A stretch of DNA of 64,000 bases from an uncultured bacterium (lineage in GTDB: Bacteria > Oederibacteriota > Muellerivitia > Muellerivitales > Muellerivitaceae), in contig CAZGWJ010000003.1 of assembly GCA_964529445.1 (NCBI GenBank), forward strand, positions 5,592-69,591. Reading direction: 5' to 3'. A program made the position numbers and the translations under genes. Positions within the stretch are counted from its first letter, which is position 1; every line of letters starts with the position of its first letter. Positions 1 to 64,000 of the stretch are shown here, piece by piece. The notes below the pieces were generated by a model. It ran no database searches. It was not told the origin of the DNA and was given only the letters and a program-made list of their open reading frames with translations.

Positions 1-803
1 CCACCCGGATGGAAGAACGTGCCCAGCGGTTCCCCCTTGAAGAGGCGAAGGACCGAGTCGGTCACCCGTCCCGGAGCGATGACCATCGGGACACCGGACT
101 GCATCATCCGTTTGGCCGCCTTCACCTTGGTGACCATGCCTCCCGTGCCCACCATGGAGCCCGAACGACCGGCCCCCTGTTCGAAAGCCGGATCCCACTG
201 GACAACGTCCCGGATGAGGTCCGCGTCAGGACGCACCTTCGGGTCCTCGCGGTAAAGCCCCTCCGTATCCGTCAGGAGCACCAGGAGGTCCGCTTCCACG
301 AGATGGGCCACCAGGGATGCGAGGGTGTCATTGTCGCCGAACCGGATCTCCTGCACCACGACCGTGTCGTTCTCGTTCACGACGGGTACGATCCCCTCGC
401 CGAAGAGCTCCTCCAGCGTGTTCCGGGCGTTGGAATACCTCTGTCGATCCGAGAGGTCGTCCTGGGTCAGGAGGACCTGGGCCACCTTCATCCTGCGGCG
501 GGCGAAAGCCGTCACGTAGGCCTTCATCAGGGAACTCTGCCCGACGGCCGCAAGCGCCTGGAGCTTGGGGATCTCCTTCGGGCGCTTGTCCCATCCCAAC
601 TCCTGCAGGCCGAAGGCGATGGCTCCCGATGTCACCACGAGACATTGACGCCCCTGTCCCGAAAGGGTCCGGATTTGCCGCGCCAAACCCTGGATGAATC
701 CGGTCTGGACCCCGGCGGCACGATCCCCGGCCAGGAGACTGCTGCCCACCTTGATGACCACGCGACGGACGCGGCCGAGTGATTCCAGTCGTTTCCGGTT
801 CAT
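1..803 (-). CDS. proB: Glutamate 5-kinase. The 3' end runs off the window start; the ATG at 803 is present
   Basis: The minus-strand translation starts [27 protein letters not shown] and contains [12 protein letters not shown], which are glutamate 5-kinase motifs. Its ATG overlaps the obg stop as ATGA. The listed + ORF 9..782 is its antisense. Confidence 0.8.
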
Positions 804-2092
804 CTCTGCCGCCCCCTTTCCTCGCGATACGTCATCTCCACGTCCCCGCAGAACACGGTGTCGCCCTCCCTCACGCCAAGACGCTTGAGCTCCCTCGTCA
901 CACCCATCCGGGTGAGGATCTTATGGAAGCGTTCCAGGGCGTCCCGGCTCTCCAGATCGGTCATGGCGACCCACTTGCGGATCTCGGCCCCATCGACGCG
1001 CACGTCCCCGTCCACCATCTTCACCGTGAAGCGGCGCGATGCCCGGTAATGCGTTTCCCCCGGATGGACGGTTTCAGCTTCCGGAGGCGCAGCATCCGCC
1101 CGCTTCAAGCCGGCCCAAGCGGCTTCCATGAGTTCCGGAATGCCTTCCCCCGTCACAGCGGAGATCACGCATATTCTACCCCATTTAGGGGACAGTTTAC
1201 GGATCCACCCCCCGAGCTTCCGGCGATCCGGGAATGCGTCCACCTTGCTCAGGACGAGAACCTGAGGAAGTCGGGCTAACCTCGAGTGATGCGCTTCCAA
1301 CTCGCGCCGGATGGTCTTCACCCGTTTTCCCAACTCCCGGAGGTCTCCCGCCTCGGGGAGTTCGACCAGGTGCAGGAGCAGGCGGGTCCGCTCCAGGTGA
1401 CGCAGGAAACGGATCCCGAGCCCCTTCCCGAGATGGGCGCCTTCGATGAGACCGGGCACGTCCGCCAGCACGAAACTCCGTCCGTCCGTGAGTTTGACGA
1501 CGCCCAGCTGGGGCACCAGCGTGGTGAAGGGATAATCAGCGATCTTCGGCCTCGCGTGGGTCACGCGGGAAAGGAGCGTGGATTTCCCCGCGTTCGGATA
1601 CCCGACGATGCCCACGTCGGCAAGAAGGCTCAATTCCAGTCGAAGTTCCTTCTTCTCGCCCGGCTCGCCCTTCTCGGCCAAGCGGGGCGCCTGCCGTGTG
1701 GAGGTGGTGAAAGAGGCGTTCCCCCTTCCACCGCGGCCGCCCTTCACAGGCGTGAAGAGGGCGCCCTCGTGGTCCAGGTCCGCCAGGAGCGTCCCGTCCG
1801 CATCGAACACGCGGGTCCCAACCGGCACGCGCACGACAACGGCTTCGGCGTCACGGCCATGCATGTTCTTCCCCTTGCCGTGCTCCCCGTGCCGGGCGCG
1901 GTATTGGGGCTGGTACAGGAGGTCCACCAGGGTCTGCACGTCCGAACGGGCTTCCAACCGGACGTCGCCGCCGCGGCCGCCGTCACCGCCATTGGGGCCG
2001 CCGCGCGGAATGTACTTCTCGCGGCGGAAACTCATGCAGCCGTTCCCGCCGTTCCCGGCCTCCACCGTGATCTTCGCCTCGTCGATCAGCAC
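800..2092 (-). CDS. obg: GTPase Obg/CgtA
   Basis: The 430-aa product starts (GTG)[43 protein letters not shown], the Obg fold glycine-rich N-terminus. It has the GTP-binding motifs GYPNAGKST and DVPGLIEGA, and sits in the conserved rplU-rpmA-obg order. Confidence 0.9.
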
Positions 2093-2267
2093 GCTCCACC
2101 CCTCCCGGATTGCGACACGGACATTTTAGCCACCGATGGATGGGATGAACACAGATGAAGCACCCGCTTTTCCGCGCACACCATGGGGTTGCCCGACTTT
2201 CAAATCGTGCGATTGACTTCACGCCCTCGCGTCGGCCTTGAATCTTCCTTGTCATCGCCTCTGAAAA

Positions 2268-2302
2268 CAAAAAAGCCCCGCCCTTGAACCAAGGGCGGGG
2301 CT
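2268..2302 (-). terminator. Rho-independent terminator or attenuator between rpmA and obg
   Basis: Perfect 11-bp GC stem (GCCCCGCCCTT / AAGGGCGGGGC) with a 5-nt loop, followed on the minus strand by a T-run (the + strand A-run at 2267-2275). It lies just 3' of rpmA. Confidence 0.6.
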
Positions 2303-2327
2303 GGTGGTCTTGCGCTTTCTCAGGCGA

Positions 2328-2588
2328 TCAGGAAGCGGCCGCCTGGACGCTCACGGTCTTCGAGCCGTTCCGGACCTCCCGGAACTGCACCTGGCCGGAT
2401 ACCTTCGCGTACAAGGTGTCATCCCGGCCCACCCCGACATTCACCCCGGGCTTGTAACGACGCCCCCGCTGACGGATGAGGATGCTGCCCGCCGTCACGA
2501 AATTCCCGCCGAACGCCTTGATGCCGAGCCTTTGCCCGTTGCTGTCACGCCCGTTCTTGGAACTGCCGCCCGCCTTATGTTGACCCAT
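2328..2588 (-). CDS. rpmA: 50S ribosomal protein L27
   Basis: 86 aa starting [28 protein letters not shown], the canonical L27 sequence. Confidence 0.92.
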
Positions 2589-2609
2589 GACTCGAACCCT
2601 TCCTTGTGA

Positions 2610-2918
2610 TCAGGCCTCGATCTTCTCGATGGATACCCGCGTGACCTTGGGACGATGCCCAACGGTCTTCTGGGTGTTCTTGTGCTTGCGGAAACGATAG
2701 ACGCGCACTTTCCGGCCGCTTGACTGGGACAGGATCTTGCCGGTGACCTTGGCGGTCTTCACGGACTCTCCCGCCCGGACATTCCCGTCGTTGCCGACCA
2801 GGAGGACCTTCGGGAATTCGATGGAATCCCCCGCTTTGCCGGCCTGACGTTGGAGAACGATAACGTCCCCCTCGGCCACGCGATATTGGCGTCCGGATGC
2901 CTGGATGACTGCGTACAT
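2610..2918 (-). CDS. rplU: 50S ribosomal protein L21
   Basis: MYAVIQASGRQYRVAEGDVI... is the typical L21 N-terminus. The ATG at 2916-2918 was chosen over the upstream extension in the ORF track. Confidence 0.9.
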   Translation of the reverse strand: MYAVIQASGRQYRVAEGDVIVLQRQAGKAGDSIEFPKVLLVGNDGNVRAGESVKTAKVTGKILSQSSGRKVRVYRFRKHKNTQKTVGHRPKVTRVSIEKIEA

Positions 2919-3176
2919 GAACTCTCCTCCACAAGGGACCCTGGGGTCCGCGAAAGACCGCAAGTTTATTATCGGCCCCCAGTATTGTCAAGGCTTTTCG
3001 CGGAACACGCGAGAGAGTCCCGGTAATCCATCCAGGCACGAAGACGCGAAGATAACACCTATAGATAAGGGATTTATCGCGTGCCGCAGGAAAGAGGCGC
3101 GCCGGATTCAACCTCGTTTGCGGGGGTGCCGTTGGGGTTCCTCACGACTTCGTGATGTATTCGCCGGAAGGGGGTC

Positions 3177-4100
3177 CTAATACCAAAAGAGAAGACCGAA
3201 GAGATGACTGTTCAAGGTGAAATCGCTCTGGACCCGGGATGGTTTCCAGGCGTAACCGATCTCGTATTCCAGCCGGCCGAGACTGTGCCGCAATCCCGCT
3301 CCCATCGAGAAGCCGCGAGAAAGGGATTCCGAACTTCCCCAGAGATACCCGCCCCGCAAGGCGACCAGGCTCTTGTGCCAATACTCGGTCCCCAGGGAAA
3401 CCTTGAAACCCTCGTCGCGATCATGCAACCCTTCCAGACTGCACAACAACGTGGACGTACTGCGCACGACGAGCGGACGCGCCGCGCCGACCCGGAAAAG
3501 GAGCGGCAGGGGATCCTTGCCCTGCGGGTCGGGTTCGAAACGGACCGCCGGTCCCGCGTTTTGAACAACAGCGGCCAGGTCGGTTCCGGCGACCTGTAAC
3601 TTCACTCCGATGTCGAAAGCGTTCGTGAAGGCGTGCTTCTCCGCCAGCTTCAACAAGAGCGTCTTGAAGGTTCCTCCCACGGCAACCTTGCCCCACTGGC
3701 GGCTGTTGCAGAACGCCAAAACCATGTCATAGGCCTTGACGGGAGGATCCGTGGCCAACTCGTTGCTGATCTCGGGAAGATGCCGGTAAACGGCCTGGAC
3801 GCCGATCATGCCGAAGCGCTGGGTGGGGACCGCCAAACTGAGGGACTGCGTCTGGACCTCGGCGTAACCCGTGACGTGATCCAGGCCCAAACTGTATTTC
3901 GCAACGCGGGCCAACCCGGCCGGGTTATAGCCCATGACGTACACGTCGTCTCCAAACGCGGAATAGGCACCCGATAGAGCCGCAGGCCTCACTCCGGGCG
4001 GGCTTTTGAGGATGTCCGCGCCACTGGTACCCGGGCTGGCGGCAAGGACGGGCCCGGCGAAGAGACAAGCCGCCAGGAGAATGGATATGCGGGTCTTCAT
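3177..4100 (-). CDS. Outer-membrane beta-barrel protein with a PorV/UPF0164-like N-terminal motif
   Basis: Signal peptide MKTRISILLAACLFAGPVLA, then the motif GVRPAALSGAYSAFGDDV...NPAGLA, and an aromatic C-terminus (LLFWY). Confidence 0.6.
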   Translation of the reverse strand: MKTRISILLAACLFAGPVLAASPGTSGADILKSPPGVRPAALSGAYSAFGDDVYVMGYNPAGLARVAKYSLGLDHVTGYAEVQTQSLSLAVPTQRFGMIGVQAVYRHLPEISNELATDPPVKAYDMVLAFCNSRQWGKVAVGGTFKTLLLKLAEKHAFTNAFDIGVKLQVAGTDLAAVVQNAGPAVRFEPDPQGKDPLPLLFRVGAARPLVVRSTSTLLCSLEGLHDRDEGFKVSLGTEYWHKSLVALRGGYLWGSSESLSRGFSMGAGLRHSLGRLEYEIGYAWKPSRVQSDFTLNSHLFGLLFWY

Positions 4101-4248
4101 GATTTCACCAACCTATCACTCCCGCCCCAGAGGGTCAAGAAAGCCTCGAGCAACGCCAGATTTCGATCCGGCGCGAAAACGCAGTGCTTCGCAGAATGCG
4201 GAAAACCGCCTAATACAAAGGAAGTCCCCTCATCCCTCATCCGGTTCG

Positions 4249-5760
4249 CTACCACTCGTAACGAACACCGGCCGTCCAGACCCTCGAATCGAAGGTATCC
4301 CTCATGCGGGTAAACCGGCCCTCGGCAAACAAACCACCCGCCAGGAGCTGTTCGGCGGCGGCCTCCCAGGATGGCCGTTCACCCTCGACCGCCTTCTCGC
4401 GGAAATCGAGCCGTGTTTTCGTGTCCAGGGTCAATTCCAATCCGCCGGCCACCTCATTGCGCCGGGCTGCGAGGGATGTCAGGAGGGTCTGGCACTCGGT
4501 CCTCACGACCAGTCGGCGAGCGCGGGGAATGAAAGAGGCGCTCATGGAAAGGTCAACGTGGACGGCGGGTCCATGGAACCCCCCGATCCACGGTGCGATA
4601 CCGGTAGCGTAATGGATACCCGCATCCAGGGAATCACCCGGCAGGTACCGGAGACCCACGCGATCCTGCCGGAAATGGGACGGTTCCCCGCCGCCCTCCG
4701 ACCGTTCGGAACCCGCATGGAATCCCAGGGCTCCGTAATGGCCCTGCAATCCGGCGGCCAGGGAATAACGCGGCGCCTCTCGCGTCTCGAAATCGCCCCG
4801 CAACGCCAGGTCCCCCATCACGATACCCAGCGCATCGAACGATTCCGTGTTCTGGACGAACCCCCTCGTCCGGGCCGGCGCGGCATCCTTTCCCTCCCAA
4901 AGGGTCCTCTCGACGCCCGTCGCCAGCTGGCTCTCGACGAACCCGGCCATGTTGAAAAGGGTCCGTGCTTCGACCCCGGCCTGCCGCGCCTCGATCGCGG
5001 AATCAACAGCCCTTTGCGCATAGGGCTTCAGGGACCATTCGTTGAAGTGCCCCACACCGCTCCGGACCTCGCCGTACAGGGATGTCCACCTCGCGCCCGA
5101 AAGGGTCTTCAAGTCCAATGCCCCTCCGGCCAGCCGGGTATCGCCCTTCCAGTCGCGACGGCATCGGCCGGTCACCGTCCAGGCATCGACTTCCCCGTCC
5201 CGCCGGTCATCCTTCATGCGGAAGGATCCCGCCAGAGTGCCCAGGTCACCCGGGAATCGGACATGAGCCCCCGCGCGATGCGGCACGCCGGCCCACCCAC
5301 CGGCAATAAAAGGCGTGTCCGGATCGAAGAGCGGGGCCCTCAGATGGATCACACCCCCTGCCGCGGAGGGACCCCACCAGGCGGAGGCCGGGAAATCATG
5401 GGCCTCCACGGTTCCAGCTCCCGAGGGAAGGATCCCTTCCAATGCCATTGCGGGAAGAGGGCAGGCCAATCCCTCAAAGAACAGAGAACCCGGCGCGAAG
5501 GAGAAGGGATTCGCGCGCGCCAGCACATAGGACGACCAACCTTGGAACGGATCCCGCGCGAGAAGCGGATCCAGGACCCGCAATTCATGGGACAGGTCTC
5601 CCGCGAAATAATCGGCTCCCGGGAAACCGAGAATCTCCCCTGCTCCGAAGGGACGTCCCCGGTCGGCTGTCAGGGCGAAAACCGGGGTCGAGAGGAGACC
5701 GAGAACGACCGCAAGCAGGAGGGACCCGGATCGGAAGTGATCGCATTGAGAGCGCATCAT
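4249..5760 (-). CDS. Putative outer-membrane beta-barrel protein with a TonB-dependent-receptor-like plug motif
   Basis: Signal peptide, a GGVIHLR plug-like motif, and a C-terminus ending ...GVRYEW, which is a beta-barrel terminal aromatic. At 503 aa it is short for a TBDR, so the family call is tentative. Confidence 0.5.
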   Translation of the reverse strand: MMRSQCDHFRSGSLLLAVVLGLLSTPVFALTADRGRPFGAGEILGFPGADYFAGDLSHELRVLDPLLARDPFQGWSSYVLARANPFSFAPGSLFFEGLACPLPAMALEGILPSGAGTVEAHDFPASAWWGPSAAGGVIHLRAPLFDPDTPFIAGGWAGVPHRAGAHVRFPGDLGTLAGSFRMKDDRRDGEVDAWTVTGRCRRDWKGDTRLAGGALDLKTLSGARWTSLYGEVRSGVGHFNEWSLKPYAQRAVDSAIEARQAGVEARTLFNMAGFVESQLATGVERTLWEGKDAAPARTRGFVQNTESFDALGIVMGDLALRGDFETREAPRYSLAAGLQGHYGALGFHAGSERSEGGGEPSHFRQDRVGLRYLPGDSLDAGIHYATGIAPWIGGFHGPAVHVDLSMSASFIPRARRLVVRTECQTLLTSLAARRNEVAGGLELTLDTKTRLDFREKAVEGERPSWEAAAEQLLAGGLFAEGRFTRMRDTFDSRVWTAGVRYEW

Positions 5761-5812
5761 CGGAGGATTCTAGCAAAGAAAAGAGGCGATGGCATGCCGA
5801 CCCGATGACGAC

Positions 5813-6853
5813 TCAGGATTCCGGGGGAGGAGGGATCTCGTCTCCCGGCTCCCAGGTGGAACCCTCGAGAACAAGCTCTTCGGCGTCGAAATCCACGGGA
5901 TAGGTGTCGCCGGACAGCGGCTTGAGAGACCGCCCGCCCTGGACCGCCTTCACACCCCTGGGCACCCGCACCTTCAGGACCACGCCCTTCGGGAAGGGAT
6001 CGGGCTTCATCCAGCGAAAACCGACCCTTGCGCCCTCCTTCGTGAAGGAGGCCGACTCCATCGCCTTCTGGGCCTTCCAGTAGGCTCCCACCTCGGAGAA
6101 GGGCGCGATCCAGAGGTCCTTGCGCTTCCTGGCCAGGTAGTCCAGGAACTTCAGGTAGATGTCCTTCGGGACGGGTTGCCACATGTTGGAACCCTCGATG
6201 GCGTGGATCATGAGCACGGTCCAAGCCCCGAGTTCGAGATCCCGGTCCACCCAGAACTTGTAGTTGTCGTAGGTGTAGTTCGTCATCGTGGCCTGGCTGG
6301 GGATGTTCATCCAGTCCGGCACCGAATCGGGCGTCAAGTAATAACTCGCGGCGTAACCGCCCCGGGCGGCCAGGGCGTTCGGGTCGATCCACTTCTTCAA
6401 ACCCTCCGTGATCTCGACGAAGGGATAGGCGAAACCGAGGACCGGCCGTCCGACGAGCTTTTCGAGGTCTTCCCGTGCGCCGGCGACCTCATCCTTCTCT
6501 TCGTTCGCCTTGAGTTCCGCGGCATGGCGGTGGGTCCTCGTATGGTTTCCGATCTCATGCCCCGTTTCAGCCGCCTTCGTCCAAGCGTCGGGGCGGTCGA
6601 TCCATCGGGTCACAAGGAAGAAGGTGCCTCTCATACCCCGCTTGTCCATCTCGGGGATGACGAGGTCCAGGTGGATCGGGTCGCCATCGTCATAGGTGAG
6701 AGAGATCGCCGCCTTGTACCCGTTCCAGGGTAGGACTTGGAAAGGCATATCCGCGGAATGGGAGGAAGAGGGCGCGAGAAGAGAGCCCAAAAGCCCCAGG
6801 AATACGGCCCGGGGTCCGACCCCTTCAAGCACGGTTCGAACCAGGGTGGGCAT
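5813..6853 (-). CDS. Polysaccharide deacetylase, CE4 / NodB-homology family
   Basis: Signal peptide, then LTYDDGD...H..GNHTRTH motifs typical of NodB-domain deacetylases. Confidence 0.7.
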   Translation of the reverse strand: MPTLVRTVLEGVGPRAVFLGLLGSLLAPSSSHSADMPFQVLPWNGYKAAISLTYDDGDPIHLDLVIPEMDKRGMRGTFFLVTRWIDRPDAWTKAAETGHEIGNHTRTHRHAAELKANEEKDEVAGAREDLEKLVGRPVLGFAYPFVEITEGLKKWIDPNALAARGGYAASYYLTPDSVPDWMNIPSQATMTNYTYDNYKFWVDRDLELGAWTVLMIHAIEGSNMWQPVPKDIYLKFLDYLARKRKDLWIAPFSEVGAYWKAQKAMESASFTKEGARVGFRWMKPDPFPKGVVLKVRVPRGVKAVQGGRSLKPLSGDTYPVDFDAEELVLEGSTWEPGDEIPPPPES

Positions 6854-6859
6854 GACCGA

Positions 6860-8047
6860 TCAATCCCGTGCCATCCGGGAGAGTTTTCGGAACCCCTCCG
6901 CAAGGTCAGGATCCTTAAACTCGAGGGTCCTGCGGTCGAAATGAGTCCCCGGGTCCCACAGCATGGGACACATGCCCAACCGGTAGAACCGCTCCGCCAC
7001 CGTTAAAATGTAGCGGCGCACGCTCGCTGGCTCCTTCTTCGTAGTCGACCCGTATTCGCCTAGGATGATGGGCACTCCCTGGTCGAGGAAACGTTCCTTG
7101 AGCTTTTGCACGTTGGAATCCAGCTCCTTCAGGTCCTCCGGTGTGCCCCAGGTCATGCGCATCTTGCCCCAGGATTCGTCCTTCTCCAGCCCCGCGAAGG
7201 TGTAGGGGGTGTAGTAGTGGACGGAGGCGATGCAACGGCTCGCCGGGTCCTGCGGCATGAGGAAGAGCGGGTGTACCGTCAGGTCGATGTCCGTGCAGTA
7301 TCCCGCGATGAGGAGATGGCGGTTCCCGTTCCTGCCCCCGCTCGCCCGGACGAGGTCGACGAAGACCTGGTTGATGTCGTTCAGGATGCCATAGGCCCTT
7401 TTCCGCTGTTCCTCGGTTCCCCCGCCCCAGCGGTTCCACACGTCGCCGAAACAGCCCTCCTCGTTCAGGGATTCGAAGATCAGGGCGGCCGGGTAATCGG
7501 CGAAATACCCGGCGATCTGCGACCACACGGTCTTGTACTTCTCCATGCTCTTGTCGGGTTCGGTCGGGAACTTGGACCACCAGCCGCCGTCCCAGTGGAT
7601 GTTGACCACCGCGACCATCCCCTCGGCGAGGACCCAATCCACGATCTGCCGCACGCGTTTCAGCAGTTCGGGTTCGATCTTGTGCTTGCCGTACATCAGG
7701 TTCGACCAGGCCACGGGGATCCTCACCGATTCGAAACCGGAGGCCTTGATTTTCGCGATCATCTCCCTCGTGGTCTCGGGATTGCCCCAGGCGGTCTCGT
7801 AATTGACGACCTCCTGTCCCTTGATCCAGTCGCCGCAGGCCTCCATGGTGTTGCCCAGGTTCCAGCCCAGGCCCATTTTCCGGACGGCCTCGACGGAGGT
7901 GACATCCTCCAGGGGCATCGTTGCGGCTTGCGGGGGTGCAGCGGCCTTCGTGTGGACGGTCTTGCCCGAGGAGGCACAGGAGGCGAGGAAGGCGGAAAGG
8001 AACACGAAGGCAGGAACGAGGATCGATCGGAAGGCGGCGGAAGTCAT
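6860..8047 (-). CDS. Glycoside hydrolase family 5 (endoglucanase/mannanase-like) lipoprotein
   Basis: Start chosen at MTSAAFRSILVPAFVFLSAFLASC (lipobox), ATG at 8045-8047. GH5 motifs present: GWNLGN, IFESLNEEG, ILGEYG. Confidence 0.75.
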   Translation of the reverse strand: MTSAAFRSILVPAFVFLSAFLASCASSGKTVHTKAAAPPQAATMPLEDVTSVEAVRKMGLGWNLGNTMEACGDWIKGQEVVNYETAWGNPETTREMIAKIKASGFESVRIPVAWSNLMYGKHKIEPELLKRVRQIVDWVLAEGMVAVVNIHWDGGWWSKFPTEPDKSMEKYKTVWSQIAGYFADYPAALIFESLNEEGCFGDVWNRWGGGTEEQRKRAYGILNDINQVFVDLVRASGGRNGNRHLLIAGYCTDIDLTVHPLFLMPQDPASRCIASVHYYTPYTFAGLEKDESWGKMRMTWGTPEDLKELDSNVQKLKERFLDQGVPIILGEYGSTTKKEPASVRRYILTVAERFYRLGMCPMLWDPGTHFDRRTLEFKDPDLAEGFRKLSRMARD

Positions 8048-8223
8048 GGGAATCCCCCTTGCAGGAATGCCAGCAATGTACCGGCATCGCGGGCGCTTGG
8101 CAAACCCATCCTGGAAAATAAAGCGAGAAATCGGTTCACTCAAGGGTTTGAGTGGGCCGACCCTCCGGCGGAGCGACCGCCCACATCCACAGACCCAAAC
8201 AATCACGAAGCACCAGTCACTAT

Positions 8224-9708
8224 CTATCGCCCGGTGTTTTCGTAGTTCCGCTGGTATTTGGGCCAGGGGGATGCAGCCAAGACGGATGAGTTGCATTCTT
8301 CTATGGCGAAAAATCCACCGCTCGTGCCAACATAGATCTTTCCATCTCTCCCAATCGCCGGAGATCCATTCGAACCCTCGCCACCGATGTATTCCCAACG
8401 TAACGTCCCATCAGGATGATATGCGTGCACAAGCGGTCTGGTTGCGCCACTTGCAGCAGCCACATAAATCGTTCCATTTGCCGCGATTGTGGGCGATCCA
8501 ACACAAAACCCTGTGGGCACTTGCCATCTCAGCGAACCATCCGGATTCACGGCAAACAATGCGTTACCGCCCACGCCATACCTCGTGAAATAAACCGTTC
8601 CGTCTGCGCCAATAACCGGTGAATGGCCGAGCCATAATCCTGCATTATATCGCCACTTTAACGAGCCGCTCGGATCAAACGCATACAAATATCCATCCCG
8701 CCCCAATGTATATATTGTTCCATCCTGTCCAATGGCAGAGCTTCTCGGAAATGAATCTTCCGCCTCATAGGACCACTTCAACGTTCCATTCGGATTGAGA
8801 GCATAATATGTCGTAGCTCCTGCGCCAAAGTAGATGGTGCCATCGTTCCCGATCGCCGGCGTGGAGTTAACACCACCACTTGTCAAATAGCTCCACTTGA
8901 CACTCCCGTCCGGCTTTAATGCATACAGTCGCTTATCATCAGACCCGACATAGATTGTTCCATCGGAGCCGATGGCAGGACATGAGTAGCTCGTATCAAA
9001 CGTAACAGACCATTGCAGTGTTCCATTCGAATTCAGGGCAATCAATTCATTGGTAGCGGGTGCTGCCGTAAAATATATCGTTCCATCCGCGCCGACAGCT
9101 GGGTCGTTTGAGAAATAATCATTACTCGGGTAATCCCATTTAGGACTCCCATCCGGATTGACCGCATAAATCGAAGACCCGCGAAAATAGAGCGTACCAT
9201 CGGTCGCGATCGCCGCGCACTGTCCTGTGTACCATCCTGGATAAACCCACTTTTGAACGACCAGGGAATTGCATATCTGTGTAGGATTGAATGTACACGT
9301 GGAAGTAGGCGTGTCTGTTGCAGTGGCTGTATCAGTATGCGTCACCGTTGTAGTACCAGTGGATGTTAACGTTCGGGTTGCGGTCTGCGTATTCATCGAA
9401 GTCGAGGTATTTGTAGGGATCGAAGTAAACGTTCGAGTTGGTGTCGTTGATGTGCCGACGGGAGTTAGCGTTTGGGTTGCAGTATGCGTACTTATTGGAG
9501 TCGGTGTATTTGTCGGACTCAGAGTAAGCGTGGGCGTTGGTATCATCGTGGACGTCGGAGTCGTATTCATTCGGGCCGCCGAGAGAGGAGGCACCGATAT
9601 CTTCTGCTTACAAGCAGATAAAGGCAAAGTGATACCGGCTATAAGGGCTAGGATAATAACGTTTCCAACCGCACGACTAATTCCCGAGTAAATGTTCATA
9701 CGAACCAT
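8224..9708 (-). CDS. Lipoprotein with a Thr/Pro-rich linker and a PQQ/BamB-like beta-propeller repeat domain
   Basis: Lipobox LPLSAC. A roughly 100-aa T/P/S low-complexity linker. Repeated 'DGTIYFG/DGTLYA...LKW' blades typical of PQQ-type beta-propellers. Noticeably lower GC than its neighbours. Confidence 0.65.
   Translation of the reverse strand: MVRMNIYSGISRAVGNVIILALIAGITLPLSACKQKISVPPLSAARMNTTPTSTMIPTPTLTLSPTNTPTPISTHTATQTLTPVGTSTTPTRTFTSIPTNTSTSMNTQTATRTLTSTGTTTVTHTDTATATDTPTSTCTFNPTQICNSLVVQKWVYPGWYTGQCAAIATDGTLYFRGSSIYAVNPDGSPKWDYPSNDYFSNDPAVGADGTIYFTAAPATNELIALNSNGTLQWSVTFDTSYSCPAIGSDGTIYVGSDDKRLYALKPDGSVKWSYLTSGGVNSTPAIGNDGTIYFGAGATTYYALNPNGTLKWSYEAEDSFPRSSAIGQDGTIYTLGRDGYLYAFDPSGSLKWRYNAGLWLGHSPVIGADGTVYFTRYGVGGNALFAVNPDGSLRWQVPTGFCVGSPTIAANGTIYVAAASGATRPLVHAYHPDGTLRWEYIGGEGSNGSPAIGRDGKIYVGTSGGFFAIEECNSSVLAASPWPKYQRNYENTGR
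9270..9600. repeat. Imperfect tandem DNA repeats encoding the Thr/Pro-rich linker of the 8224..9708 lipoprotein
   Basis: Reiterated units of the type gtgggcgttggt / gtcgg(a/t)gt on the + strand. They produce the spurious V-rich + ORF 9269..9691. Confidence 0.6.
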
Positions 9709-9842
9709 TTAAACCCTTTCCGGACAACATATTCTGCTCGAATTGACTATCAGGTTTATGGTTATTATAACATCAACACTAGCGGATGTCCGTTGTTCAG
9801 ACATACACCCGACCCCTCGGGTTCTCGTCCCATCGCCCCCCT

Positions 9843-9882
9843 ACAAAAGAAAACCCGGGGCACCCTATTCGGGCACCCCGGG
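9843..9882 (-). terminator. Rho-independent terminator, interpreted as the ancestral tRNA-Gly terminator now displaced to attL
   Basis: Stem CCCGGGG (9854-9860) / CCCCGGG (9876-9882) with a 15-nt loop, followed on the minus strand by a TTTTCTTTTGT run. It lies immediately downstream of the attL copy of the tRNA 3' end. Confidence 0.5.
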
Positions 9883-9890
9883 TTCATTTT

Positions 9891-9913
9891 TGGAGCGGGC
9901 GATGGGACTCGAA
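9891..9913. repeat. attL: 23-bp direct repeat identical to the 3' end of tRNA-Gly(CCC)
   Basis: tggagcgggcgatgggactcgaa, identical to 52995-53017. It is the reverse complement of the last 23 nt of the tRNA, including CCA. Confidence 0.8.
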
Positions 9914-10012
9914 AACAAGGTGCTCAGTTCACGTTTCCCAAGGTTAGCATCATTTTTCACGCACTTAGGAAGCAATTTTCCACGCCCTTTCCTTCACCAA
10001 CCCAACATCATT

Positions 10013-10420
10013 TTAAAGGATTTCTAGCGGATTTGCACACCCTTCAGGCGCTGCGGGTAGAGAAAAGGTAGATGCGAACTTCTTCATCTGTTCCTCGTCC
10101 AAACCCCAATCAAATGGCTCTTCGCCCTCAACCGGCTCCAACAGTTTCTTCTTGAAGAAAGCCAGTTGCACCGGGTCATCAGGTATTCCTAGACTCCTAT
10201 GCCACGCTTTGAGAAGCATCTCCCGTTCCCGCCGAACTTCCATACCCATCTCAAGGTACTTCAGGATCAGAGGATCGCCGGGCTTGACACGCTCGAACCA
10301 TTCTATCTTTTCATCTACGTAGCGAAGAACCGATTGACACACGTGAAGCATCTTTTCGTTATCCTCAGTATCGCCAAAATTCGGAAGTCTCATCTGTTCC
10401 TCCTCGTGTTCACGTATCAC
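10013..10420 (-). CDS. Hypothetical protein
   Basis: 135-aa ORF. The start is ambiguous between a GTG at 10420 and an ATG at 10393. No recognisable motif. Confidence 0.4.
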   Translation of the reverse strand: MIREHEEEQMRLPNFGDTEDNEKMLHVCQSVLRYVDEKIEWFERVKPGDPLILKYLEMGMEVRREREMLLKAWHRSLGIPDDPVQLAFFKKKLLEPVEGEEPFDWGLDEEQMKKFASTFSLPAAPEGCANPLEIL

Positions 10421-10442
10421 ATTTGGTCCAGTTTTGTACTAC

Positions 10443-10943
10443 TTACAGGACCTCATCCAACAACAATCCCTCCGGGTTCGCCGATGGCTCTGTAGTCACA
10501 CTTTGGTTGCCCGTTGTTTCGCCCGCTTCACCAGCTGTTCGGGATTCGATATCGCTCTGCCCATCTACCGGTGTGGATTCTCTTGCCGCCAGTAAACCCA
10601 GTGCCTTTTCCACATCCAGATCCTCTGCGCGGATGGCAGCCAAAATCGGAGGGATTCGGCTTATGGCCGTCTGAGTGTCCAATGCTTCAGCATTTGAAGC
10701 CGCTTTCAACAAACCGTTCAACACCCTCGCCAGCGACTCAATCCGATGCCGTTTGCCAATGGCCAACCCCTCTACGAACGACTCCATCTCCAATATCTTC
10801 AAGCCGCTAATCGTCGACGAGTGTGCTTTGCCCCACTCAACCAAAATCGTCTTTGACAGCCCCATTTTCTCGGCGATTTTCGCGTATGAAACACCCTGAC
10901 TACGCAACTCAATGAACTCCTTGTGCCTTTCCAGCGATTCCAT
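10443..10943 (-). CDS. Helix-turn-helix DNA-binding protein
   Basis: N-terminus ELRSQGVSYAKIAEKMGLSKTILVEW is a typical HTH (sigma region-4 or resolvase-like), followed by an acidic tail. Confidence 0.5.
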   Translation of the reverse strand: MESLERHKEFIELRSQGVSYAKIAEKMGLSKTILVEWGKAHSSTISGLKILEMESFVEGLAIGKRHRIESLARVLNGLLKAASNAEALDTQTAISRIPPILAAIRAEDLDVEKALGLLAARESTPVDGQSDIESRTAGEAGETTGNQSVTTEPSANPEGLLLDEVL

Positions 10944-11343
10944 GATCCACCTCCGGTGATTTGGGAAGTCCCAGCATTGGATGCGCTTTCGGGCCCAAGA
11001 CGTATTGGGGCCCTAAAGCCCGTAATCCAAGCCGTGACTTCCAAAGCTGATGAGCGTTATTCGCCCATGGCGGTGGGTATATACTTCGTCCTTGTTTCAA
11101 ACCGGTATATTTACCGTGTTTGGAACATTGTTTTGCTTCCTTACACCACTGCTCCCTACTTAATGCAATTCTAACTCGACAGTCATGCCTGTCAATTTAA
11201 AGATATTTATTATAATCCACAGAATTCTACTGCATATTTGCCCCATCAAAGACACCCCGCGGGATAAAGCCCGGGGGCTTTATATGAAAATATGACCTTC
11301 CCCGACAACACGGCAACCAGTTCAAGCATATGTTCGTAATCGA

Positions 11344-11562
11344 TTATTGCTTTTTAAATGTCGTTCGATGCTTCTTTGATGCCTTTTTGACCGTCGTGCG
11401 TGATCGCGTATGCGTCCTCACGCCCTTGCCGTTCTTTTTCGAATACGCCTTCACATGGCTGGGGTTCTTAGCGGATGCACCCTTCAGGCCAGACTCGACC
11501 GGCCCCGGGAACGCCGTCGCCAGAATAAACACCGTCAGGATAAGTACAAGAACGCGTCTCAT
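11344..11562 (-). CDS. Small secreted, very basic protein
   Basis: Start at MRRVLVLILTVFILATAFPG (signal peptide), then a K/R/T-rich tail. It directly follows the stop of the upstream Cys-rich gene. Confidence 0.4.
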   Translation of the reverse strand: MRRVLVLILTVFILATAFPGPVESGLKGASAKNPSHVKAYSKKNGKGVRTHTRSRTTVKKASKKHRTTFKKQ

Positions 11563-12230
11563 CGCACCATACCTTCCTGCCTCAGCTGGTGGCGGCACTT
11601 GAAGCACAGGGTCCCGTACCCCTCCACCCAGGCGGTGTGCTTGAACGGCACCTTTTTCCCGCACTTCGCGCAGAGGTGGGTTTTATCCATGCTCGGAACG
11701 TTTTTTGACCGCACCCTTTCCCTTTCCAACTCTGCCCACGCCTCCAGTTCCTTCTCGATCCATCTTTCGTCAACCGGCATAGCGTCCGAACATTCGCAGA
11801 CACCGTTCGGCGTATCTGATTGACAGAGACGTGTCTTCCTGTCTGGGAACCAATGGCCGCATTTCCGGCAGAAGAGGTTGTCCTCCGCCACGCAGCAGCC
11901 ACCCAGGATCACCAGTCCTTCCCGAACAGCTTCATCCAAATCGGGTTGGCCCCTCAAAATCAGACCGTAGATGATGAGCCCGATCTCGGACAAAGCACAC
12001 TTCGGGCAGACCTCGCCCTGAACGGCGCTCCGGACCTCATCCTTGATTTTGTTCTTTCGCATGGATTCCTCCAGTAGACAAACCATACCACCACCCAGGA
12101 ACACGATGGCCGCCTGCAATATTGCGAAAACATTGCCATAAGCAGCACTGTCCATGACATGGTTTATAATTAGGTCATCAAATAACCCGAGGTTCGCCAT
12201 GACCCCCATGTCCAGCGGTCGCAAACCCAT
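11559..12230 (-). CDS. Cysteine-rich putative zinc-ribbon protein
   Basis: Several CxxC pairs: CPKC, CRKC, CAKCGKK, CFKC. No other recognisable domain. Confidence 0.45.
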   Translation of the reverse strand: MGLRPLDMGVMANLGLFDDLIINHVMDSAAYGNVFAILQAAIVFLGGGMVCLLEESMRKNKIKDEVRSAVQGEVCPKCALSEIGLIIYGLILRGQPDLDEAVREGLVILGGCCVAEDNLFCRKCGHWFPDRKTRLCQSDTPNGVCECSDAMPVDERWIEKELEAWAELERERVRSKNVPSMDKTHLCAKCGKKVPFKHTAWVEGYGTLCFKCRHQLRQEGMVR

Positions 12231-13314
12231 GATCTATCTCGCAGGCCCCATTACGGGCTGCAAGGATCACCAGGTTCACGGCTGGCGCGACGCCCTGATC
12301 AAGGGTCGTTCCGAAAGCTACGAGTTCATAGACCCCACTCGCCGACTAAAGCTCCAGAAACATAAATCCCCTGAAGAATATGCGCGCCTCATCGTCGAGG
12401 GTGACCGCCAGGACATCATGGAATCCGATGCGGTCCTGGCGCACCTTTGGAAGGAGTCCATTGGAACCGCCATGGGAATCATGGCCGCATATTCCTACAA
12501 CAAGCCTGTTGTCGTGGTACTTCCCGAGAGCAACGAGAGCGCGGCACTGCGACAGAATCACACCATCCGGTTCTACGCACGCGCCATCGTGAAGTCTCTA
12601 CGAGAGGGGATGGAAGCTCTGGACGAGATCTTTGCTGGAGCCACAGCCTGGAGGTTCCTCCACGAGAACAGGAGCTTCCCTGAAGATCTTAGCGAGACCG
12701 AGATCCTCAACCGACTCAAAATGATCTCCATGTCCTGCGGCCGGGACTCAATATCTACACCCCGAAGGCTTTTAGACCGCATCCTGGTCCGTATCCAGGC
12801 ATTGCAAAGGGAAACAATCACCGAAAAAGACTTGAATGATGCCGCACAGGCCATCCTTGAGGAGGAAGACCCCTGCATGGCCGTAAAGATGAAGGAATTC
12901 CTGAAAAGTCGAAGGAAGAAAGCCACCCTCACCCCTACACCGACCGCGAGAGAGGTCATCGTGTCCGGCGGCGACCATCAGAAGAGCATGTGGGGTGACG
13001 GGCAAATACGGTCGCTGAAGGATATACCCGATAAGAGCGGGGCGCGCGCGCTGCTGCGTCTTGTTGCCTCAGTAGATGGCGTCGAGGCTATTCACCTGGG
13101 GGCTTTTGATGGTGACAATTGCAGACCTCAAAACACTCATCAACTCCGGGTGTACAGTGATAATGGCCAGAACGTCATCTTCGCCCGCATCCATGGCCGG
13201 GGGGTCTATAAGCACTGGCAGGATTGCACGATCACGATCTCCGGAGTGGATTTGACACGTTTTCGACAGAACCTGATTCAAACTCTACAGATGGCTGGGA
13301 TGCTGTGTTCCTAA
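12199..13314 (+). CDS. Nucleoside 2-deoxyribosyltransferase-like (Rossmann) N-terminal domain fused to an unknown C-terminal domain
   Basis: MIYLAGPITG...H..W......SDAVLAHLW...GTAMGIMAAYSYNKPVVVVLP matches the Ndt/DUF4406-type fold. The C-terminal 200 aa are unassigned. Confidence 0.55.
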   Translation: MTPMSSGRKPMIYLAGPITGCKDHQVHGWRDALIKGRSESYEFIDPTRRLKLQKHKSPEEYARLIVEGDRQDIMESDAVLAHLWKESIGTAMGIMAAYSYNKPVVVVLPESNESAALRQNHTIRFYARAIVKSLREGMEALDEIFAGATAWRFLHENRSFPEDLSETEILNRLKMISMSCGRDSISTPRRLLDRILVRIQALQRETITEKDLNDAAQAILEEEDPCMAVKMKEFLKSRRKKATLTPTPTAREVIVSGGDHQKSMWGDGQIRSLKDIPDKSGARALLRLVASVDGVEAIHLGAFDGDNCRPQNTHQLRVYSDNGQNVIFARIHGRGVYKHWQDCTITISGVDLTRFRQNLIQTLQMAGMLCS

Positions 13315-13474
13315 ACGTGGCCGAAATGACTTCGAATGGTTGTTACACAATGATTCGTTTTGATCAGATATCAGCGAAAGGCCAATACCTTTTGCTTCAT
13401 GATCATATCAGGCCGAGGAAAACGGCTCATTTTGTCAGCAAACCACATACTGTCTTTATTTGAAAGCGTGCCCC

Positions 13475-14635
13475 ATGCACTCGTACGGAAAAATAAACGA
13501 ATACGACCCCCGCAGAGGCCTGGGCACCGTCTCCGACTTGTTGATACCTGACACCTGCAATGTATATTTCCAGTTTGATACTATTCGTCATATCTTTCCA
13601 GGATTACATGATCCCAAACAGAAAGATCTCATAGGCAAACCTCTCTGGTACGAATATAGCCCTCACCCAGAAAGACCGCAATTGTATCGAGCTTACTGTC
13701 CTCCACAAGATCTAACAGAAGACTTTAAGTATTCCTTGCACCACAGAATACTTAGCATATGGAAAAGCTTGTCACAGGATATTACTTCCGATCAGCGCCG
13801 GGTTGCCGCGGAACTTTACGGTGCCGTCTATTTAGAAAAGCTCGATGCTTCTCGGGTCCGGTTAGCCGCAAATAAGGCACGTGCCGATGCCGAAGAAGCG
13901 ACGCGCCGGACGATTGCGCTTGAGGAAAAACGCATAGCAGATCAGCTGGCTAACCTTCATGCTATGAGGCGAGAATTAGAAGCCTCAAAAATGGATACTC
14001 GTCTCACCACAGAACAGACTTCTCGGATCAAAGATATCTGCCGTGAGCGCGGTATTTTGCAGCTGGTTCATTTCACTCAATCGCAGAATCTGGAATCAAT
14101 TCTAAAATACGGCCTAGTGCCCTTAACGGAACAGTTGACCATGAAACGCAGGGGCATTCACCCCCTGACCTCGGACAGCGTCAGGCATGACGGTCAAAAC
14201 AATGCTGTATCTCTTAGTGTTGGTTTTCCAAACTACAAGATGTTTATGCGCAAACGCTGCGACCTGATAAATAGCAGTTGGGCCGTCCTCGTTTTAGATC
14301 CCGCCATCCTTTGGGAATTAGATTGTTCATTCTGCCCCGAGAATGCGAGTTCTAATGCGGTTCGTCACATAGATGGCGGATATTTGTCTTTGAATACGCC
14401 CGAGCATTTCGGGTCTCTTTTCCAAGAATCCATTCGTAATGTCTCCAATCCACACTTTACGAGCAATCCTCAAGCCGAGGTCCTTGTTCGCGGCTGGATC
14501 TCACCCGACTATATTCGCGAAGTGATAACCGACACGAAACACCCGTTTTTTGGCCCCCGTTCAGACTACAACCACTGGAAACGCCCCGACGAGTCAGGCA
14601 CGATAACAGGAGATGAAAGTGATTTTCATGGATAA
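13475..14635 (+). CDS. DarT-like ssDNA ADP-ribosyltransferase (DUF4433) C-terminal domain with a roughly 180-aa N-terminal coiled-coil extension
   Basis: The C-terminal part LVHFTQSQNLESILKYGLVP ... AVSLSVGFPNYKMFMRKR ... QAEVLVRGWISPDYIREVI follows the DarT motif order: IYHITH..NL..IL, FYF..RSPM, and the catalytic E in QAEFLV. ATG at 13475; the upstream TTG at 13460 is an alternative. Confidence 0.6.
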   Translation: MHSYGKINEYDPRRGLGTVSDLLIPDTCNVYFQFDTIRHIFPGLHDPKQKDLIGKPLWYEYSPHPERPQLYRAYCPPQDLTEDFKYSLHHRILSIWKSLSQDITSDQRRVAAELYGAVYLEKLDASRVRLAANKARADAEEATRRTIALEEKRIADQLANLHAMRRELEASKMDTRLTTEQTSRIKDICRERGILQLVHFTQSQNLESILKYGLVPLTEQLTMKRRGIHPLTSDSVRHDGQNNAVSLSVGFPNYKMFMRKRCDLINSSWAVLVLDPAILWELDCSFCPENASSNAVRHIDGGYLSLNTPEHFGSLFQESIRNVSNPHFTSNPQAEVLVRGWISPDYIREVITDTKHPFFGPRSDYNHWKRPDESGTITGDESDFHG

Positions 14636-15308
14636 CCCTAGGGCCATCCGCCCCGTCTTCACTCCCCTTGATGCTCCGCCTTTTTATAAGAAATTCATGG
14701 TGGAGTTCAATTGGTTCCCCGGACTGAGCCATTCTCAAACGTCCCGTTGCATTAACTCACTTCATGCTGCCGCCGATTCATTGAGTCTCGCCCCTACCCT
14801 GGAAGTCTCCACTCGTTCAAATGACAATTTAGGCCGTGCATTGAGCGCATTTAACTTATCTCTCAGCATGGGTGGAATAGAAGCCCCGATCGAATGTTTC
14901 TTTCAAGGGAGCAAGGTTTTCGAGCACGGTGGGCCCTACTCCGATCTCTATCACGCTACCGCCCACGATGCCAAGACCGATCCACGAATCAAACAATCGG
15001 GTTCCATTACCGGGTTCGAAATGGTCGGTCGTCGTTACCCCATTTACCCCCGAACGTCCTTCTACGATCATTTGTATATACGTGTTCTATTCGAGAATCC
15101 CAATCTTCTAGATGCTGCCAGTAAATACGCATCTTTTACGGACATTGCGTTCAACCCCAAGAAATCCCTTAACTGCCAAGCCCAGTCACTAGCCATTTGT
15201 GTCGCTTTAGCCAACATTGGCCTCATAGAACAATATGCTATGGATCCCGATTCCTGGTTCCTCGCCCAAACGAATCATGACGATACCCAACAGTCGCTTG
15301 GTATCTGA
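14613..15308 (+). CDS. Hypothetical protein overlapping the DarT-like gene by 23 bp; candidate cognate antitoxin
   Basis: 231 aa with no macrodomain motifs. Coupling to the upstream gene is inferred only from the 23-bp overlap. Confidence 0.45.
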   Translation: MKVIFMDNPRAIRPVFTPLDAPPFYKKFMVEFNWFPGLSHSQTSRCINSLHAAADSLSLAPTLEVSTRSNDNLGRALSAFNLSLSMGGIEAPIECFFQGSKVFEHGGPYSDLYHATAHDAKTDPRIKQSGSITGFEMVGRRYPIYPRTSFYDHLYIRVLFENPNLLDAASKYASFTDIAFNPKKSLNCQAQSLAICVALANIGLIEQYAMDPDSWFLAQTNHDDTQQSLGI

Positions 15309-15363
15309 TTTTCTCACCGTATCTTGCGCACCGCGGTTGATCGTATAGAGGTTAACATTCTTC

Positions 15364-17571
15364 TTATTGCATCAGCATTTCGGACTGCATTTTCCCGCCA
15401 TTCTTAATATACATATTAACCTCCTCATTGGTCATCTCATCGCTTCGTTTTTCCACCTTCCACACGTGCTCATGTATCAGCTTATCTCGCACTCGCTTAA
15501 TTTTTTGCAATTGCTCGGCCCACTCTTTTACAAGCACCCCTTCATCGCGCAATCTATTGATATAGTCTCGGGTTGTTTCGTAAGAAGCTCCCAAATGTTT
15601 CATTGGCACTTTTCTTTTGTAATATTTCAGCACCTGCTCAAAACCCGCCGCGAAATATAACCCCGCCGTCATACGATCCCTATACTTCTCAAACATATAT
15701 TCGGCCGTGGTAAAATAATCATTCTTTCTCACAATTCTCGCCAATTCCTCATCCCTGGCTTTTAACAAACGCGTTTCTTGTCTTTGTATTTCTTTCATGT
15801 TATTCATAACCGCTTGCTTTTCCGCGATTATTTTCTCCAACTCTTCACTCAACACATCTTTTTCCTTTATTGCTTCTCGATATGCCTTATTCATTTCCAA
15901 CAATTCGCTTTTAACATCGTCATACACATCTCCCACTTCTGAGTCCCTAGCCCTCTGAGACTCAATGTATACCTCGTTGTCTTCATATATCCGGACAAAC
16001 ACAAATACCATTAATGGGCATATAATAATCGCACTTAACCATAAATATATTGAACGATTAATCGATTTGTACTTTAGCCAATACTGCGGATCTCTGAACA
16101 ACTCATCGGTAGAAAAGATAGCTGCGGAAAACAGACTTTTCCAGAATCCGCGATTCAACGATCTCGAATACTTGACTTTCATACCGTGCATTTGATTATC
16201 ATCTTCAGGATATGTATGTTCCCATTTCGTTATATGCCTATCAGTCGGATTTTTGTGTGAGCTTTGATAAATCCACAATTGTTCTTTCCCGTCCGTTCTT
16301 TGAATCTCCAGATATCCAGGCGCTGATTCAACTATACTTACTAAGTGCTTTTTGAATTCATCGTCATTTCCAACGCCCGCGTGCGTTGCATTTGCCAGCA
16401 CCTCAATCGTTTTCAAATAATATCTAAAATTCGATTCATACCTATTTTCCAACGACGAGTAATACTGATGTTGATTTACGGCATAAAGCAATACCGTAAG
16501 TAGAATGCCTGTCAACATTCCACTAGCTACAGACCTTAGACGATCAGTCAAAAATGTTTGGAATACGCCCGTATTATGAAATCGAGGAAATACCACTTTC
16601 TCGACTGGGTTGCTTTCATCATTTACTTTCCGAAATATAATCCGCCCCACGCTCTTCTCGCTGCATATATTTTCACTATATTTATCAAGCACGATCTCTT
16701 TACTCTCATGTAGAAGTGACTGGATTTCATTGGCCATTTTCTCCAATACTTCCGTTGAACCAGATATTCTCGGTTTCGAGGATATTGTTATTGCCCCCCA
16801 TTCTTGACATAGCACATCTATACACAATACATTGCTTGCGTTTTTTTCCATTATTAAATTATTATGAACAAACGTTTTTTCACATGAACCAATCCAACTA
16901 TGTATTTTTTCAACTAATGCTTTGATATATTCATCATCCATATCAAATGCCACAATACTTTTGTACCTTTTGGCCGAGCATTTACCAGCGATATTTGAAT
17001 CCATAGGCACATCGTCGGCAGTATCGGAAAATGCATAACCAGGGAGAAACATAGAGACCACTATTTTGATTACAACTATTATCATCACATATATTGCTTT
17101 TAGCAAATAGTAGACAATAACTAGTGGTAATACTATTGGCAGTACTACCAATACGTAAATAGCAAACATCGTGCGATACCATTTTGGTTTATCTTTGCAA
17201 TATCTTTCGACACCTTTGTAATAACCCTTCTTAGCGCCTTTAATAAATTCATATATTGCACTCGATATCCTCGAGTATGCACTTCTCTCCTTTTGTTCAC
17301 TCCCATTATCCACCGCACTATTCACACCCCGGTCTTCACTTCGGAATCCCTGTTGGAATTCAAATGCCGCTCCGGAAGCTTTTTGCACTAACCTTCCTCT
17401 AATCGCCATTCCCACTAATTCAAATATTATTCGTATTGGACCGCCCTTAATAATCCACAATAACAACCGTAGTACTAACACTGTAACTTCAACAACGAGT
17501 GTAAATATGGTTATCTTGCGATAACCACCCGGATCCATCTTCTTTCTTATCATTTCAATTGATTCAGTCAT
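15364..17571 (-). CDS. Large multi-pass membrane protein with a C-terminal coiled coil and a possible HEPN-like R-x4-H motif
   Basis: 735 aa with several hydrophobic helices, for example LVVEVTVLVLRLLLWII, AIYVLVVLPIVLPLVIVYYLL, LTGILLTVLLYAV and IYLWLSAIIICPLMVFVFV. The C-terminal coiled coil contains ...RVRDKLIHEH. Confidence 0.5.
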   Translation of the reverse strand: MTESIEMIRKKMDPGGYRKITIFTLVVEVTVLVLRLLLWIIKGGPIRIIFELVGMAIRGRLVQKASGAAFEFQQGFRSEDRGVNSAVDNGSEQKERSAYSRISSAIYEFIKGAKKGYYKGVERYCKDKPKWYRTMFAIYVLVVLPIVLPLVIVYYLLKAIYVMIIVVIKIVVSMFLPGYAFSDTADDVPMDSNIAGKCSAKRYKSIVAFDMDDEYIKALVEKIHSWIGSCEKTFVHNNLIMEKNASNVLCIDVLCQEWGAITISSKPRISGSTEVLEKMANEIQSLLHESKEIVLDKYSENICSEKSVGRIIFRKVNDESNPVEKVVFPRFHNTGVFQTFLTDRLRSVASGMLTGILLTVLLYAVNQHQYYSSLENRYESNFRYYLKTIEVLANATHAGVGNDDEFKKHLVSIVESAPGYLEIQRTDGKEQLWIYQSSHKNPTDRHITKWEHTYPEDDNQMHGMKVKYSRSLNRGFWKSLFSAAIFSTDELFRDPQYWLKYKSINRSIYLWLSAIIICPLMVFVFVRIYEDNEVYIESQRARDSEVGDVYDDVKSELLEMNKAYREAIKEKDVLSEELEKIIAEKQAVMNNMKEIQRQETRLLKARDEELARIVRKNDYFTTAEYMFEKYRDRMTAGLYFAAGFEQVLKYYKRKVPMKHLGASYETTRDYINRLRDEGVLVKEWAEQLQKIKRVRDKLIHEHVWKVEKRSDEMTNEEVNMYIKNGGKMQSEMLMQ

Positions 17572-17617
17572 TCAATCGCCCTGTGTTATTGTCTTGTATT
17601 TTCGCAGGTTCTTCCCT

Positions 17618-19189
17618 CTATGTATTTGTGTTCGTTAAATGCCTACCAACATGTCCAATGACTATCTTTTTAACCGCATGATCCCGATACATATGTATCG
17701 ACAAACACTTATTCGGTTGTTTCGCGCCAAGCGTAATATGGTTTTCAAATAGTACCTTCTCGCCTTTATAGATGAATTTATACTCTTCTCCCCATTTCCC
17801 CTCCGACGTCTGTGAGATGCCATCTTTATACTCATATCCTTTCGTTCTGAAAAGGTTTCGTAGTGAGCATTGCTGACCTGCACCCGAAATACTTTTCTTC
17901 CATTGTTCTGCCACATCATTGATGGCATCCAACGCCTGAAATACGTTATCCGGTCTCGAGTATGGAGAGTCTTTTGCTGATTCTATGGCACTATCAAGGA
18001 ATAGAATATTGGTAAATCTCTCTCTCGCTGCTAACACTGCATCCAAAACCGACCCATATTCCTCATTATCCCCAGATTCACTTTGCTCCTCATTCGAAGA
18101 GCGCGTCTTGCAATTAACACACATTTGATATAGCTGTTGCTTAATGGCGTCATTTTCTTCCAGTAATCGTTGCTTCTCAATAATATTCATGTCGTTAATC
18201 TCTACCATCTCTGACCACGAACGATATAGCTCGTCATAGCTCGTTGTAGTGCGTTCCTTGATCGCTTTTATACGTTCATTTTCAACCACCGCCCTGAACT
18301 TCGCGATCTCGGACGGCTCGACATATTGCATCGCCGCCGCTTCACACACAGTGTTAAACACAGCATTCTCAAAATACCGTAATTCCCTGAATGATCGAAT
18401 CGTTGTACCAAGCCAACATTTATGGTAAGCGGAGAGATCGCCTTCTCGAAAACGCGGCCAATATATCCTCAGTGCACCGTTGTAACACCCCATCCCCTTA
18501 CCAAGAGCTTCCGATAACTTGTATGTAGTCCATTTATCCTCTAAAACCACAAATACTGCCAATCCCAGCAGCCTCTGAGCTAGAGGTGATGGATCGAATA
18601 TCAATACGTTATTATAGTTCTCTTTGGATAATACGATGATTGGGATCCGGCGTTCCGCCGTTTTAATAAATTCCACCAAACTCGGCACATCCTCGACTTT
18701 GATCACATAGACCTGATCGTTAATCTCAATCCCTGAAATAAACGCTGGACATTTCCCAACAAGCGTTTTTACGATTCGTGGTGCACCCAGCTGAATACGC
18801 GGTGGTGCAACAATGCATTCTGTAGCTGATATGCGGATTACCAGGCAGAATATGATTTCCTTGGCACCTTTCAAAACACTCACCGATATGTGCCATCGCA
18901 GTCCAGGATCGTCGTCATGCGGGTGGACCCAACTCACATCATAAAGGACAACATTATTCGAATCCTTCTCTTGATATCCCTTCACTTCAATTCGGCTTGC
19001 ATCTTCCAATAGATATTCTTTCGTCAATGTCTCGTCGATGGTCAAATCAATTTTCTGTCCACTCTCTTTTCGCGCGTTATATCTACAACATACCCATTCA
19101 TTTACTTCACGCCAAATACTCTCGAACAATTCCTTGATACCACGTTCATCGCAAGGAAAGCGAAGAATACAGGCATATACCGGATGCAT
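17618..19189 (-). CDS. Hypothetical protein of 523 aa
   Basis: Long ORF with an ATG at 19187-19189, in the same orientation and GC context as the CARF operon. No motif recognised. Confidence 0.5.
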   Translation of the reverse strand: MHPVYACILRFPCDERGIKELFESIWREVNEWVCCRYNARKESGQKIDLTIDETLTKEYLLEDASRIEVKGYQEKDSNNVVLYDVSWVHPHDDDPGLRWHISVSVLKGAKEIIFCLVIRISATECIVAPPRIQLGAPRIVKTLVGKCPAFISGIEINDQVYVIKVEDVPSLVEFIKTAERRIPIIVLSKENYNNVLIFDPSPLAQRLLGLAVFVVLEDKWTTYKLSEALGKGMGCYNGALRIYWPRFREGDLSAYHKCWLGTTIRSFRELRYFENAVFNTVCEAAAMQYVEPSEIAKFRAVVENERIKAIKERTTTSYDELYRSWSEMVEINDMNIIEKQRLLEENDAIKQQLYQMCVNCKTRSSNEEQSESGDNEEYGSVLDAVLAARERFTNILFLDSAIESAKDSPYSRPDNVFQALDAINDVAEQWKKSISGAGQQCSLRNLFRTKGYEYKDGISQTSEGKWGEEYKFIYKGEKVLFENHITLGAKQPNKCLSIHMYRDHAVKKIVIGHVGRHLTNTNT

Positions 19190-19370
19190 TTTTCACCTCC
19201 TCAACAGGCTTCGTTTATCGACAATTCGAAATCAACAATCGCAAGACCCATTTTCCCCATAGGCACTGACATGCCCACATCTTGGCACGAGACCGATGGT
19301 GTGACTTTGCAAGTTCTGGGGTACCAACACTTCTTTTCAATGTTCCACTCCAACCACACAAATTCACTAT

Positions 19371-20531
19371 TTATCCGTTGCCAAGCACCATGATTCGTTC
19401 CCTATCCAAAGGAAGCTCATATACTCTCCGGTCGTTGCGTGACACTTTCTTGCCCTGGAAATCCAGGTAATGGGCCAGATCCGGAAATTGCTCCTCGATC
19501 TTCTTCTTAAGTCTCGACATTACAGGGCGCCAATTCTGAGCGTTGCGGATACTTTTCACCCACTCCTCATCCGTAAACATCCCCTTCCCCATAGCGAGTC
19601 TCTTGAGAATCGTCATATCTCTATCGTCAAAATCGATTTCCGCGTCCGGATCACCGCTGGGCGCGCTTAAAGCACAACCCCGCTTATGGCACGTAGCGCA
19701 GTTTTCAGCTTTGGGCTTGGTCGGGCATAGCTTATATCTGAACTTTCGTTCCGCCATGATCGCCAACCACCACAATTCACGCGGAGCGGCATCGAGTTCC
19801 TGGCCATTGATCGTTATCAAGTGTTGCTTATCGTCGAAATTAACAACAAGTCGAGGGGCTTCCAGTGCCTCGTTTAGCGCCGGAAATACTTTTCTCAGCG
19901 GCTTGTTCAGCAAGTCCTTCCGCGATCTCATAATGGTGTTTCTAAGTCTCGGGAACGGGACTTCGAACAGGTTTGTCCAATTCGCTTCTTTGGGCTTGTT
20001 TACGCGGGGATAGAACCAATTTGGGATCGAGTTGATCTTTGCTTCAGGACCGTTCAACAGGACATGAAACAGCTCGTCTTGCGGTCGTGCGTACACGGTC
20101 ATCCCAAGGATCATGTAGGCTGACATGGTCTTGCGCCCCCCCGCCAGCAGGACATGAAGGTCTACGTCGTCCTGGGCGGTCCAATAGCGCATCCTTTCGG
20201 CGATAGCCTCCTCCATAATCTCGTTGTCGTCCTTGTTGTCCAGGTTCCTGCTTTTCATCCCGCCAGGTATCCTCACAGTCGCCCTGGAGAATTCGGGCCT
20301 GGGGATCTTCTTGGAAGACAGCCTGTATTCCGAATACAGCTTTTCAACAGGGTTCTTCTTGGGATCAAGGAAGCCACGCTCCTCCATACGGGCGAGACCC
20401 GATGCGGTCGTGAGGACTTCGATAAGATGAATGGGCTTCTTTCTCTTGATCCAAAATTCGTACAGGGCATTTGTCAAGACCTGAGGTGTCATGCCCATTC
20501 CAGCAAGTAGGACATTTCGTCTAGCGGTCAT
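19371..20531 (-). CDS. CARF-domain protein (Cas_NE0113-like) with a C-terminal Cys-cluster / winged-helix-like region
   Basis: The N-terminus VLLAGMGMTPQVLTNALYEF and the second motif HVLLAGGRKTMSAYMILGMTVY match the two CARF signature motifs of the NE0113 family. The C-terminal CPTKPKAENCATCHKRGC resembles a zinc ribbon. Overlaps the upstream gene by 11 bp. Confidence 0.6.
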   Translation of the reverse strand: MTARRNVLLAGMGMTPQVLTNALYEFWIKRKKPIHLIEVLTTASGLARMEERGFLDPKKNPVEKLYSEYRLSSKKIPRPEFSRATVRIPGGMKSRNLDNKDDNEIMEEAIAERMRYWTAQDDVDLHVLLAGGRKTMSAYMILGMTVYARPQDELFHVLLNGPEAKINSIPNWFYPRVNKPKEANWTNLFEVPFPRLRNTIMRSRKDLLNKPLRKVFPALNEALEAPRLVVNFDDKQHLITINGQELDAAPRELWWLAIMAERKFRYKLCPTKPKAENCATCHKRGCALSAPSGDPDAEIDFDDRDMTILKRLAMGKGMFTDEEWVKSIRNAQNWRPVMSRLKKKIEEQFPDLAHYLDFQGKKVSRNDRRVYELPLDRERIMVLGNG

Positions 20532-21993
20532 TCTTCATCCCCTCGACGTCGTCGATCGTCTTCTTGAGAAGCTCGAGATTCTCGCCAAGATCCCTTTTAA
20601 ACTTGGCGGGTTCACGCATGATGATCGACAGGGACTCTTTGGAACAAAGATTCCTGAACTTCCTCAATCGGTGCATTCTCTCACGCAATCCTGGGCTGAA
20701 ACCCGCCTTGCCGAGTGCGCCGATGAAATCCATCTGGAAATCCTTGCGTTCGCGGCTATCCAATGGAACGTTGAACCGCACCGAGCACCAATTCAGAAGA
20801 TAGAAGAAAGTGTACTCATAGTAACGCGCGGCAAGAATCAGCTGATCGTGCTTATACTCGGCATTCGCGTTATTGAGTGCAACACGCATTAGATGCGAGG
20901 CCTCCGCCGAAGTGATCTTGACACGAGCAGCCTCGAAAGTCGTTCGCACAAGGTGTCGCCATTTCGAGATCGTCGGTTGGACATCCTCTACCGATTCCCA
21001 TATCTGCAGATTCGCCTTCTGGACTAGATTTTCGGCGAACGAGTGGATATCACCCTTCATTTTCGGATAAGCTTCTTGCTGTAAATACCGTAAAGTACTC
21101 GACTCGACCACGCCGACAACTTCAACTGCCTTATCCTGCAATTTTCTGATCTCCTTTTTCTTATCAAAGAGCGCTTTTAATAGCGTGCCAACAGCGACAA
21201 CCAGCATGGCTGGCGGGAAGAAATGCGCACTCGCCCAAGCCAGAGTATGCCAGCCCATCGCCAGAACAACGGTTCCCCCAGCAGCCGCCAGTGCACCCTT
21301 GGTCGCGAAATCGACCGTATCATTCCAATCCAACCTGATCCCCTGCAACTTAACGGTTCCTTTGAGCCCAGTGTCCCAGTCTTTCGCAACGAAAGAGTTC
21401 CAGTCCTTGGCAATTTTCACAGCTGTTTCATTTATGGCCGTCTGGACAGCAACCCTGACTTGTTCCTCGCCGACATGTCGTACTAAGATTCTTGTCAGGA
21501 AATTGTCTGGGATTCTTTCTTTTTGTTTGCTAAATTTCGACTTTATGAACCGCCAAGCATTGCTAACGGTTTCTCCCATCTCACCAACAATGCTGTATTC
21601 CTTCTCAATATCTTGGCAAATCGACACCCTGCAGACATCGAAGTATCCAGCAACATGATGAATAAGATGATCGTAACTGTCCTTAAGGATCTCTTCCCTT
21701 TTTTCTATGATCTTATCCGTCATACCCTTAAGGGAGATCTCGCGCTTTTCAATCTCAACCATCAACTCACCCAAATACTCGATGCGGCCCTTTGCGTCAT
21801 CCGGTGCGGTTTTCTTGAAGAAGGGCAGATCGACGGGTATGAGTGCGTAGTCGACACGCGCCATGATCCGGTCAAGTTCGCGCTGGCGAGCCGCTTCCTT
21901 GGATTCGGTGGATCTGAATATATTGATGAACTTGGAAAACGTTTTTCGTAGAGAGGACAAGAGATTTCCGAACCATTGAAACATCGGAAACAC
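20521..21993 (-). CDS. Hypothetical membrane-associated protein
   Basis: About 490 aa with a central hydrophobic hairpin, GGTVVLAMGWHTLAWASAHFFPPAMLVVAVGTLL. Start is a GTG at 21993 or an ATG at 21984. Confidence 0.5.
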   Translation of the reverse strand: MFPMFQWFGNLLSSLRKTFSKFINIFRSTESKEAARQRELDRIMARVDYALIPVDLPFFKKTAPDDAKGRIEYLGELMVEIEKREISLKGMTDKIIEKREEILKDSYDHLIHHVAGYFDVCRVSICQDIEKEYSIVGEMGETVSNAWRFIKSKFSKQKERIPDNFLTRILVRHVGEEQVRVAVQTAINETAVKIAKDWNSFVAKDWDTGLKGTVKLQGIRLDWNDTVDFATKGALAAAGGTVVLAMGWHTLAWASAHFFPPAMLVVAVGTLLKALFDKKKEIRKLQDKAVEVVGVVESSTLRYLQQEAYPKMKGDIHSFAENLVQKANLQIWESVEDVQPTISKWRHLVRTTFEAARVKITSAEASHLMRVALNNANAEYKHDQLILAARYYEYTFFYLLNWCSVRFNVPLDSRERKDFQMDFIGALGKAGFSPGLRERMHRLRKFRNLCSKESLSIIMREPAKFKRDLGENLELLKKTIDDVEGMKNDR

Positions 21994-22080
21994 TCCCTGA
22001 GAGGATTGAATCGGCGAGGGGATAAGTTGGATTATTATTGTATAACCTTCCCTCCATTCGGGTGAAGGATAAAGCCTTAA

Positions 22081-22995
22081 CTAACTCTCCATGTGCCTCC
22101 AACTGCGGCCCCAATCCACCTCGCCTTCCACGAATTCCTCGTAGGTCTTTAAGCCCTTGTCACCTTCCATAAGCATTCGGAGCCCCATCGCCGCCGGGAT
22201 CGAGATGAAGCCGGTTCCCGTGAGCATGAAAACCCCCTGCCCCACCAAACTGGCCACGGCGATCTTTCCTCCGCGGGACCCCAGTTCATTCATTTCGATG
22301 GGCTTGCCTTTATAAGCGGCCATGAGGGTCTCAAGCGCCAGAAGGGACCATCCCAGGAACGGTAAATGAAGGGTGGTGGCCGTTGAAGCCTGATCCACCG
22401 CGCCGTCCACTGTCCCCTGAAGATCGTCCATTTCAATGGGTACCGCTTGGACATCCCCTGCCAGACCTGCGGCCTCGACGGAGTCCCCCATTTCGTTGGG
22501 AACAATGACGTCAATATCGGGATTCTGCTCGATGGCGTGTTTGGCCGACTCCAGACTGGTCGAGGCCTTGGCCTGGAGTACTTGGTTCACATTGCCATCA
22601 TCGTCCTTGATGAGGATGTCATATCCGGGTTGGTTGGCATTTTCAGCCAACTCCGCATGGAGACCGTCCGGAAGATGGCCATCGTTCAGATGCTCAACGT
22701 ACTGGGTCTCGAAAAGCTTGCCCTTCACTCCGCTCACTAACCCCCGGATCTCATCGTGATCGCCCTGGTGTTCACGAACCGCCTCCACAAATCCCTTTTC
22801 GGCGGCCATGTCGGGGTATTGAAGACGGTATGCCTCGATCACTTCGGGGGCGATATTGGAATCGGAAACCCGGCCGAAGAGGATGTCCGCCACCGACTGG
22901 CCGCCGACGTAGAGGCTGTCAGTGCGGGCGACGGGGCTTTGGATGCCGGCTTTCAGGCGTTTTTTGAGGTTTTCAAGGTACGGGTTCATGGGCAC
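22081..22995 (-). CDS. Mrr-like PD-(D/E)xK nuclease domain protein with a C-terminal transmembrane segment
   Basis: GKLFETQYVEHLNDGHL...PGYDILIKDDDGNVNQVLQAKAS matches the E...D(I/L)...Q-x-K pattern of the Mrr catalytic domain. The C-terminal stretch IAVASLVGQGVFMLTGTGFISIPAAMGL is hydrophobic. Confidence 0.45.
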   Translation of the reverse strand: MPMNPYLENLKKRLKAGIQSPVARTDSLYVGGQSVADILFGRVSDSNIAPEVIEAYRLQYPDMAAEKGFVEAVREHQGDHDEIRGLVSGVKGKLFETQYVEHLNDGHLPDGLHAELAENANQPGYDILIKDDDGNVNQVLQAKASTSLESAKHAIEQNPDIDVIVPNEMGDSVEAAGLAGDVQAVPIEMDDLQGTVDGAVDQASTATTLHLPFLGWSLLALETLMAAYKGKPIEMNELGSRGGKIAVASLVGQGVFMLTGTGFISIPAAMGLRMLMEGDKGLKTYEEFVEGEVDWGRSWRHMES

Positions 22996-23174
22996 CTCCA
23001 GCTGAAATGAGGAATTAGCCCTGTACCAGAGCTGCTACGCACCACGGTACAGGGTTCCAGGGAGAAGGTTTTAGCAAGGACACCTCACTCAACACAGACT
23101 TCAACAAACTGAGATCACCACGTCGCCTAAACCAGCCCTATCGGGCTTGCTCCTCGTGATGACGGCGAAGGTCG

Positions 23175-23459
23175 TCACTTCAGAAGCACAACTACCAGGG
23201 CCGCAACGGACAGGACACAGGAGGCGAACGCGGCGACGGTCAGGATTCGGACTCGAACGAAGGCCGCCTGGAGACCGAGATTGCCCTCCCGCAGGTTGTC
23301 GTAGAGCCGCTCCACGTTCTCCAAGCGATCCGCGTAAGCGTGCAGGACCTGGGAATATTCCAACAACGCCCGATCCGTCGCATCGTTGCGGGTCTTGCCG
23401 GTGACGTCGTCCACGCGCTTTTTCACGGCCACAGCCGCTTTCTTGATCATGTCCAACAT
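23175..23459 (-). CDS. Small C-terminally membrane-anchored protein
   Basis: 94 aa with the C-terminal helix ILTVAAFASCVLSVAALVVVLL. Confidence 0.35.
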   Translation of the reverse strand: MLDMIKKAAVAVKKRVDDVTGKTRNDATDRALLEYSQVLHAYADRLENVERLYDNLREGNLGLQAAFVRVRILTVAAFASCVLSVAALVVVLLK

Positions 23460-23658
23460 GGTATGCTCCCCGTTCTTTTTTTAATTGATCATGTACTCCA
23501 TGATCGTATCGTCGCCCTCATCGTAATCTTCGTCCTCTTCCGGAAATGGATACCCGCATTCAGAGTCTTCCGAGGCATCCACTCCCGGATCCTGGTTTTG
23601 GCCGTTTTCCCTGCCAGGTCCGTCGTTTCGCGCATGCGTCATCAGGCCCTCCTCGCTG

Positions 23659-24006
23659 TCACTTCACCCTGACCCAGCAGATGCCAAGGTTGTACCGGTT
23701 GAGGTCCCGATCCTTCCGCAGATCCGGGAACAACCGGAACCACTGCAAGTACAGCGGATTGAAGATCTCCCACTTCTCCCCCGGGATCCATTCCAACACC
23801 ACTCCCTGCTTCTGCAGGGCCGGCATGGCCTGGGGCAGGTGACGCCGGATCGCGCCACCCTTCCCGTGGGAACCCCACCCCGTAATGACCTTCACGAACC
23901 GGACGCCACGCATCTTTGCCGCGGCCAGATTCACCTTCAGCTTTCGCAAGGCCTCCTCCACGGTGGGATATCCCTGCTCAAGGTTGAGGATCTCAGTATC
24001 GGTCAT
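23659..24006 (-). CDS. Smr (small MutS-related) domain protein
   Basis: LNLEQGYPTVEEALRKLKVNLAAAKMRGVRFVKVITGWGSHGKGGAIRRHLPQAMPAL fits the Smr pattern LDLHG..V.EAL..L...L......G...V.IITGKG. Confidence 0.6.
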   Translation of the reverse strand: MTDTEILNLEQGYPTVEEALRKLKVNLAAAKMRGVRFVKVITGWGSHGKGGAIRRHLPQAMPALQKQGVVLEWIPGEKWEIFNPLYLQWFRLFPDLRKDRDLNRYNLGICWVRVK

Positions 24007-24025
24007 GAAGCACCCCTTTCCCGTC

Positions 24026-24313
24026 TCAGTTCACGTGCAATTTCGGCTGCTGATTCGGAAAATCCCTATAAAACGACACGAAGGCGCGAACCCTCGCCTC
24101 GTGTTCGGCGATCTGCTCCTCGGACAACGGCTGGATGTGCGGGCCGCACTCGATCCCATAGAAGTATTCCTCGAGTTCCTCGGCGCGCTGCTCCGCGCGA
24201 TCCTGGACGTCGGACACAATGTCCTCGTAGAAAGCGCCATCCGTTTCGTCAAAGTCGGGCTCGTAGTCGAACCCGCCGTCCCAATCGGATCCGTCGTATT
24301 CAACGTGTTGCAT
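24026..24313 (-). CDS. Small acidic hypothetical protein
   Basis: Start chosen at MQHVEYDGSDWDGG (ATG 24311-24313). Its stop overlaps the upstream gene by 4 bp. Confidence 0.35.
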   Translation of the reverse strand: MQHVEYDGSDWDGGFDYEPDFDETDGAFYEDIVSDVQDRAEQRAEELEEYFYGIECGPHIQPLSEEQIAEHEARVRAFVSFYRDFPNQQPKLHVN

Positions 24314-24396
24314 GGAATTCCTCCCAATACATCGACCTGCCACTACACCCCTCACCCTGCCCTCTCCCCCAAGGGGCGAGGGAAAGGAAACAACTT

Positions 24397-25218
24397 TCAA
24401 CGTGCTTCATCGCCGCCTCCCTCACCCAAATCCTCGTCCGTCGTCTCGTAGATGTTCAGCATCCAAGGCATCCCCGGTTTCATGCGCGCCCACATGTCCC
24501 ATCCGTGTCGGGGCGTGAGCACCCCTTCCCGCCAAGCCCATCGCACGAACCCCAGGCAATTCACCCATCCGGAACCCCACGCCGAAAGCCCCATCAAGGC
24601 ATGCATCCAGGCCCGGTAGGGTTCTTCCGCCGGTGTGAGATCGGCCACGATGAGGTCCTTGATCTCCTTCGGAGCATCCGGCCCCGGTCCTTCAAAGACG
24701 GTCATCCTCATCTGGTCGGGCATCCCATTCATCAGCCAAACGCAAAACGTCGCGAAGGCCTTCGCGGAAGCGTCCTGGTCCGCCTGGGCCAGGGTCACGG
24801 TCGGCCCGATCCTGCGGGACGGGTCGTAGCACATCCACTTCGTCATCGGGGTTTCCTGCAGCATGAAGGGTGTCATGCCCAGGGTGGACCAGAGCAAACC
24901 GCATTCGTAATTCATCTTGGATTCGCCCTTCTCGTCCATCACGAACTTCGCCACGTTCGAGGCCGAGATCTGCTCCTTCCCCTGGGGGAGTACCAATTTC
25001 CGGAGGGTCTCCTGGATGCTCAGAGGTCCCATTTCCTTGATCTTCCCGACCGCGTGCTCCAGGACTTCCTGGCCGGCCATGAGAAAGGGGGGTATTTCCA
25101 CCCCTCTTAACACCCCGCTCTCGTCCGGCCCAAATTCCAGCTCCCCCTGGGGTTCCGGTTGAACTTCACCTTCCCCGGGCATCGGGCCGTCCTGCTTCTT
25201 TTCTTCCTGCTCGCTCAA
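24397..25218 (-). CDS. Hypothetical protein
   Basis: 273-aa ORF, translationally coupled with both flanking genes. Confidence 0.45.
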   Translation of the reverse strand: MSEQEEKKQDGPMPGEGEVQPEPQGELEFGPDESGVLRGVEIPPFLMAGQEVLEHAVGKIKEMGPLSIQETLRKLVLPQGKEQISASNVAKFVMDEKGESKMNYECGLLWSTLGMTPFMLQETPMTKWMCYDPSRRIGPTVTLAQADQDASAKAFATFCVWLMNGMPDQMRMTVFEGPGPDAPKEIKDLIVADLTPAEEPYRAWMHALMGLSAWGSGWVNCLGFVRWAWREGVLTPRHGWDMWARMKPGMPWMLNIYETTDEDLGEGGGDEAR

Positions 25219-26120
25219 GCCATCCCTCCGATCATCCGCACCGTTTCGATCAGCGTCCCCATCACGAACCCGCCGATCGCACCGTTCACGCGGATCCAGT
25301 CCAGATGGGTCTTCGCCTTGCGCTCCACCATGAGGCGGACATCATCCGCCGTCAGGGTGTCGAGGTTCTTCTTCACGACTTCCCCCACCTTGATGTGGGA
25401 GAAAAGCGCCTCCACCATGGCTTCCCTCAGTTCCTCCTCCATCTCCGGCGTGAGTAGATGGTTCAACAGGCGCCTGGTTTCCACGGCCAGGGCGCCCCTG
25501 AGATCCCCGGTCCGGGTGGCGCCGTCCATGGCACCGGCCGCCGCCTCGAAAACCAAGCTCCGGATCTTGGCCGGTAGTTCCAATCCCCGGACAACGCCCT
25601 GTCCCACCTCGACGATACTGACGACCTTCAAGGGTTCCGGCCAAGTCTCGAACCAGCGTCCGAATGCCGCGTCCACCTCTCGCTCCACGAACCCCGCGGT
25701 GGCCGGGTCCTGCAACCTTTCCCCCGCCGTGCGCAGGAGGTGTTCCTCCAGCCGTGATTGAACCCTTGATGAGAGCAACATCCCTTCCAAGACTTCCCTC
25801 ATCGGGGCCGCCAAATGCACCTCCTGCAGGTGCCGCCTCACGGCCTCGGGAGTGAACCACTCCCTCTCCACCATCCCCGCGATGTCCTCGCAGATGGCTT
25901 CCTTGTTGCGAGGGATGACCCCCGAGAAGGGGATCCACCATTTGCGTTCGAACACCATGACCACCGCCATCCAATCGACCAGGGTGCCGATCGTTCCCGC
26001 CACTGCCCCAGCACACAAGATACGGGAAGCCACGGACATACTCGTCGAGGCCCAAACGACTGCCGAAACCGCGAGGATCGGCATCAGGATCGTGACGAAG
26101 ACAGCCTTGTCGATCCTCAT
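25215..26120 (-). CDS. DUF445-like membrane protein
   Basis: Start at MRIDKAVFVTILMPILAVSAVVW. The overall pattern is an N-terminal TM followed by ...NGAIGGFVMGTLIE, loosely resembling the DUF445/YheB family. Confidence 0.4.
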   Translation of the reverse strand: MRIDKAVFVTILMPILAVSAVVWASTSMSVASRILCAGAVAGTIGTLVDWMAVVMVFERKWWIPFSGVIPRNKEAICEDIAGMVEREWFTPEAVRRHLQEVHLAAPMREVLEGMLLSSRVQSRLEEHLLRTAGERLQDPATAGFVEREVDAAFGRWFETWPEPLKVVSIVEVGQGVVRGLELPAKIRSLVFEAAAGAMDGATRTGDLRGALAVETRRLLNHLLTPEMEEELREAMVEALFSHIKVGEVVKKNLDTLTADDVRLMVERKAKTHLDWIRVNGAIGGFVMGTLIETVRMIGGMA

Positions 26121-26305
26121 CGTCCGTTTCCTTTCCGGTCCGCTTCCTTCACATCTTCCAAGGCCTGCTTGACCCGCAAGGCCAATCCTTGGACCACACC
26201 CGTTTGGATCACCTTGTAGGCGGCATAAAACCCCATGCATGTCATGAACCCCCCGACGAATGCGCTGATCATGTCTTCCTCCTTGTTCTTCGGATCCCTA
26301 TCTCT

Positions 26306-26911
26306 TTACTCGGCCCCTTTTTCCCCCATGGCCTTCTTGTAGTTCACGACCTCAAAGATGATCTCGGCCACCCGATGCAGGAAGGGGACCCTGAGGAAGG
26401 TCTCCTCCGTGTTCGCGAGGTAGTGCATGGTCAGGTCGTGGTTGCCGATCTCCCGGAGGCGCTCGGCGATGAGGTACCAATGGGCGTCGTTCCCGGGGCG
26501 GCCACAGGCGATCAGCCATTGGGCCCCCGCCTGGAACATGTCTGCGTTCTTGGCTTCCAGGATCAGGGTGAAGCCATGGGACCCCTGGATGAAGGGGTTG
26601 CCGCCCAAGCTGGCCTCTTCCATGAGGACCATGGCTCTCTCCACATCCTTCTCGCACCCGATCCCCTCGAGGAAGGACTCCGCCTGGCAGGGCTTGTTAC
26701 CCAGCCCCTTACCCTTGAGGATCCATTTCTGGTAGGTGGGAAGGTCCTGCCGGACCCCGTATCCCAACTCGTAGCAAAGCCCGATGGTGTAGCAGGCGTC
26801 CCCGTGGCCAGCCTCGGCCGCCTGCTCGAACAGGATCGCGGCATTCTCGTAATCGAACTTCTCGTACGACACGCAACCTCTTCGGTATGTCTCGTCGGCG
26901 GTTCCCACCAT
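26306..26911 (-). CDS. Sel1-repeat (TPR-like) protein
   Basis: Sel1-like repeats: AAEAGHGDACYTIGLCYELGYGVRQD, LGNKPCQAESFLEGIGCEKD, EASLGGNPFIQGSHGF. Confidence 0.55.
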   Translation of the reverse strand: MVGTADETYRRGCVSYEKFDYENAAILFEQAAEAGHGDACYTIGLCYELGYGVRQDLPTYQKWILKGKGLGNKPCQAESFLEGIGCEKDVERAMVLMEEASLGGNPFIQGSHGFTLILEAKNADMFQAGAQWLIACGRPGNDAHWYLIAERLREIGNHDLTMHYLANTEETFLRVPFLHRVAEIIFEVVNYKKAMGEKGAE

Positions 26912-27236
26912 GATCGCCTCCCGTTCGTTTTGCCTTCGTGATGTATTGAACCACTGCGCCGACCGGTTCGGGTGCTCCGCAATATTTTCATTTTTTTGCA
27001 ATATTGCAGTCGGACGGGACCAACCCGGATTTGGGTATGCTTTCCTCTAGAACCTGAACGGGGGTGTCCAATGGGACTTGTCAACGCGCTCTACAAACTG
27101 GCCCGTCTGGCCAACGACGTGAAGACTGTGGCCAGCCTGAATCCCAAGCGGATCTTGCGCCGGTTCGTGGTGAACAAATTCATCGGCCGCAACGTGGCCT
27201 CACGTCTTTATATGAAGGGGCCCCGGGGAGGCGCCC

Positions 27237-28349
27237 GTGACCCCCGCTGAAGCCCGAGGAATCCTCGATATACCAACGGGAGAGCCCCTCACGCCGGATT
27301 CGCTGAAAACGGCCTTCCGGAAGGCAGCCATGACGGCCCACCCCGACAAGGGCGGCAGCGTGCAGGCCTTCCTGAGGGTTCAGGCGGCCTATGAGTTCCT
27401 GATGAAGACTGGCGGGGCCGGGGTTCCCGACGGCGCTGTCTGGACCGAGACACCCGAGGAACTGGAGCAGCGCCTACAGGAGATCTCCCAGGCCTTCGAA
27501 CGGATCGCCCGAGGCCTCGGCGATAAGTTCGGGGATTCTTTCAACGACCTGGCCCAGAACCTGGCTACCGGCATGGAAAGCTTGGATTCACCAGCCAAGA
27601 TCGAGCGTGAATGGCCCAACGTGGTCCAGAGGGGATGGCATATCCACTGCACCGAGATGAATAACCACATCCGTACCCAGGTCGAGGACATCGCCAATGC
27701 CTTCGATGCATGGCTGGTATCGGAGATGCGGTTCAGCGTTCGATTGGCAAAAGCGCATTTCTTGAGGATGTTCTGGAGAAGGCCGCCGTTTTACCTGATC
27801 TGGCTGGGGCTGTTCGGCATATCTGGCGTCCTGCTCATTCAGCGCGCTTCAGTCAACATCACGGACCTTCCCCTCATGGCAGGATTGGGTGCCGCTACTT
27901 TGGGCCTATCAATCGCAAGCCACCTGATCTACTCCGAATCCAAGTTCACCGAAAGGGGTTTTCTGCCCCGGATGGCGGATCACTCATCAGCCCTGGACCA
28001 CGGTTATTTCCATTATTCGGTCAGCGGGGTAACCAGCACGGACGAGGCGGCCGGCGCAGGTCTTATTGGGGGCGCCGTGACAGGGGCCATCTTCGGAGGC
28101 CCCATCGGAGCCATCATTGGAGGGGTGCTCGGGGGGGTATTTGGTTCCCTGTTCGGGACTCCCATCGAGGAGATCCAAAAGAAGGTCTACGAGAACACGA
28201 TGGAGCGGATCGTGCCTATCGCGGACGGGATGTTCGAGGACCTGGTCGAACGAATTACGACGTTGCGCAATGAATACCTGAAGCAGGCACGGGAGAATTA
28301 CGAGAAAGCCTCCCGAAATGCCGTCGGCCTTTTAACATCATCGTCCTAG
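27237..28349 (+). CDS. J-domain (DnaJ-like) membrane protein with a Gly-rich C-terminal region
   Basis: LKTAFRKAAMTAHPDKGGS carries the HPD motif of J domains. Two TM helices (FYLIWLGLFGISGVLLI, LMAGLGAATLGLSIA) and a GxxxG-rich tail. GTG start. Confidence 0.55.
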   Translation: MTPAEARGILDIPTGEPLTPDSLKTAFRKAAMTAHPDKGGSVQAFLRVQAAYEFLMKTGGAGVPDGAVWTETPEELEQRLQEISQAFERIARGLGDKFGDSFNDLAQNLATGMESLDSPAKIEREWPNVVQRGWHIHCTEMNNHIRTQVEDIANAFDAWLVSEMRFSVRLAKAHFLRMFWRRPPFYLIWLGLFGISGVLLIQRASVNITDLPLMAGLGAATLGLSIASHLIYSESKFTERGFLPRMADHSSALDHGYFHYSVSGVTSTDEAAGAGLIGGAVTGAIFGGPIGAIIGGVLGGVFGSLFGTPIEEIQKKVYENTMERIVPIADGMFEDLVERITTLRNEYLKQARENYEKASRNAVGLLTSSS

Positions 28350-28691
28350 TTTATATGCGGTATATACATCGTGTTATTAACATCGCCATGCTTTTTACAC
28401 CACAATAATTGATCGCACCCGCAGTACTATCAGTTCTTCTACCCGGCCATCATTACCAAATATCCTTTCTCAATAGGTGATTGAGTCTCATATCGCCCAG
28501 ATGACTTTACGACGCAAATATCCCAGTTATGCCCGGTCGCGTTCATGTGTCCGCTTCCTCACAAAGGTTCCTTCCGCATAGCAGTATTTTCATATAATGG
28601 CCCAACCAAAGGGGCGGATCATCCCATTCCTTATTCACCATGATCGCCGTGCCGCATCATCGCCCCTACGGTCAGCACTACTCAAAGGTTC

Positions 28692-29075
28692 ATGACCATG
28701 AAAATCAATTATGGCTACCCGGATACCGTACTGGACCGCGAGACCCTTATTCGTCTCATCGAATATCTCGAGTCACAATCTCCAAATATATCCTGCCGTG
28801 CGTTCTTCGAGGATTTCCACTTTGTTTTCCGTTGGTTCAAACCCGACGGCCAACGCGGAGAGTGGACTATCCAAATCTTCGTCCGCGATTACGTGGCTCC
28901 ACATTTCGGACTTGGCAGTCTTGCTATGTCAGCCTTTAGCGCTTGCTGTTTAATGTTTCTGCGGGAGCACGCTATCGATTACGAGAGAGATCCCGGCGTT
29001 GTAACTCATTGGAGTGAGCGTCTTGTATTGTTAGGCCTGATTCCAGACGGTATCCCACGTCTCCGACCGGCCTGA
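28692..29075 (+). CDS. Hypothetical protein
   Basis: 127-aa ORF with ATG at 28692. No motif recognised. Confidence 0.4.
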   Translation: MTMKINYGYPDTVLDRETLIRLIEYLESQSPNISCRAFFEDFHFVFRWFKPDGQRGEWTIQIFVRDYVAPHFGLGSLAMSAFSACCLMFLREHAIDYERDPGVVTHWSERLVLLGLIPDGIPRLRPA

Positions 29076-29100
29076 TGCAGATTGGCGGGCGCAGACCTGA

Positions 29101-29165
29101 TCGTGGGCGCCATGACACGAGCCATCTTCAGGGACCCCATTGGCGCCATCATCGGAGGGGTTCCG
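29101..29165 (+). pseudogene. Diverged duplicate fragment of the Gly-rich region of the J-domain gene
   Basis: About 65 bp (gccatcttcagggaccccattggcgccatcatcggaggggttccggg) at roughly 80% identity to 28080-28140 (gccatcttcggaggccccatcggagccatcattggaggggtgctcggg). Confidence 0.45.
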
Positions 29166-29191
29166 GGAGTTTACATCAATTCTTTAGTTCG

Positions 29192-31222
29192 TTATGCTCC
29201 GCCAGTGCGTTCTACATATTGCGCAGTCAACTCATTTAGCAATCCGCTGTAATTATTGTTAGCGCTGAGATGTAACGCCCACGAAGAACGCATCATGGCT
29301 GTATACAGTGAACGTCTCGCCTTGTCAGAAGTCTCCCCATCTTCATCCCTCGAAGGGTAATCGTCCTCGCCAATAAATGGAATTATCAAATTTTGAAATT
29401 CAAGTCCCTTGGCACTCCATGTCGATATAAGTTTCACCGACTCTTCAGTAATGTTGATATTCTTTTTTTTGTTATCCTTCAAATAACTCTCAGTCTTTAT
29501 CCCACTCTTCTCAAAACATTGCTGTATCTTCTTGAGTTTTTCCACGTCGTTTACAAGAATCGCGACCGACGAGAGTGGAAATCCCTTTTCGCTTGTCACA
29601 TCCACGACCTTACTAAAGATCCCATAGATTTCTGCCGCCTCATCCTTATATATAACGATTTGTACCTTGGGAGGTTTTCGTCGTTTATCCCGCTCTTCCA
29701 ACGCGTCAGGAATCAGTAAATCCTCCTCGCCAAAACGTGCACCCTGCCCCTCTATCAAAGGTCGCGATGCGTAGATAATAGGTGTTGTAGATCTATAGCA
29801 TTTTTTTAGTATCGTCGTCCGCCCCTGAAGCTTATAACCCGTCAAATTCCATCTAAATCCTCGCCGGTAAATGCTTTGTGTCGAATCGCCATACATGACA
29901 ACCGAGGTAGCGGCCTTATCCGAATCGCCGAACAATCGCCTTAAGAGTAAATAAACTGACGGCGTTAGGTCCTGCGCTTCATCCACATATACATGAGTAT
30001 ATGTTTGAGCCACCCGCTTACACCTTGATGGCACACTGTTTTCCGACATCTTTAGAACATGAGTTGTCATCCTTTCCCATGGATATTTACCAATCTGCTT
30101 GCACTTTCTCATGAACTTATCAAACAACACCCAGACAACTTTCCGGGTAGATTTATCTAGTCTTTTTCCCATACCGGTACGATCGGTTTCTAAATACATA
30201 TCTTCGGTTCGTAAATATCTCCCAAGAATGATCTCCGCTATTTCGTCATATACCTCTTCTGGGGATAGTTTGAAATCGTCTTTAACGTTTTCTCCAACTA
30301 TCAACTTGAGATAAGGCATTAGCTTATCTTTTTCAGTATAATTCACACTTTCATTATCTTCCCTGACCAATGTACTGATGAAGCTATAAACCGTCTTAAT
30401 ATCCACCGACCTTTTCCCCTCCAGATCAAGATCATAGTTAATGACTTGCTTTGACAAATCGGCAAGCAACTGATTGTGACAAAGGTATAGTATCTTCTGT
30501 TTGTGTCCTACTAAATCCAGCTGTGGGTCGTTGATAACGCGCTCAATTCTGCGCAATGCGACGATCGTTTTCCCACTCCCAGCCGCCCCCTTAACTGCAT
30601 GAACAGCACCCAATTCTTTATCAACAAGCTGCCTTTGCTCATCGGACAAAGCCTTGAAATGTTCAATCAATGGAATAAAGCGATATACGTCCAATGCTTC
30701 TTCATCCACTAAGATCGTCGAAACGGGCTCCACGACGGGGATGCGATATACAGGTAATCTTGATTCCCGAGATTTTTCCTTGGTGACGGTTTTCTCTTTT
30801 GAGGGAAGAAAGTCTTCCTTCTTTAACACCTTAGCTTTTTCCATTAATACTTCAGTATTACCGTTATACGTTTCAGCCCAATCACACACTTCGTGCTCAC
30901 CGACACGATGCATTACAACTTCGGGCATGCCGCTTTTATCGTAGGGTTCATCAACGATTCTTCGCCCATGATCAATATTTGTATGAAACAAGCCTCGTTT
31001 AGAACCTTTAATAGGTGTTCTTTTCGCGCTCCCGGCTCTGAGTTCATTCAAATCGGTCAAATATGATTTGAGACGTTCCCATATCACACGTCGTAGCTTT
31101 GGCGCATGACACGCTATAGCCTCTTCTTCCTCAGCAAACCTTTTTGTAATATATGCATGATGAAAATGTGGTTTCCCAGAGTTGGTTACTGTTTCTTCGC
31201 GCATGTACTTCTCCTCAATCAC
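29192..31222 (-). CDS. UvrD/Rep-like SF1 helicase with an unassigned N-terminal domain of about 190 aa
   Basis: Walker A GAAGSGKT, Walker B YVDEAQD, and motifs IPFIGEDD...YTAMMRS. The GTG start at 31222 overlaps the upstream stop as GTGA; the ATG at 31204 is an alternative. Confidence 0.65.
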   Translation of the reverse strand: MIEEKYMREETVTNSGKPHFHHAYITKRFAEEEEAIACHAPKLRRVIWERLKSYLTDLNELRAGSAKRTPIKGSKRGLFHTNIDHGRRIVDEPYDKSGMPEVVMHRVGEHEVCDWAETYNGNTEVLMEKAKVLKKEDFLPSKEKTVTKEKSRESRLPVYRIPVVEPVSTILVDEEALDVYRFIPLIEHFKALSDEQRQLVDKELGAVHAVKGAAGSGKTIVALRRIERVINDPQLDLVGHKQKILYLCHNQLLADLSKQVINYDLDLEGKRSVDIKTVYSFISTLVREDNESVNYTEKDKLMPYLKLIVGENVKDDFKLSPEEVYDEIAEIILGRYLRTEDMYLETDRTGMGKRLDKSTRKVVWVLFDKFMRKCKQIGKYPWERMTTHVLKMSENSVPSRCKRVAQTYTHVYVDEAQDLTPSVYLLLRRLFGDSDKAATSVVMYGDSTQSIYRRGFRWNLTGYKLQGRTTILKKCYRSTTPIIYASRPLIEGQGARFGEEDLLIPDALEERDKRRKPPKVQIVIYKDEAAEIYGIFSKVVDVTSEKGFPLSSVAILVNDVEKLKKIQQCFEKSGIKTESYLKDNKKKNINITEESVKLISTWSAKGLEFQNLIIPFIGEDDYPSRDEDGETSDKARRSLYTAMMRSSWALHLSANNNYSGLLNELTAQYVERTGGA

Positions 31223-34200
31223 AACGTTGACATCAACTCTTTAACCCGTTTTGCTTGCTCCCTCAATTTCACTGCGTCTAGCCCACCCCTTTCATTTTCC
31301 TGGGACGTGAACATATTTTTCCCCTCTATTACACCATTCTTCCGGTACCATTCTTTCTTCCATTCCCATCCTTTGCGATATGTCGATTGATCTAACATAC
31401 CCAGATGTTCCCATAGAATGACATCACCGCTTAATGTCACAAAAGAGAAATCAGGACGCATATGGCCCTTTTCCTCAGACCCATCAAATACACGTTCATA
31501 TTCATACTCGATACCCTGCTCATGAAGGATATTTGCTATCACTAATTCAGATTTACTCCTTACTAAGTGTCCTTTTATCGTTCGGTGGATCAAGTGTTCA
31601 GCATAAGGCGGTTCATCTGCATCCACTCGCACCACGGATTTAAACAGGTTCGTGTTTCGATTAGCTGTTTCCGAACGTTCTGGCCGAGAATAGTCATAAA
31701 GCATAGCTGCATTATCGCCTTCGATAAATAGCACCAGATGCTCGCGAGACCGGGTTAAAGCTGTATAAAGTAGCTCCCTTGAGAGAAGGCGGCAGTCCTT
31801 TGGTAACACTAGGAATACTTTTTTAAATTCACTACCTTGGGCTTTATGCACCGTTAAGGCGTAGGCGAGTTCTAATGGCCCGCCCCCTCCGGCAAACTCA
31901 TACTCACGATAGGAAAACGTGAGTTTGGGACGATCGGCAAAAAGAACATTTAAAGAATTGTATTTTATATATGCACCAGTACCCACTTCACCGTTTGCCA
32001 CATAACATTTCTCGCTGTTCTTGCCATCCCAAGAACTGCGCCATTGATTCTGCGCTTGTATGACTTTATCCCTTTTCGCTATACACTCGTCACCAAAACT
32101 TATCATCCAGGGCTTGATGGCATCACCCAGTTCTCTCTTCCTGAATATCTTTTGAATCCAGCGATTTATCTCTTTCACACCGTGTTGTCGCATTTTAACC
32201 GGGGTTAATATCTGCCAATTCTCCGCACCATTCGGTGACTCAAATGGTACGTTTCCCGCCGAGATAACCGGCCTCAATACTTGCCCATTTGGCATAACGA
32301 GCGATTCGCCTAAGTTTGATTCACGTAAATTGTCATATCCCAAAGACCTGTCAAATCCCACAATATCATTGCTGCTTTTTAGGCCCAGGTGGTGCTGAAA
32401 CGATGTCAGCAACTTATCCTTCAAATCATCAGAGTCCTTCCACAATACGATGTCCAAATCGTTGAACTTGCCTCCCAATTCCAGATCACTGAGCACCCGA
32501 TCCGAATCGACCTGTTGCGGTTCGCGTGTAAACCAAGATGCCAATCGCAACGCATCTGAACTGTCATTGCCAATTGAAGATGATCTGACTTCGACAGTCA
32601 AACGCGCTAATGCATCCTTCACATATTCGCCATCTGGCGTTTTGTCCTGGCTGTTCTCTAAATATGTCGTCAAATCAGCGAATGGTCGACCGATGCCAAT
32701 CGGGGGTAATTGATTCGGATCACCTACCAATATGATCCTTTGAACATGTGCCAGATCCAGAGCCATTAGGACCGCATACAAGTCATCCATCGTCAGCATC
32801 GAACATTCGTCAATTATGATCGTTTTCTCGCGCCTATATTTCTGTTTACTATCGAAAAGGGGTCTCTGGATATTGGTATTGTATCGATCCAACTTATACA
32901 GGAATTGAGCAACCGTCATTCCCTCCGAACCAGCCGCTCTCCCCAATCTGACACGTGCTTTCCCAGTCGGAGCCAACAGCAAAATACCATCACTCGCCAA
33001 AGATGCGCATCTTGACAATGCGCCCACGATTGAAGTCTTTCCTGTTCCCGCTCTACCCATCAATACTGAAAGTCGCCGTCTTGTTACCTTTTCTAATGCT
33101 TCAGACTGTTCATCAATCGCGGACGTATGTCTGCTATTTCGCTCATCATATTTACCACCAGATCTCTCGATTGCCTCGAGCAACAGCGCTTTCCAATTCA
33201 CCCCAAGAGAAGGATGCGTCTTTTCAACCCTCCTTGACAGAATCTTGCTCAATTCTTCTTCTCGCTTGTGCACTTCCGTCAATTGAAGAGCCAGTTCCTT
33301 CTTTCCACTATTACCCGCTGGTTCATATTCAACGACGTCAATAACCTTCTTCAACATTTCCTTGTTAGCAATAGGCCAATGTGCTCCCATTTCACAAGGA
33401 TGGTCTAGGTCCAGTTTTGTTGTCGCATGAACCGCTTCTTTAATGCTTAACAGCGTATCCCCCTTATCCGCTGCTCTCCGCAATACCGCAACGATTGCAG
33501 CACGAAGGCGTCTTGTATCATTGGGCGTCTCAACAGCAGAGGGGCTTGGCACAGGATGTTTAGCGGCAATAATAGGATCGGGACGAAGGGCCCTATCAAC
33601 TGCACCTATAGAAACTGGGGCATCATCCTCATCCCCCATGTCAATCTCGCAGATTAAATAGGGGTTCTGCAAAACATCTTCATCACAGACACGAACCATC
33701 GTCCTTTCTGCGCGATGAATTGAGTCGAACCATCGGTCTGCCTGCTTTTTTGTTAAAGCCATTCTCGACAACAAACGCAAGAGATCCTTCGTTTCGCGTT
33801 GATGGTAGATCCAACTATCTCTTGCCGCTTCTACATCGGGCTTATAGGATTCTAGTGGCGGTTTCATCTTTCCGTTCAATACAGCATCTACTATTGGCCA
33901 AGGATCCATTTCTGGAGTGATCATCTTTCTATCTAGCATATCTCGCACAAACGAGACGCCCAGTCGCATACCCATGGCTTCCAGAACACTGCCCAAGCCA
34001 GGATAAGCGCCCCTATCCTTCCAGGTAGTGGCAATTTGTGCATTCAACCATTCTTCGCGTTTTTCCCACGGGCCAGGCACAATACCGTGCGAACGGATTG
34101 CGCGAACTGCCTTTAAACAATGCGTTAGAGTTGATAGCGCCACATCTGGTGAAGCCAACTCTGAACCATATGAGAAGCTTCGCGTTGCCGATTCATCCGC

Positions 34201-34998
34201 TTCTACGATGATCTCATCAAGAAGAGCGGTGCGTCGCGCGTCTTCTTTCGCATCTCCTGTCGGAGCCAAGTATTCGTGATATGGCAGGATGAACCCATCG
34301 ACTCCATCGTTTCGTATCGAGTGTTGGAACAGAAGATCCCACATTAAGTATGACTGTTTCTTCTCCGTCTCATATTCTATGGGGGGTGATATTCTTTGAA
34401 TCCTTCCTACGCCCACTACCAATCGTGATATGGCTTCGCCCAATGGATGCCCATTTTTGCAATAGAAGAATACCAACGATTGCTCGGGCACAATTCGTTT
34501 GTGAAAATGCTCAAGCAATGCTCTCTGCCGTGCCCTGCCGAATACCCAGGCAGTTGGAAAAGGGGGTTCATCATCTATTGGCATCGGTTCCGGAAGTTTG
34601 CTGTCGATTTCTTCCTGGTTCTTACTGAGCATCCATGCGAATGGCACCGCGTACGTGGAGTATGGTGGTGTTCTAACCAAGGTGGGTTTCAAGTGACCGT
34701 GAGTCGCAGATACTGAAGATATTTCCGAATAGGGGTGTTTAAATAACCTCATCCATTCATGCGGACTCATAAAAGCGCCTGATTCTGCCTTGCACACGGG
34801 TAATTGATCCGGTCTTAACTTGTTCCAGGTACGTCCAGCCATGGTATTTTCTATATCTTCGTCACGACCCAGGCGTATACGATCTAGCGCAACACAATAG
34901 CAGTTTTTTGACGGCTCCTTACAAACACAACCATCCCACCGAGAATCATGCCACGCAACTCTCACCGTCAAGTGATCCACTCGCGCCTCCACAGGCAC
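31219..34998 (-). CDS. Large RecD/Dda-like SF1 helicase with a C-terminal PD-(D/E)xK (DUF559/Vsr-like) nuclease domain and a long unassigned N-terminal region
   Basis: Helicase motifs MGRAGTGKTS, IIIDECSM, ILVGDPNQLPPIG and LTVHKAQGSEF. The C-terminus LVIANILHEQGIEYEYERVF...RPDFSF...ILWEHLG resembles Vsr/DUF559 endonucleases. Confidence 0.65.
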   Translation of the reverse strand: MPVEARVDHLTVRVAWHDSRWDGCVCKEPSKNCYCVALDRIRLGRDEDIENTMAGRTWNKLRPDQLPVCKAESGAFMSPHEWMRLFKHPYSEISSVSATHGHLKPTLVRTPPYSTYAVPFAWMLSKNQEEIDSKLPEPMPIDDEPPFPTAWVFGRARQRALLEHFHKRIVPEQSLVFFYCKNGHPLGEAISRLVVGVGRIQRISPPIEYETEKKQSYLMWDLLFQHSIRNDGVDGFILPYHEYLAPTGDAKEDARRTALLDEIIVEADESATRSFSYGSELASPDVALSTLTHCLKAVRAIRSHGIVPGPWEKREEWLNAQIATTWKDRGAYPGLGSVLEAMGMRLGVSFVRDMLDRKMITPEMDPWPIVDAVLNGKMKPPLESYKPDVEAARDSWIYHQRETKDLLRLLSRMALTKKQADRWFDSIHRAERTMVRVCDEDVLQNPYLICEIDMGDEDDAPVSIGAVDRALRPDPIIAAKHPVPSPSAVETPNDTRRLRAAIVAVLRRAADKGDTLLSIKEAVHATTKLDLDHPCEMGAHWPIANKEMLKKVIDVVEYEPAGNSGKKELALQLTEVHKREEELSKILSRRVEKTHPSLGVNWKALLLEAIERSGGKYDERNSRHTSAIDEQSEALEKVTRRRLSVLMGRAGTGKTSIVGALSRCASLASDGILLLAPTGKARVRLGRAAGSEGMTVAQFLYKLDRYNTNIQRPLFDSKQKYRREKTIIIDECSMLTMDDLYAVLMALDLAHVQRIILVGDPNQLPPIGIGRPFADLTTYLENSQDKTPDGEYVKDALARLTVEVRSSSIGNDSSDALRLASWFTREPQQVDSDRVLSDLELGGKFNDLDIVLWKDSDDLKDKLLTSFQHHLGLKSSNDIVGFDRSLGYDNLRESNLGESLVMPNGQVLRPVISAGNVPFESPNGAENWQILTPVKMRQHGVKEINRWIQKIFRKRELGDAIKPWMISFGDECIAKRDKVIQAQNQWRSSWDGKNSEKCYVANGEVGTGAYIKYNSLNVLFADRPKLTFSYREYEFAGGGGPLELAYALTVHKAQGSEFKKVFLVLPKDCRLLSRELLYTALTRSREHLVLFIEGDNAAMLYDYSRPERSETANRNTNLFKSVVRVDADEPPYAEHLIHRTIKGHLVRSKSELVIANILHEQGIEYEYERVFDGSEEKGHMRPDFSFVTLSGDVILWEHLGMLDQSTYRKGWEWKKEWYRKNGVIEGKNMFTSQENERGGLDAVKLREQAKRVKELMSTL

Positions 34999-35032
34999 AC
35001 ATCGTTACGCCCATTAATGACAATATAGGTTC

Positions 35033-36136
35033 CTAGTTCTTTCGCGCCCAAATGTCATACTCACACATTGCAGGCGAATTGGTTCTCACGAAGTATTCCG
35101 ACTGTCTTTTCCCGCCCGAGGCATTTCCCGCCTGCTTGATCGTCTCTATAACCCAGGGAGTTCCGTCTAAGGATCTTTTAATAATGCCGATCGGGTCCTT
35201 CTTTCGGTCATTGATCGATCCATAACGAATGACCATCCTGCAATTCTTATGAGCCGAATCAGCAGAATTAACCCATACCTTTTTCAACTCATCCGCAAAC
35301 TCATTGGGACTCCTGTGATTGACTTGCAACTTGTTGTGGTAGACAACTTTTGCAGGAGCCCCCAGGAACCACAATCGAAGCCATTGATCTGGGATATATG
35401 TTCGCATTCCATAATATGGCGGCGATGTGATTATCCAGTTATAGCTTCCCTTAACCGCACGATACGACGACCCCCGACGGCTATCGCCGCATATAACTTC
35501 GCTCTTCGAATCCGGGCATTCGCTTGTGTAATAGCGATTAGCGCGGCATCGAATAATTTCCATAACATCAACGTCAACCGGGTGTAATTGGTTTCTTTTC
35601 CAATACTTAACGGAGTAAGCAGGTTTAGGCGCGAACGTGCGTGTGCACTGATTCGATAAATACGACTGTCCTTTTTTAGGGCGTGGACCATGCAGCGCGC
35701 CCAATACAATTCCCAGTAATGCACGTCTTGCCGGAGAACGCGCATCTCGTAAAAGCGCAGAGCGCAACTTGCATACTTCCTTAAGTGTGTTCCTCGAATA
35801 CGCCCATTTCCAAAATTCCCCAGTCGGGCAATCAACAGCCGGTTCGGTTTTGAGGATCCGTTCCGCCGCATCGATAATATCGGATGGAGTTGTACAAGCG
35901 ATTTTCGCTCGGCTTATCGCCGTAGCCACGGGGTTACTATCAATTCCGGCGGAATCCATCCCAAGCATGCGCGCTGCATAGATCGTTGTACCCCGGCCGC
36001 AAAACGGATCCAGCACACCGCGCACAGTACTTTTGTGTTCACACAATATTTCATACGGAAAGCTCAATGGGAACATAGTGAAGTACGGGCATATACCATT
36101 CAAAACACTATTCGGTTCAGTCTGTGGTGTTTTCAT
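35033..36136 (-). CDS. DNA methyltransferase, amino-methyltransferase type (N6A or N4C)
   Basis: Motif I VLDPFCGRGTTIYAARMLGMDSAGIDSNP and motif IV ITSPPYYG. The ATG at 36136-36134 overlaps the HerA-like stop as ATGA. Confidence 0.7.
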   Translation of the reverse strand: MKTPQTEPNSVLNGICPYFTMFPLSFPYEILCEHKSTVRGVLDPFCGRGTTIYAARMLGMDSAGIDSNPVATAISRAKIACTTPSDIIDAAERILKTEPAVDCPTGEFWKWAYSRNTLKEVCKLRSALLRDARSPARRALLGIVLGALHGPRPKKGQSYLSNQCTRTFAPKPAYSVKYWKRNQLHPVDVDVMEIIRCRANRYYTSECPDSKSEVICGDSRRGSSYRAVKGSYNWIITSPPYYGMRTYIPDQWLRLWFLGAPAKVVYHNKLQVNHRSPNEFADELKKVWVNSADSAHKNCRMVIRYGSINDRKKDPIGIIKRSLDGTPWVIETIKQAGNASGGKRQSEYFVRTNSPAMCEYDIWARKN

Positions 36137-38277
36137 TTCTTTGGGTTTGGATTCGGGCCAGTTTTCACGTACGTCTTGTTCTCCGCATTCCGGAAGGCAT
36201 GCCACGCCTGATCTTGAGGACCGATTATCTCGTTCAGTGCGGTTACTACCATACGATATGCCATGTCGTCGCGGTTATCTATTTTCGGTGGAAGAGTGGT
36301 TACAAAAAGAGCCTTTACAGAACCCCATGCAGCACCCTCTCCACGAATGCGACCCAAGAGTTTTTCATCGGCCCTGAGGGCGTTAACACAAGCTTCGCGC
36401 AATACGGCAAGATTATCAACGGGTTCCTCGTCTGTTGATTCGGTACCCGGAACTGTCGGCTGTGTTTTCTGCGTCCCATCCGCAGCACCAGGTTGAGTAT
36501 TTTGTGGTTGCGTCTTAGGTGGCATCGACACCGAGGGTGCAGGAAATTCCCTCTGTACCGTTTGTGCGAATGTTTCAGCAGCAGGTTTGTTGTAGTCAGG
36601 GTCAAGCCGGTGGAACTTGTCCTCAAAAGAAAGAACGCGTAGTGAGATCGGGTAGGATTTTCCTTTAACGGAACTCCAAAATACACCTTGTCCAGGAATC
36701 GGTTCATTGAGTAGAGCAGATAGTATGTCATTACTGAAATGGGAGTTTGCCTTGGATACGCTTAAAAGATCAGCCGCGGATAGCAAATGGAAAACAAACC
36801 AATTGTCGCCTTGGCTGAGTATCTCCACCGGAATACTACCTGGTTGCTGTGTCACCATAAGAGCACCGAGATCGTATTTCCGACCTTCCTTAACCCAAGC
36901 TATGTATGGTTCTGCCGATGTGGCAGTATCGTTCAATACAGTCTGGGCCTCCTCGACCACGGCAATGGTAGGAATCGTCTGGGGGTTATCGGAGGTGAAC
37001 TCCGCTTGGTTACGATCAAAGATACGGCGCAGTATGATTCCAGAAAGTATAAGCGCCTGTGCTCCACGCATCTGCGATACATCCACGATACACAGCTTTC
37101 CTTGTTGCAACGCGTAAATGAGCATATCCATCAGCTGACTGCTTTTATCGTGGAGCATGCCGACAATGGTTGTCATGTTCCCTCTGGCCGCAAGAGCTTC
37201 GGCTTGTTGCTCTCGTTCAAGTGAGAGGATGCGCATGACATCGTCGAGTGGAGTCGAGTTTTTATTCACATCGATCAGATTGACCAATTCCTCCCATCGG
37301 GCGGAATCAAGACCTCTTAGCTTACGCACATTCTGCTGATCTTGACGATCCGGGCCTAGAGCGATGCCAATCACATCGGCCGGTCTTAGGCGGCGGATAT
37401 CCAGCTTAATTCCACCAGCGACGAATGACTGGTAGAAAGGGCTGCTACTACGCCTGGAAGTGAACACAACGAGTTTATCCTGTAGGGCCGGCACATCGCA
37501 CAATCCCGGCCGGCCCTTATCATCAGGCCAGAAATACTCCCCTTCCGGATCAAAGATCACTGTGCCGACGGGTACCTGGCGATTTCTTTTTTCCACGGTT
37601 GGTGTTTTCTCATAAAGTTGGCTGAACAAAAGCTTGTTAAGATTTGATTTACCGAATCCGGCGCGCGCAAAGATGAACGAGCGGCGCGAGACAAGACTGT
37701 CTACCGCAAATTTGACAAGTACTTCCGGCGATTTTACTTGCATCCAATCTTCAACCTTTAGCTGATCTCCTCCCTGTGCATAAATGTATTCACCGAATGC
37801 AAGATAGCCAATGGGAGAAGCCTTGATGTTGTGACCAGCCAGCTCCTGGAGTACCGGCCCCGACGGAAAGGCAACAGGGCTTCCCACATGTGGCAATCGT
37901 CTGTGTGAAGCCACGAAAGACAACTCGCCATTCGTCTTATGACGTATGACACCCAGCACCCTTATGTTGACTCGATACTTGAGGTAATCTTCGCGCAGGT
38001 TCTCTGGAACCTGTCGTTCTTCGCGGACCGCACGGATATTGAATTCTTCGCCCGCACCAGAAGATAGTTTTCCTTCGGACGAGAATGCGGTGATCCGCCC
38101 TAATACTGCCTCCTCGGGGGTCTCAAGTTGAACAAGGACAAATTGTCCATGCATGGGTCGGCACTGAAAATCACCCCGATACGGCAATACCAGGTCCGCG
38201 TGAAACTCCAGACCTCCTTCGCGGAAGCCACGAAACACGCCAACAATTTGGTCCTTTGGAAACAATTCTAAAGACAT
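36133..38277 (-). CDS. HerA/FtsK-like (DUF87) ATPase
   Basis: Walker A FARAGFGKSN, Walker B IAVVEEAQ, and an arginine-finger region typical of HerA-like hexameric ATPases. 714 aa. Confidence 0.6.
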   Translation of the reverse strand: MSLELFPKDQIVGVFRGFREGGLEFHADLVLPYRGDFQCRPMHGQFVLVQLETPEEAVLGRITAFSSEGKLSSGAGEEFNIRAVREERQVPENLREDYLKYRVNIRVLGVIRHKTNGELSFVASHRRLPHVGSPVAFPSGPVLQELAGHNIKASPIGYLAFGEYIYAQGGDQLKVEDWMQVKSPEVLVKFAVDSLVSRRSFIFARAGFGKSNLNKLLFSQLYEKTPTVEKRNRQVPVGTVIFDPEGEYFWPDDKGRPGLCDVPALQDKLVVFTSRRSSSPFYQSFVAGGIKLDIRRLRPADVIGIALGPDRQDQQNVRKLRGLDSARWEELVNLIDVNKNSTPLDDVMRILSLEREQQAEALAARGNMTTIVGMLHDKSSQLMDMLIYALQQGKLCIVDVSQMRGAQALILSGIILRRIFDRNQAEFTSDNPQTIPTIAVVEEAQTVLNDTATSAEPYIAWVKEGRKYDLGALMVTQQPGSIPVEILSQGDNWFVFHLLSAADLLSVSKANSHFSNDILSALLNEPIPGQGVFWSSVKGKSYPISLRVLSFEDKFHRLDPDYNKPAAETFAQTVQREFPAPSVSMPPKTQPQNTQPGAADGTQKTQPTVPGTESTDEEPVDNLAVLREACVNALRADEKLLGRIRGEGAAWGSVKALFVTTLPPKIDNRDDMAYRMVVTALNEIIGPQDQAWHAFRNAENKTYVKTGPNPNPKK

Positions 38278-38285
38278 CTTGCCCC

Positions 38286-39434
38286 CTATCCATAACGCCG
38301 CTGAGCGGGATCTTTGTCTTTCAGTCTGAACACATCAAGCGCGGTACCACCGTCGCCCAATTGAGCGCGTATACCTCTGAAAATCTCGTCCTGAAGAATA
38401 TCAAAATCGAAATCGACTAAAGCGGCATTCTCATGTGCCTTCTGGAGACATTGAGGATAAAAAGGCACGGGGAATCCGTTGATAGCGTCAGCCAACATGT
38501 ATCCAACGATCGCATCCGCGTTTGCTACCTGCGGCATGAATATATCCACTGGCCATATAGGATCGTTCGGCCTACTACCGAACTTAACAAAATACATCTT
38601 TCCACCCACGAATTTATTGATCTCCCCACTCCCGAAGTTATCATCACTCCCGCGCGCGTACTCATCCCAAACATATGCATTTCGCTCGAGCTCACGATCA
38701 ATTTCAGCATAAGCGGGATAGTTCGTTTGAAGAATACCCTCGATAGCCATGATCAGCCTATACCGATCCAGTACCTTGCTGGATTTGCACACGCCGGTCA
38801 GATATATACGCCTATGACTTTTCTTATAGTGTGCTTCGATCGAGCCTTCTATACCCTTCAGAAGCTTCGGGAACAAGTCGCCCGAGAACACCTTACTTCT
38901 CAGCAGTCCGTCACACACAAATATCGTATCTGTTGCAAATTCCTTGGTATGAAGTATGTGAAATAGAATCGCCCACTCTACCAATTCTCGATACACCTGC
39001 ACCCAGGAGGGGCTTACGGGTCGCCCAGGTTGTGGTTTACGGATCATCGGACTCAATTGAGTGATATTGTTCAGATTCAAAAAGGACATCATGTAACCCA
39101 GGGATGTTTTGGGTTTTCCAGAAGGATCAAATTGGCGAGCACTTAATCGATCCATGTCCATTGTGGGAGATACAACATCCAGACAATATTCGTTGTTGCT
39201 TGAGTCTACGACCCTTATTAACTGAACCAAAAACGGGTCGAATTGGATGCTGTTATTACCGCCATCTGTTCCCACCAAAGAAAAGGAGGTCGTCGATCTC
39301 GGTTGAATACGACGGACTTTTGAGGCCAACAAGCGCACTTCAGTACGCAATTGATCTATAAGGCCATGATCATCCGTTATCTGATCACGTATGCTTTTTC
39401 GCAGTTCTTCAATGCTATGAGGATCTATCGCCAT
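38286..39434 (-). CDS. NurA-like nuclease domain protein
   Basis: FSLVGTDGG and IFVCDGLL resemble the NurA Asp-containing motifs. It lies 8 nt upstream of the HerA-like gene, the usual HerA-NurA pairing. Confidence 0.45.
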   Translation of the reverse strand: MAIDPHSIEELRKSIRDQITDDHGLIDQLRTEVRLLASKVRRIQPRSTTSFSLVGTDGGNNSIQFDPFLVQLIRVVDSSNNEYCLDVVSPTMDMDRLSARQFDPSGKPKTSLGYMMSFLNLNNITQLSPMIRKPQPGRPVSPSWVQVYRELVEWAILFHILHTKEFATDTIFVCDGLLRSKVFSGDLFPKLLKGIEGSIEAHYKKSHRRIYLTGVCKSSKVLDRYRLIMAIEGILQTNYPAYAEIDRELERNAYVWDEYARGSDDNFGSGEINKFVGGKMYFVKFGSRPNDPIWPVDIFMPQVANADAIVGYMLADAINGFPVPFYPQCLQKAHENAALVDFDFDILQDEIFRGIRAQLGDGGTALDVFRLKDKDPAQRRYG

Positions 39435-39587
39435 TACTTCGCCTCATTTTGCCAGCAGGACTGTGAACGTTTTTAGGCGCAACGACACAATTTCAGCAGG
39501 TAGTTAGTCTTTTTGGCATTTTAGACCTCTGGGTCGGTTGCGTCTCTATATTTTCGATCTATAAGGCATTTTTTATATAACTCCAGC

Positions 39588-41774
39588 TTAAACTCCAGCC
39601 CTTTTGTCCTGCATATCTTCCAGAAATTCCGAGGCAGGGTTGATGCCTGTTATGAGGAGATGGTCACGCGCTCGGGTACACGCCACATAAAGCAGATGCC
39701 TTTCGGTGATGTATACATCCTCCAAATCCGCCTCATCTGCTATTGAGCTTATGCGAGATTGAAGTGGTATTACTTCATCATCACAAGCCATTACAACGAC
39801 CGCTTTGAATTCCAGTCCTTTTGCAAGATGCATTGTCCCTATGGATACTTTCCCGCCGGTTGTCTCTACGTTTTCATCCAGGAGCTTGTATTCAACACCC
39901 GCATTTTTGATGGCGGAAACGGCCCGCTCCATCTGGGCCTCCGATCGCACGAATACGCCCAACTCATGCGGTTCCACTCCCTCATCTCTCAACTGCTTTA
40001 CCCAGGCACTCACCTGCTTACCCTCGTCCGCTGTATTCTCGCAGATTCTAATTATCGGCGCGGGTCCGTTGAATACGGATACTGTGTTTCCTCTTTCCTC
40101 ACTGTTTCCATCCGCATCCGTTACCTCGGGTGCTAAGAGCCGATCCACGCGTGTACGGATCTGGTGGGATGTACGGTAGTTAACGTTCAAGGTGAAAGAG
40201 CGCCCCTGGATATTTACGCCGAGTGCCTTCCATGAGAATGGCAACTGGAATATCCGCTGTCCCAGGTCACCCGTAAAGAACAGTCTGTTTGGTTTATCGG
40301 CGCCCAACGCCGCCAAGAAGCGTAAGTGGGCCACACCCAAGTCCTGTGCCTCATCCGCGACAGCGTAGTCGAAAGGTGGATTACTACTTTCTCTGATGGA
40401 TTGCGCCAGTCTGGTGAACATTCCGGAATAAGTAAGAAGACCCTGCTCGCCAAGCCTCTTCCTCGCTTTATCAAATATTGCCCAAAGAATCTGTCGTTGC
40501 CCTTCTGATAATCGTGTTTTCCGTCCCAATCGGATCACATCTCGATATGCCTCCCAAGTCTCCAATTGCCAGGCATCCACCACTTGGTCCCATTCCATCT
40601 TGATAAACGCCAGACTGAATTTGTGACCGCCTACTTCGGCAGATGCGTCTTGCAAATATCCATTCACTTTATCCTTCGCGGCAATACCTACCTGGCCTAT
40701 TCGAGATTTATATAGACGGTGTCCTATTGCATCAATTGAGCATACTTCTAGCCTCTCTGCTAATCGTGGTTCAGCGCTGATCAAACGCCGTAGTTGTGCG
40801 TGGAGCGCATTGGCCAACACTTCCGTGTGCGTTGTCATTAAAACGCGGGCTTCGGGGTTAGTTCGCGCCAGATAAACGGCCCGATGCAATGCAACCACTG
40901 TTTTGCCAGTACCGGCTGAGCCAGTTACCCTCGCAGGTCCGCCATACTTTTTCTCAATCAGCTCTCTCTGATCCGGATGAAGGAAAATAGTCCACTTATC
41001 CCACGGATATTCCAGAGCCATCTTTAGTTCTTCGATATTCTTGATTAATCGGAATCGCCGCTTAGCATCCGGGTGTTCAAAAGGATTTGAAGTTAAGTGC
41101 TCAGTGCTCTCATGCGTCGTGTTCACCATGCCACTAATCGCCGCTGGAACAGTACAGAACATCGCCCCTTTAAGCATAGGCTCCATAACACCGCCGACAG
41201 CAACGCTTGGCGTTTTCGGGTGACCACCCGTAGCCAATTCCAGGAGTGATTCAGCCGCTTCGCTTGGCAAATGATCTGCTATATTCAAGATCGTATCTTC
41301 GGTCGCTTTCTTAACATCCTTCATCCATTCGAGTGGCACGCCCAGTCGCAATATCGCCTCATCGGGTATGTTCGAGAACAAAGGCGGTTTTTCAGGCTTC
41401 GGATATTCCACTTCCTTGTATTTAGGTATGAACACTTCCTTTACCGTCTCACGCACTTCAACGATCTGCGCCGCGCCTGTTTTGGGGTGCGTTTCAATCT
41501 TCCTGGTTTCAGCCCATTGATATGCCTTGTCGTGGTGGGCAACGTAGCACAACAAATAGCTGTTCTCTTTGCGATGAACGACCATGCGAATATCCCGCCC
41601 AACACGCGCGGACCAGAAATTCCGATCTCTCGAATGATCGATCTTGTGAAAGCTCAGACTTGGCAGGGTGGGATCTAATTGAAAATCCGTCACAGCTATT
41701 TTGGCGGCTTTTTGGTCCTCATTCGTCAATCGCCCCAAACTCTCAGTAAACGTATCGGCAATATACAGTTCCAT
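39588..41774 (-). CDS. UvrD-like SF1 helicase with an N-terminal ParE/RelE-like toxin-fold domain
   Basis: The N-terminal 90 aa (...FHKIDHSRDRNFWSARVGRDIRMVVHRKENSYLLCYVAHHDKAY) follow the RelE/ParE pattern. Helicase motifs: GSAGTGKT, VADEAQD, YVACTRAR. The ATG at 41774 overlaps the mod stop. Confidence 0.6.
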   Translation of the reverse strand: MELYIADTFTESLGRLTNEDQKAAKIAVTDFQLDPTLPSLSFHKIDHSRDRNFWSARVGRDIRMVVHRKENSYLLCYVAHHDKAYQWAETRKIETHPKTGAAQIVEVRETVKEVFIPKYKEVEYPKPEKPPLFSNIPDEAILRLGVPLEWMKDVKKATEDTILNIADHLPSEAAESLLELATGGHPKTPSVAVGGVMEPMLKGAMFCTVPAAISGMVNTTHESTEHLTSNPFEHPDAKRRFRLIKNIEELKMALEYPWDKWTIFLHPDQRELIEKKYGGPARVTGSAGTGKTVVALHRAVYLARTNPEARVLMTTHTEVLANALHAQLRRLISAEPRLAERLEVCSIDAIGHRLYKSRIGQVGIAAKDKVNGYLQDASAEVGGHKFSLAFIKMEWDQVVDAWQLETWEAYRDVIRLGRKTRLSEGQRQILWAIFDKARKRLGEQGLLTYSGMFTRLAQSIRESSNPPFDYAVADEAQDLGVAHLRFLAALGADKPNRLFFTGDLGQRIFQLPFSWKALGVNIQGRSFTLNVNYRTSHQIRTRVDRLLAPEVTDADGNSEERGNTVSVFNGPAPIIRICENTADEGKQVSAWVKQLRDEGVEPHELGVFVRSEAQMERAVSAIKNAGVEYKLLDENVETTGGKVSIGTMHLAKGLEFKAVVVMACDDEVIPLQSRISSIADEADLEDVYITERHLLYVACTRARDHLLITGINPASEFLEDMQDKRAGV

Positions 41775-44563
41775 CACTTTACCTTGAAGACCTTCATCAC
41801 TTCATCACCTAGGTGGTTAATGACTTTAACAGCAATACGTCCCGATTTCGGCTTTTCGAATGGCCTGGACGTATCGCTATGTAACGTCTCCCAGGCCTCC
41901 TTGTTGATCTCCGCTTTCAAGGTGGTTTTCAGGGAGCTATAGGGATCATTAGCACCCAAAAAGTATGCATGTCGTACGAAAAAGCTTTCTTCATTGTAAT
42001 CAGTATCGATGAACCAACACGCAATGCCGTCAGCACCATTACTCTCCACTTCCCCAGTACTAGGATGAAACACATCCACACCTTTGATCTTCACCTGCAC
42101 CCTTCCATCCTTTGTTGACAACAGATCGATATCCGGCTCACCAAATATGACAAATAGGTTGCCCTTGCCAGTATTTTTAAGATCCTCCGACATATGAAGG
42201 TCCGCATTCATCCTGGCCTTGAGAACCGGGATTCTACCAAGCTTGTTAAACTCGGTTGCATGAGCCTCATAATTGAACGCACACGTAATGAGGACATCAA
42301 AATCAGCATCTCCCGCCTCTTTAGCCGCCTCAACCAGGTCGGCCCGCAGAACTGTTCCAAATTCCGGGCCAATAAAAACAGCGGCGCGCCTCTCCTTTTC
42401 GCCCTCCATATATCGCCCTTCAGCACAGATAAATGATCCCGGCCATGGAGTTAGGGCAGTAAACGTAATTTTATCTTCCTTGTGAGCCTGCTGAACGCCA
42501 GCCACCTTCAAATTTTCCAATATCATTTGAACAAAGGTCTGCTTCTCACTATATTCAGCAGCCTTTTCAGATGCCTGATCAATCAATTCGTCATTTTCAT
42601 CAACACCCAGCATCCTATGTGGCGAAAGACTCTCGACTGTAAATGGCCCGGCGACACGCACCTTGTTCTTATCCTCAAATGGCTTGTCATATAGATATTC
42701 ATATTCCGCCTTTGAAGCGATTGATGCATCAATTTCTTTCTGCCGCGCAATTCTATTTTCCCACCACTCAGCATGATATTTCTTCGCATTTGCATTCCAT
42801 TTCGGATCTACATCACGAGATATTTCCCACTCTTGCAACTTATCTCTCACTTCATTATTCAATCGTTCACGCAGCGGTTCTAATACCTTTTGCCACTTAT
42901 CCCAAATGACGTCGATTTCAGCATTATTAGCTATTGATTTGAGCGTTATGTGCGGTACGCGTTCATAAACAAATCCATGCCGTATATCACCAATCGTAGG
43001 TTTTGTACTGGGCGCGGTTCGTGTTAGCTCACTTTCTTTGAGTTGCCCTTCGTGCGAATCGGAGAGAAGGTAATATGGATATCTCGCGCCCATAACACGC
43101 GTCCGAGCCAATGCAAGTGCTACACGAGAAGTGTCTATTGTTATCCATCTTCTTCCCCATTGTTCAGAGATATACGCTGTTGTTCCTGATCCACAAGTGG
43201 GATCAAGAACAAGGTCTCCTGGATCCGTTGTCATAAGAATACAACGTTGTATAACTTCCGGTAGTGTTTGAACAACGTATATCTTGTCCGATGTAAAACC
43301 GGATACACCCGTATCTAACCATGTAGCATTAATTGGTTTAACTGAGTAATCATCGAAATATCTCTTATAGCTAACAGTTTGTCCGCTAGTAATTAAACGC
43401 ATTGCTCGTCTCAAACGTTGCATTCCCAAAGGATAGCTGGCCTTCCAATGGGCGTTTTTTGCCGGAATATATGTACGGCCATTGATCTCCAGTGGCGTTT
43501 CAGTACCCGTCGAACCTTGACCCGTCGCATCGCCATAACGCCATATACGTACGCCCGAAGGTATTTGCTCAACACCACTCTGTTGTCCGCTTGACATTAC
43601 CGTCGTAATATACTTTCCATCTTCGAGCATTCGGTAATTGTTATCTTCAACATAACTTTTCGTTGTGTACAAGTTACGTATTTTTGTGCTCGATGTACTT
43701 TTTGAATACCAAAGTATATTATCCCCTATTCTGCTCAACCCTTTTGTGGCGAACCCACCTGTTGTTCTGTATAGAATTGTAGAAATATAATTGTCCTCCC
43801 CAAACACTTCGTCCATTAAAGCGCGTATGCGATGTATATTCTCATCCCCAATTTGCACAAACACTGAACCCGTTTCAGTTAGCAAATCTAAAGCAATAGT
43901 TAAGCGATCCCGCAAATAAGTTAAATAACTATGAATATTATCTCTCCACGTATCGCGGAATGCCTTAACCTGCTCAGGTTCACGCGTAATGTGGCCCGCA
44001 TTTCCATCTTTCACATCGCGGCTTGTAGTACTCCACTGAAAATTGCTGTTAAACTTAATACCATACGGGGGATCAATGTAAATACACTGCACCTTTCCTC
44101 GCAACCCCTCTCTTTCGCACATACTTGCCATTACCTGCAAGGAATCACCCAAAATCATACGATTAGACCAATTCTGATCGTGCTGGTAAAATTCCGTTTT
44201 ATCAACGCCCTTAGGAATCCCGTTAAAATCAGCAAACAAATCAGGTGTATATTCTCCCGCCTCATGTTCGCTTTCCCGCGTTTGGCGCAACAAGTCATCA
44301 ATGAGTGCCTTAGGATGAACCTTCTCTTGAATATACAGGGGCGGTACATTAACTACCAAATCACTCCAATTCTGAACATCTTTTCCTCGCCATACCAATT
44401 GTGGATCCAAATCACGATTACGCCTCACATAGGCCTTTTGAAAAGGCGTCTGATCCTTGTTCTCTAATATCGATTGATATTCAGCTGTCGGTATGTTTTT
44501 ACGCTTGGCCTCATCGTGTTTAATGGCCTCTACCGACTTGCCCGAGCTTTTCTTCTTGGCCAT
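41774..44563 (-). CDS. Type III restriction-modification methyltransferase (Mod, beta-class N6-adenine) with an extended C-terminal region
   Basis: NRMILGDSLQVM, motif IV IYIDPPYGIKF and motif I LVLDPTCGSGTTAYISEQWGRRWITID. At 929 aa it is longer than a typical Mod. Confidence 0.7.
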   Translation of the reverse strand: MAKKKSSGKSVEAIKHDEAKRKNIPTAEYQSILENKDQTPFQKAYVRRNRDLDPQLVWRGKDVQNWSDLVVNVPPLYIQEKVHPKALIDDLLRQTRESEHEAGEYTPDLFADFNGIPKGVDKTEFYQHDQNWSNRMILGDSLQVMASMCEREGLRGKVQCIYIDPPYGIKFNSNFQWSTTSRDVKDGNAGHITREPEQVKAFRDTWRDNIHSYLTYLRDRLTIALDLLTETGSVFVQIGDENIHRIRALMDEVFGEDNYISTILYRTTGGFATKGLSRIGDNILWYSKSTSSTKIRNLYTTKSYVEDNNYRMLEDGKYITTVMSSGQQSGVEQIPSGVRIWRYGDATGQGSTGTETPLEINGRTYIPAKNAHWKASYPLGMQRLRRAMRLITSGQTVSYKRYFDDYSVKPINATWLDTGVSGFTSDKIYVVQTLPEVIQRCILMTTDPGDLVLDPTCGSGTTAYISEQWGRRWITIDTSRVALALARTRVMGARYPYYLLSDSHEGQLKESELTRTAPSTKPTIGDIRHGFVYERVPHITLKSIANNAEIDVIWDKWQKVLEPLRERLNNEVRDKLQEWEISRDVDPKWNANAKKYHAEWWENRIARQKEIDASIASKAEYEYLYDKPFEDKNKVRVAGPFTVESLSPHRMLGVDENDELIDQASEKAAEYSEKQTFVQMILENLKVAGVQQAHKEDKITFTALTPWPGSFICAEGRYMEGEKERRAAVFIGPEFGTVLRADLVEAAKEAGDADFDVLITCAFNYEAHATEFNKLGRIPVLKARMNADLHMSEDLKNTGKGNLFVIFGEPDIDLLSTKDGRVQVKIKGVDVFHPSTGEVESNGADGIACWFIDTDYNEESFFVRHAYFLGANDPYSSLKTTLKAEINKEAWETLHSDTSRPFEKPKSGRIAVKVINHLGDEVMKVFKVK

Positions 44564-44564
44564 T

Positions 44565-47500
44565 TCACAATCCTCGTTGCGTTGTATTGGCGTTTGTCTG
44601 CTCTAGCATTTTTCCAAACAACCCTTCAACTTTTGCTTTGAAATCAGCTTCAATTTGATAAACCTCAGTTAATTCAGCGAAAGCCCATCTCCCATATCTT
44701 TTTGTATAGTTCACGCCAGGTACCCAGTAATTCTCCATGGTGGCCTTCTTGTCCTTCGCGTCTTCTCCTCGATATCCCTTAATCTCAACCACGAGATTTA
44801 GTAAATCATCGTCTCCATGACCGTCATCCACATGCACTATGAAATCCGGCCGGTATTTGCGCGTTTCCGAACCATAACGATACGGAACTTCAAATCCCAG
44901 ACTATGATTCTTCACATAGGACTTAACTCGAGGGTGATTTTCCGCAACGCGACAGAATTCACCCTCCCAGTCACTATCCAATATGACCCAGTTGATATGG
45001 CACTTACGACTATCCGTTTCCCAGCGATTTGTCTTCGTCGTGAAGAAATTAACATGGATACTGGAACCAACAGGATTATATGGATCAAGCACAACAGTAA
45101 TTGGCCGTTCACCCACGAAAGCTCGTGTAATGGCTGCCGTGATCCGCTCACATGCCATATCTGCCAACATCTTGTAGCGCAGTTGGGCGGGAAATGTACC
45201 GCCCCTACAAACCAAGCATTCCTCAAGCCATTGCCTGGCAATACGCTTTAATTGCCCGAAGTGCTGAAGCTGCGGCTCACCACCGGGATCTCGCCACTTG
45301 GTCAATACCAGATGTGACACAAGTTCGTATAGTATTTGCGACGGACGCACATCTCCGGTATGCACCAAGTTCAAATCGGTTCTCTCGCCAATAATCCCGG
45401 AATTCTGTGTCTCTGTGGCTCCCACAAGATCAGGCGTTAAAACCAGCTTAGAATCTTCGTTGAATTTGGCCTGTAACTTTTCTTCAGGGAGTTCCACGCG
45501 ATACCCAACAACCCTAGGGAATTTGATTTCCAAAGCGTCCCTCTCGGGACTAATGGCCTGGACATGGATCGTTTCCCTCGGTGCTTGCGGCGGTGCCACA
45601 ACCGGCTTAGCCGTGAAATCGAAAGGAATGCCAAGAATATCGGCGTACTCCACACTGAATAAGCCCTTATTGGGGCCATCCGTATTCAGATCATATGATT
45701 GGCGACGCAATGCCCGCCCGATAACCTGCTCGCAAAGAAGTTGTGTGCCAAAAGCCCTGACACCGAGTACATGGGTAACAGTGCTTGCATCCCACCCCTC
45801 GGTGAGCATTGAAACCGAGACCACACAACGGATCGAACCACCTAATCTTCCCTCTTTACCGACCGTATTCATTGCCTCGCGGAGAAGTTCTTGATCTGTG
45901 ATGTTCTCCGCCTGCTTCGGATCACCTGTCCGCTCGATGATCTCTCTTCTGAACCTCTCTATTTCTTCCGCCGCCATCTTGTGGAAATTGTCATCCAACA
46001 CTTCGCCAGACTCCAATTGTTCGCTATCAACTAAGAGAGTATTTGGGCGGGCATACGGGTTTCCGTTATCATCAAAATTGCGGAACAAAGCCAAACGCCC
46101 GTTATTAAACGACTTGGAACTGTCTTCATTCTCCTTATAAAAACCCGATATGTAGTCATATACCAGTTTTGAGGTGGATGTGTTGTTGCAAACCACGATG
46201 AAACAAGGCGGAACCCTGATGCCGGCCTTCTGCCACAGATCGTACGTCTTCTCGTAATGCCCATAGAGGGCTTCAAGTGCAGTTTGCAACTGCGGTGGAA
46301 TACTCAACGGATCCAACGAACCAGCGTTTCCCCTCCCTTTCTTCGGCATTTTCTTGCCTATGTGCTCCCACAGATTTCGAAACATAGGCATCTCGCTGCC
46401 CGGAATATTGTCGGCCACAGGCACTCTCGGCAATTTAACAATGCCACACTCAATGGCATCCATCAGCGAAAAATCCGTCATCGTCCAAGGAAAAAGTGTT
46501 CCCTCGGCATAGCCAGATCCTCTTAAGAAGAAAGGCGTAGCCGACAGATCAAATATCTGAGAAATCCCCAGCTTTCTTTTTACGATCTCAAGGCCATTGA
46601 TCCATACCCGAGCGGCTTCGTTATTTTTCTCAGCCTCTTTCTTATCATCAGCCACCAATTCTTCATCGGATTCAGCCTCTGGTTTTTCACGATAGCAGTG
46701 ATGCGCTTCGTCATTTAAAACGACAACGTTCTTCATCCCCATCAATTCCGGCATCACCCTTTGCAACATTTGACCTTCGGTTTCAAGAGTATTCAGCTCC
46801 TCACCCCGGCCTTGCAAAAGGGAACGCCCACCCTTGGACAGTTCAATTCGCTCCTTGAGGTTCAATGCGTGGTAGTTGGTTATGACGATCTTCGCTTTTT
46901 TCAAATCATCCAGCATATCCATGGGGACTAATTCACGCTTGGCGTAATAGGCATCCGGATCATTAGGCTGGAGAACTCGCAGCCGGTCTTTAATGGTCAG
47001 CCCAGGTGAAACGATCAGAAAGCCGGTTGTGAATTTATGACTCTGTGGCCGACGTACAGCATTGATAGTTTGCCACGCTATCAACATAGCCATAACCGTA
47101 GTTTTGCCTGCACCGGTTGCCAGTTTTAGAGCAAGACGCATGAGTTCTGGATTGGCTTCACGGTTCGCATCAACCAAATGCTCCGTGAATATCTTGCCCT
47201 CTTTACCTAATTGTGGGGCTACTTCCGTCAACCATATGGCGGTTTCAACCGCTTCGATCTGACAGAAGAAAGGGCGTATGCCCGTATAGGGATAATGTCG
47301 CCAATGTTCAAGCAAACGCGCTGTCTCTGGCGATACACGCCAATAGTTGGAATTAGGCAGCTTTCTCCATTTATCCACCTCTTGGCGCAGTTGATTGATG
47401 ATCGGCGTAGGATCGTACTGCTGTAACTCTGTGGAGAGACCTCTACCTTCATCAAATATGATTTGTGCTTGTTCCGTCGTATCCCTTTGGCGTCTAGCCT

Positions 47501-47645
47501 TTGGGACCGGCACAATGAATTTGGCCGGTCTGCGAGATTCCATTATCGTTTGGGTAGGCTGGCCCTCGGAATCCAATTCCCAATGCCTGGCGGGATATTC
47601 ATAAGGTGAGTTTAAAATCGGCCGCTCAAAGAATGCTTCAGGCAT
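44565..47645 (-). CDS. Type III restriction enzyme Res subunit (SF2 helicase plus PD-(D/E)xK nuclease)
   Basis: N-terminus MPEAFFERPILNSPYEYPARHWELDSEGQPT is the conserved Res start. Walker A ATGAGKTTVM, DEAH box VVLNDEAHHC, and C-terminal RPDFIV...VVEIKG. The ATG at 47645 is preferred over the TTG at 47660. Confidence 0.75.
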   Translation of the reverse strand: MPEAFFERPILNSPYEYPARHWELDSEGQPTQTIMESRRPAKFIVPVPKARRQRDTTEQAQIIFDEGRGLSTELQQYDPTPIINQLRQEVDKWRKLPNSNYWRVSPETARLLEHWRHYPYTGIRPFFCQIEAVETAIWLTEVAPQLGKEGKIFTEHLVDANREANPELMRLALKLATGAGKTTVMAMLIAWQTINAVRRPQSHKFTTGFLIVSPGLTIKDRLRVLQPNDPDAYYAKRELVPMDMLDDLKKAKIVITNYHALNLKERIELSKGGRSLLQGRGEELNTLETEGQMLQRVMPELMGMKNVVVLNDEAHHCYREKPEAESDEELVADDKKEAEKNNEAARVWINGLEIVKRKLGISQIFDLSATPFFLRGSGYAEGTLFPWTMTDFSLMDAIECGIVKLPRVPVADNIPGSEMPMFRNLWEHIGKKMPKKGRGNAGSLDPLSIPPQLQTALEALYGHYEKTYDLWQKAGIRVPPCFIVVCNNTSTSKLVYDYISGFYKENEDSSKSFNNGRLALFRNFDDNGNPYARPNTLLVDSEQLESGEVLDDNFHKMAAEEIERFRREIIERTGDPKQAENITDQELLREAMNTVGKEGRLGGSIRCVVSVSMLTEGWDASTVTHVLGVRAFGTQLLCEQVIGRALRRQSYDLNTDGPNKGLFSVEYADILGIPFDFTAKPVVAPPQAPRETIHVQAISPERDALEIKFPRVVGYRVELPEEKLQAKFNEDSKLVLTPDLVGATETQNSGIIGERTDLNLVHTGDVRPSQILYELVSHLVLTKWRDPGGEPQLQHFGQLKRIARQWLEECLVCRGGTFPAQLRYKMLADMACERITAAITRAFVGERPITVVLDPYNPVGSSIHVNFFTTKTNRWETDSRKCHINWVILDSDWEGEFCRVAENHPRVKSYVKNHSLGFEVPYRYGSETRKYRPDFIVHVDDGHGDDDLLNLVVEIKGYRGEDAKDKKATMENYWVPGVNYTKRYGRWAFAELTEVYQIEADFKAKVEGLFGKMLEQTNANTTQRGL

Positions 47646-47778
47646 CGTTTTCAGCCCCAATCTTCTTGAATCTCAAAGCTATCTCCCACCTCATTTTTTC
47701 GACAGGATAAACAGATTACTACCGCCCACGTACACGGACAACCACGAAGTGGCAATCACAGAACATTTTGCAGGTATT

Positions 47779-48153
47779 CTACTGATCGAATACCTCCACA
47801 AAGTGTTTGGAAACTAATATCTTTGAAAACAAAGCATACCGTGGTCCGATAATCATGCCTTTCACACCATTAAGTGGCTCCTTGTTGCTGATGGGACCTA
47901 TGGTGTTGGGTTCGCCCTTATATGTGACAACCCATTTCTTGGGGCCATTCGAATTTTCGATCTTTGCAATAGTCGCCCAATGGGTTAACGAAGAAACCGG
48001 CGCCGACTGATATATCGCAATGTACTTAAGTTGTGGCGCGATCTGAGGATTGACGCTTATGCCATACCAGCACTTTTCGCCGATAAATACTTTATTGAAA
48101 TTCTCTACCTTCGCAGGAACAACAATGGTATCCCAATGTGGATTGATGACCAT
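47779..48153 (-). CDS. Hypothetical protein
   Basis: 124-aa ORF in AT-rich island DNA. Confidence 0.35.
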   Translation of the reverse strand: MVINPHWDTIVVPAKVENFNKVFIGEKCWYGISVNPQIAPQLKYIAIYQSAPVSSLTHWATIAKIENSNGPKKWVVTYKGEPNTIGPISNKEPLNGVKGMIIGPRYALFSKILVSKHFVEVFDQ

Positions 48154-48283
48154 TGCTTCCCTCTCGCGCTCAATGATCTAGATGGTTTAAATTATAGTCA
48201 TCCGCCTTGCCAAGACCCACGAAAAATGACCGTTCGAAGGCATATTTCTGTAATATATACTTATCATTTCTGAAGGGTCGTTC

Positions 48284-48463
48284 ATGGCAAAGCATGCAAA
48301 TAAAGATCCTCACGCGGTTGCTCTAGGACGTCGTGGTGGCCTAAAGGGTGGCCCTGCACGAGCCGCCAAAATGACAGCCGCTGAGCGTAAAAAGAGTGCC
48401 CAAAACGCCGTTAATGCCAGATGGGCTAAGTATCGAGAGTTGAATAAGCACCAAAACAAATAA
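48284..48463 (+). CDS. Small basic protein (59 aa)
   Basis: MAKHANKDPHAVALGRRGGLKGGPARAAKMTAAERKKSAQNAVNARWAKYRELNKHQNK. It is not in the ORF track because it is under 60 aa; found by reading the sequence. Confidence 0.3.
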   Translation: MAKHANKDPHAVALGRRGGLKGGPARAAKMTAAERKKSAQNAVNARWAKYRELNKHQNK

Positions 48464-48586
48464 TCTCCTTTTTCGTTCGGATATATTCATCTTGACTTAT
48501 ACGTGAGCGCTCTCGTATAATCTTCCCACGGTACGCTTTCCTAATACCCACGCCTTCATCAATAAAACTTTCTTTCGGAGGGCTTA

Positions 48587-48838
48587 ATGGATAACGCTAA
48601 TAACTGTGGTAGATACTTGAACATTCGGGAGGCATCGTCATTTCTCGGGATCGCCTCAGGCACTCTTTACCAGTGGGTCTGTAAAGCTCCTGGCCTTGCC
48701 GACCCCATACCCTTCGTCAAGTTCAGTGCCCGCTGCCTTCGCTTCCCTTTCAACGATCTTGTTGCCTGGTCCGAACGCCGCCGTTCAGGCCCCATGCATC
48801 CCACCACAACCAATAAGCGTTTTCGCGTTCCGGCATAG
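48587..48838 (+). CDS. AlpA/Xis-like helix-turn-helix excisionase or regulator
   Basis: YLNIREASSFLGIASGTLYQWV...PFVKFSARCLRFPFNDLVAW matches the AlpA family pattern. Directly upstream of the integrase. Confidence 0.6.
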   Translation: MDNANNCGRYLNIREASSFLGIASGTLYQWVCKAPGLADPIPFVKFSARCLRFPFNDLVAWSERRRSGPMHPTTTNKRFRVPA

Positions 48839-48875
48839 GTCATCCTCTTCTCGGCTGATATCACGAGGCATTTCA

Positions 48876-50042
48876 GTGGCCACTTTAAGCATCAAACCCG
48901 ATCACAGACGTGGCGGTTTTGCCGCCTATCTTGTGACGTCCCTCACCAGGGACGGTAGGCGCTTACGCCAGTGGGTCAGCCTTGGCCATTTCTTGACCAA
49001 GCGGGATGCCGAGCGGGAATTCAGGAGGGTCGAGGAACAATTCAACCGTGAGCAGATACGTCTGATTCACGAGCAAAAAGACTACACAAGCGCGATCCCA
49101 ACGCTTACCGATTATGTGCCTACCTATCTACAACAAGCCGAGGGGATACGCCTTAATTCCTCACAGGGCACCACTCGATATCGCTTTGCCCTAAACAATA
49201 TCTGTCGATACCTGGGTGACATCAAACTCCATGAGCTCTCACCTGCCCATATTGACCGCTATGTCGCTGCCCGGCGTAAGGAATCCACCCCCAGGGGTCC
49301 CATCAGTCCCAAGACCGTCATCAATGAGCTGGTTCAGTTATCAAGCCTATGTACCTGGGCCATTCGCCAAGGGGTCATCAAGGAACATCCCTTTCGGACA
49401 CCCCAGCATCCCCTATGCTCATATTTCCCCAAGGTCGAGAAGAAACCCAAGACCTACCTGACCTTCGAGGAACAGGTAGTACTCCTCAATACCGCCAAGC
49501 CAAGCCCCTATGCCTTTTGCGTCGTTTCCCTACTCCTTCACCTGGGTATCAGGCGTGGTGAACTGATCAACCTAAGGCTAGCCGATGTGGACCTGAGCCG
49601 CCGCCAGATCACCGTGAGGGCCGATAAGACGAACGATTTCCGCATCCTACCCATCCATACCAACCTTGTACCGATCCTCGAAAAGATGCGCGTTTTTCGG
49701 CCTACCCGTGGCGGCTGGTATCCACGAGACGAACGTCATTGGGAATATCTGCTTTGTGATGACCAGGGCGGGAAGTTGGAGCAGATGGGCAAATCGTTCT
49801 TGAAGCGTCTAGCCCTAAAGGCGGGTATCGCCAAGCATCTTACGCCCCACGTTTTTAGACATACGTTTATATCGAACCTTCGGGCATCGGGGTTTTCCTC
49901 ATACGAGATCCAATCACTTACAGGTCACAGGAATGTATCGACTTTAGAGGGGTATGGCGTCAATGCGCCAAAAGGTCTGGATGTCAAAATTGGCTCTGCT
50001 TTTCCTTTTCATTCGCTTAGCACCACAAACACGTCCGTATAA
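48876..50042 (+). CDS. Tyrosine recombinase / phage-type integrase
   Basis: C-terminal catalytic region ...LTPHVFRHTFISNLRASGFSSYEIQSLTGHRNVSTLEGY (R..H..R...Y). In-frame GTG at 48876 chosen, since there is no internal ATG; the ORF extends up to 48696. Confidence 0.75.
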   Translation: MATLSIKPDHRRGGFAAYLVTSLTRDGRRLRQWVSLGHFLTKRDAEREFRRVEEQFNREQIRLIHEQKDYTSAIPTLTDYVPTYLQQAEGIRLNSSQGTTRYRFALNNICRYLGDIKLHELSPAHIDRYVAARRKESTPRGPISPKTVINELVQLSSLCTWAIRQGVIKEHPFRTPQHPLCSYFPKVEKKPKTYLTFEEQVVLLNTAKPSPYAFCVVSLLLHLGIRRGELINLRLADVDLSRRQITVRADKTNDFRILPIHTNLVPILEKMRVFRPTRGGWYPRDERHWEYLLCDDQGGKLEQMGKSFLKRLALKAGIAKHLTPHVFRHTFISNLRASGFSSYEIQSLTGHRNVSTLEGYGVNAPKGLDVKIGSAFPFHSLSTTNTSV

Positions 50043-50155
50043 TAAGCACCATTCTCATCAAACCAAAAACTCTATCAAAAGACCGTTTTCATCCCTAATC
50101 TCATCAACCTGAACCTCCGCATTCTAAGCATGTGCAATTCATGTAATATATTTCT

Positions 50156-52102
50156 ATGACCCTAAAACGCAAGCCCGGCCGAAACGATCCTTGTTTCTGT
50201 GGCTCAGGTAAGAAATTTAAGAAATGCTGTCTGTCACGATCCCGCGGCATTGCTACACCACATCCTAGAGGGTTTAAAATCGAGAAATCGTTTGACGCAG
50301 GCACCGACAACAAATTTATATCAAGGCTTTCCATTGGTTTAGGCGAATTATTCGAATTCTCCGACTTTTCAAAAGATTTGAAAAGACAAACGTTCGAGAT
50401 ATTACATTCAATCTCGAAAGAGCTCGTATTAGCCGAAAGAATATTTGATCCTATCAATCAAGAAGTTATCAGTTTATTGAAGTCCTTAAATGATACAGGC
50501 ATTCCGATCGAAAAGAATGGGATTCCAACCATTCCCGTCAAATGCACTCGCCTTCACACAACAAATGATTTTTTCGAACACGCCGAAACAATTCTTCTCT
50601 CATTTTTCAAGTTAATCAATCTCATCCTTGGCACCCACATCCCTCACAGTAATCCGGCGCAATTATACGGCTTCGCGCTCACCAAGTTTGGAGAAGATCA
50701 CACTTTGACAAAGTTGCTCAAAGATGACCACATATGGATTTCAGAACTTGAAGAGTATATTGTTCAATCAAAGATGCCAGCATTCATTGATTCTCTATCG
50801 GATTTCCGCGCCAGTTATGACCCCGAGAAAGATCTTGTCACCATCATCCCACCCTCATTTTCAAACGGGAAAGACATTGTCGACACCCTAAAGCCTACAA
50901 TACATAACCTATTTACTTTCGTTGAAGAAATCAGCGCTTTCATCCTGGCAGAACACCTTGATAGACGATTATGCATTTACGATATCCCCGAAGCTTCCCG
51001 ATCTGAATATTACCCGGGACGTTTTAGGGTCGGGGTTAGACCTCAAACCGACATCGAGTCATTAAAAGACGACCCCACACTATCAAAGATATATCGTCTC
51101 GGCGGCCGCTTATTTCACATGAGAGAAAAAATCAGAGAAGAATCTTACGGTTCTCTACGCCCCATTATCCATTGCGAATTCCAAGGAATGATGCACGTTG
51201 CCGCATATAACAGGATGTATAGAGGCAAGTGGAAAACATTTGTGGATTTTCTTCTCGATTACATAAAAATGACCTTTGGCAAGGAATGGTGGTCTAAACA
51301 AGCCGGTTTACCGATAGAAAATCGATCGCCGGTATTAATCTGGGCTGAAAAAGCTTATCTATTCCAGAAATCCCATTCAAACCAACCACAACCCGACGGT
51401 TGTTATGAATCAGAGCCCAATGGGCCAATGTTTACTTACTTAAGCTTGGCCTACGATTTGTTTGTATTAGAAGACAATCATCTTTTGCAGAAATCATTGA
51501 TCAACAGAATGAAACAGTCGGATATAACAAACTTTTGGGGCGCGCGTTACGAAGCTAAAGTAGCTGCAATTCTTATAAAATCCGGATTCAACATTAGTTA
51601 TGAAGACGAGAGGGATGGGACAAATAAGCACCCAGAGTTCATAGCCACTTACCGCAAAACTGGCGAACAGATTGCTGTTGAAGCAAAAAAACGAAATAGA
51701 ACGGTTGTTCCCCCAAATGAAAAAGAAATCCGTTTGGGAATTGTCGGCCTTCTCAAAAGCGCTGTAAGCAAGTTCAACAATATACCTTTAGTAGTATTCC
51801 TAGAACTCGACTTGCCGCCAATACACGGTAATCTGTTCCAAAAACCATGGTTTAAAGAGTTATTGGAATCTCATGAAAAAGCAGGTGTAAGAGATGTGGA
51901 CGGGAAGGACCTTTGCAATATGATCGTTTTTACCAATGACCCAGTTGAAGATCCAACCGAGCCTAATAAATACCCGGCTCATAGCGACGTCGAGACAATT
52001 TCGATGGTACCCAAAGCATCGACAACTTCTTCAGAACCCCTCTACAGGATTATGTCGTTTGTCCGAAAGCGTGCGCTCATACCCAATTGGTTCGACGAGT
52101 AA
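50156..52102 (+). CDS. SEC-C metal-binding motif protein, otherwise uncharacterised
   Basis: N-terminal NDPCFCGSGKKFKKCC is a SecA-C-terminus-like zinc motif. 648 aa, AT-rich. Confidence 0.5.
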   Translation: MTLKRKPGRNDPCFCGSGKKFKKCCLSRSRGIATPHPRGFKIEKSFDAGTDNKFISRLSIGLGELFEFSDFSKDLKRQTFEILHSISKELVLAERIFDPINQEVISLLKSLNDTGIPIEKNGIPTIPVKCTRLHTTNDFFEHAETILLSFFKLINLILGTHIPHSNPAQLYGFALTKFGEDHTLTKLLKDDHIWISELEEYIVQSKMPAFIDSLSDFRASYDPEKDLVTIIPPSFSNGKDIVDTLKPTIHNLFTFVEEISAFILAEHLDRRLCIYDIPEASRSEYYPGRFRVGVRPQTDIESLKDDPTLSKIYRLGGRLFHMREKIREESYGSLRPIIHCEFQGMMHVAAYNRMYRGKWKTFVDFLLDYIKMTFGKEWWSKQAGLPIENRSPVLIWAEKAYLFQKSHSNQPQPDGCYESEPNGPMFTYLSLAYDLFVLEDNHLLQKSLINRMKQSDITNFWGARYEAKVAAILIKSGFNISYEDERDGTNKHPEFIATYRKTGEQIAVEAKKRNRTVVPPNEKEIRLGIVGLLKSAVSKFNNIPLVVFLELDLPPIHGNLFQKPWFKELLESHEKAGVRDVDGKDLCNMIVFTNDPVEDPTEPNKYPAHSDVETISMVPKASTTSSEPLYRIMSFVRKRALIPNWFDE

Positions 52103-52216
52103 TAACACGCATGTTCTCCATTAATGCCCCGCCTAATAAATCCTCTAAACTTTGGGCATATATAGAATGCATTCGGGTCAAATGTAACAAAGTAAAATAC
52201 CGACGCGAGATCACCA

Positions 52217-52870
52217 ATGCCACTCGGAATTAGAATCAATAACACTACTGATCAAATCCTTCAACAAAGAATCAACAATTACCCTCAGCAAATAATTTTG
52301 GCAAGTCGTTTTTATAACGGGACACTCAACGCCAATCAACAAGCACATTTCATAGATACTCCAAATCGTCCCATTGGCCGTCAAATTTCCCATTGGAGTT
52401 GCGTTCCTGCATGTTTGGAAATTATGAATTACTTATGGTTCGGAAGCCCCATTACAATACCAATCCAAGATCGAATAAACCCTCTCCCATTCCACGAATG
52501 GGCTCAAAACAACCCCACCGGTGATATACGTTGTGTTTTTATGCCTTGTTCGCCCGCCACGAATATACGTGTTTACTCCGCGCTTCAATGTGCCAGGGAT
52601 ATCCAACCTCAATTCGTACGTGCCACTAATTTCTATGAAGTTTCTCGTATAGCGCCAACTACATTTCTTTCACATTGGGCAATACTTGTAGAGCATCAGG
52701 ATTTTGACCGCAACGGACAAAATCACCGACATGCCACCGTATTGTGTGCGTGGGATCTCAACAATGTTTTTCTCGCATGCCCAGCGGAGAACAGCACAGG
52801 AATAATGCCGCTAAATTGGACTGACTTTGCAGCAACTATTCCAAATCTTTCCATCATTCGTCCAACCTAG
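52217..52870 (+). CDS. Hypothetical protein of 217 aa
   Basis: ORF with ATG at 52217, AT-rich. Contains a Cys/His-containing stretch (HWSCVPACLEIM). No confident family. Confidence 0.4.
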   Translation: MPLGIRINNTTDQILQQRINNYPQQIILASRFYNGTLNANQQAHFIDTPNRPIGRQISHWSCVPACLEIMNYLWFGSPITIPIQDRINPLPFHEWAQNNPTGDIRCVFMPCSPATNIRVYSALQCARDIQPQFVRATNFYEVSRIAPTTFLSHWAILVEHQDFDRNGQNHRHATVLCAWDLNNVFLACPAENSTGIMPLNWTDFAATIPNLSIIRPT

Positions 52871-52950
52871 AGCGCGTCAACACAAGAATGTTTATTACTT
52901 GTTGTTTTAAAGGTAGATGAAAAGGTAGATCCCGGAACTTAATCCAAACC

Positions 52951-52987
52951 TAAAAACAAAAAGCCCCAGGAACACTGCGTTCCTGGG
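52951..52987 (-). terminator. Rho-independent terminator for tRNA-Gly, supplied by the island side of attR
   Basis: Perfect 10-bp stem CCCCAGGAAC / GTTCCTGGGG with loop actgc at 52963-52987, followed on the minus strand by a T-run (the + strand aaaaacaaaaa at 52951-52961). Confidence 0.6.
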
Positions 52988-52994
52988 GCACGAT

Positions 52995-53069
<75 letters not shown>

Positions 53070-53136
53070 CGTCGGAACGGCGGTTCAGGCGCCGTATTCT
53101 ACGCGACCTCCATGGATTTTCAACCCCATCAAGGCC

Positions 53137-55011
53137 TTAGTTTTGCCCGAGCTTCTTGAGGGACTGCAGTTTCACCATAGCCTTGTCGATGTTCTTCTGG
53201 GCGTTCGTGTAACCCGGGTCCAGTCGCAGGCATTCCTTCCAGCTGGTAATGGCCTCGTTGATCTTGCCGTTGATGTAGAGGTTCACGCCGTCGTAATAAA
53301 GGGTCTTCACCTTCTCCGAATCGGCCTTGGCCTGGGACTGCTGGCCGGTCAACCGCTTGATGTAGTCGTTGGCCAGGGCGTTGTCCTCCTCCAGGGCCAC
53401 GACCTTCAGGAACCTTTCCCGGGCCTTGTCCTTCTGTCCCGCCGCGAAGAGGGATTCGCCCTCGTCCAGCGTCTCCTTCACGTAGGAACGCATCCGGGAA
53501 CGGGCACGGAACAGGAGGTTGGACGCCTCGGCGGACGAGGGATCGATCCGCTTCGCCTCCTCGAGGGAATGGATGGCCCGCCGGAAATCCTTCGCATCGG
53601 TCGCCTTCTTCCCGGCCGCCACGGCCTTGTCGTAGGCCGTCTTCTGGGCCGTCTTGGCCTTGGCCAGCGCGGCCTTGGCCTTGGCGTCCGCGTTGTTCTC
53701 GCGCAAGGCCGCCCGGAACTTCTGGATGGCCGCGGGATAATCCTTGGCGGCCAGGTATTCGTTGCCCTGTTCGAGGAAAGACCCCACCTTCTCGCTTCGC
53801 TTCAGGACCATCTTCTGTTTCGCCGCTTTCGCCTCAGCGTTGTTCGGGTCCATGGCCAGGGCCAGGTCCAACTCCCTCAGGGCGTCCACGTTGCGGCCCT
53901 TCCGGATGTACTCCCGGCCCGCCGCCAAGTGCTTGTCGACTTCACCCTTCAACTTGGACTCGGCGTCCTCGATGAAGGCCTTGGCCTCCTTGTGGTCGTT
54001 CTGGTACCGAAGCACGGCCTTCCATTCCTTGATCGCTCCGGAATACTCGTTGTCGAGGTAGAGATTGCTTCCGCGCTCCATGTGATTGTTGATGGCCGCG
54101 GCGATGGCCTGCACCTGGCCCGTTGCAGCGCTCGAGTCCTTGGGATCGATCTTCAGCGCGGCACCGAACGCTTCCGCCGAACGGTCGTACTGGCCGTTGT
54201 CGAGGTAAGCGACCGCCATGTTGAAATAAAGTTCAGGGTCATTCTTCTCCAGTTTCAGGGAGGACTCGTACCGGGAGATGGCTTCCTTGAACTTGCCCTG
54301 GTTGTAGTAGGAAAAGCCCAGGAACTTAAGGGCCTGGGCATCCTTGGGCCTGATCTTGAGCGCCTTCTCCCAGGAGGCTGCGGCGTTCGTGAAGTCCTTG
54401 GTCCGGAAGTACACCACACCGAGATTGTTGTGGGCATCGGCGTTCTTCGGATCGGCCGCCAGCAGGTTCTTGAGGGCCGTGATGGCCTCCGGATACCGTT
54501 TCTGATCGATGTAGAGCTTGGAGAGGTTCTGGTTGGCCACCTTCGCGGCGTCCTTGTTGTTCGGGAACGCCTTGAGATAGTCCTGGTAGGACTTCTCGGC
54601 CTTGTCGTATTCCTTCATGTACAGGTAACAGTTGCCCAGCAGTTGCCCGGCGCTCTGATTCTGAGGGTTGTAGGAGAGCGCTTTCTTGAAGGATTCGGCG
54701 GCCTTCTTGTGGTCCTTCTTGAAATAGGCCTGCACGCCCCGGGTGGTCTCCAGCATCTCCTTGGCCGTTTTGTCCTTCGAATCGAGTTTCACCGCCTGCT
54801 CGAAGGAGGGCAAGGCCTCGTCGAAGCTCTGCCGGTTGAAATGCAGCAGGCCCAGGTTGAAATGGGCCACCGCGTCCTTCGGATTCGCCTGGACGGCGGC
54901 TTTCGCCGCGTCGAGCGCCCGATCCTGTGCCCGCAAGGTGGCGGGGGCCAACAGGACGGCAAGGACAGCAACCATCAGGAGGCGGGTGATCTTCATTCGG
55001 TTCCCTCTCAT
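53137..55011 (-). CDS. Secreted TPR-repeat protein
   Basis: Signal peptide MKITRLLMVAVLAVLLAPATLRA, then many TPR units (AHFNLGLLHF..., AHNNLGVVYF..., LYFNMAVAYL...). Confidence 0.7.
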   Translation of the reverse strand: MRGNRMKITRLLMVAVLAVLLAPATLRAQDRALDAAKAAVQANPKDAVAHFNLGLLHFNRQSFDEALPSFEQAVKLDSKDKTAKEMLETTRGVQAYFKKDHKKAAESFKKALSYNPQNQSAGQLLGNCYLYMKEYDKAEKSYQDYLKAFPNNKDAAKVANQNLSKLYIDQKRYPEAITALKNLLAADPKNADAHNNLGVVYFRTKDFTNAAASWEKALKIRPKDAQALKFLGFSYYNQGKFKEAISRYESSLKLEKNDPELYFNMAVAYLDNGQYDRSAEAFGAALKIDPKDSSAATGQVQAIAAAINNHMERGSNLYLDNEYSGAIKEWKAVLRYQNDHKEAKAFIEDAESKLKGEVDKHLAAGREYIRKGRNVDALRELDLALAMDPNNAEAKAAKQKMVLKRSEKVGSFLEQGNEYLAAKDYPAAIQKFRAALRENNADAKAKAALAKAKTAQKTAYDKAVAAGKKATDAKDFRRAIHSLEEAKRIDPSSAEASNLLFRARSRMRSYVKETLDEGESLFAAGQKDKARERFLKVVALEEDNALANDYIKRLTGQQSQAKADSEKVKTLYYDGVNLYINGKINEAITSWKECLRLDPGYTNAQKNIDKAMVKLQSLKKLGQN

Positions 55012-55047
55012 CGGAAGTCCGGCGGCAGGAAGCCGTCCGGCGACCCG

Positions 55048-56274
55048 TCAGTATTTCGCTACATCCAGCACCAGGACGCCTTCGAAGTCCTTCCCCTTGG
55101 CGTCCCGGAACCGGTAACGGATCATGGTCCCGTCGGCTGACCAAAGCAGATTCGTCCCGGAAGGAAGCCCCTTGCTGCCCTTCAGCATGCTCTTGTTCGT
55201 CCCGTCGGAATTGATGAGCCAGATGTTCCCTTCCCAGACAAAGGCGATCTTGTTGCCCGACGGATGATAGACGGCTTGCGCGCCCAGCGTGTTCCGTGTC
55301 GTCGAAAACAGGCGCCGGGGAACGGGTTTCTTAGCCTCAGCTTTTTCCAGCGTTCTTGAAGTACCCCGGACGCGGCGATAGACGAATTCCCGGGAATCCG
55401 GCGACCAGGAAGGCAGTGCCGCCCCCTGCGTGCCGGCGACAGGACGGAACGTCACTTCCTTCTCCTTGGGGCCGGGCGCTTTTCCCAGCCACAAGAGAGG
55501 AACCCCATCCCGACCGGATTTCAAGCGGAGTAAAAATTGCCGGTCCGGGGACGGGAGGGTTCCCTTGTCCACCGTGAAGGGAGGCGGGAAATCGGATTCA
55601 TATCCCTTGTGGTAAGGAACCTCCTCCCGCACCACGATCGCGATGGCGTCGGCGCTTGCAATGGCCCCGGCGCGGCCCACGCGGTCCACCAGGGATTCCA
55701 CCTTGGCTCGGGTGTCGGTGGGAAGGAAGACGGAAGGATAGGTCTTCAGGATGGCATTGGCCGCCTGATCGGCCTTCTTGAAATCACGCTGGTTGAAGTA
55801 GGCCGTGGCGGTCAGGTACTGCGCATCCGTCAGGGCCTGGATGGCCTGGCGGATATTATCCCGCCCCAGGTAAAGGTTCAAGGCCTTCTCGTAGCATTCC
55901 AGACCCTTGGACGGGTCCTTGAGGCGATCCATGTAGAGGGCGCCCAAGTCCAGGAGTGCGTCCACCTCCTCGCGGGATCCCGGATATTGCCCGCTCACCC
56001 GCCGATACCAGGCGATGGCACCCTCGTAATCGCCCTGGTGGTCCAGGGCCTTCGCGGTCCGATAGCAAGCCCAGGCCGAGAGTTCACCGGACGGATGCTC
56101 CTTCATGTAGGCCTGGTACTCGAGCACGGCCTTCGCATGCTGACCGGCATTCTCGGCGGTCGCGGCCTTCTCCAGCGAAGGAGTCGGCTTGCATCCAGAG
56201 AGCATGCCGGACGCAAGGATCACCAGGAGCAACGAGCTCAGTTTGACGATTCTCATGGAGCCTTCCCGGTTCAT
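55048..56274 (-). CDS. Lipoprotein with N-terminal TPR (YbgF-like) and C-terminal TolB-like beta-propeller repeats
   Basis: Lipobox LSGC. TPR-like AWACYRTAKALDHQGDYEGAIAWY. C-terminal PSWSPDSREFVY...GNIWLINSDGT...LLWSADGT repeats. The start may be the ATG at 56256 (MRIVKL). Confidence 0.55.
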   Translation of the reverse strand: MNREGSMRIVKLSSLLLVILASGMLSGCKPTPSLEKAATAENAGQHAKAVLEYQAYMKEHPSGELSAWACYRTAKALDHQGDYEGAIAWYRRVSGQYPGSREEVDALLDLGALYMDRLKDPSKGLECYEKALNLYLGRDNIRQAIQALTDAQYLTATAYFNQRDFKKADQAANAILKTYPSVFLPTDTRAKVESLVDRVGRAGAIASADAIAIVVREEVPYHKGYESDFPPPFTVDKGTLPSPDRQFLLRLKSGRDGVPLLWLGKAPGPKEKEVTFRPVAGTQGAALPSWSPDSREFVYRRVRGTSRTLEKAEAKKPVPRRLFSTTRNTLGAQAVYHPSGNKIAFVWEGNIWLINSDGTNKSMLKGSKGLPSGTNLLWSADGTMIRYRFRDAKGKDFEGVLVLDVAKY

Positions 56275-58034
56275 TTCGTGAGAATGACGATGTCAACCCG
56301 ACGGTTCTGGCGACGGGCCTCTTCGGTGTGCCGTGTGTCCAACGGCGCCGAACTGCCGTGGCCGCGGGAATACAGGTTCGTCGGGGAGATCCTGCCCTTC
56401 TCCACCAGGTAGCGCAGGACGGCATCGGCGCGCTCCTGGGACAACTGGATGTTGGCGGTTTCCGTTCCCTCGGCGTAGGCATGCCCCTCGATGTACACCC
56501 TCGAGTTCGGGTACTTCTTGATGATCTTGACGATCTGGTCCAAATAGGCGTCGAAAGATCCCAAGCGGGAACTGCGGGCCTTGAAGAGGAGACTGGGCGC
56601 CTTGATGACGCCGGAGGGACCCAACGGCTGGACCGTTTCGGGAAGGACAGAGGGTCTCGGGGCTCCCGCGGCCCGGATCCCGGCGGCGGCCAGAAGGGTG
56701 GGATCGATGGCCTGCAGGGCCGTGGTGCGGGCCTCGCCAGCCCCGCTGAGCTTGAAGATGGGTTCGCTGGCGATGACCTGTTGGCCTTTCCGGTCGACCG
56801 TCTTGAGGTTGTAGCTCGAGAAGATGCCACCCGTGACGATGTTGCCCGCGTCGTCCTTGCCGTCCCACGTGATCTGCTTCGGAGGGACACCCTTGCCCGT
56901 GAAACGCTTGACGACATTGCCCTTGGGGTCCGTGATCTCCATGACCCAGTTCTTGATCTCCGTACGGGCCTCGGGTTTGAGGTCGAAGGTGGCCGACTTG
57001 ATGGATCCCGTCTTGTAATCCGAGATCTGGGGCTTGATCTCTACCGCGACGGGCTTCTCACTCACCCCGGTCGCGCCCCTCGCTCCGCCGAAACGATAGG
57101 TCATGGAAACGCGGTGCGTGTTGCCAAGGATGCCGAAGGGGACGAGTGCGTAGTCGAACTGGACGGAGGAGAATCGGACACCCGTCCCGAAGGAGGCGCC
57201 CACGAGATCCCCGAGGTCGTCGTCCAACTTGTCGACCTTGTACCCGCCCCGGAAGGCCACGGCGACGTCCTTGACGCCCAGCCAGATCTCGGCGCCCAGA
57301 TGATACATCGGGTCGTTGTCGAGGGGTTTCTCCGCCTCCGCCGCAAGGGTGGCATGGGTGGGACGGTCCGGCCGCCAGCGCCAGGCGGCGCCGGCCCGGT
57401 AGGTGGCGGGAAGTTTCTCCTTGGCCGCATGGGCATCGTAGCTGGAGATCTGGCCGACGTTCTGGACGGACAACCCGAACGTGAACGCGCGGTCCGTCGT
57501 GTGGAGGAGGGCGCCGGCATCGACGCCGAACCCGGTGGCTTTCGATTCCATCAGCTTGCTGGAAAGGAATTTCCCGCCCAGACCGAACGCCGCATTCTTC
57601 CCGAAGGACTGTCCGTAACCCAGGGCGAAGGCGAGGTCGGTGGCCTCCCCTGGAGTAGCCAGGGGATTATTCGTGGAATTGAAGGAGGGGACCAGGTTCA
57701 GGGCCGCGCTTGCCCCCAGGGTCCCGCCGGGCCGAAGAGGAGCCGCGAAACCGAGGAATTCGTAGTTCACGCTCTCGAAGAAGGATACGTGGTGGAAATG
57801 CAGTTCATAGAGGTCCAGCTGGCTCAGTCCCGCCGTGTTCCAATGCGTCGTGCTGACATCATCGGCGATGGCCGTGAAGGTCTCGCCGAGGGCGGCCGCC
57901 CTGACGCCTGCGGGGATCTTGAGGAACTGGCCCCCGGTACTGCTGACACCGGCGGGACGGGCGAGGGACGGGAACAACACAGCGAATACGACAATGGGCA
58001 AAAGGAGGGATCTATTGTGGGATTTGGGGCCCAT
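56271..58034 (-). CDS. Outer-membrane protein: PorV/UPF0164-like beta-barrel N-terminal domain fused to a C-terminal OmpA-like peptidoglycan-binding domain
   Basis: N-terminus GVRAAALGETFTAIADDVSTTHWNTAGLSQL is the same motif as the 3177..4100 protein. The C-terminus RVYIEGHAYAEGTETANIQLSQERADAVLRYLVEKG...NRRVDIVIL is OmpA-like. Confidence 0.65.
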   Translation of the reverse strand: MGPKSHNRSLLLPIVVFAVLFPSLARPAGVSSTGGQFLKIPAGVRAAALGETFTAIADDVSTTHWNTAGLSQLDLYELHFHHVSFFESVNYEFLGFAAPLRPGGTLGASAALNLVPSFNSTNNPLATPGEATDLAFALGYGQSFGKNAAFGLGGKFLSSKLMESKATGFGVDAGALLHTTDRAFTFGLSVQNVGQISSYDAHAAKEKLPATYRAGAAWRWRPDRPTHATLAAEAEKPLDNDPMYHLGAEIWLGVKDVAVAFRGGYKVDKLDDDLGDLVGASFGTGVRFSSVQFDYALVPFGILGNTHRVSMTYRFGGARGATGVSEKPVAVEIKPQISDYKTGSIKSATFDLKPEARTEIKNWVMEITDPKGNVVKRFTGKGVPPKQITWDGKDDAGNIVTGGIFSSYNLKTVDRKGQQVIASEPIFKLSGAGEARTTALQAIDPTLLAAAGIRAAGAPRPSVLPETVQPLGPSGVIKAPSLLFKARSSRLGSFDAYLDQIVKIIKKYPNSRVYIEGHAYAEGTETANIQLSQERADAVLRYLVEKGRISPTNLYSRGHGSSAPLDTRHTEEARRQNRRVDIVILTK

Positions 58035-58145
58035 CGTCCACCCTGGGGGTTTATTGGAAATAGGATTATAACACGTGAAAACAGGGCCTACAACGTGAAC
58101 GACAACGGGATATGCAAGAAATCAGGGGTTTAGGGTCACTCGGAG

Positions 58146-58748
58146 TCATAACAAGCGGAAAAGGATCAGCATCCGGGCGGTCCCATACAGGAAATACGGT
58201 TCCCCCGGCAAAAGGAAGAACTGGTAATCGAACTGGGCATCCACCGGGGAGGCTGAAGGCCCCCGGATCAGGAGCCCCACCCCTGCGCGAAGGGCGAACC
58301 GGGTTTCGGAGGTACCGGAATAGCTTGTCATCATTCCCTCGAAGAACCGCACCAAGTCGAGCGGCTCGATGGCAAGGCGCGAAAGTCCGACGCCGCCCTG
58401 CGCGAAGGGCGCGACGCGACCTTTCCCCGCCGAAAGGAGGGCCTTCACGCCGCCGCTGACCGTGAAACAGGAAGCCACTCCGCCGATGACGATCTGGCGC
58501 CCCCCGTCGGAATAGTACCCGCGGTCGGGCACGAAACGGCTCTTCGTCACGTCGAAAACGGCCGAGAAGCGTTCACCGAAGGAACGTTCGTAACCCGCGG
58601 CATAACCCATGCCGTCCATCCAGGGTTCGCTGAAGTCCCTCGACGCGAAAGGAACCGAATGGGAAATGCCGCCGTAGAAGGCGGATGCGGGATGGACCCG
58701 GGAGGGGAAGAGGAGGACGAACAGAACGATGATTCGAAATGCCGTCAT
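58146..58748 (-). CDS. Small outer-membrane beta-barrel-like protein
   Basis: Start at MTAFRIIVLFVLLFPSRVHPASA (signal peptide, ATG 58746-58748). Alternating hydrophobic beta-strand pattern. Confidence 0.45.
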   Translation of the reverse strand: MTAFRIIVLFVLLFPSRVHPASAFYGGISHSVPFASRDFSEPWMDGMGYAAGYERSFGERFSAVFDVTKSRFVPDRGYYSDGGRQIVIGGVASCFTVSGGVKALLSAGKGRVAPFAQGGVGLSRLAIEPLDLVRFFEGMMTSYSGTSETRFALRAGVGLLIRGPSASPVDAQFDYQFFLLPGEPYFLYGTARMLILFRLL

Positions 58749-58830
58749 GCAGACCTCGGGACATAACACGGATGACCGTCGAGGCATTGACCGTCCCCGC
58801 AGGGGGCCCCTCCCCTTCGGAGCGGCCCTC

Positions 58831-58905
58831 GGTGAGTCGGCCGGGAATCGAACCCGGGACAGCCACATTAAAAGTGTGGTGCTCTACCAACTGAGCTACC
58901 GACTC
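58831..58905 (-). tRNA. tRNA-Lys, anticodon UUU
   Basis: Reverse complement: GAGTCGGTAGCTCAGTTGGTAGAGCACCACACTTTTAATGTGGCTGTCCCGGGTTCGATTCCCGGCCGACTCA(CC). Cloverleaf: acceptor GAGTCGG/CCGACTC, anticodon loop CTTTTAA, T-loop TTCGATT. Confidence 0.8.
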
Positions 58906-58927
58906 ACCCATGGCCCCTTGGGGACCT

Positions 58928-61670
<2,743 letters not shown>

Positions 61671-61681
61671 GAAGGACCGGC

Positions 61682-62680
61682 TCAGGAGGGGATCAGCGCG
61701 CGAAGACGCTGGAGGACCTTGACGTCGCGGCCGAGACGGCGTGTTTTCTCGATCCGCTCGGCGACCCACTGGGTCAGGCGCGCCCGGACCTTGGTGCGCA
61801 TCCCCGTCCCCAGGCCCTTGTCGACGGCCTTGAGCCGCAGATCCAGCAGGAAGCGGAAAGCCGTGTCGATGCTGTCGTCCGCCAGGACGGGAGGAAGGGC
61901 ATCCTTGTTCTCCTGCATCCGCAGGTTGTCCAGGTGTCCGTCCAGGATGATGTTGCCGTCCCAGTCCCAATCCGCCTTCTTGAGAACGGAGGGGAACTTC
62001 TCGCGGGCCATGTCGACGGTGCGGGCCAGCATGGTCCGGGTCTTCTTCTCCCCCACGAGGGGCATCAATTCCAGGGCGATCAGGCCGCGGAATTCCTCGT
62101 AGAGCAGGAAGAACTCCTGGTCCCGTTGGATGCGGATCCGCTCCTCTTCCTTCTGCAGATCGGGAACCAGCGGAGCACCACCGAGGAAACCGGTGGGCGG
62201 AGGTATCCCTTCGGCGGCCGCGCCCGAGAAGGGGGGCGGCATGGGAGCGCTGAAATCGACGGGAGAGGAGGATGCCGGAGCGAGAGGGGTCGCGGGCGCC
62301 GGGGCGGAAGGCGGCTCGGCGGGTGCGACCGTCTGCTGCATCTGCTGGAGTCGGGATTCGAGTTCCCGCGTCTTCTCCTCGAGCTCCCTTTCCCGGGCTT
62401 CCATCATCTCCCGGTAGCGGCGCTCGACCTCCTGCTCGCGCTCCCGCAAGGCGCGCTCGGCTTCCAGTTTTTCCAGGGCCGATTGTTCCTCGCGGGTCCG
62501 CTCCTCCGCCGCCTTGCGTTCGATCGTGTCCAACGCTTCCCGCTCGCCCGCGGAAAGGGATTCCACCTCGGTGGCCATCCGTTCGGAACGCTCCATCGAC
62601 TCTTTCACATCGGACACGTCCCCTCCGAAAAGGTCGGAGAGGTCGGAAAGGTCGATTTTCAGTTCTTCATCCTTCGGCAT
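61682..62680 (-). CDS. Coiled-coil hypothetical protein
   Basis: Start at MPKDEELKIDLSDLSDLFGG (ATG 62678-62680), then E/R-rich coiled-coil and Pro/Ala-rich segments. Confidence 0.45.
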   Translation of the reverse strand: MPKDEELKIDLSDLSDLFGGDVSDVKESMERSERMATEVESLSAGEREALDTIERKAAEERTREEQSALEKLEAERALREREQEVERRYREMMEARERELEEKTRELESRLQQMQQTVAPAEPPSAPAPATPLAPASSSPVDFSAPMPPPFSGAAAEGIPPPTGFLGGAPLVPDLQKEEERIRIQRDQEFFLLYEEFRGLIALELMPLVGEKKTRTMLARTVDMAREKFPSVLKKADWDWDGNIILDGHLDNLRMQENKDALPPVLADDSIDTAFRFLLDLRLKAVDKGLGTGMRTKVRARLTQWVAERIEKTRRLGRDVKVLQRLRALIPS

Positions 62681-62783
62681 GGGGGTCCCGTCCTTCGGAA
62701 TGGTTTCATCATATCGGCAGGCAAAAAACGAGTCAATGAACACGCCAGGTAGCGGGATGGGAAAACGGCAAAGAGGGCCGAAA

Positions 62784-63143
62784 TCAGGCGATTGCGGCCC
62801 GGATGGCCTCGCGGATGCGTCGGGCGACCTGATAGTCCATGTCGTCCTCGGGACGAAGGAAATCCCGGTCGATGCATTCGATGACCGCGCGATTTCCCGC
62901 TTCGATCCGGCGAAGGAGGCTTCCCTTCCGGATGCGGCGGGCCAGGCGATAGGAAAGGGGAAGATAGTGGTGGATGAGGGCACGACGGGAGGAAGGATCC
63001 TCGAAACGCGCATGGAGGGCATGGATCTTTTCCGACTCGGTCAGCCGGGCGCGGGATCCCACGAGCCGCCCATAGCGCCCGATCAGGCGCCGTTCGGCGG
63101 GCTCAAGAACGACCCGGTCGTCGATTTTACCCGTGGGTGCCAT
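62784..63143 (-). CDS. Small protein with a sigma-70 region-2-like segment
   Basis: ALIHHYLPLSYRLARRI...LLRRIEAGNRAVIECIDRDFLRPEDDMDYQVARRIREAI resembles sigma factor region 2.1-2.4, but no regions 3 or 4 follow. Confidence 0.35.
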   Translation of the reverse strand: MAPTGKIDDRVVLEPAERRLIGRYGRLVGSRARLTESEKIHALHARFEDPSSRRALIHHYLPLSYRLARRIRKGSLLRRIEAGNRAVIECIDRDFLRPEDDMDYQVARRIREAIRAAIA

Positions 63144-63327
63144 CCATGAACCTCCGGCCATATACAAAGCATTTTTAGTGCCAGAAAAGAAACATGGTAA
63201 ATAATTGAATATCAAGGGTTTCCGCCTCTTGACGCTGCCAGGAAACCCGTTCCATAGTCAGCGAACACACAAATCAACTCCTTTTTGTGCGTTTTCTGAC
63301 ACGCAAGGGCATGGAACGTTCCGGTTT

Positions 63328-63996
63328 TCAGGGCAAGGCGGGATTCATCCGATAGGGGATGAGATCGATGCGGAAGTAGGGAAACGAGTTCACGACCTCG
63401 CCCCGGCCCGGCGCGGGCGCGCCGGGGATCTCGTGGTAAACCCATGTGTCGGCCACCCATCCGGTCGGTTCCCTTTTCGCCGCCCAGCTTTTTTTCACTC
63501 CGGCGAAGGGCCCCAGGTAGGCATCGGGTGCGGTCATCAGCGAGGCGTTCAGGACATAAACGGTCCCCGGCCGGGGTTCTTCCAGGTCTTCCCGCGTCCA
63601 GGGTTCCCACTCGAGCCCGTAGAAGAACGGATCGACACGCCCGCTGTTCGCGAGACGCACCGTTCCCCAACCCCGCTCACGGGCCGTGGCGGCGAGTCGT
63701 TTGACGTCCTGGTTCAGGTCCCAGTTGTAGGAACTCAGGACCTCGGCCTTGCGGTGGCGCGGCACCAGGTCGTTCATGTACGAAAGGGCGTGCGGGAACC
63801 GCGCCAGGGAAGAGAGGGGATGCCACGCGAGCCCGAGAAGCACGAGGGCCGCGGCAACCCGCGGGTGGGAGGAGCCGCGCGCCTTCTCCCAAGCCCAGGA
63901 TGCCGCCACCGCCGCCACAAGGATCAGGAAGGGATAGACGGGCAGGAGGTGTCGGCACAGCTTGGAGGAGATTCCCGGCAGGAGCGTCAGGACCAT
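63328..63996 (-). CDS. Membrane protein; possibly the C-terminal part of a larger glycosyltransferase-like protein
   Basis: 222-aa ORF with hydrophobic helices (LILVAAVAASWAW, AAALVLLGLAW). The ATG is 4 nt from the window edge, so the true N-terminus is uncertain. Confidence 0.35.
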   Translation of the reverse strand: MVLTLLPGISSKLCRHLLPVYPFLILVAAVAASWAWEKARGSSHPRVAAALVLLGLAWHPLSSLARFPHALSYMNDLVPRHRKAEVLSSYNWDLNQDVKRLAATARERGWGTVRLANSGRVDPFFYGLEWEPWTREDLEEPRPGTVYVLNASLMTAPDAYLGPFAGVKKSWAAKREPTGWVADTWVYHEIPGAPAPGRGEVVNSFPYFRIDLIPYRMNPALP

Positions 63997-64000
63997 GGCG

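Follow-up and report, generated by a model that had tools for sequence, protein, structure and literature searches.

The locus analysed here, part of a window of 64,000 nucleotides (the whole stretch of DNA examined, from an uncultured bacterium), is a DarT1-NADAR defence module of a known type whose toxin has an extended N-terminus. Judging from their sequences, two overlapping genes are predicted to constitute a DarT1-NADAR (DarTG1) toxin-antitoxin and anti-phage module, from which a gene located upstream is separate (probability about 0.85). An earlier note on this DNA had placed three ORFs in the locus, and all of them were confirmed at those positions on the forward strand (Table 1). It had also considered the partner of the toxin to be missing or non-canonical, a claim that fails since the overlapping gene encodes a known NADAR. 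A new type of antitoxin for a DNA-ADP-ribosylating toxin is not the case here, since NADAR has been on record as the antitoxin since 2023.

Table 1. Features of the DarT1-NADAR locus and of the island that carries it, in window coordinates.
Feature	Coordinates	Strand	Basis or remark
Left copy of the 23-bp direct repeat (TGGAGCGGGCGATGGGACTCGAA), left island border	9891-9913	.	Exact repeat of 52996-53018
Upstream Ndt-like gene	12199-13314	+	371 aa from ATG; ORF open from 12154
Spacer, Ndt-like gene to DarT1	13315-13474	+	160 bp
Long-form DarT1 gene	13475-14635	+	386 aa
Cold-shock-domain-like module, degenerate, DarT1 aa ~3-75 (GKINEYDPRRGLGTVS...VYFQFDTI)	13481-13699	+	Profile-profile comparison
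Single long alpha-helix, DarT1 aa 105-192	13787-14050	+	AF2, pLDDT about 70-96
ART catalytic domain, DarT1 aa 197-370	14063-14584	+	Residue map, homologue alignment, AF2
NADAR gene	14613-15308	+	231 aa from ATG 14613; 229 aa from GTG 14619
HEC-07-like gene	17618-19189	-	PADLOC E 2e-38
Tyrosine integrase	48696-50042	+	
tRNA-Gly(CCC), integration target	52996-53070	-	Right repeat copy 52996-53018 is the tRNA 3' end

Catalytic domain of the DarT1 toxin

The product of the central ORF matched the DarT family of Pfam (PF14487) over aa 199-353 with an E-value of 4e-12 and a score of 46.7 bits (cut-off 22.5), which bore out the DarT-type C-terminal domain proposed in the earlier note. The two motifs quoted there for this domain were present as well (HFTQSQNLESILKYGL at aa 199-214, and QAEVLVRGWISPDYIREVI, which contains Glu335). 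Comparison with E. coli C7 DarT1 (PDB 8BAQ) gave an E-value of 4.3e-26 over aa 184-351, and the same structure was the best Foldseek hit (5.6e-17), with DarT2 structures at 4e-5 or worse (at least 4.4e-5, and up to 5e-3). Identity to characterised DarT1 proteins in the ART domain amounted to only about 37-40%. Of the mapped residues, 8 of 8 (F200, R237, D239, S248, M256, F257, N290 and E335) were identical to their counterparts in C7 DarT1 (F18, R52, D54, S63, M71, F72, N104 and E152, respectively), of which R52, D54, M71, N104 and E152 are essential, while F18, F72 and S63 are named alongside them in the structural study of DarT1 (PMC11543638). The base-coordinating N104 of C7 is the DarT1 counterpart of H119 in DarT2, and S63 replaces a Tyr of DarT2 (PMC11543638); the window toxin keeps both the DarT1-type base-coordinating Asn (N290) and a Ser (S248) where DarT2 has Tyr. 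Across 55 homologues, H199, F200, D234, R237, D239, N290, Q333, A334 and E335 were invariant, and the ART domain was modelled by AF2 with a pLDDT above 90. The toxin is a DarT1, with a predicted activity as an ssDNA ADP-ribosyltransferase of the guanine-specific type. The exact protein is already on record as P0001.

NADAR antitoxin encoded by the overlapping gene

The 231-aa protein, listed as unknown in the earlier note, matched the Pfam family "DarT1-associated NADAR antitoxin" (PF22397) with an E-value of 2.5e-74 and a score of 249.8 bits (cut-off 27); the match was near full-length, covering profile positions 1-208 of 212. Comparison with G. lovleyi NADAR (PDB 8BAT) gave an E-value of 1.6e-44. 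Such a match to a NADAR fold had been named beforehand as the refuting outcome for a partner of non-canonical type, and it also bore out the suggestion that the probable antitoxin is encoded by the gene overlapping the toxin's 3' end. The protein keeps four of four functional residues (E94, K101, K121 and D177, placed by alignment to G. lovleyi NADAR), which correspond to E88, K95, K115 and D171 of E. coli C7 NADAR, with the C7 numbering deduced from motif spacing. In the C7 protein, E88, K95 and D171 are catalytic and K115 is antitoxin-specific, all four being essential (PMC11543638). The gene is a NADAR antitoxin gene, and its product is a predicted guanine-ADP-ribose hydrolase.

Counted from ATG 14613, the NADAR ORF overlaps the 3' end of DarT1, whose stop codon is at 14633-14635, by 23 bp. 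A start at GTG 14619 is more likely than at this ATG; an AGGAG sequence lies 6 nt upstream of the GTG, at 14608-14612, and the NCBI call is the protein of 229 aa. The absence of a macrodomain DarG, also reported in the earlier note, was confirmed, as Pfam searches at E<=0.1 gave no match to the macro family in the three proteins of the locus or in six neighbouring proteins. A DarT without antitoxin was considered as a candidate and rejected, given the NADAR match and the four functional residues kept.

Comparison with characterised DarT systems

DarT1 and NADAR were found side by side well beyond the window. We compared 80 metagenomic DarT1 loci, 76 of which had room for a neighbour; NADAR adjoined DarT1 in every one of the 76, being the next gene after the toxin in 75 and the one immediately before it in a single locus (L104), and start/stop overlaps of the two genes occurred in many of these loci. 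The order DarT1-then-NADAR was also observed in L003 and L004. The window pair belongs to the same two families as the DarTG1 proteins (E. coli C7 DarT1, 8BAQ; G. lovleyi/C7 NADAR, 8BAT; Schuller et al. 2023, PMC11543638), shares with them the toxin-then-antitoxin order with overlapping or abutting ORFs as well as a setting in a defence island, and keeps all mutationally defined residues of toxin and antitoxin. It differs from DarTG1 in the size of the toxin (386 aa instead of about 208 aa, with an extra cold-shock-like module and a long helix) and in the uncharacterised Ndt-like gene upstream of the pair. A role of DarT1-NADAR in phage defence is cited in PMC11543638.

A mechanism can be proposed by homology with the proteins characterised from E. 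coli C7 and G. lovleyi. DarT1 would use NAD+ to ADP-ribosylate guanine bases in ssDNA and thereby block replication, while the translationally coupled NADAR would hydrolyse guanine-ADP-ribose so that the cell survives; infection or stress would then tip the balance towards the toxin. The ART fold of the window toxin is homologous to that of DarT2 from DarT2-DarG (DarTG2; Thermus and M. tuberculosis DarT, with a macrodomain DarG) at Foldseek values of 4e-5 to 5e-3, and the module shares with DarTG2 the toxin-antitoxin logic of reversible ADP-ribosylation of DNA bases. In contrast to DarTG2, the window pair has a NADAR and no macrodomain partner, Asn in place of the base-coordinating His, Ser in place of the Tyr of H-Y-E, and guanine instead of thymine as predicted target.

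N-terminal extension of the toxin

Relative to the 208-aa E. coli C7 DarT1, the N-terminal ~183 aa of the window toxin are extra. This region had been described as a coiled-coil domain, which holds for the long helix predicted by AF2, an 88-residue stretch that probably forms a coiled-coil stalk, but not for the first ~75 aa, which align with a cold-shock-like module. A profile built from six homologous N-termini aligned with a Csp alignment at an hhalign probability of 93% (E 3.2e-7, 61 columns), and the homologue P0006 matched the cold-shock domain (CSD; PF00313) at 1.6e-6. The window copy alone had no match to PF00313, and the RNP1/RNP2 aromatic motifs sought are degenerate in it (RGLGTV, VYFQF); the CSD-like call rests on the family profile, since the N-terminal 75 aa have no CSD match of their own and were modelled by AF2 with a pLDDT below 50.

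The N-terminal module is common to the DarT of L004, P0002, P0006, L085 and L092, and similar charged helix-like stretches rich in E/K/R/Q precede the ART domain in P0002, P0006, P0018 and P0061. In 37 of 72 untruncated DarT1 ORFs, the reading frame was open for at least 100 codons ahead of the ART domain. Metagenomes commonly contain long-form DarT1 toxins with a cold-shock-like module and a helical stalk, a form not found in the DarT1 literature searched. The module, of an OB-fold, nucleic-acid-binding type, and the helix may help in recruitment to ssDNA or RNA, in oligomerisation or in regulation, and long-form toxins may show how DarT1 finds ssDNA or is regulated. Related fragments are named "cold shock domain-containing protein" by NCBI.

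The upstream Ndt-like gene

The upstream protein matched Nuc_deoxyrib_tr (PF05014) marginally, with a score of 31.9 bits (cut-off 28.8), over aa 27-128 of its own ORF as read from 12154 (386 aa), and Foldseek searches with a model of moderate confidence (mean pLDDT 59.7) retrieved YtoQ, NDT and DNPH1 at 8e-5 to 1e-3. The Ndt-like fold proposed in the earlier note was in this way substantiated. NDT and DNPH1 carry a catalytic Glu nucleophile in a G-T-x-x-E-x-G motif. In its N-terminal domain, the upstream protein shows the Rossmannoid fold of the Ndt/DNPH1/YtoQ superfamily (PF05014; PDB 2A0K, 8OF6) together with the motifs YLAGP...GTA...GKPV, but this domain differs from that superfamily in having Gly at the position of the catalytic Glu (GTAFEVG in T. 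brucei NDT 2A0K, GTAiGiv in the family of the upstream protein and GTAMGIM in the window) and in its fusion to an ATP-cone-like and a further C-terminal domain. Three domains can be delimited, namely an Ndt/YtoQ-like Rossmannoid domain (aa ~10-131), a helical domain resembling a degenerate ATP-cone (~134-240) and, at the C-terminus, a domain of unassigned fold.

An exhaustive HMMER search gave 1086 relatives of the upstream protein. Among 22 aligned full-length sequences, the window protein included, 19 matched the ATP-cone family PF03477 (best 1.6e-11). The window protein and P0080 had no PF03477 match when searched alone, and with K-R-x-G...E-x-F as the nucleotide-binding signature sought, the window segment FLHENRSFPEDLSETEIL lacks the KR..G and EPF residues. 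A fusion of Ndt-like and ATP-cone domains was not found in the literature searched. This uncharacterised family, in which Ndt-like and ATP-cone domains are combined with C-terminal domains that vary, offers a lead towards defence proteins that sense nucleotides.

Out of about 15 billion proteins, only P0080 (66% identity) was a close relative of the upstream protein; its gene immediately precedes a long CSD-type DarT1 and a NADAR, in the same position and orientation and with a 50-bp gap. The toxin-antitoxin pair at that locus is very diverged from that of the window (34% and 48% identity, its NADAR being at least as distant as unrelated ones) and the flank upstream is a different one, so that the adjacency, seen at two loci (n=2), has outlived much divergence. 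Because P0080 again precedes a very diverged DarT1-NADAR pair, the adjacency may have been kept by selection, which counts against independence of the upstream gene; moreover, the genes of the window lie on one strand with a gap of 160 bp. These observations would suit a three-gene variant, in which the Ndt-like/ATP-cone-like protein is a regulator sensing nucleotides or NAD metabolites, or a further effector that targets nucleotides, for which the earlier note had proposed nucleotide depletion, and which, if true, would tie toxin release or activity to the cell's nucleotide or NAD state. We consider such a variant unlikely, and recruitment of this rare clade, with two members known, as a third component of long-form CSD-bearing DarT1-NADAR would be a correspondingly improbable event. 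The observations are only two, and both loci share a nearby CARF gene (40% identity), so that common descent of the island segment could explain the synteny. The spacer in the window also contains a weak terminator-like hairpin of only 5 pairs (13411-13427) in a scan where terminator-like sites outnumbered those of shuffled sequence, although their quality was low. Furthermore, the two genes DarT1 and NADAR suffice as a system in E. coli (PMC11543638). An Ndt-like gene was present in none of the 80 other DarT1 loci, all metagenomic, and DarT or NADAR in none of 78 loci of distant relatives forming the wider family of the upstream gene, which argues that the upstream gene is not required.

It is likewise unlikely that the upstream protein is tied to the HEC-07-like gene in another defence function of the island and is a mere neighbour of DarT1-NADAR. 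One branch of the family has the Ndt-like and ATP-cone module fused to the C-terminal domain of HEC-07/NsnC-type candidate defence proteins, at some twelve or more loci in genomes (confirmed by PADLOC for L075, L078, L080 and L082), in L083 the module immediately precedes a complete HEC-07-like gene, and the HEC-07-like gene of the window is 4.3 kb away. However, the two genes of the window are on opposite strands with three genes between them, the C-terminal domain of the window protein shows no relationship to that of HEC-07 (hhalign probability 0.2%), no HEC-07-like gene was present within the 6.3 kb of L004, and HEC-07 itself is only a candidate system.

Reversal of base ADP-ribosylation by the Ndt-like or another protein, as the earlier note had envisaged for a DarT with no antitoxin of known type, is highly improbable despite the real Ndt-like fold and the lack of a macrodomain in the three proteins, because the Ndt nucleophile is replaced by Gly in the protein and its family and a complete NADAR with intact catalytic residues makes such an activity superfluous, the other 80 DarT1 loci having no Ndt-like gene. 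The upstream gene is not the antitoxin. We infer that it is independent of the DarT1-NADAR pair, most likely as a separate island gene whose product binds nucleotides rather than having a classical transferase active site.

The integrative island

The DarT1-NADAR module is carried by a cleanly bounded 43-kb integrative defence island at tRNA-Gly, as marked by the att repeats and the integrase (Table 1), and lies about 2.3 kb inside its left border. Inside the island, a G+C content of about 0.62-0.65 gives way to lower values of about 0.37-0.63, most of them 0.40-0.55. Other island genes encode PDC-S68, GajB-like helicases, HerA, type III R-M, HEC-07-like, PDC-M72B-like and CARF proteins.

Identification of a DarT1-NADAR pair

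The motifs quoted in the earlier note for a DarT-like toxin and its flanking genes were all found in three same-strand ORFs (Table), and in Pfam searches the C-terminal half of the toxin matched DarT and the upstream protein matched the nucleoside deoxyribosyltransferase (Ndt) profile. The observation was therefore confirmed, though the overlapping 231-aa gene, presented as unknown, corresponds to a known antitoxin: of the macro and NADAR folds that would have spoken against the note's proposal, its product matched NADAR. A Pfam search of the three proteins gave no macrodomain match, which bears out the reported lack of a macrodomain partner; as NADAR overlaps the toxin gene, the data do not support the suggestion that the antitoxin is missing or of a novel kind. 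No known antitoxin other than NADAR, macrodomain proteins included, was found in the flanking genes. PADLOC and NCBIfam yielded nothing useful on the three genes; the PADLOC DarT model matched weakly (E 0.0026), and the NADAR gene had no match in the PADLOC release used.

Among solved structures, the toxin matched only E. coli C7 DarT1 (8BAQ, E 4.3e-26, aa 184-351), and the 231-aa protein matched the NADAR of G. lovleyi (8BAT, E 1.6e-44). The ART domain (aa 197-370), the catalytic part of DarT1, was confidently modelled by AlphaFold2 (AF2) with 55 homologues (pLDDT mostly >90), and the top Foldseek match of this model was again 8BAQ (5.6e-17, TM 0.74 on target), DarT2 structures being matched at 4e-5 or worse. 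Toxicity or efficient catalysis of E. coli C7 DarT1 needs R52, D54, M71, N104 and E152, alongside which F18, F72 and the DarT1-typical S63 have been named (Schuller et al., 2023; PMC11543638). As mapped through a HMMER alignment, all eight residues are identical in the window toxin (R237, D239, M256, N290, E335, F200, F257 and S248), and several of them are invariant among the 55 homologues. In the window NADAR, E94, K101, K121 and D177 correspond by motif spacing to reference residues E88, K95, K115 and D171.

The NADAR reading frame runs over the toxin stop codon. A GTG at 14619, which is the NCBI start (229 aa), is favoured as the NADAR start because of an AGGAG at 14608-14612, and both overlap and start site would fit translational coupling. 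Judged from sequence, we assign the toxin-antitoxin pair to DarT1-NADAR (DarTG1), a known system.

Table. Features of the window and of the database loci compared (L-numbers).
Feature	Locus	Position	Strand	Remarks
Obg/CgtA GTPase	window	800-2092	-	high-GC flank
Secreted-looking protein	window	8224-9708	-
23-bp direct repeat	window	9891-9913 / 52996-53018
Ndt-like ORF	window	12154/12199-13314	+	PF05014 Nuc_deoxyrib_tr, 31.9 bits, barely over 28.8 cut-off
DarT1 ORF	window	13475-14635	+	C-terminal half DarT PF14487, E 4e-12, aa 199-353
NADAR ORF	window	14613-15308	+	PF22397 "DarT1-associated NADAR antitoxin", E 2.5e-74, 249.8 bits, profile positions 1-208 of 212
735-aa protein; CARF	window	15364-17571; 19371-20531	-; -
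HEC-07-like gene	window	17618-19189	-	stand-alone, PADLOC E 2e-38
PDC-M72B-like protein and neighbouring ORFs	window	20521-21993; 22081-22995; 23839-25110	-; -; +	E 2e-16; neighbour of 490-aa protein
GajB-like UvrD helicases (two)	window	29192-31222; 39588-41777
PDC-S68 protein	window	31219-34998		1410 bits
HerA	window	36133-38277
Type III restriction-modification pair	window	41774-47660
Tyrosine integrase	window	48696-50042	+
tRNA-Gly(CCC)	window	52996-53070	-	contains right repeat copy
Long "ORFs" of high-GC flanks (examples)	window	53143-55140; 56328-58133; 60090-62102
P0002 locus	L002	212-2954
380-aa protein; CARF	L004	4104-5246; 5631-6341	-; -
Ndt/ATP-cone ORFs	L058, L062-L065, L067-L072, L075, L077-L082	~8000-9300		~425-440 aa
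Ndt-like and HEC-07-like genes	L083	3322-6679
N-terminal module gene	L165	4001-5226		Microcoleus sp., JAUBOR010000014.1

Occurrence of the toxin-antitoxin arrangement

A toxin gene with an adjacent NADAR gene is the ordinary architecture of the DarT1 system. A DarT alignment was used to scan metagenome contigs for patterns, which gave 80 DarT1 loci. The NADAR profile detected an adjacent NADAR ORF in 76 of these, directly downstream in 75 and directly upstream in one (L104), and in the other four at most 172 bp of contig lie beyond the toxin gene. Loci L003 and L004 show DarT1-NADAR arranged as in the window. In the plasmid collection, the only DarT matches were short forms that spanned 44-57% of the query. 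L002 encodes P0002 (461 aa), of all full-length database homologues the one closest to the long DarT1. No NADAR was detectable in any frame of its 6.9-kb contig, and what follows P0002 is instead a 52-aa ORF together with a Fic-domain protein bearing the HPFSDGNGRIGR motif.

The Ndt-like protein and its relation to the pair

A word-indexed search of about 5.8 billion protein clusters matched the Ndt-like protein only to itself and to P0080 (66% identity), which is encoded in L004, and exhaustive HMMER found no further close relatives. With a two-sequence profile, exhaustive HMMER retrieved 1086 more distant relatives, about 30 of them full-length (365-390 aa, E 1e-20 to 1e-31). When genome, metagenome and viral contigs were scanned for patterns with the two-sequence alignment, no further DarT-linked members of this clade emerged. 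The window protein, P0080 and 20 full-length relatives were aligned, and in 19/22 Pfam recognised an ATP-cone, placed after the Ndt-like domain and before a conserved C-terminal domain. In the window protein and P0080, the ATP-cone region can be aligned but has lost the signature residues. A moderate-quality model of the Ndt-like domain gave Foldseek matches to YtoQ, NDT and DNPH1, and the C-terminal domain was modelled by AF2 too poorly to permit a fold search. The Glu of the T. brucei NDT motif GTAFEVG, which is the catalytic residue in NDT/DNPH1, aligns with Gly (GTAMGIM) in the window protein and across the family. Because of this replacement, the Ndt-like domain is less likely to be a glycosyl-transferring enzyme than a module that binds a ligand or is non-canonical in another way, and the idea that it reverses ADP-ribosylation finds no support.

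A functional link of the Ndt-like gene to DarT1-NADAR appears improbable, despite the fact that L004 has the same genes in identical order and orientation, with P0080, then after a 50-bp gap a long DarT1 of the cold-shock domain (CSD) type (398 aa), and NADAR. Between window and L004, identity is 66% for the Ndt-like proteins, 34% for the toxins and 48% for the NADARs; unrelated NADARs resemble the window NADAR at least as closely as the L004 one does, and the upstream flanks are unlike. However, this adjacency was seen only twice (n = 2), and in both loci a CARF gene (40% identity) is encoded on the opposite strand a few kb farther downstream, so that the synteny could reflect common descent of a single island segment. 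The co-occurrence with DarT genes that the earlier note had proposed to examine held for the overlapping gene, but an Ndt-family gene was present in 0/80 other DarT1-NADAR loci, and DarT or NADAR in 0/78 genome loci of the wider Ndt family. Furthermore, the 160-bp spacer between the Ndt-like gene and DarT1 holds a weak terminator-like hairpin. Promoter and terminator scans were otherwise of little use, the former giving fewer promoter-like sites than in shuffles. All-against-all ORF clustering of the 78 wider-family loci revealed no conserved neighbour except shadow ORFs, and ten sampled neighbours were mixed, including AAA_14/DUF4143 (twice), HNH, LOG, kinase, aminotransferase and beta-lactamase. 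What novelty remains lies only in the adjacency, seen twice, of a rare Ndt-like/ATP-cone-like gene that is catalytically atypical.

The Ndt-like/ATP-cone module is paired with at least two distinct C-terminal domains, one of them of the candidate-defence HEC-07/NsnC type, to which it is fused in roughly 12 or more MAG loci from Actinomycetota and Acidobacteriota. In L083, a full HEC-07-like gene is immediately preceded by an Ndt-like gene that looks frameshifted, and the window has a stand-alone HEC-07-like gene (Table). These observations tie the module loosely to defence, not specifically to DarT1. Homology of the Ndt-family C-terminal domain to the HEC-07 C-terminus was rejected (hhalign probability 0.2%).

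N-terminal extension of the toxin

Canonical DarT1 comprises about 208 aa, whereas the window toxin has 183 additional residues before the ART domain. AF2 predicted one long helix at aa 105-192 (pLDDT ~70-96) and left aa 1-76 unmodelled (pLDDT <50), the N-terminal model being too poor for a fold search. The N-termini of L004 DarT, P0002, P0006, L085 and L092 align with the extension, and several resemble cold-shock domains, as in L092 (FGIVQRYNPERGFGFVS...VFLHIKTV). P0006 matched Pfam CSD at 1.6e-6, a six-sequence N-terminal profile matched an alignment of manually entered Csp sequences (hhalign probability 93%, E 3.2e-7), and related fragments carry the NCBI name "cold shock domain-containing protein". 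The N-terminal profile gave only noise against PDB sequences. Since the motifs of the window copy have degenerated (RGLGTV and VYFQF vs KGFGFI and VFVHF) and its N-terminus alone had no Pfam CSD match, we infer a "CSD-like" module at the family level only. The extension may act in ssDNA/RNA binding and oligomerisation.

Extensions of one sort or another are common among DarT1 toxins: at least 100 open codons precede the ART domain in 37/72 untruncated DarT1 ORFs, a maximum estimate, as the most distant start codon was used. Our literature search returned no paper tying DarT to cold-shock domains; the long-form toxin is recurrent but little described. For the cyanobacterial proteins P0233-P0245 (100-240 aa, many annotated "partial"), similarity to long DarT1 is confined to its CSD-like/helical N-terminal module. 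One such gene, in L165, lies among respiratory and NAD kinase genes; because no DarT domain was called beside it, the gene may represent what is left of the module or a form of it that stands alone.

Genomic island and neighbouring genes

Between roughly 8 and 53 kb, G+C content is about 0.37-0.63 (mostly 0.40-0.55), down from about 0.62-0.65 outside. A 43-kb integrative island of low G+C with many defence genes (Table) is delimited by a tyrosine integrase and by a 23-bp direct repeat whose sequence is that of the tRNA-Gly(CCC) 3' end. No CRISPR array was found within the window, and Rfam gave nothing relevant near the module (9.5-20.6 kb).

The 735-aa window protein has hydrophobic segments, an HEPN-like R-x4-H end (RDKLIH) and weak HepT-like matches; the equivalent place in L004 is taken by another protein, of 380 aa, with RNDLRH. 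The next protein at both loci is a CARF protein of the Cas_NE0113 type, and these proteins together could be a split CARF/HEPN signalling pair. The 490-aa protein, encoded by a gene overlapping the start of the CARF gene, had no Pfam or PADLOC match, and a 423-aa protein of the same group is also unannotated. A homologue of the PDC-M72B-like protein adjoins an Ndt-HEC-07 fusion in L078.

In the high-GC flanks, Obg/CgtA was the sole clear housekeeping marker read, and several long "ORFs" resemble shadow frames more than genes. The gene just beyond the left att repeat encodes a protein that looks secreted and has PQQ/beta-propeller repeats after a low-complexity N-terminal region rich in Thr and Pro; because its G+C is below that of the flank, the G+C drop seemingly begins before the island border.

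Follow-up and report, generated by a model that had tools for sequence, protein, structure and literature searches.

A NurA–HerA–methyltransferase cassette among defence-type modules of a tRNA-Gly island in an uncultured bacterium

The window, a stretch of 64,000 nucleotides from an uncultured bacterium, carries five closely packed minus-strand genes at 29192–39434, which the initial annotation took for a single system. Neighbourhood analysis, set there as the refuting test, shows no joint conservation of the five genes. Instead, they comprise three modules: a NurA–HerA–methyltransferase (MTase) cassette, the helicase PDC-S68 and a UvrD-like helicase (UvrD1) that has other partners elsewhere. 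NurA, HerA and the MTase form a conserved, horizontally mobile three-gene unit. Overall, we consider it slightly better than an even bet (probability of about 0.55) that independent defence-type modules are stacked head to tail at this locus in a tRNA-Gly island, with a cassette that works by a TdpAB-like mechanism combined with methyl-marking.

The island and its gene arrangement

The integrated defence island is ~43 kb long (9891–53018) and is bounded by a 23-nt direct repeat, the copies of which lie at 9891–9913 and 52996–53018; the second copy is the 3' end of tRNA-Gly. Its GC content is 0.43–0.52 over most of its length, with exceptions near 16–18 kb (0.39) and at 22–28 kb (0.57–0.61), and that of the flanks is 0.60–0.65. 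A tyrosine integrase is encoded inside the island (48696–50042), and its other contents include DarT/NADAR (DarTG), CARF5, HEC-07 and a PDC-M72B-like gene. Upstream of the five genes, on the minus strand, lies a type III-like restriction-modification (R-M) system with its own UvrD-like helicase (39588–47660), consisting of Res (44565–47660; NF046055, BPTD_3080 restriction endonuclease, 1358 bits), Mod (41774–44563; PADLOC MTase_III, PDLC03632, 1393 bits) and UvrD2 (39588–41777), all on the same strand. The location had been described in just these terms, as an integrase-bearing island beside a type III R-M. The Res–Mod–UvrD2 triple was found again in loci L007, L115 and L121.

The five ORFs are real and encode proteins of 382, 714, 367, 1259 and 676 aa. 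The NurA and HerA genes are separated by 8 nt and the HerA stop overlaps the MTase start as ATGA at 36133–36136, both as annotated initially; the 367-aa MTase product that begins at this ATG has the same form in the public protein collection. The gap between the MTase and the 1259-aa ORF measures 34 nt rather than the 35 nt given before. A GTGA overlap between the stop of the 1259-aa ORF and the start of UvrD1 is indeed seen at 31219–31222, but it is conditional on the UvrD1 start chosen, because the public call of the UvrD-like gene is 670 aa long and begins at an ATG 18 nt downstream. A promoter and terminator scan returned fewer sites than shuffled controls and provided no useful boundary.

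The cassette and its likeness to TdpAB

The first cassette gene (38286–39434, minus strand) encodes a 382-aa NurA-family nuclease of the TdpB type. It has no direct match in Pfam, PADLOC or NCBIfam; despite this, the NurA-like label is justified by structure, as an AF2 model built from a 46-sequence alignment, which included representatives of 50% clusters, has the RNase H-like fold of NurA, with TdpB as the best solved match. Sequence identity to TdpB is only ~16%, and a protein search with a 106-aa TdpB fragment taken from the HMMER alignment found nothing. The second gene (36133–38277, minus strand) encodes a 714-aa HerA/FtsK-type hexameric ATPase of the TdpA type, the HerA-like assignment being supported by a DUF87 match (1.2e-19). 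Its best PDB match is TdpA, both with the single sequence (2.7e-18) and with the family profile A4 (7.7e-32, against 9.5e-19 for Sso HerA with the same profile). Walker A is ARAGFGKSN (residues 203–211), and the EEAQ motif at 442–445 is invariant. The profile alignment covers TdpA residues 102–585 and ends at 585/586; beyond the TdpA match, the window protein has a variable, family-specific C-terminal tail of ~150 aa (residues ~561–714), in which Pfam at E ≤ 1 gives nothing usable. The mean pairwise identity is 83% in the core and 41% in the tail.

The third gene (35033–36136, minus strand; 367 aa from ATG) encodes an N6/N4 amino-DNA-methyltransferase. In agreement with the earlier assignment, N6_N4_Mtase (PF01555) matches at 2.3e-9, but only where the profile holds motif I, PADLOC MTase_II matches as well, and the quoted motifs, DPFCGRGTT at 43 and SPPY at 238, are exact. 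Motif I precedes motif IV, so that the beta-class order is circularly permuted; in the alignment with the best PDB match, 2zie, motif I and SPPY are in swapped order. Of 58 MTase homologues, at least 95% retain DPFxGRGTT and TSPPYYG, and the catalytic and nucleotide-binding motifs of the cassette are likewise conserved in at least 95% of homologues.

Among 81 sources (80 loci and the window), the NurA family occurs in 77, HerA in 75 and the MTase in 61, with no other family present in more than six. The MTase gene comes immediately after that of HerA in 56 of the 71 informative loci; it is elsewhere in the locus in seven and absent from eight, and in six of these eight a different MTase gene lies a few kb away at most. 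The gaps are mostly 8–12 nt between NurA and HerA and −4 to +6 nt between HerA and the MTase. The cassette is represented by 226 tblastn-confirmed stretches from many phyla in a collection of one genome per species (185,579 species), and the family counts ~3200 proteins in public data. NurA proteins of Desulfacinum and Methylococcus are 92% identical. Our search of the literature found no description of a NurA–HerA–methylase defence system.

Judged by profile and fold matches, the nearest relatives of the two cassette enzymes are those of TdpAB, which forms the restriction half of a defence system based on phosphorothioates. The tdpABC genes have been cited as the third phosphorothioate system, in which modification needs only tdpC (PMC12914056); the source given in that article is An et al., Nat Chem Biol 2025 (its ref. 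11). TdpAB–DNA cryo-EM entries are 8wet and 8wfd, and TdpA/TdpB complex entries also include 8y1k. Both TdpABC and the cassette combine a HerA-type ATPase with an adjacent NurA-type nuclease, which are the best solved matches of the two window proteins, and both are three-gene units in which the third gene encodes a DNA-modifying enzyme. However, this enzyme is an N6/N4 methyltransferase in the cassette and not TdpC, and the 80 loci revealed no other conserved partner family. Furthermore, TdpA lacks the extra variable tail of the window HerA, and the cassette hosts are mesophilic, environmental and phylogenetically broad, whereas TdpABC is a system of thermophiles. The suggestion in the initial annotation of an R-M-like system survives in part: HerA and NurA together with one amino-methyltransferase are a conserved, coupled unit with a precedent in TdpAB, but the two helicases are not included.

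Phosphorothioate modification, in the work of An and colleagues, is reported to stop TdpAB from translocating along self DNA and from cutting it. By analogy, a HerA hexamer and a NurA dimer of the cassette would form a TdpAB-like complex for ATP-driven threading and degradation of duplex DNA, and the methyltransferase would mark the host's own DNA, the methyl mark blocking loading, translocation or cutting. Unmarked incoming DNA, or DNA pre-broken by a neighbouring restriction enzyme, would then be destroyed processively. In this proposal, the C-terminal tail of HerA, which evolves fast, is the best candidate for talking to the methylase or reading the mark. Hints of such a link between the MTase and the motor come from sequence covariation. 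The MTase, which evolves faster (mean identity 58%), is co-phyletic with NurA and HerA only loosely (Spearman ~0.5, compared with 0.93 for NurA–HerA). After removal of the core and NurA signal, the partial r with the MTase is 0.32 for the HerA tail and −0.09 for the core, although the correlation is modest and its data points lack phylogenetic independence, which weighs against reading it as support for methylation gating. All eight methylase-less loci have the same HerA tail type, but they represent one clade (95% core identity), and this tail type is also present in 11 loci with a downstream methylase.

The absence of the family MTase from eight of 71 loci itself counts against gating by methylation. 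Moreover, in more distant NurA–HerA pairs (HerA of 700 aa) the methylase is replaced by MobA/MobL, an MmcB-like nuclease or DruA, and therefore it is not an obligate partner of the motor. A backbone-tracking hexameric motor also has no obvious means of sensing a base methyl group. At clearly less than even odds, and hence tentatively, we propose that the cassette represents a widespread, unnamed R-M architecture in which base methylation, in place of phosphorothioation, would protect self DNA from a processive TdpAB-like ring translocase-nuclease, with the hypervariable HerA tail linking it to the methylase or the mark; the Thermus transjugation operon considered below would belong to the same class, DNA donation being a by-product. 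If so, the TdpAB principle, in which a DNA mark controls a processive ring motor and nuclease, would no longer be confined to a rare phosphorothioate system of thermophiles but would reach ordinary base methylation and many phyla, and R-M systems would gain an architecture without a classical endonuclease. That the motor is so strongly conserved (83% identity across phyla) while the tail and methylase vary offers a clear experimental handle.

Restriction neighbours and the ICEth1 operon

An unlikely alternative is that NurA–HerA performs follow-up degradation at breaks made by an adjacent restriction enzyme, the methylase being solitary or protective and exerting no gating. Consistent with this, a helicase-type R-M adjoins the cassette in the window, in loci L005, L007, L008, L009, L033, L052 and L053, and in ICEth1. 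The cassette is even nested at two different positions in the same Res–Mod–UvrD2 system: after UvrD2 in the window, and between Mod and UvrD2 in L007 (Res–Mod–[NurA–HerA–MTase]–UvrD2). In addition, PMC12977600 describes archaeal HerA–NurA as acting in end resection. However, ~85% of the loci have no R-M beside the cassette, and none of the R-M neighbours is nearly as constant as the methylase.

A similar arrangement is described for ICEth1 of Thermus thermophilus HB27, an element with an integrase that has a tRNA gene as its insertion site. Its tdtA operon (TTC1877–1880) encodes Tth111II, a NurA-like protein of 377 aa, the 568-aa HerA-like TdtA and a pfam01555 methylase of 410 aa (PMC5365140). 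DNA donation depends on the restriction enzyme, NurA and TdtA (PMC5365140, PMC7767461), whereas loss of the putative methylase is tolerated with minor effects only (PMC7767461). Compared by gene content and order, the window and ICEth1 share a restriction enzyme followed by a NurA-like protein, a HerA-like ATPase and a pfam01555 methylase on an integrative element, the order in the window being Res–Mod–UvrD2–NurA–HerA–MTase in an att-bounded island with an integrase. They differ in that the upstream enzyme is of type IIG in ICEth1 and type III-like in the window, TdtA is 146 aa shorter than the 714-aa window HerA, and the role described for ICEth1 is DNA donation, not defence. If the operons are orthologous, the tolerated loss of the methylase is not what a classical R-M would predict, and it speaks against methylation gating of the cassette.

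These parallels raise the possibility, which we regard as doubtful and less likely than follow-up degradation, that the cassette serves an integrative element in processing and donating DNA, like the operon of ICEth1, where a restriction enzyme cuts donor DNA and NurA and the HerA-like TdtA push it out for other cells to take up (transjugation). Besides the matching operon with its three required proteins, this is favoured by the position of the window cassette after an R-M inside an integrase-bearing island and by one divergent relative with a MobA/MobL relaxase gene after HerA. On the other hand, apart from the difference in size between TdtA and the window HerA, a tblastn search of 72,556 plasmids with HerA gave only six partial matches, with no full-length relative and none from Thermus, and no member of the NurA family turned up in 2.9 million viral contigs; the absence of the cassette from the plasmids also counts against methylation-gated defence. 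Furthermore, the immediate neighbours of the cassette, which include UvrD-nuclease helicases, HsdM, ResIII, GmrSD, DUF6079, WYL and integrases, are mostly defence rather than transfer genes, and transjugation relies on high competence of the recipient, which is particular to Thermus. Should the methylation-gated architecture be correct, the DNA-donation operon of ICEth1 would invite a rereading in terms of defence.

The two helicases and other known systems

The 1259-aa protein (31219–34998, minus strand) is a RecD2-like SF1B helicase that matches PADLOC PDC-S68 (PDLC05065, 1410 bits) from residue 6 to 1252 over profile positions 4–1218 of 1221; we found no difference from PDC-S68 and regard it as a member. 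The original statement that the locus matches no nameable system is thus wrong for this protein, but it stands for the cassette, for which PADLOC 2.0.0 and NCBIfam have no specific model. As annotated initially, the helicase is of the RecD type (Pfam AAA_30/AAA_19/UvrD_C_2; RecD2, 1.1e-63; PDB RecD2 3e1s, 2e-21), and the motifs GTGKT (651), DECSM (730), VGDPNQLPPIG (758) and VHKAQGSEF (1050) are exact. Its N-terminal ~600 aa likewise remain without a usable Pfam match at E ≤ 1. By contrast, the proposed Vsr/DUF559-like C-terminus was not recovered, Pfam finding nothing there even at E ≤ 1; weak PADLOC matches to PD-(D/E)xK-containing candidates (PDC-S69, 5.5e-6; HEAT_CxxC_PD-DEXK, 0.004) make a C-terminal PD-(D/E)xK domain possible. 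PDC-S68 is a computational candidate defence protein only. All 80 metagenomic loci with a homologue lack the other four window genes and no partner family of the window recurs in them, the commonest neighbour being a HEPN_Swt1-SNF2 helicase (24 of 80). PDC-S68 is a stand-alone gene, separate from the cassette.

It is therefore very improbable that all five genes constitute a single R-M-like system with HerA/NurA and two SF1 helicases as the restriction half. The common strand, the very short or overlapping junctions and the lack of a convincing terminator in between favour that view, and because of them the five genes may be co-transcribed here. However, the 1259-aa helicase occurs in none of 80 NurA loci and a UvrD-like gene in one of 80; conversely, NurA, HerA, the MTase and a downstream UvrD1-type gene are each missing from all 80 loci that carry the 1259-aa homologue. 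In addition, PDC-S68 is catalogued as a single-gene candidate, the nearest UvrD1 relative has different partner genes, and in L121 Res–Mod–UvrD2–PDC-S68 is contiguous, which is the window arrangement minus the cassette. Close same-strand packing of genes in a defence island is, in short, not enough to define a system.

A housekeeping pair for double-strand-break end resection, an outcome that the initial annotation had named as refuting, is hardly credible: the cassette shares both folds and their gene adjacency with the archaeal and Deinococcus HerA–NurA complex, but it is sparsely spread (only the 226 confirmed stretches), is up to 92% identical across phyla and resides in an att-bounded island of low GC; a methylase is linked to it, and no Mre11/Rad50 genes were seen in its surroundings.

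HerA/FtsK-type ATPases are also found in the defence systems SIR2-HerA, DUF4297-HerA, DndFGH and MADS, the last being a methylation-based, eight-gene mad1–8 operon that includes the mad2 methylase (10.1101/2023.03.30.534895). All of these give only weak, partial matches to the window HerA (1e-17 or worse). SIR2-HerA and DUF4297-HerA were rejected, since the neighbours of HerA are NurA and the MTase, with no SIR2 or DUF4297 partner; the match to NCBIfam HerA_antiphage reaches 53 bits, far below the cut-off of 800. For MADS there is a mad8 match (2.9e-9) with no mad1–7 partner, and for Dnd a DndH match (5e-4) with no DndF/G partner. Types I–III of classical R-M do not apply to the cassette, in which the MTase is partnered by the NurA nuclease and the HerA ATPase and not by HsdR, Res or a PD-(D/E)xK restriction enzyme. 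Gabija was considered because of a partial match of the 676-aa protein to GajB (5e-22), but no GajA is present among the eight proteins scanned (29192–47660).

The 676-aa UvrD1 (29192–31222, minus strand) is encoded by a separate gene. It is a UvrD/PcrA-like SF1A helicase with Pfam UvrD-helicase and UvrD_C domains, in line with its first description, and nothing usable matches its ~190-aa N-terminus in Pfam at E ≤ 1. A scan of viral contigs gave no match to UvrD1, and only 11 homologues were found. The closest of them (48% identity), in L163, lies beside homologues of the window genes at 22081–22995, 20521–21993 and 19371–20531, and the island's CARF/NE0113 gene set is probably where UvrD1 belongs. 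More distant relatives of UvrD1 come after a 908-aa DEAD-box helicase.

Gene conservation across the 29192–39434 stretch

The five ORFs at 29192–39434, all on the minus strand, had been taken in the initial annotation for a single defence operon matching no nameable system. ORF calling reproduced their coordinates exactly, together with the 8-nt gap between the NurA-like (38286–39434) and HerA-like (36133–38277, 714 aa) genes and the ATGA at 36133–36136 in which the HerA stop overlaps the methylase (MTase) start (35033–36136, 367 aa). The distance from the MTase gene to the 1259-aa ORF (31219–34998) is 34 nt, not 35 nt, and the GTGA overlap of the 1259-aa stop with the GTG start of the last gene (29192–31222, 676 aa) is present but hinges on the start used, since the public gene call of that protein begins 18 nt later and gives 670 aa. 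All quoted motifs were found, each at one position only. Pfam, PADLOC and NCBIfam searches bore out the HerA (DUF87), methylase (N6_N4 methylase, partial match), RecD-type (RecD2-like helicase) and UvrD-like helicase labels. The same searches gave no direct match for the NurA-like protein; its label is supported by an AF2 model (pLDDT 90.2, from a diverse 46-sequence alignment), by Foldseek, which concurs on a NurA fold, and by the family profile, which matches TdpB with an E-value of 8.5e-13. Moreover, some divergent family members match Pfam NurA directly. The Vsr/DUF559 C-terminus ascribed to the 1259-aa protein was not recovered, PADLOC giving only weak PD-(D/E)xK-candidate matches.

The five genes do not form a real unit. 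Homologues of the NurA-like protein number 3232 (62–82% identity) and come from many phyla. In a one-genome-per-species scan, tblastn confirmed 226 stretches. Eighty loci, taken with 10-kb flanks, were searched by tblastn with the eight proteins of the window, and all neighbouring ORFs were clustered separately. Just three families are conserved among the 81 sources (80 loci and the window): NurA (77/81), HerA (75/81) and MTase (61/81). There is no fourth, every other family occurring in at most 6 of the 81. In 71 loci the sequence reaches far enough beyond HerA to score the methylase, which lies directly downstream of HerA on the same strand in 56 (locus L003 being scored as ‘downstream’), elsewhere in the locus in 7, and is absent from 8; NurA and HerA are usually 8–12 nt apart, HerA and MTase −4 to +6 nt. 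The 1259-aa gene was found in none of the 80 NurA loci and a UvrD-like gene in one. The 1259-aa protein matches PADLOC PDC-S68 end to end (1410 bits), and in 80 metagenomic loci around its homologues (50–59% identity) neither NurA, HerA, the cassette methylase nor a UvrD1-type (676-aa) gene downstream was detected. Thus, the partners are not conserved together from either side.

These comparisons show an operon of three genes, whose products are a TdpB-like nuclease, a TdpA-like ATPase and an amino-methyltransferase, with catalytic motifs intact in each. In the methylase, motif I (DPFxGRGTT) lies ~195 residues ahead of motif IV (TSPPYYG), and each motif is retained by at least 95% of 58 homologues; in the alignment to 2zie (Thermus TTHA0409-type), the best-matching relative of solved structure, the order of the two motifs is swapped. 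SPPY is commoner among N4-cytosine enzymes.

The cassette is horizontally mobile and resides in defence contexts. Its immediate neighbours are often of defence type (UvrD-nuclease helicases, HsdM, ResIII, GmrSD, DUF6079, WYL), and the 92% identity of the Desulfacinum and Methylococcus NurA proteins implies recent cross-phylum transfer. The type III-like R-M set noted upstream was confirmed as a BPTD_3080-family Res (44565–47660) and Mod (41774–44563) followed by a second UvrD-like gene, UvrD2 (39588–41777). In L121, a PDC-S68 locus, Res (71% identity), Mod (65%), UvrD2 (57%) and PDC-S68 (53%) are contiguous, which is the window layout minus the cassette; in L007, a NurA locus, the cassette is inserted between Mod and UvrD2. 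The cassette therefore acts as an independently mobile insert. No full-length HerA relatives were found in 72,556 plasmids, and no NurA-family relatives in 2.9 million viral contigs.

In loci L005, L006, L009, L029 and L033 (e.g. L005:6541–9852), a ~1100-aa Sacsin/NOV_C GHKL protein is encoded directly upstream of NurA–HerA on the same strand. The cassette methylase was not found in three of these loci and is far upstream in L006; a type III-like Mod–Res pair and an AddA-like helicase-nuclease lie opposite.

Relation to TdpAB and possible function

The HerA family profile is closer to TdpA (7.7e-32) than to Sso HerA (9.5e-19), and SIR2- and DUF4297-associated HerAs match more weakly. The alignment ends at TdpA residue 585/586, so the last ~150 residues of the window HerA are a family-specific addition. 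This tail (36133–36600, minus strand, residues ~561–714), absent from TdpA and matched by nothing in Pfam, carries near-invariant G648, W651, P663, G686 and W692, but evolves much faster than the HerA core (mean pairwise identity 41% versus 83%; NurA, 76%; methylase, 58%). Co-variation is tight between NurA and the HerA core (Spearman 0.93) and loose between either of these and the methylase (~0.5). With core and NurA signal removed, the tail remains correlated with the methylase (partial r 0.32) and the core does not (−0.09).

Although NurA is nearest to TdpB and HerA to TdpA, the modification gene is a methylase, and the cassette is therefore not a Tdp system. TdpABC is cited (PMC12914056) as a third phosphorothioate system, in which modification requires tdpC alone. 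In divergent NurA–HerA (700 aa) pairs (NurA identity 25–46%), the third gene encodes a MobA/MobL relaxase-like protein, an MmcB-like nuclease or a DruA-domain protein (L171:7001–11523, L172:6277–10251, L168:6–3882), which suggests that NurA–HerA is a modular core whose third partner can be exchanged. MADS, Gabija, SIR2-HerA, DUF4297-HerA and Dnd were ruled out for the cassette by PADLOC/NCBIfam profiles and literature. The initial statement that no known system fits holds for the cassette, for which neither PADLOC 2.0.0 nor NCBIfam has a specific model and the literature searched no description; it fails for the 1259-aa gene, already catalogued. A new variant of TdpAB-kind modification-controlled restriction is a credible reading of the cassette, which is worth an experimental test.

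In TdpABC, the mark reportedly prevents TdpAB from translocating and acting as a nuclease on self DNA. By analogy, a HerA6–NurA2 complex would move along and degrade DNA, the methylase would mark self DNA so that the mark stops the attack, and the variable HerA tail could link the motor to the methylase or its mark. Against such gating stand the loci lacking the methylase (8/71), the NurA–HerA relatives with non-methylase partners and the tolerated methylase mutant of ICEth1 (PMC7767461); furthermore, a backbone-tracking ring motor has no obvious way of reading a base methyl group. Alternatively, the cassette may serve DNA donation, for which ICEth1 provides the precedent (PMC5365140): its tdtA operon has the same gene content as the cassette. 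NurA–HerA may also be a follow-up degrader that loads where an adjacent restriction enzyme has broken the DNA, as helicase-type R-M adjoins the cassette in the window, in 7/80 loci and in ICEth1. A housekeeping repair pair is ruled out by the 226 confirmed stretches, the cross-phylum NurA identity and the island location.

The remaining genes and the island

PADLOC uses PDC for phage defence candidates and lists S-series entries with single ORFs; judged by its sequence, the 1259-aa gene is such a candidate. Its commonest neighbour, in 24/80 PDC-S68 loci (L083–L162, e.g. L092:9200–15921), is a HEPN_Swt1-SNF2 helicase (~1000–1190 aa), often accompanied by a Sacsin-type GHKL protein or an Eco57I-like methylase.

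The 676-aa UvrD-like protein is rare (11 homologues found), and no link of its gene to NurA/HerA or PDC-S68 was seen beyond the window. Its closest homologue (48% identity), in locus L163, follows 290-aa, Cas_NE0113/CARF and 486-aa genes whose homologues in the window are 22081–22995 (45%), 19371–20531 (36%) and 20521–21993 (43%), respectively; 34%-identity relatives come after a 908-aa DEAD-box helicase, with CBASS adjoining. The CARF5/Cas_NE0113, 490-aa orphan, PDC-M72B-like 304-aa and UvrD-like families, adjacent in L163:298–5859, are ordered differently in the window (19371–22995 and 29192–31222, minus strand), where all four fall inside 12 kb, and may form an undescribed CARF-linked four-gene set. 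Between the UvrD-like gene and these likely partners sits a 6.2-kb stretch (22995–29192) of higher GC (0.57–0.61) in an otherwise low-GC island; it encodes DUF445 and DnaJ-domain proteins from both strands. As for the second helicase, four independent loci (window 39588–47660, minus strand; L007, L115, L121) have a dedicated UvrD-like helicase gene after a BPTD_3080-family Res and its Mod. The UvrD2 start is overlapped by the Mod stop, and its 265-aa N-terminus has a weak ParE/RelE-like match (E 0.0048); a JGI homologue of this helicase family is annotated RelE.

The integrase-bearing island was confirmed. One copy of a 23-nt direct repeat, TGGAGCGGGCGATGGGACTCGAA, coincides with the tRNA-Gly(ccc) 3′ end (52996–53018), and the other lies 43.1 kb away (9891–9913); with the tyrosine integrase (48696–50042) adjoining the tRNA, these copies mark att-like ends of the whole ~43-kb defence island. 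Besides the CARF5 and PDC-M72B-like genes, its cargo includes HEC-07 (Hma-embedded candidate; 523 aa, 2e-38) with an adjoining 735-aa protein matching nothing in Pfam or PADLOC (15364–19189, minus strand). At 13460–15308 (plus strand), a 391-aa DarT ADP-ribosyltransferase domain protein gene overlaps a DarT1-type NADAR antitoxin gene (2.5e-74), and by domain content this is a predicted DarTG-type toxin–antitoxin defence pair; just upstream lies a nucleoside 2-deoxyribosyltransferase-like gene (12154–13314).

Follow-up and report, generated by a model that had tools for sequence, protein, structure and literature searches.

Three adjacent genes in the 64,000-nucleotide stretch of DNA analysed here (the window) raise the question of why a type III restriction–modification (R-M) pair, Res and Mod, should be followed by a UvrD-like helicase with a toxin-like N-terminal domain, and whether this third gene is a suicide device, an unrelated neighbour or a working part of the same system. 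The genes and the segments of the helicase protein are as follows.

44565–47645, minus strand: Res, with an ATG start
41774–44563, minus strand: Mod, 929 aa
39588–41774, minus strand: helicase, 728 aa from its ATG; the span includes the stop codon
41457–41774, minus strand: helicase aa 1–106, a RelE/YoeB/YafQ-like domain (aa 1–90) with an extra β-hairpin (aa 91–106)
41220–41372, minus strand: helicase aa 135–185, a small helical domain (GVP...W..DV...LP.EA.E.LL.LA.G)
41091–41189, minus strand: helicase aa 196–228, a locus-specific 33-aa linker insertion
39588–41081, minus strand: helicase aa 232–728, a UvrD/GajB-like SF1 core; the span includes the stop codon

The open reading frames and their translations place the three genes, tightly packed, where the preliminary description had located them, and the junctions read as it had claimed: Res and Mod are 1 nt apart (Res 'tga a ATG' Mod, with GAGGA upstream), and the Mod TGA shares 1 nt with the helicase ATG ('aag TGATGg'). 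The helicase length of 729 aa given there is correct if counted from a GTG one codon upstream, but is 728 aa from the ATG at 41774. Homologues begin at the position of this ATG, indicating that the start is not misannotated. The Res reading frame runs on upstream of its ATG to a TTG at 47660. No terminator or promoter signals above background are found between positions 38 and 49 kb of the window.

Res is a full-length member of the NCBIfam 'BPTD_3080 family restriction endonuclease' (NF046055; 1358.5 bits against a cutoff of 800, with aa 6–1005 on profile positions 1–969 of 970). It contains FFERPILNSPYEYP at aa 5–18, a Walker A motif (TGAGKT, 177–182), DEAHH (312–316) and the elements of a PD-ExK nuclease (RPDF, 932–935; VEIKG, 953–957), and it matches the Pfam families ResIII and RE_endonuc; by these motifs it is a predicted type III-like restriction subunit combining an SF2 helicase with a C-terminal PD-ExK nuclease. 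Mod, in which DPPY (aa 164–167) precedes DPTCGSGTT (454–462) in the beta-class order and which matches Pfam N6_N4_Mtase, is similarly predicted to be a beta-class N6-adenine methyltransferase. It aligns with the PADLOC model MTase_III PDLC03632 (1393 bits, aa 3–928 on positions 5–983 of 983), and its nearest solved chains are the type III Mod subunits 6k0w and EcoP15I (4zcf). Its conservation profile shows a hypervariable target-recognition region at about aa 241–440, and a C-terminal extension, spanning about aa 500–929, that is conserved. Scores of this size (1358 bits for Res, 1393 bits for Mod), together with thousands of full-length helicase relatives, exclude chance resemblance.

Like classical type III systems (EcoP15I and EcoP1I), the window pair includes a beta-class N6-adenine methylase, with the EcoP15I and 6k0w Mod subunits among its relatives, and a Res with SF2 helicase motifs and a C-terminal PD-ExK nuclease; PADLOC and NCBIfam class the pair as type III/restriction endonuclease. 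The window pair differs in its res–mod order, in the conserved Mod extension of about 430 aa, in a Res for which a sequence search found no relative among solved structures, and in the addition of a conserved third gene. The order and the unusual length of Mod, to which attention had been drawn, are real but not peculiar to this locus: both are normal for the BPTD_3080/PDLC03632 family, because Res matches NF046055 over its full length and Mod matches the 983-position PDLC03632 profile end to end. A literature search for BPTD_3080 found no papers, and PADLOC 2.0 contains no full-length model for Res or for the RelE-helicase.

The first approximately 90 residues of the helicase had been described as a RelE/ParE-type fold. 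A first AF2 model (aa 1–190, 14 close homologues) gave an N-terminal pLDDT of 40–60 and was kept out of the fold search; the value rose to 91.6 (pTM 0.78; model meb88fc33c0f0) because sequences of the ARMADA clade, discussed below, were added to the alignment. A Foldseek search of the PDB with the latter model ranks YoeB (2a6r, E 9e-6) first, followed by RelE (3bpq) and YafQ (range 9e-6 to 1e-3), with a further match to the RelE domain in Cami1, a CRISPR effector. Target-normalised TM scores are 0.67–0.76 for YoeB, RelE and YafQ versus 0.55–0.60 for ParE. Four RelE/ParE-type toxin families predominate among the sub-threshold Pfam matches of 44 family members (ParE_like 19, HigB-like 12, Gp49 8, YoeB 2), and searching the PDB sequences with a profile built from the N-terminal alignment produced nothing relevant. 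AF2, Foldseek and Pfam thus uphold the superfamily fold, and the TM scores place the domain nearer to the RNase branch (YoeB/RelE/YafQ) than to ParE.

The RelE-like pocket residues are strongly constrained: over 483 domains, R63 is present in 481, H81 in 478, D82 in 455 and Y85 in 467. R63 aligns with YoeB R65, the H81/D82/Y85 region falls in the columns of YoeB H83/Y84, and position 43, which shares a column with YoeB E46, is His or Glu (H43 here). This conservation suggests a putative RNase activity. Type II toxins of the RelE/YoeB/YafQ group have the same fold and, at corresponding positions, an Arg in the 'hRlvY' strand and a His/Tyr beyond the final strand; the helicase domain differs in not being a free 90-aa protein, in having no antitoxin gene and in carrying the extra β-hairpin. 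Where a type II toxin–antitoxin locus has a small toxin beside its antitoxin, the domain here is fused to a 600-aa helicase; in the window, Mod abuts the helicase start codon, and among the 63 related loci with downstream DNA no ORF family is seen three times or more.

The small helical domain that follows has a block-mean pLDDT of 86–90 despite a shallow alignment, and is kept in both the type III-linked and the ARMADA clades. The 33-aa linker insertion is missing from 23 aligned homologues; two of these have a different one a little upstream within that linker. The core contains a Walker A motif (GSAGTGKT, 285–292), DEAQD (474–478) and YVACTRAR (696–703), matches Pfam UvrD-helicase and UvrD_C, and gives partial PADLOC matches with GajB (84 bits) and NERD+UvrD. 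GajB of Gabija, whose models are among the best PADLOC matches, has the UvrD-like SF1 ATPase core in common with the helicase but lacks a RelE-like N-terminus, and the PADLOC search found no match among the neighbours of the helicase to GajA, the OLD-family nuclease that partners GajB in Gabija.

The fusion was at first thought to be undescribed. This is incorrect, as ArmD of ARMADA type II has the same architecture, a RelE-like N-terminus joined to a GajB-like UvrD helicase (Bell et al., 2025, PMC12458937; mBio, 2026, PMC13463889). The window helicase aligns over aa 5–718 with an E. coli ArmD-type protein (locus L082; 31% identity, E 8e-98) whose K266 and D454 agree with the published ArmD numbering, and the cores are collinear; as judged from this alignment, the window helicase is a full-length ArmD homologue. 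Both proteins begin with a RelE-like domain and continue with a small helical domain followed by a GajB-like UvrD helicase, the best reported structural match of ArmD (RelE, 3BPQ) is near the top for the window domain too, and each protein ends a methylase-containing helicase–nuclease operon. The window helicase differs from ArmD in belonging to a separate clade (His instead of Glu at position 43, W54, H67), one in which cargo genes often lie upstream of the helicase.

The partners also differ. The ARMADA II operon encodes ArmA (SNF2), ArmB (a PglX-like methylase), ArmC (a YprA/DruE-like giant helicase–nuclease) and ArmD (PMC12458937; PMC13463889), whereas the window helicase has type III Res and Mod as partners, without a YprA-like gene. 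No DruE/YprA-like match of the kind that an ARMADA type II operon would give is found among the nine genes between 29192 and 48153, and true ARMADA loci (L082–L084, L090) yield DruE, DrmD and DrmMI matches. Another ArmD-like protein occurs with a RecB-like nuclease and a DUF4011 helicase (L089). Literature searches combining 'GajB-like' with type III R-M and 'ParE-like' with UvrD-like helicase found no papers. The Res/Mod family and the RelE-helicase architecture are already known; the type III R-M context of the RelE-helicase is the part for which no published description was found.

Relatives of the helicase are present in more than 570 species. Gene order was compared in the 80 loci most closely related to the query, which do not form a random sample, with 75 assessable for Mod. 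In this set the fusion homologues reside mostly at type III loci: the 3′ end of Mod lies upstream of the helicase, in the same orientation, in 65 of the 75, and seven of the ten loci without an upstream Mod have at most 2.1 kb of upstream DNA. Res is upstream of Mod in 36 of 37 loci, and pairwise identities co-vary (helicase–Mod r = 0.34, helicase–Res r = 0.43, Mod–Res r = 0.33; all p < 0.01). No conserved gene follows the helicase among the 63 loci with downstream DNA. Res, Mod, optional cargo and helicase are inherited together in a fixed order across many phyla, with the helicase always closing the unit and lacking an antitoxin partner. The same trio is found on the annotated P. amygdali plasmid pPae2250X (locus L081), and related loci lie on plasmids and integrative islands.

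The proposed translational coupling of helicase and Mod applies to the window, with its 1-nt overlap, but is a minority arrangement. Mod directly adjoins the helicase in 13 of 66 related loci and 0.1–10 kb is inserted in the others, the interval often being occupied by other, unrelated defence cassettes. Tight coupling is not required, since defence genes intervene in most loci. Except in a few closely related pairs, the loci share no DNA element ahead of the helicase to which the insertion of cargo could be traced. More distant BPTD_3080 loci lack this helicase, for example those on PCC 7002 pAQ5 and on Rhodococcus and Sphingobium plasmids; the gene after Mod in pAQ5 was considered as a divergent helicase and proved unrelated on comparison. 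The best 150 matches of a search of 1.84 billion representatives are all near-identical fragments and include no distant architectures.

The locus is probably a three-gene defence module in which the ArmD-like helicase serves the BPTD_3080 Res/Mod pair as a working partner of the restriction complex and not as a suicide module. This interpretation is drawn by analogy, because ARMADA II, the defence of which spares the cell, requires both ArmD and the Walker A lysine of ArmD: ArmD is indispensable for first-line protection (PMC12458937; PMC13463889), the Walker A substitution K266A abolishes defence (PMC12458937), and infected cells remain intact and metabolically unchanged, the defence being called direct and non-abortive (PMC12458937). 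In such a module Mod, with its swappable recognition domain, would mark self DNA and the Res/Mod complex would recognise and then cut unmodified DNA. The SF1 motor of the helicase could engage the resulting DNA ends or stalled complexes, while the tethered RelE-like domain, restrained in cis by the remainder of the protein, might bind or cut RNA locally, either invader transcripts or the ribosomes translating them. The Mod C-terminal extension is, speculatively, a candidate docking surface.

The same domain could instead provide a back-up abortive layer, as the preliminary description suggested, in which the helicase would sense the failure of restriction or a phage product and free the RelE-like RNase, so that translation stops and the cell dies or arrests. 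Such a role would suit a fold found in ribosome-dependent mRNA-cleaving toxins and in Cami1, the conservation of catalytic-type residues and the lack of an antitoxin gene at the loci, on account of which any control of the domain must act in cis. The sequence is, however, silent on activation, and an abortive layer appears unlikely given the non-abortive defence and unharmed cells of ARMADA II (PMC12458937), in which ArmD is essential to first-line protection and is not an add-on (PMC12458937; PMC13463889).

That the helicase is an independent single-gene defence system, at the edge of R-M operons merely because defence genes share islands, is improbable. It is intact beside decayed or absent Res/Mod genes in three or four loci (L030, L045, L048, L073), up to 10 kb of cargo can separate it from Mod, and ArmD-like proteins have other partners in the ARMADA loci and with the RecB-like nuclease and DUF4011 helicase. 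Against this, order and strand are constant across phyla, the covariation of the helicase with Res and Mod is as strong as that between Res and Mod, no other neighbour is conserved, in each other context too the gene is last or nearly last in a helicase–nuclease operon, and ArmD is incapable of defence alone in ARMADA II. A very improbable role is that of an addiction element maintaining the R-M island in the population by post-segregational killing, for which the toxin fold and the plasmid and island locations might speak, since a labile antitoxin partner is absent from the 63 loci with downstream DNA, the domain is covalently joined to a 600-aa ATPase that ARMADA II defence needs, and R-M pairs are already self-stabilising.

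The textbook type III R-M system is an enzyme of two subunits, a definition that would widen to take in a large clade, spread across phyla, in which a third gene is conserved. Extending the preferred reading of a working partner, we tentatively raise the possibility that a widespread type III class (more than 570 species) is obligately three-component. The ArmD-like RelE-helicase might then be a portable third arm common to type III R-M, ARMADA II and the RecB-like/DUF4011 system, coupling the restriction of DNA to an activity directed locally at RNA or ribosomes, with the Mod–helicase interval perhaps acting as a docking slot for co-expressed IetAS, GmrSD, DRT and SIR2-HerA. The essentiality of ArmD in ARMADA II is established for the protein, and the role of its RelE-like domain is a question to which the type III setting would be suited, being simpler with two partners instead of three giant ones. 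The site between Mod and helicase, inside the operon, seems to be an unrecognised place of accumulation for defence cassettes, which matters for automated annotation of defence systems. The second UvrD-like gene of the window (29192–31222), considered as a paralogous copy of the helicase, was rejected as such, its core being just 24% identical and its N-terminus different.

Three long open reading frames lie head to tail on one strand of the window, organized as an operon:

44565–47645 (from the ATG), minus strand, type III-like restriction subunit (Res)
41774–44563, minus strand, methylase (Mod)
39588–41774, minus strand, RelE-fused UvrD-like helicase

One base separates the Res stop codon from the Mod ATG, which has GAGGA upstream, and the Mod TGA and the helicase ATG share an A (TGATG); a simple search for promoters and terminators between the three genes gave nothing above background. 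The preliminary description of this locus, which did not mention the strand, is confirmed as an observation, all of its quoted motifs being found where expected in the three proteins, and its interpretation is right in part. Its helicase length of 729 residues comes from counting from the GTG codon immediately preceding the ATG; the homologues begin at the ATG position.

Res aligns along its entire length with NCBIfam NF046055 (`BPTD_3080 family restriction endonuclease'; 1358 bits, cutoff 800), and it contains the Pfam domain ResIII and an endonuclease domain at its C-terminus. Mod matches the PADLOC type III methylase profile PDLC03632 end to end (residues 3–928 on 983 positions, 1393 bits), and its closest solved relatives are the type III Mod subunits 6k0w and EcoP15I 4zcf. 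Among 29 complete related loci, Mod residues 241–440 are hypervariable (17–45% identity to the window), a pattern that fits a swappable target-recognition domain, and the C-terminal extension (residues 500–929; window 41774–43063), for which there is no domain assignment, is 50–91% conserved across phyla, with the last 90 residues ∼90% identical. The res–mod order and the long Mod had been regarded as oddities of this locus; both are present in all related loci in which the genes survive and, together with the Mod profile, this makes them properties of the whole family and not anomalies of the window.

Pfam searches with the helicase N-terminus produced only sub-threshold hits (ParE_like, E = 1.2 × 10−3, 19 bits versus a cutoff of 24.4). 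Across 44 diverse family members, all recurrent matches were to RelE/ParE-type toxin families (ParE_like in 19, HigB-like in 12 with a best E of 7 × 10−5, Gp49 in eight and YoeB in two), eight unrelated families being matched by one member each, and the JGI pipeline labels many homologues `mRNA-degrading endonuclease RelE'. A first AF2 model based on close homologues was poor and was superseded by one using 44 sequences from two clades, which is confident (pLDDT 91.6, pTM 0.78) and has the topology β-α-α-β-β-β-β-α followed by an extra β-hairpin. The top 50 Foldseek matches in the PDB are RelE/ParE-superfamily toxins throughout and include YoeB (2a6r; E = 9 × 10−6), M. jannaschii RelE (3bpq; target-normalised TM 0.76), M. 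tuberculosis RelK, YafQ, HP0894 and T. thermophilus RelE, with ParE2 appearing only from rank 34 (TM 0.55–0.60) and the Cami1 RelE domain ranking 40th. The RelE/ParE-like N-terminus proposed in the preliminary description is borne out by these results. A profile-to-sequence alignment with E. coli YoeB (sequence checked against 2a6q) is weak (E = 0.014 in a single comparison, hhalign probability ∼3%) and places Arg63 of the window protein on the catalytic Arg65 and position 43 on the catalytic Glu46. Pocket residues Arg63, His81, Asp82 and Tyr85 are near-invariant (481, 478, 455 and 467 of 483 domains, respectively), and position 43 is His in 363 of 367 domains of the type III-linked clade and Glu in 113 of 116 of the other clade. 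The model, the Foldseek matches and the residue conservation make the predicted RelE/ParE-superfamily fold a solid assignment, and the domain likely contains an active or ligand-binding pocket. Of 24 aligned sequences, only that of this locus has a 33-residue insertion (residues 196–228; window 41091–41189) in the linker that joins the helical domain to the helicase core; slightly upstream in this linker, two homologues have insertions unrelated to it.

Distant N-terminal relatives of the helicase (30–38% identity) occur on E. coli, Thermus and cyanobacterial plasmids, their gene lying directly after those for a giant DruE-like helicase and a large methylase, and sometimes also an SNF2 helicase. 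These loci are ARMADA type II (2025 preprint, PMC12458937), of which ArmD is the component combining a RelE-like domain with a GajB-like helicase. Deletion of ArmD or the K266A mutation abolishes defence and D454N weakens it, while infected cells stay viable, so that defence is non-abortive (PMC12458937); the requirement for armD in EHEC was confirmed in a 2026 mBio paper (PMC13463889). The published best match of the ArmD domain, RelE 3BPQ (supplement of PMC12458937), agrees with the Foldseek result for the window domain. In the E. coli plasmid protein, the Walker A lysine is residue 266 and the Walker B aspartate residue 454, exactly as in published ArmD, and its full-length alignment with the window helicase (residues 5–718, 31% identity, E = 8 × 10−98) identifies the latter as an ArmD homologue. 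The preliminary description knew of no account of the fusion, but the same protein type is thus already published (PMC12458937). Unlike ARMADA type II, the window locus has no YprA/DruE-like gene among the nine genes spanning 29192–48153, and it is therefore not an ARMADA locus. A third context is seen on a Qipengyuania citrea plasmid (L089, 7787–19757), where an ArmD-like helicase lies, without a methyltransferase, in the order TM0106 RecB-like nuclease, 240-residue hypothetical protein, ArmD-like helicase and 1900-residue DUF4011 helicase.

When one genome per species was scanned, the helicase proved to have at least 573 relatives, in Nitrospirota, Acidobacteriota, Verrucomicrobiota, Planctomycetota, Pseudomonadota, Chloroflexota (Dehalococcoidia), Bacillota and other phyla, and the loci of the closest 80 were fetched. 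The suggested tie to type III genes holds in these homologues: of the 75 loci that could be assessed, 65 have the 3′ end of a Mod homologue upstream of the helicase and in its orientation, and seven of the remaining ten have at most 2.1 kb of upstream DNA. The Mod homologues are 59–72% identical (full-length genes), and Res is upstream of Mod in 36 of 37 loci. On the annotated P. amygdali plasmid pPae2250X, a BPTD_3080 endonuclease is followed by a small ORF, a methyltransferase and a UvrD-helicase with a 1 nt overlap. On plasmids, the helicase co-occurs only with Res genes at least 51% identical to that of the window, and more distant BPTD_3080 loci have other neighbours instead. One such locus (Picosynechococcus PCC 7002 pAQ5, 7989–16591) has a toxin–antitoxin-like UPF0175/DUF3368 pair between Res and Mod and, in the place of the helicase, a 624-residue protein with P-loop-like (TGRTGSG) and deaminase-like (HAEEN) motifs, recognized by eye. 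No paper linking ArmD-like proteins to type III R-M was found in the library searched, absence from which is not proof that none exists; as far as could be found, the type III context appears to be new.

The evidence best supports a three-component restriction system, in which the SF1 motor of the helicase would work with the Res/Mod complex on DNA and carry a tethered RelE-type domain, RNA-binding or RNA-cutting, controlled in cis. Of this reading, the co-inheritance of the three genes, their operon organization, the fold and the residue conservation are shown. The nucleic acid target of this domain, its restraint and a contact role for the conserved Mod C-terminus are what we infer, and an essential, ATPase-dependent helicase with a non-abortive outcome would follow by analogy, being borrowed from ARMADA type II. 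An abortive back-up role for the helicase is less well supported. The helicase as an independent hitch-hiker also ranks lower: in its favour, a few loci retain the helicase beside decayed R-M genes, but against it, the helicase identities track those of Res and Mod as well as Res tracks Mod (pairwise-identity correlations of r = 0.43 for helicase–Res, 0.34 for helicase–Mod and 0.33 for Res–Mod; all p < 0.01, Mantel permutation), the three genes being co-inherited. An addiction element is likewise a lower-ranked reading; no ORF family recurs 3′ of the helicase in 63 loci, and the helicase closes the unit without an antitoxin.

Within this putative restriction system, Mod and helicase are adjacent, as in the window, in only 13 of 66 loci; in the remainder the two are separated by 0.1–10 kb, mostly on the same strand. 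The recurrent cargo is known defence machinery, namely IetA with IetS (six loci), an AAA_16 ATPase (four), and GmrSD/HEC-06, the DRT reverse transcriptase UG14 and SIR2 with HerA (three each). Cargo families without known identity are a 182-residue protein (eight loci) with a 147-residue protein (six loci) and a 254-residue protein (six loci). The Res–Mod gap is also filled in 17 of 36 loci. TGATG is kept at the helicase start in many cargo loci, suggesting that the cargo genes are read within the operon. In the 80 fetched loci, no DNA element common to the insertion points was found, apart from a few pairs of close relatives. As far as could be found, novelty lies in this cargo slot and the type III context.

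The locus lies within a low-GC island (window 8000–53100; 39–52% GC versus 60–65% in the flanks) with two features at its right edge:

48696–50042, plus strand, tyrosine integrase
52996–53070, minus strand, tRNA-Gly

It looks like an integrative defence island and is dense in other defence-type genes, none of which is found with the helicase at its other loci. Next to the integrase is a SEC-C-motif protein (50156–52102, plus strand), and a short SEC-C-domain protein is encoded just downstream of the helicase on pPae2250X (14334–14522), which may be coincidence. A Cas_NE0113-domain protein (19371–20531) lies among three large ORFs (735, 523 and 490 residues; 15364–21993, minus strand) that match no family. 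Directly downstream of the helicase (35033–39434, minus strand) are a 382-residue protein with no match in Pfam, NCBIfam or PADLOC, a divergent HerA-like ATPase (714 residues) and an N6/N4 methyltransferase (390 residues), which together may form an undescribed HerA-based system. At 29192–34998 (minus strand), a 1259-residue RecD-like protein overlaps a 676-residue UvrD-like helicase by 4 nt; the latter was rejected as an ArmD-like copy (core 24% identical, 190-residue N-terminus different), and the former is a full-length match to the PADLOC candidate PDC-S68 (1410 bits).
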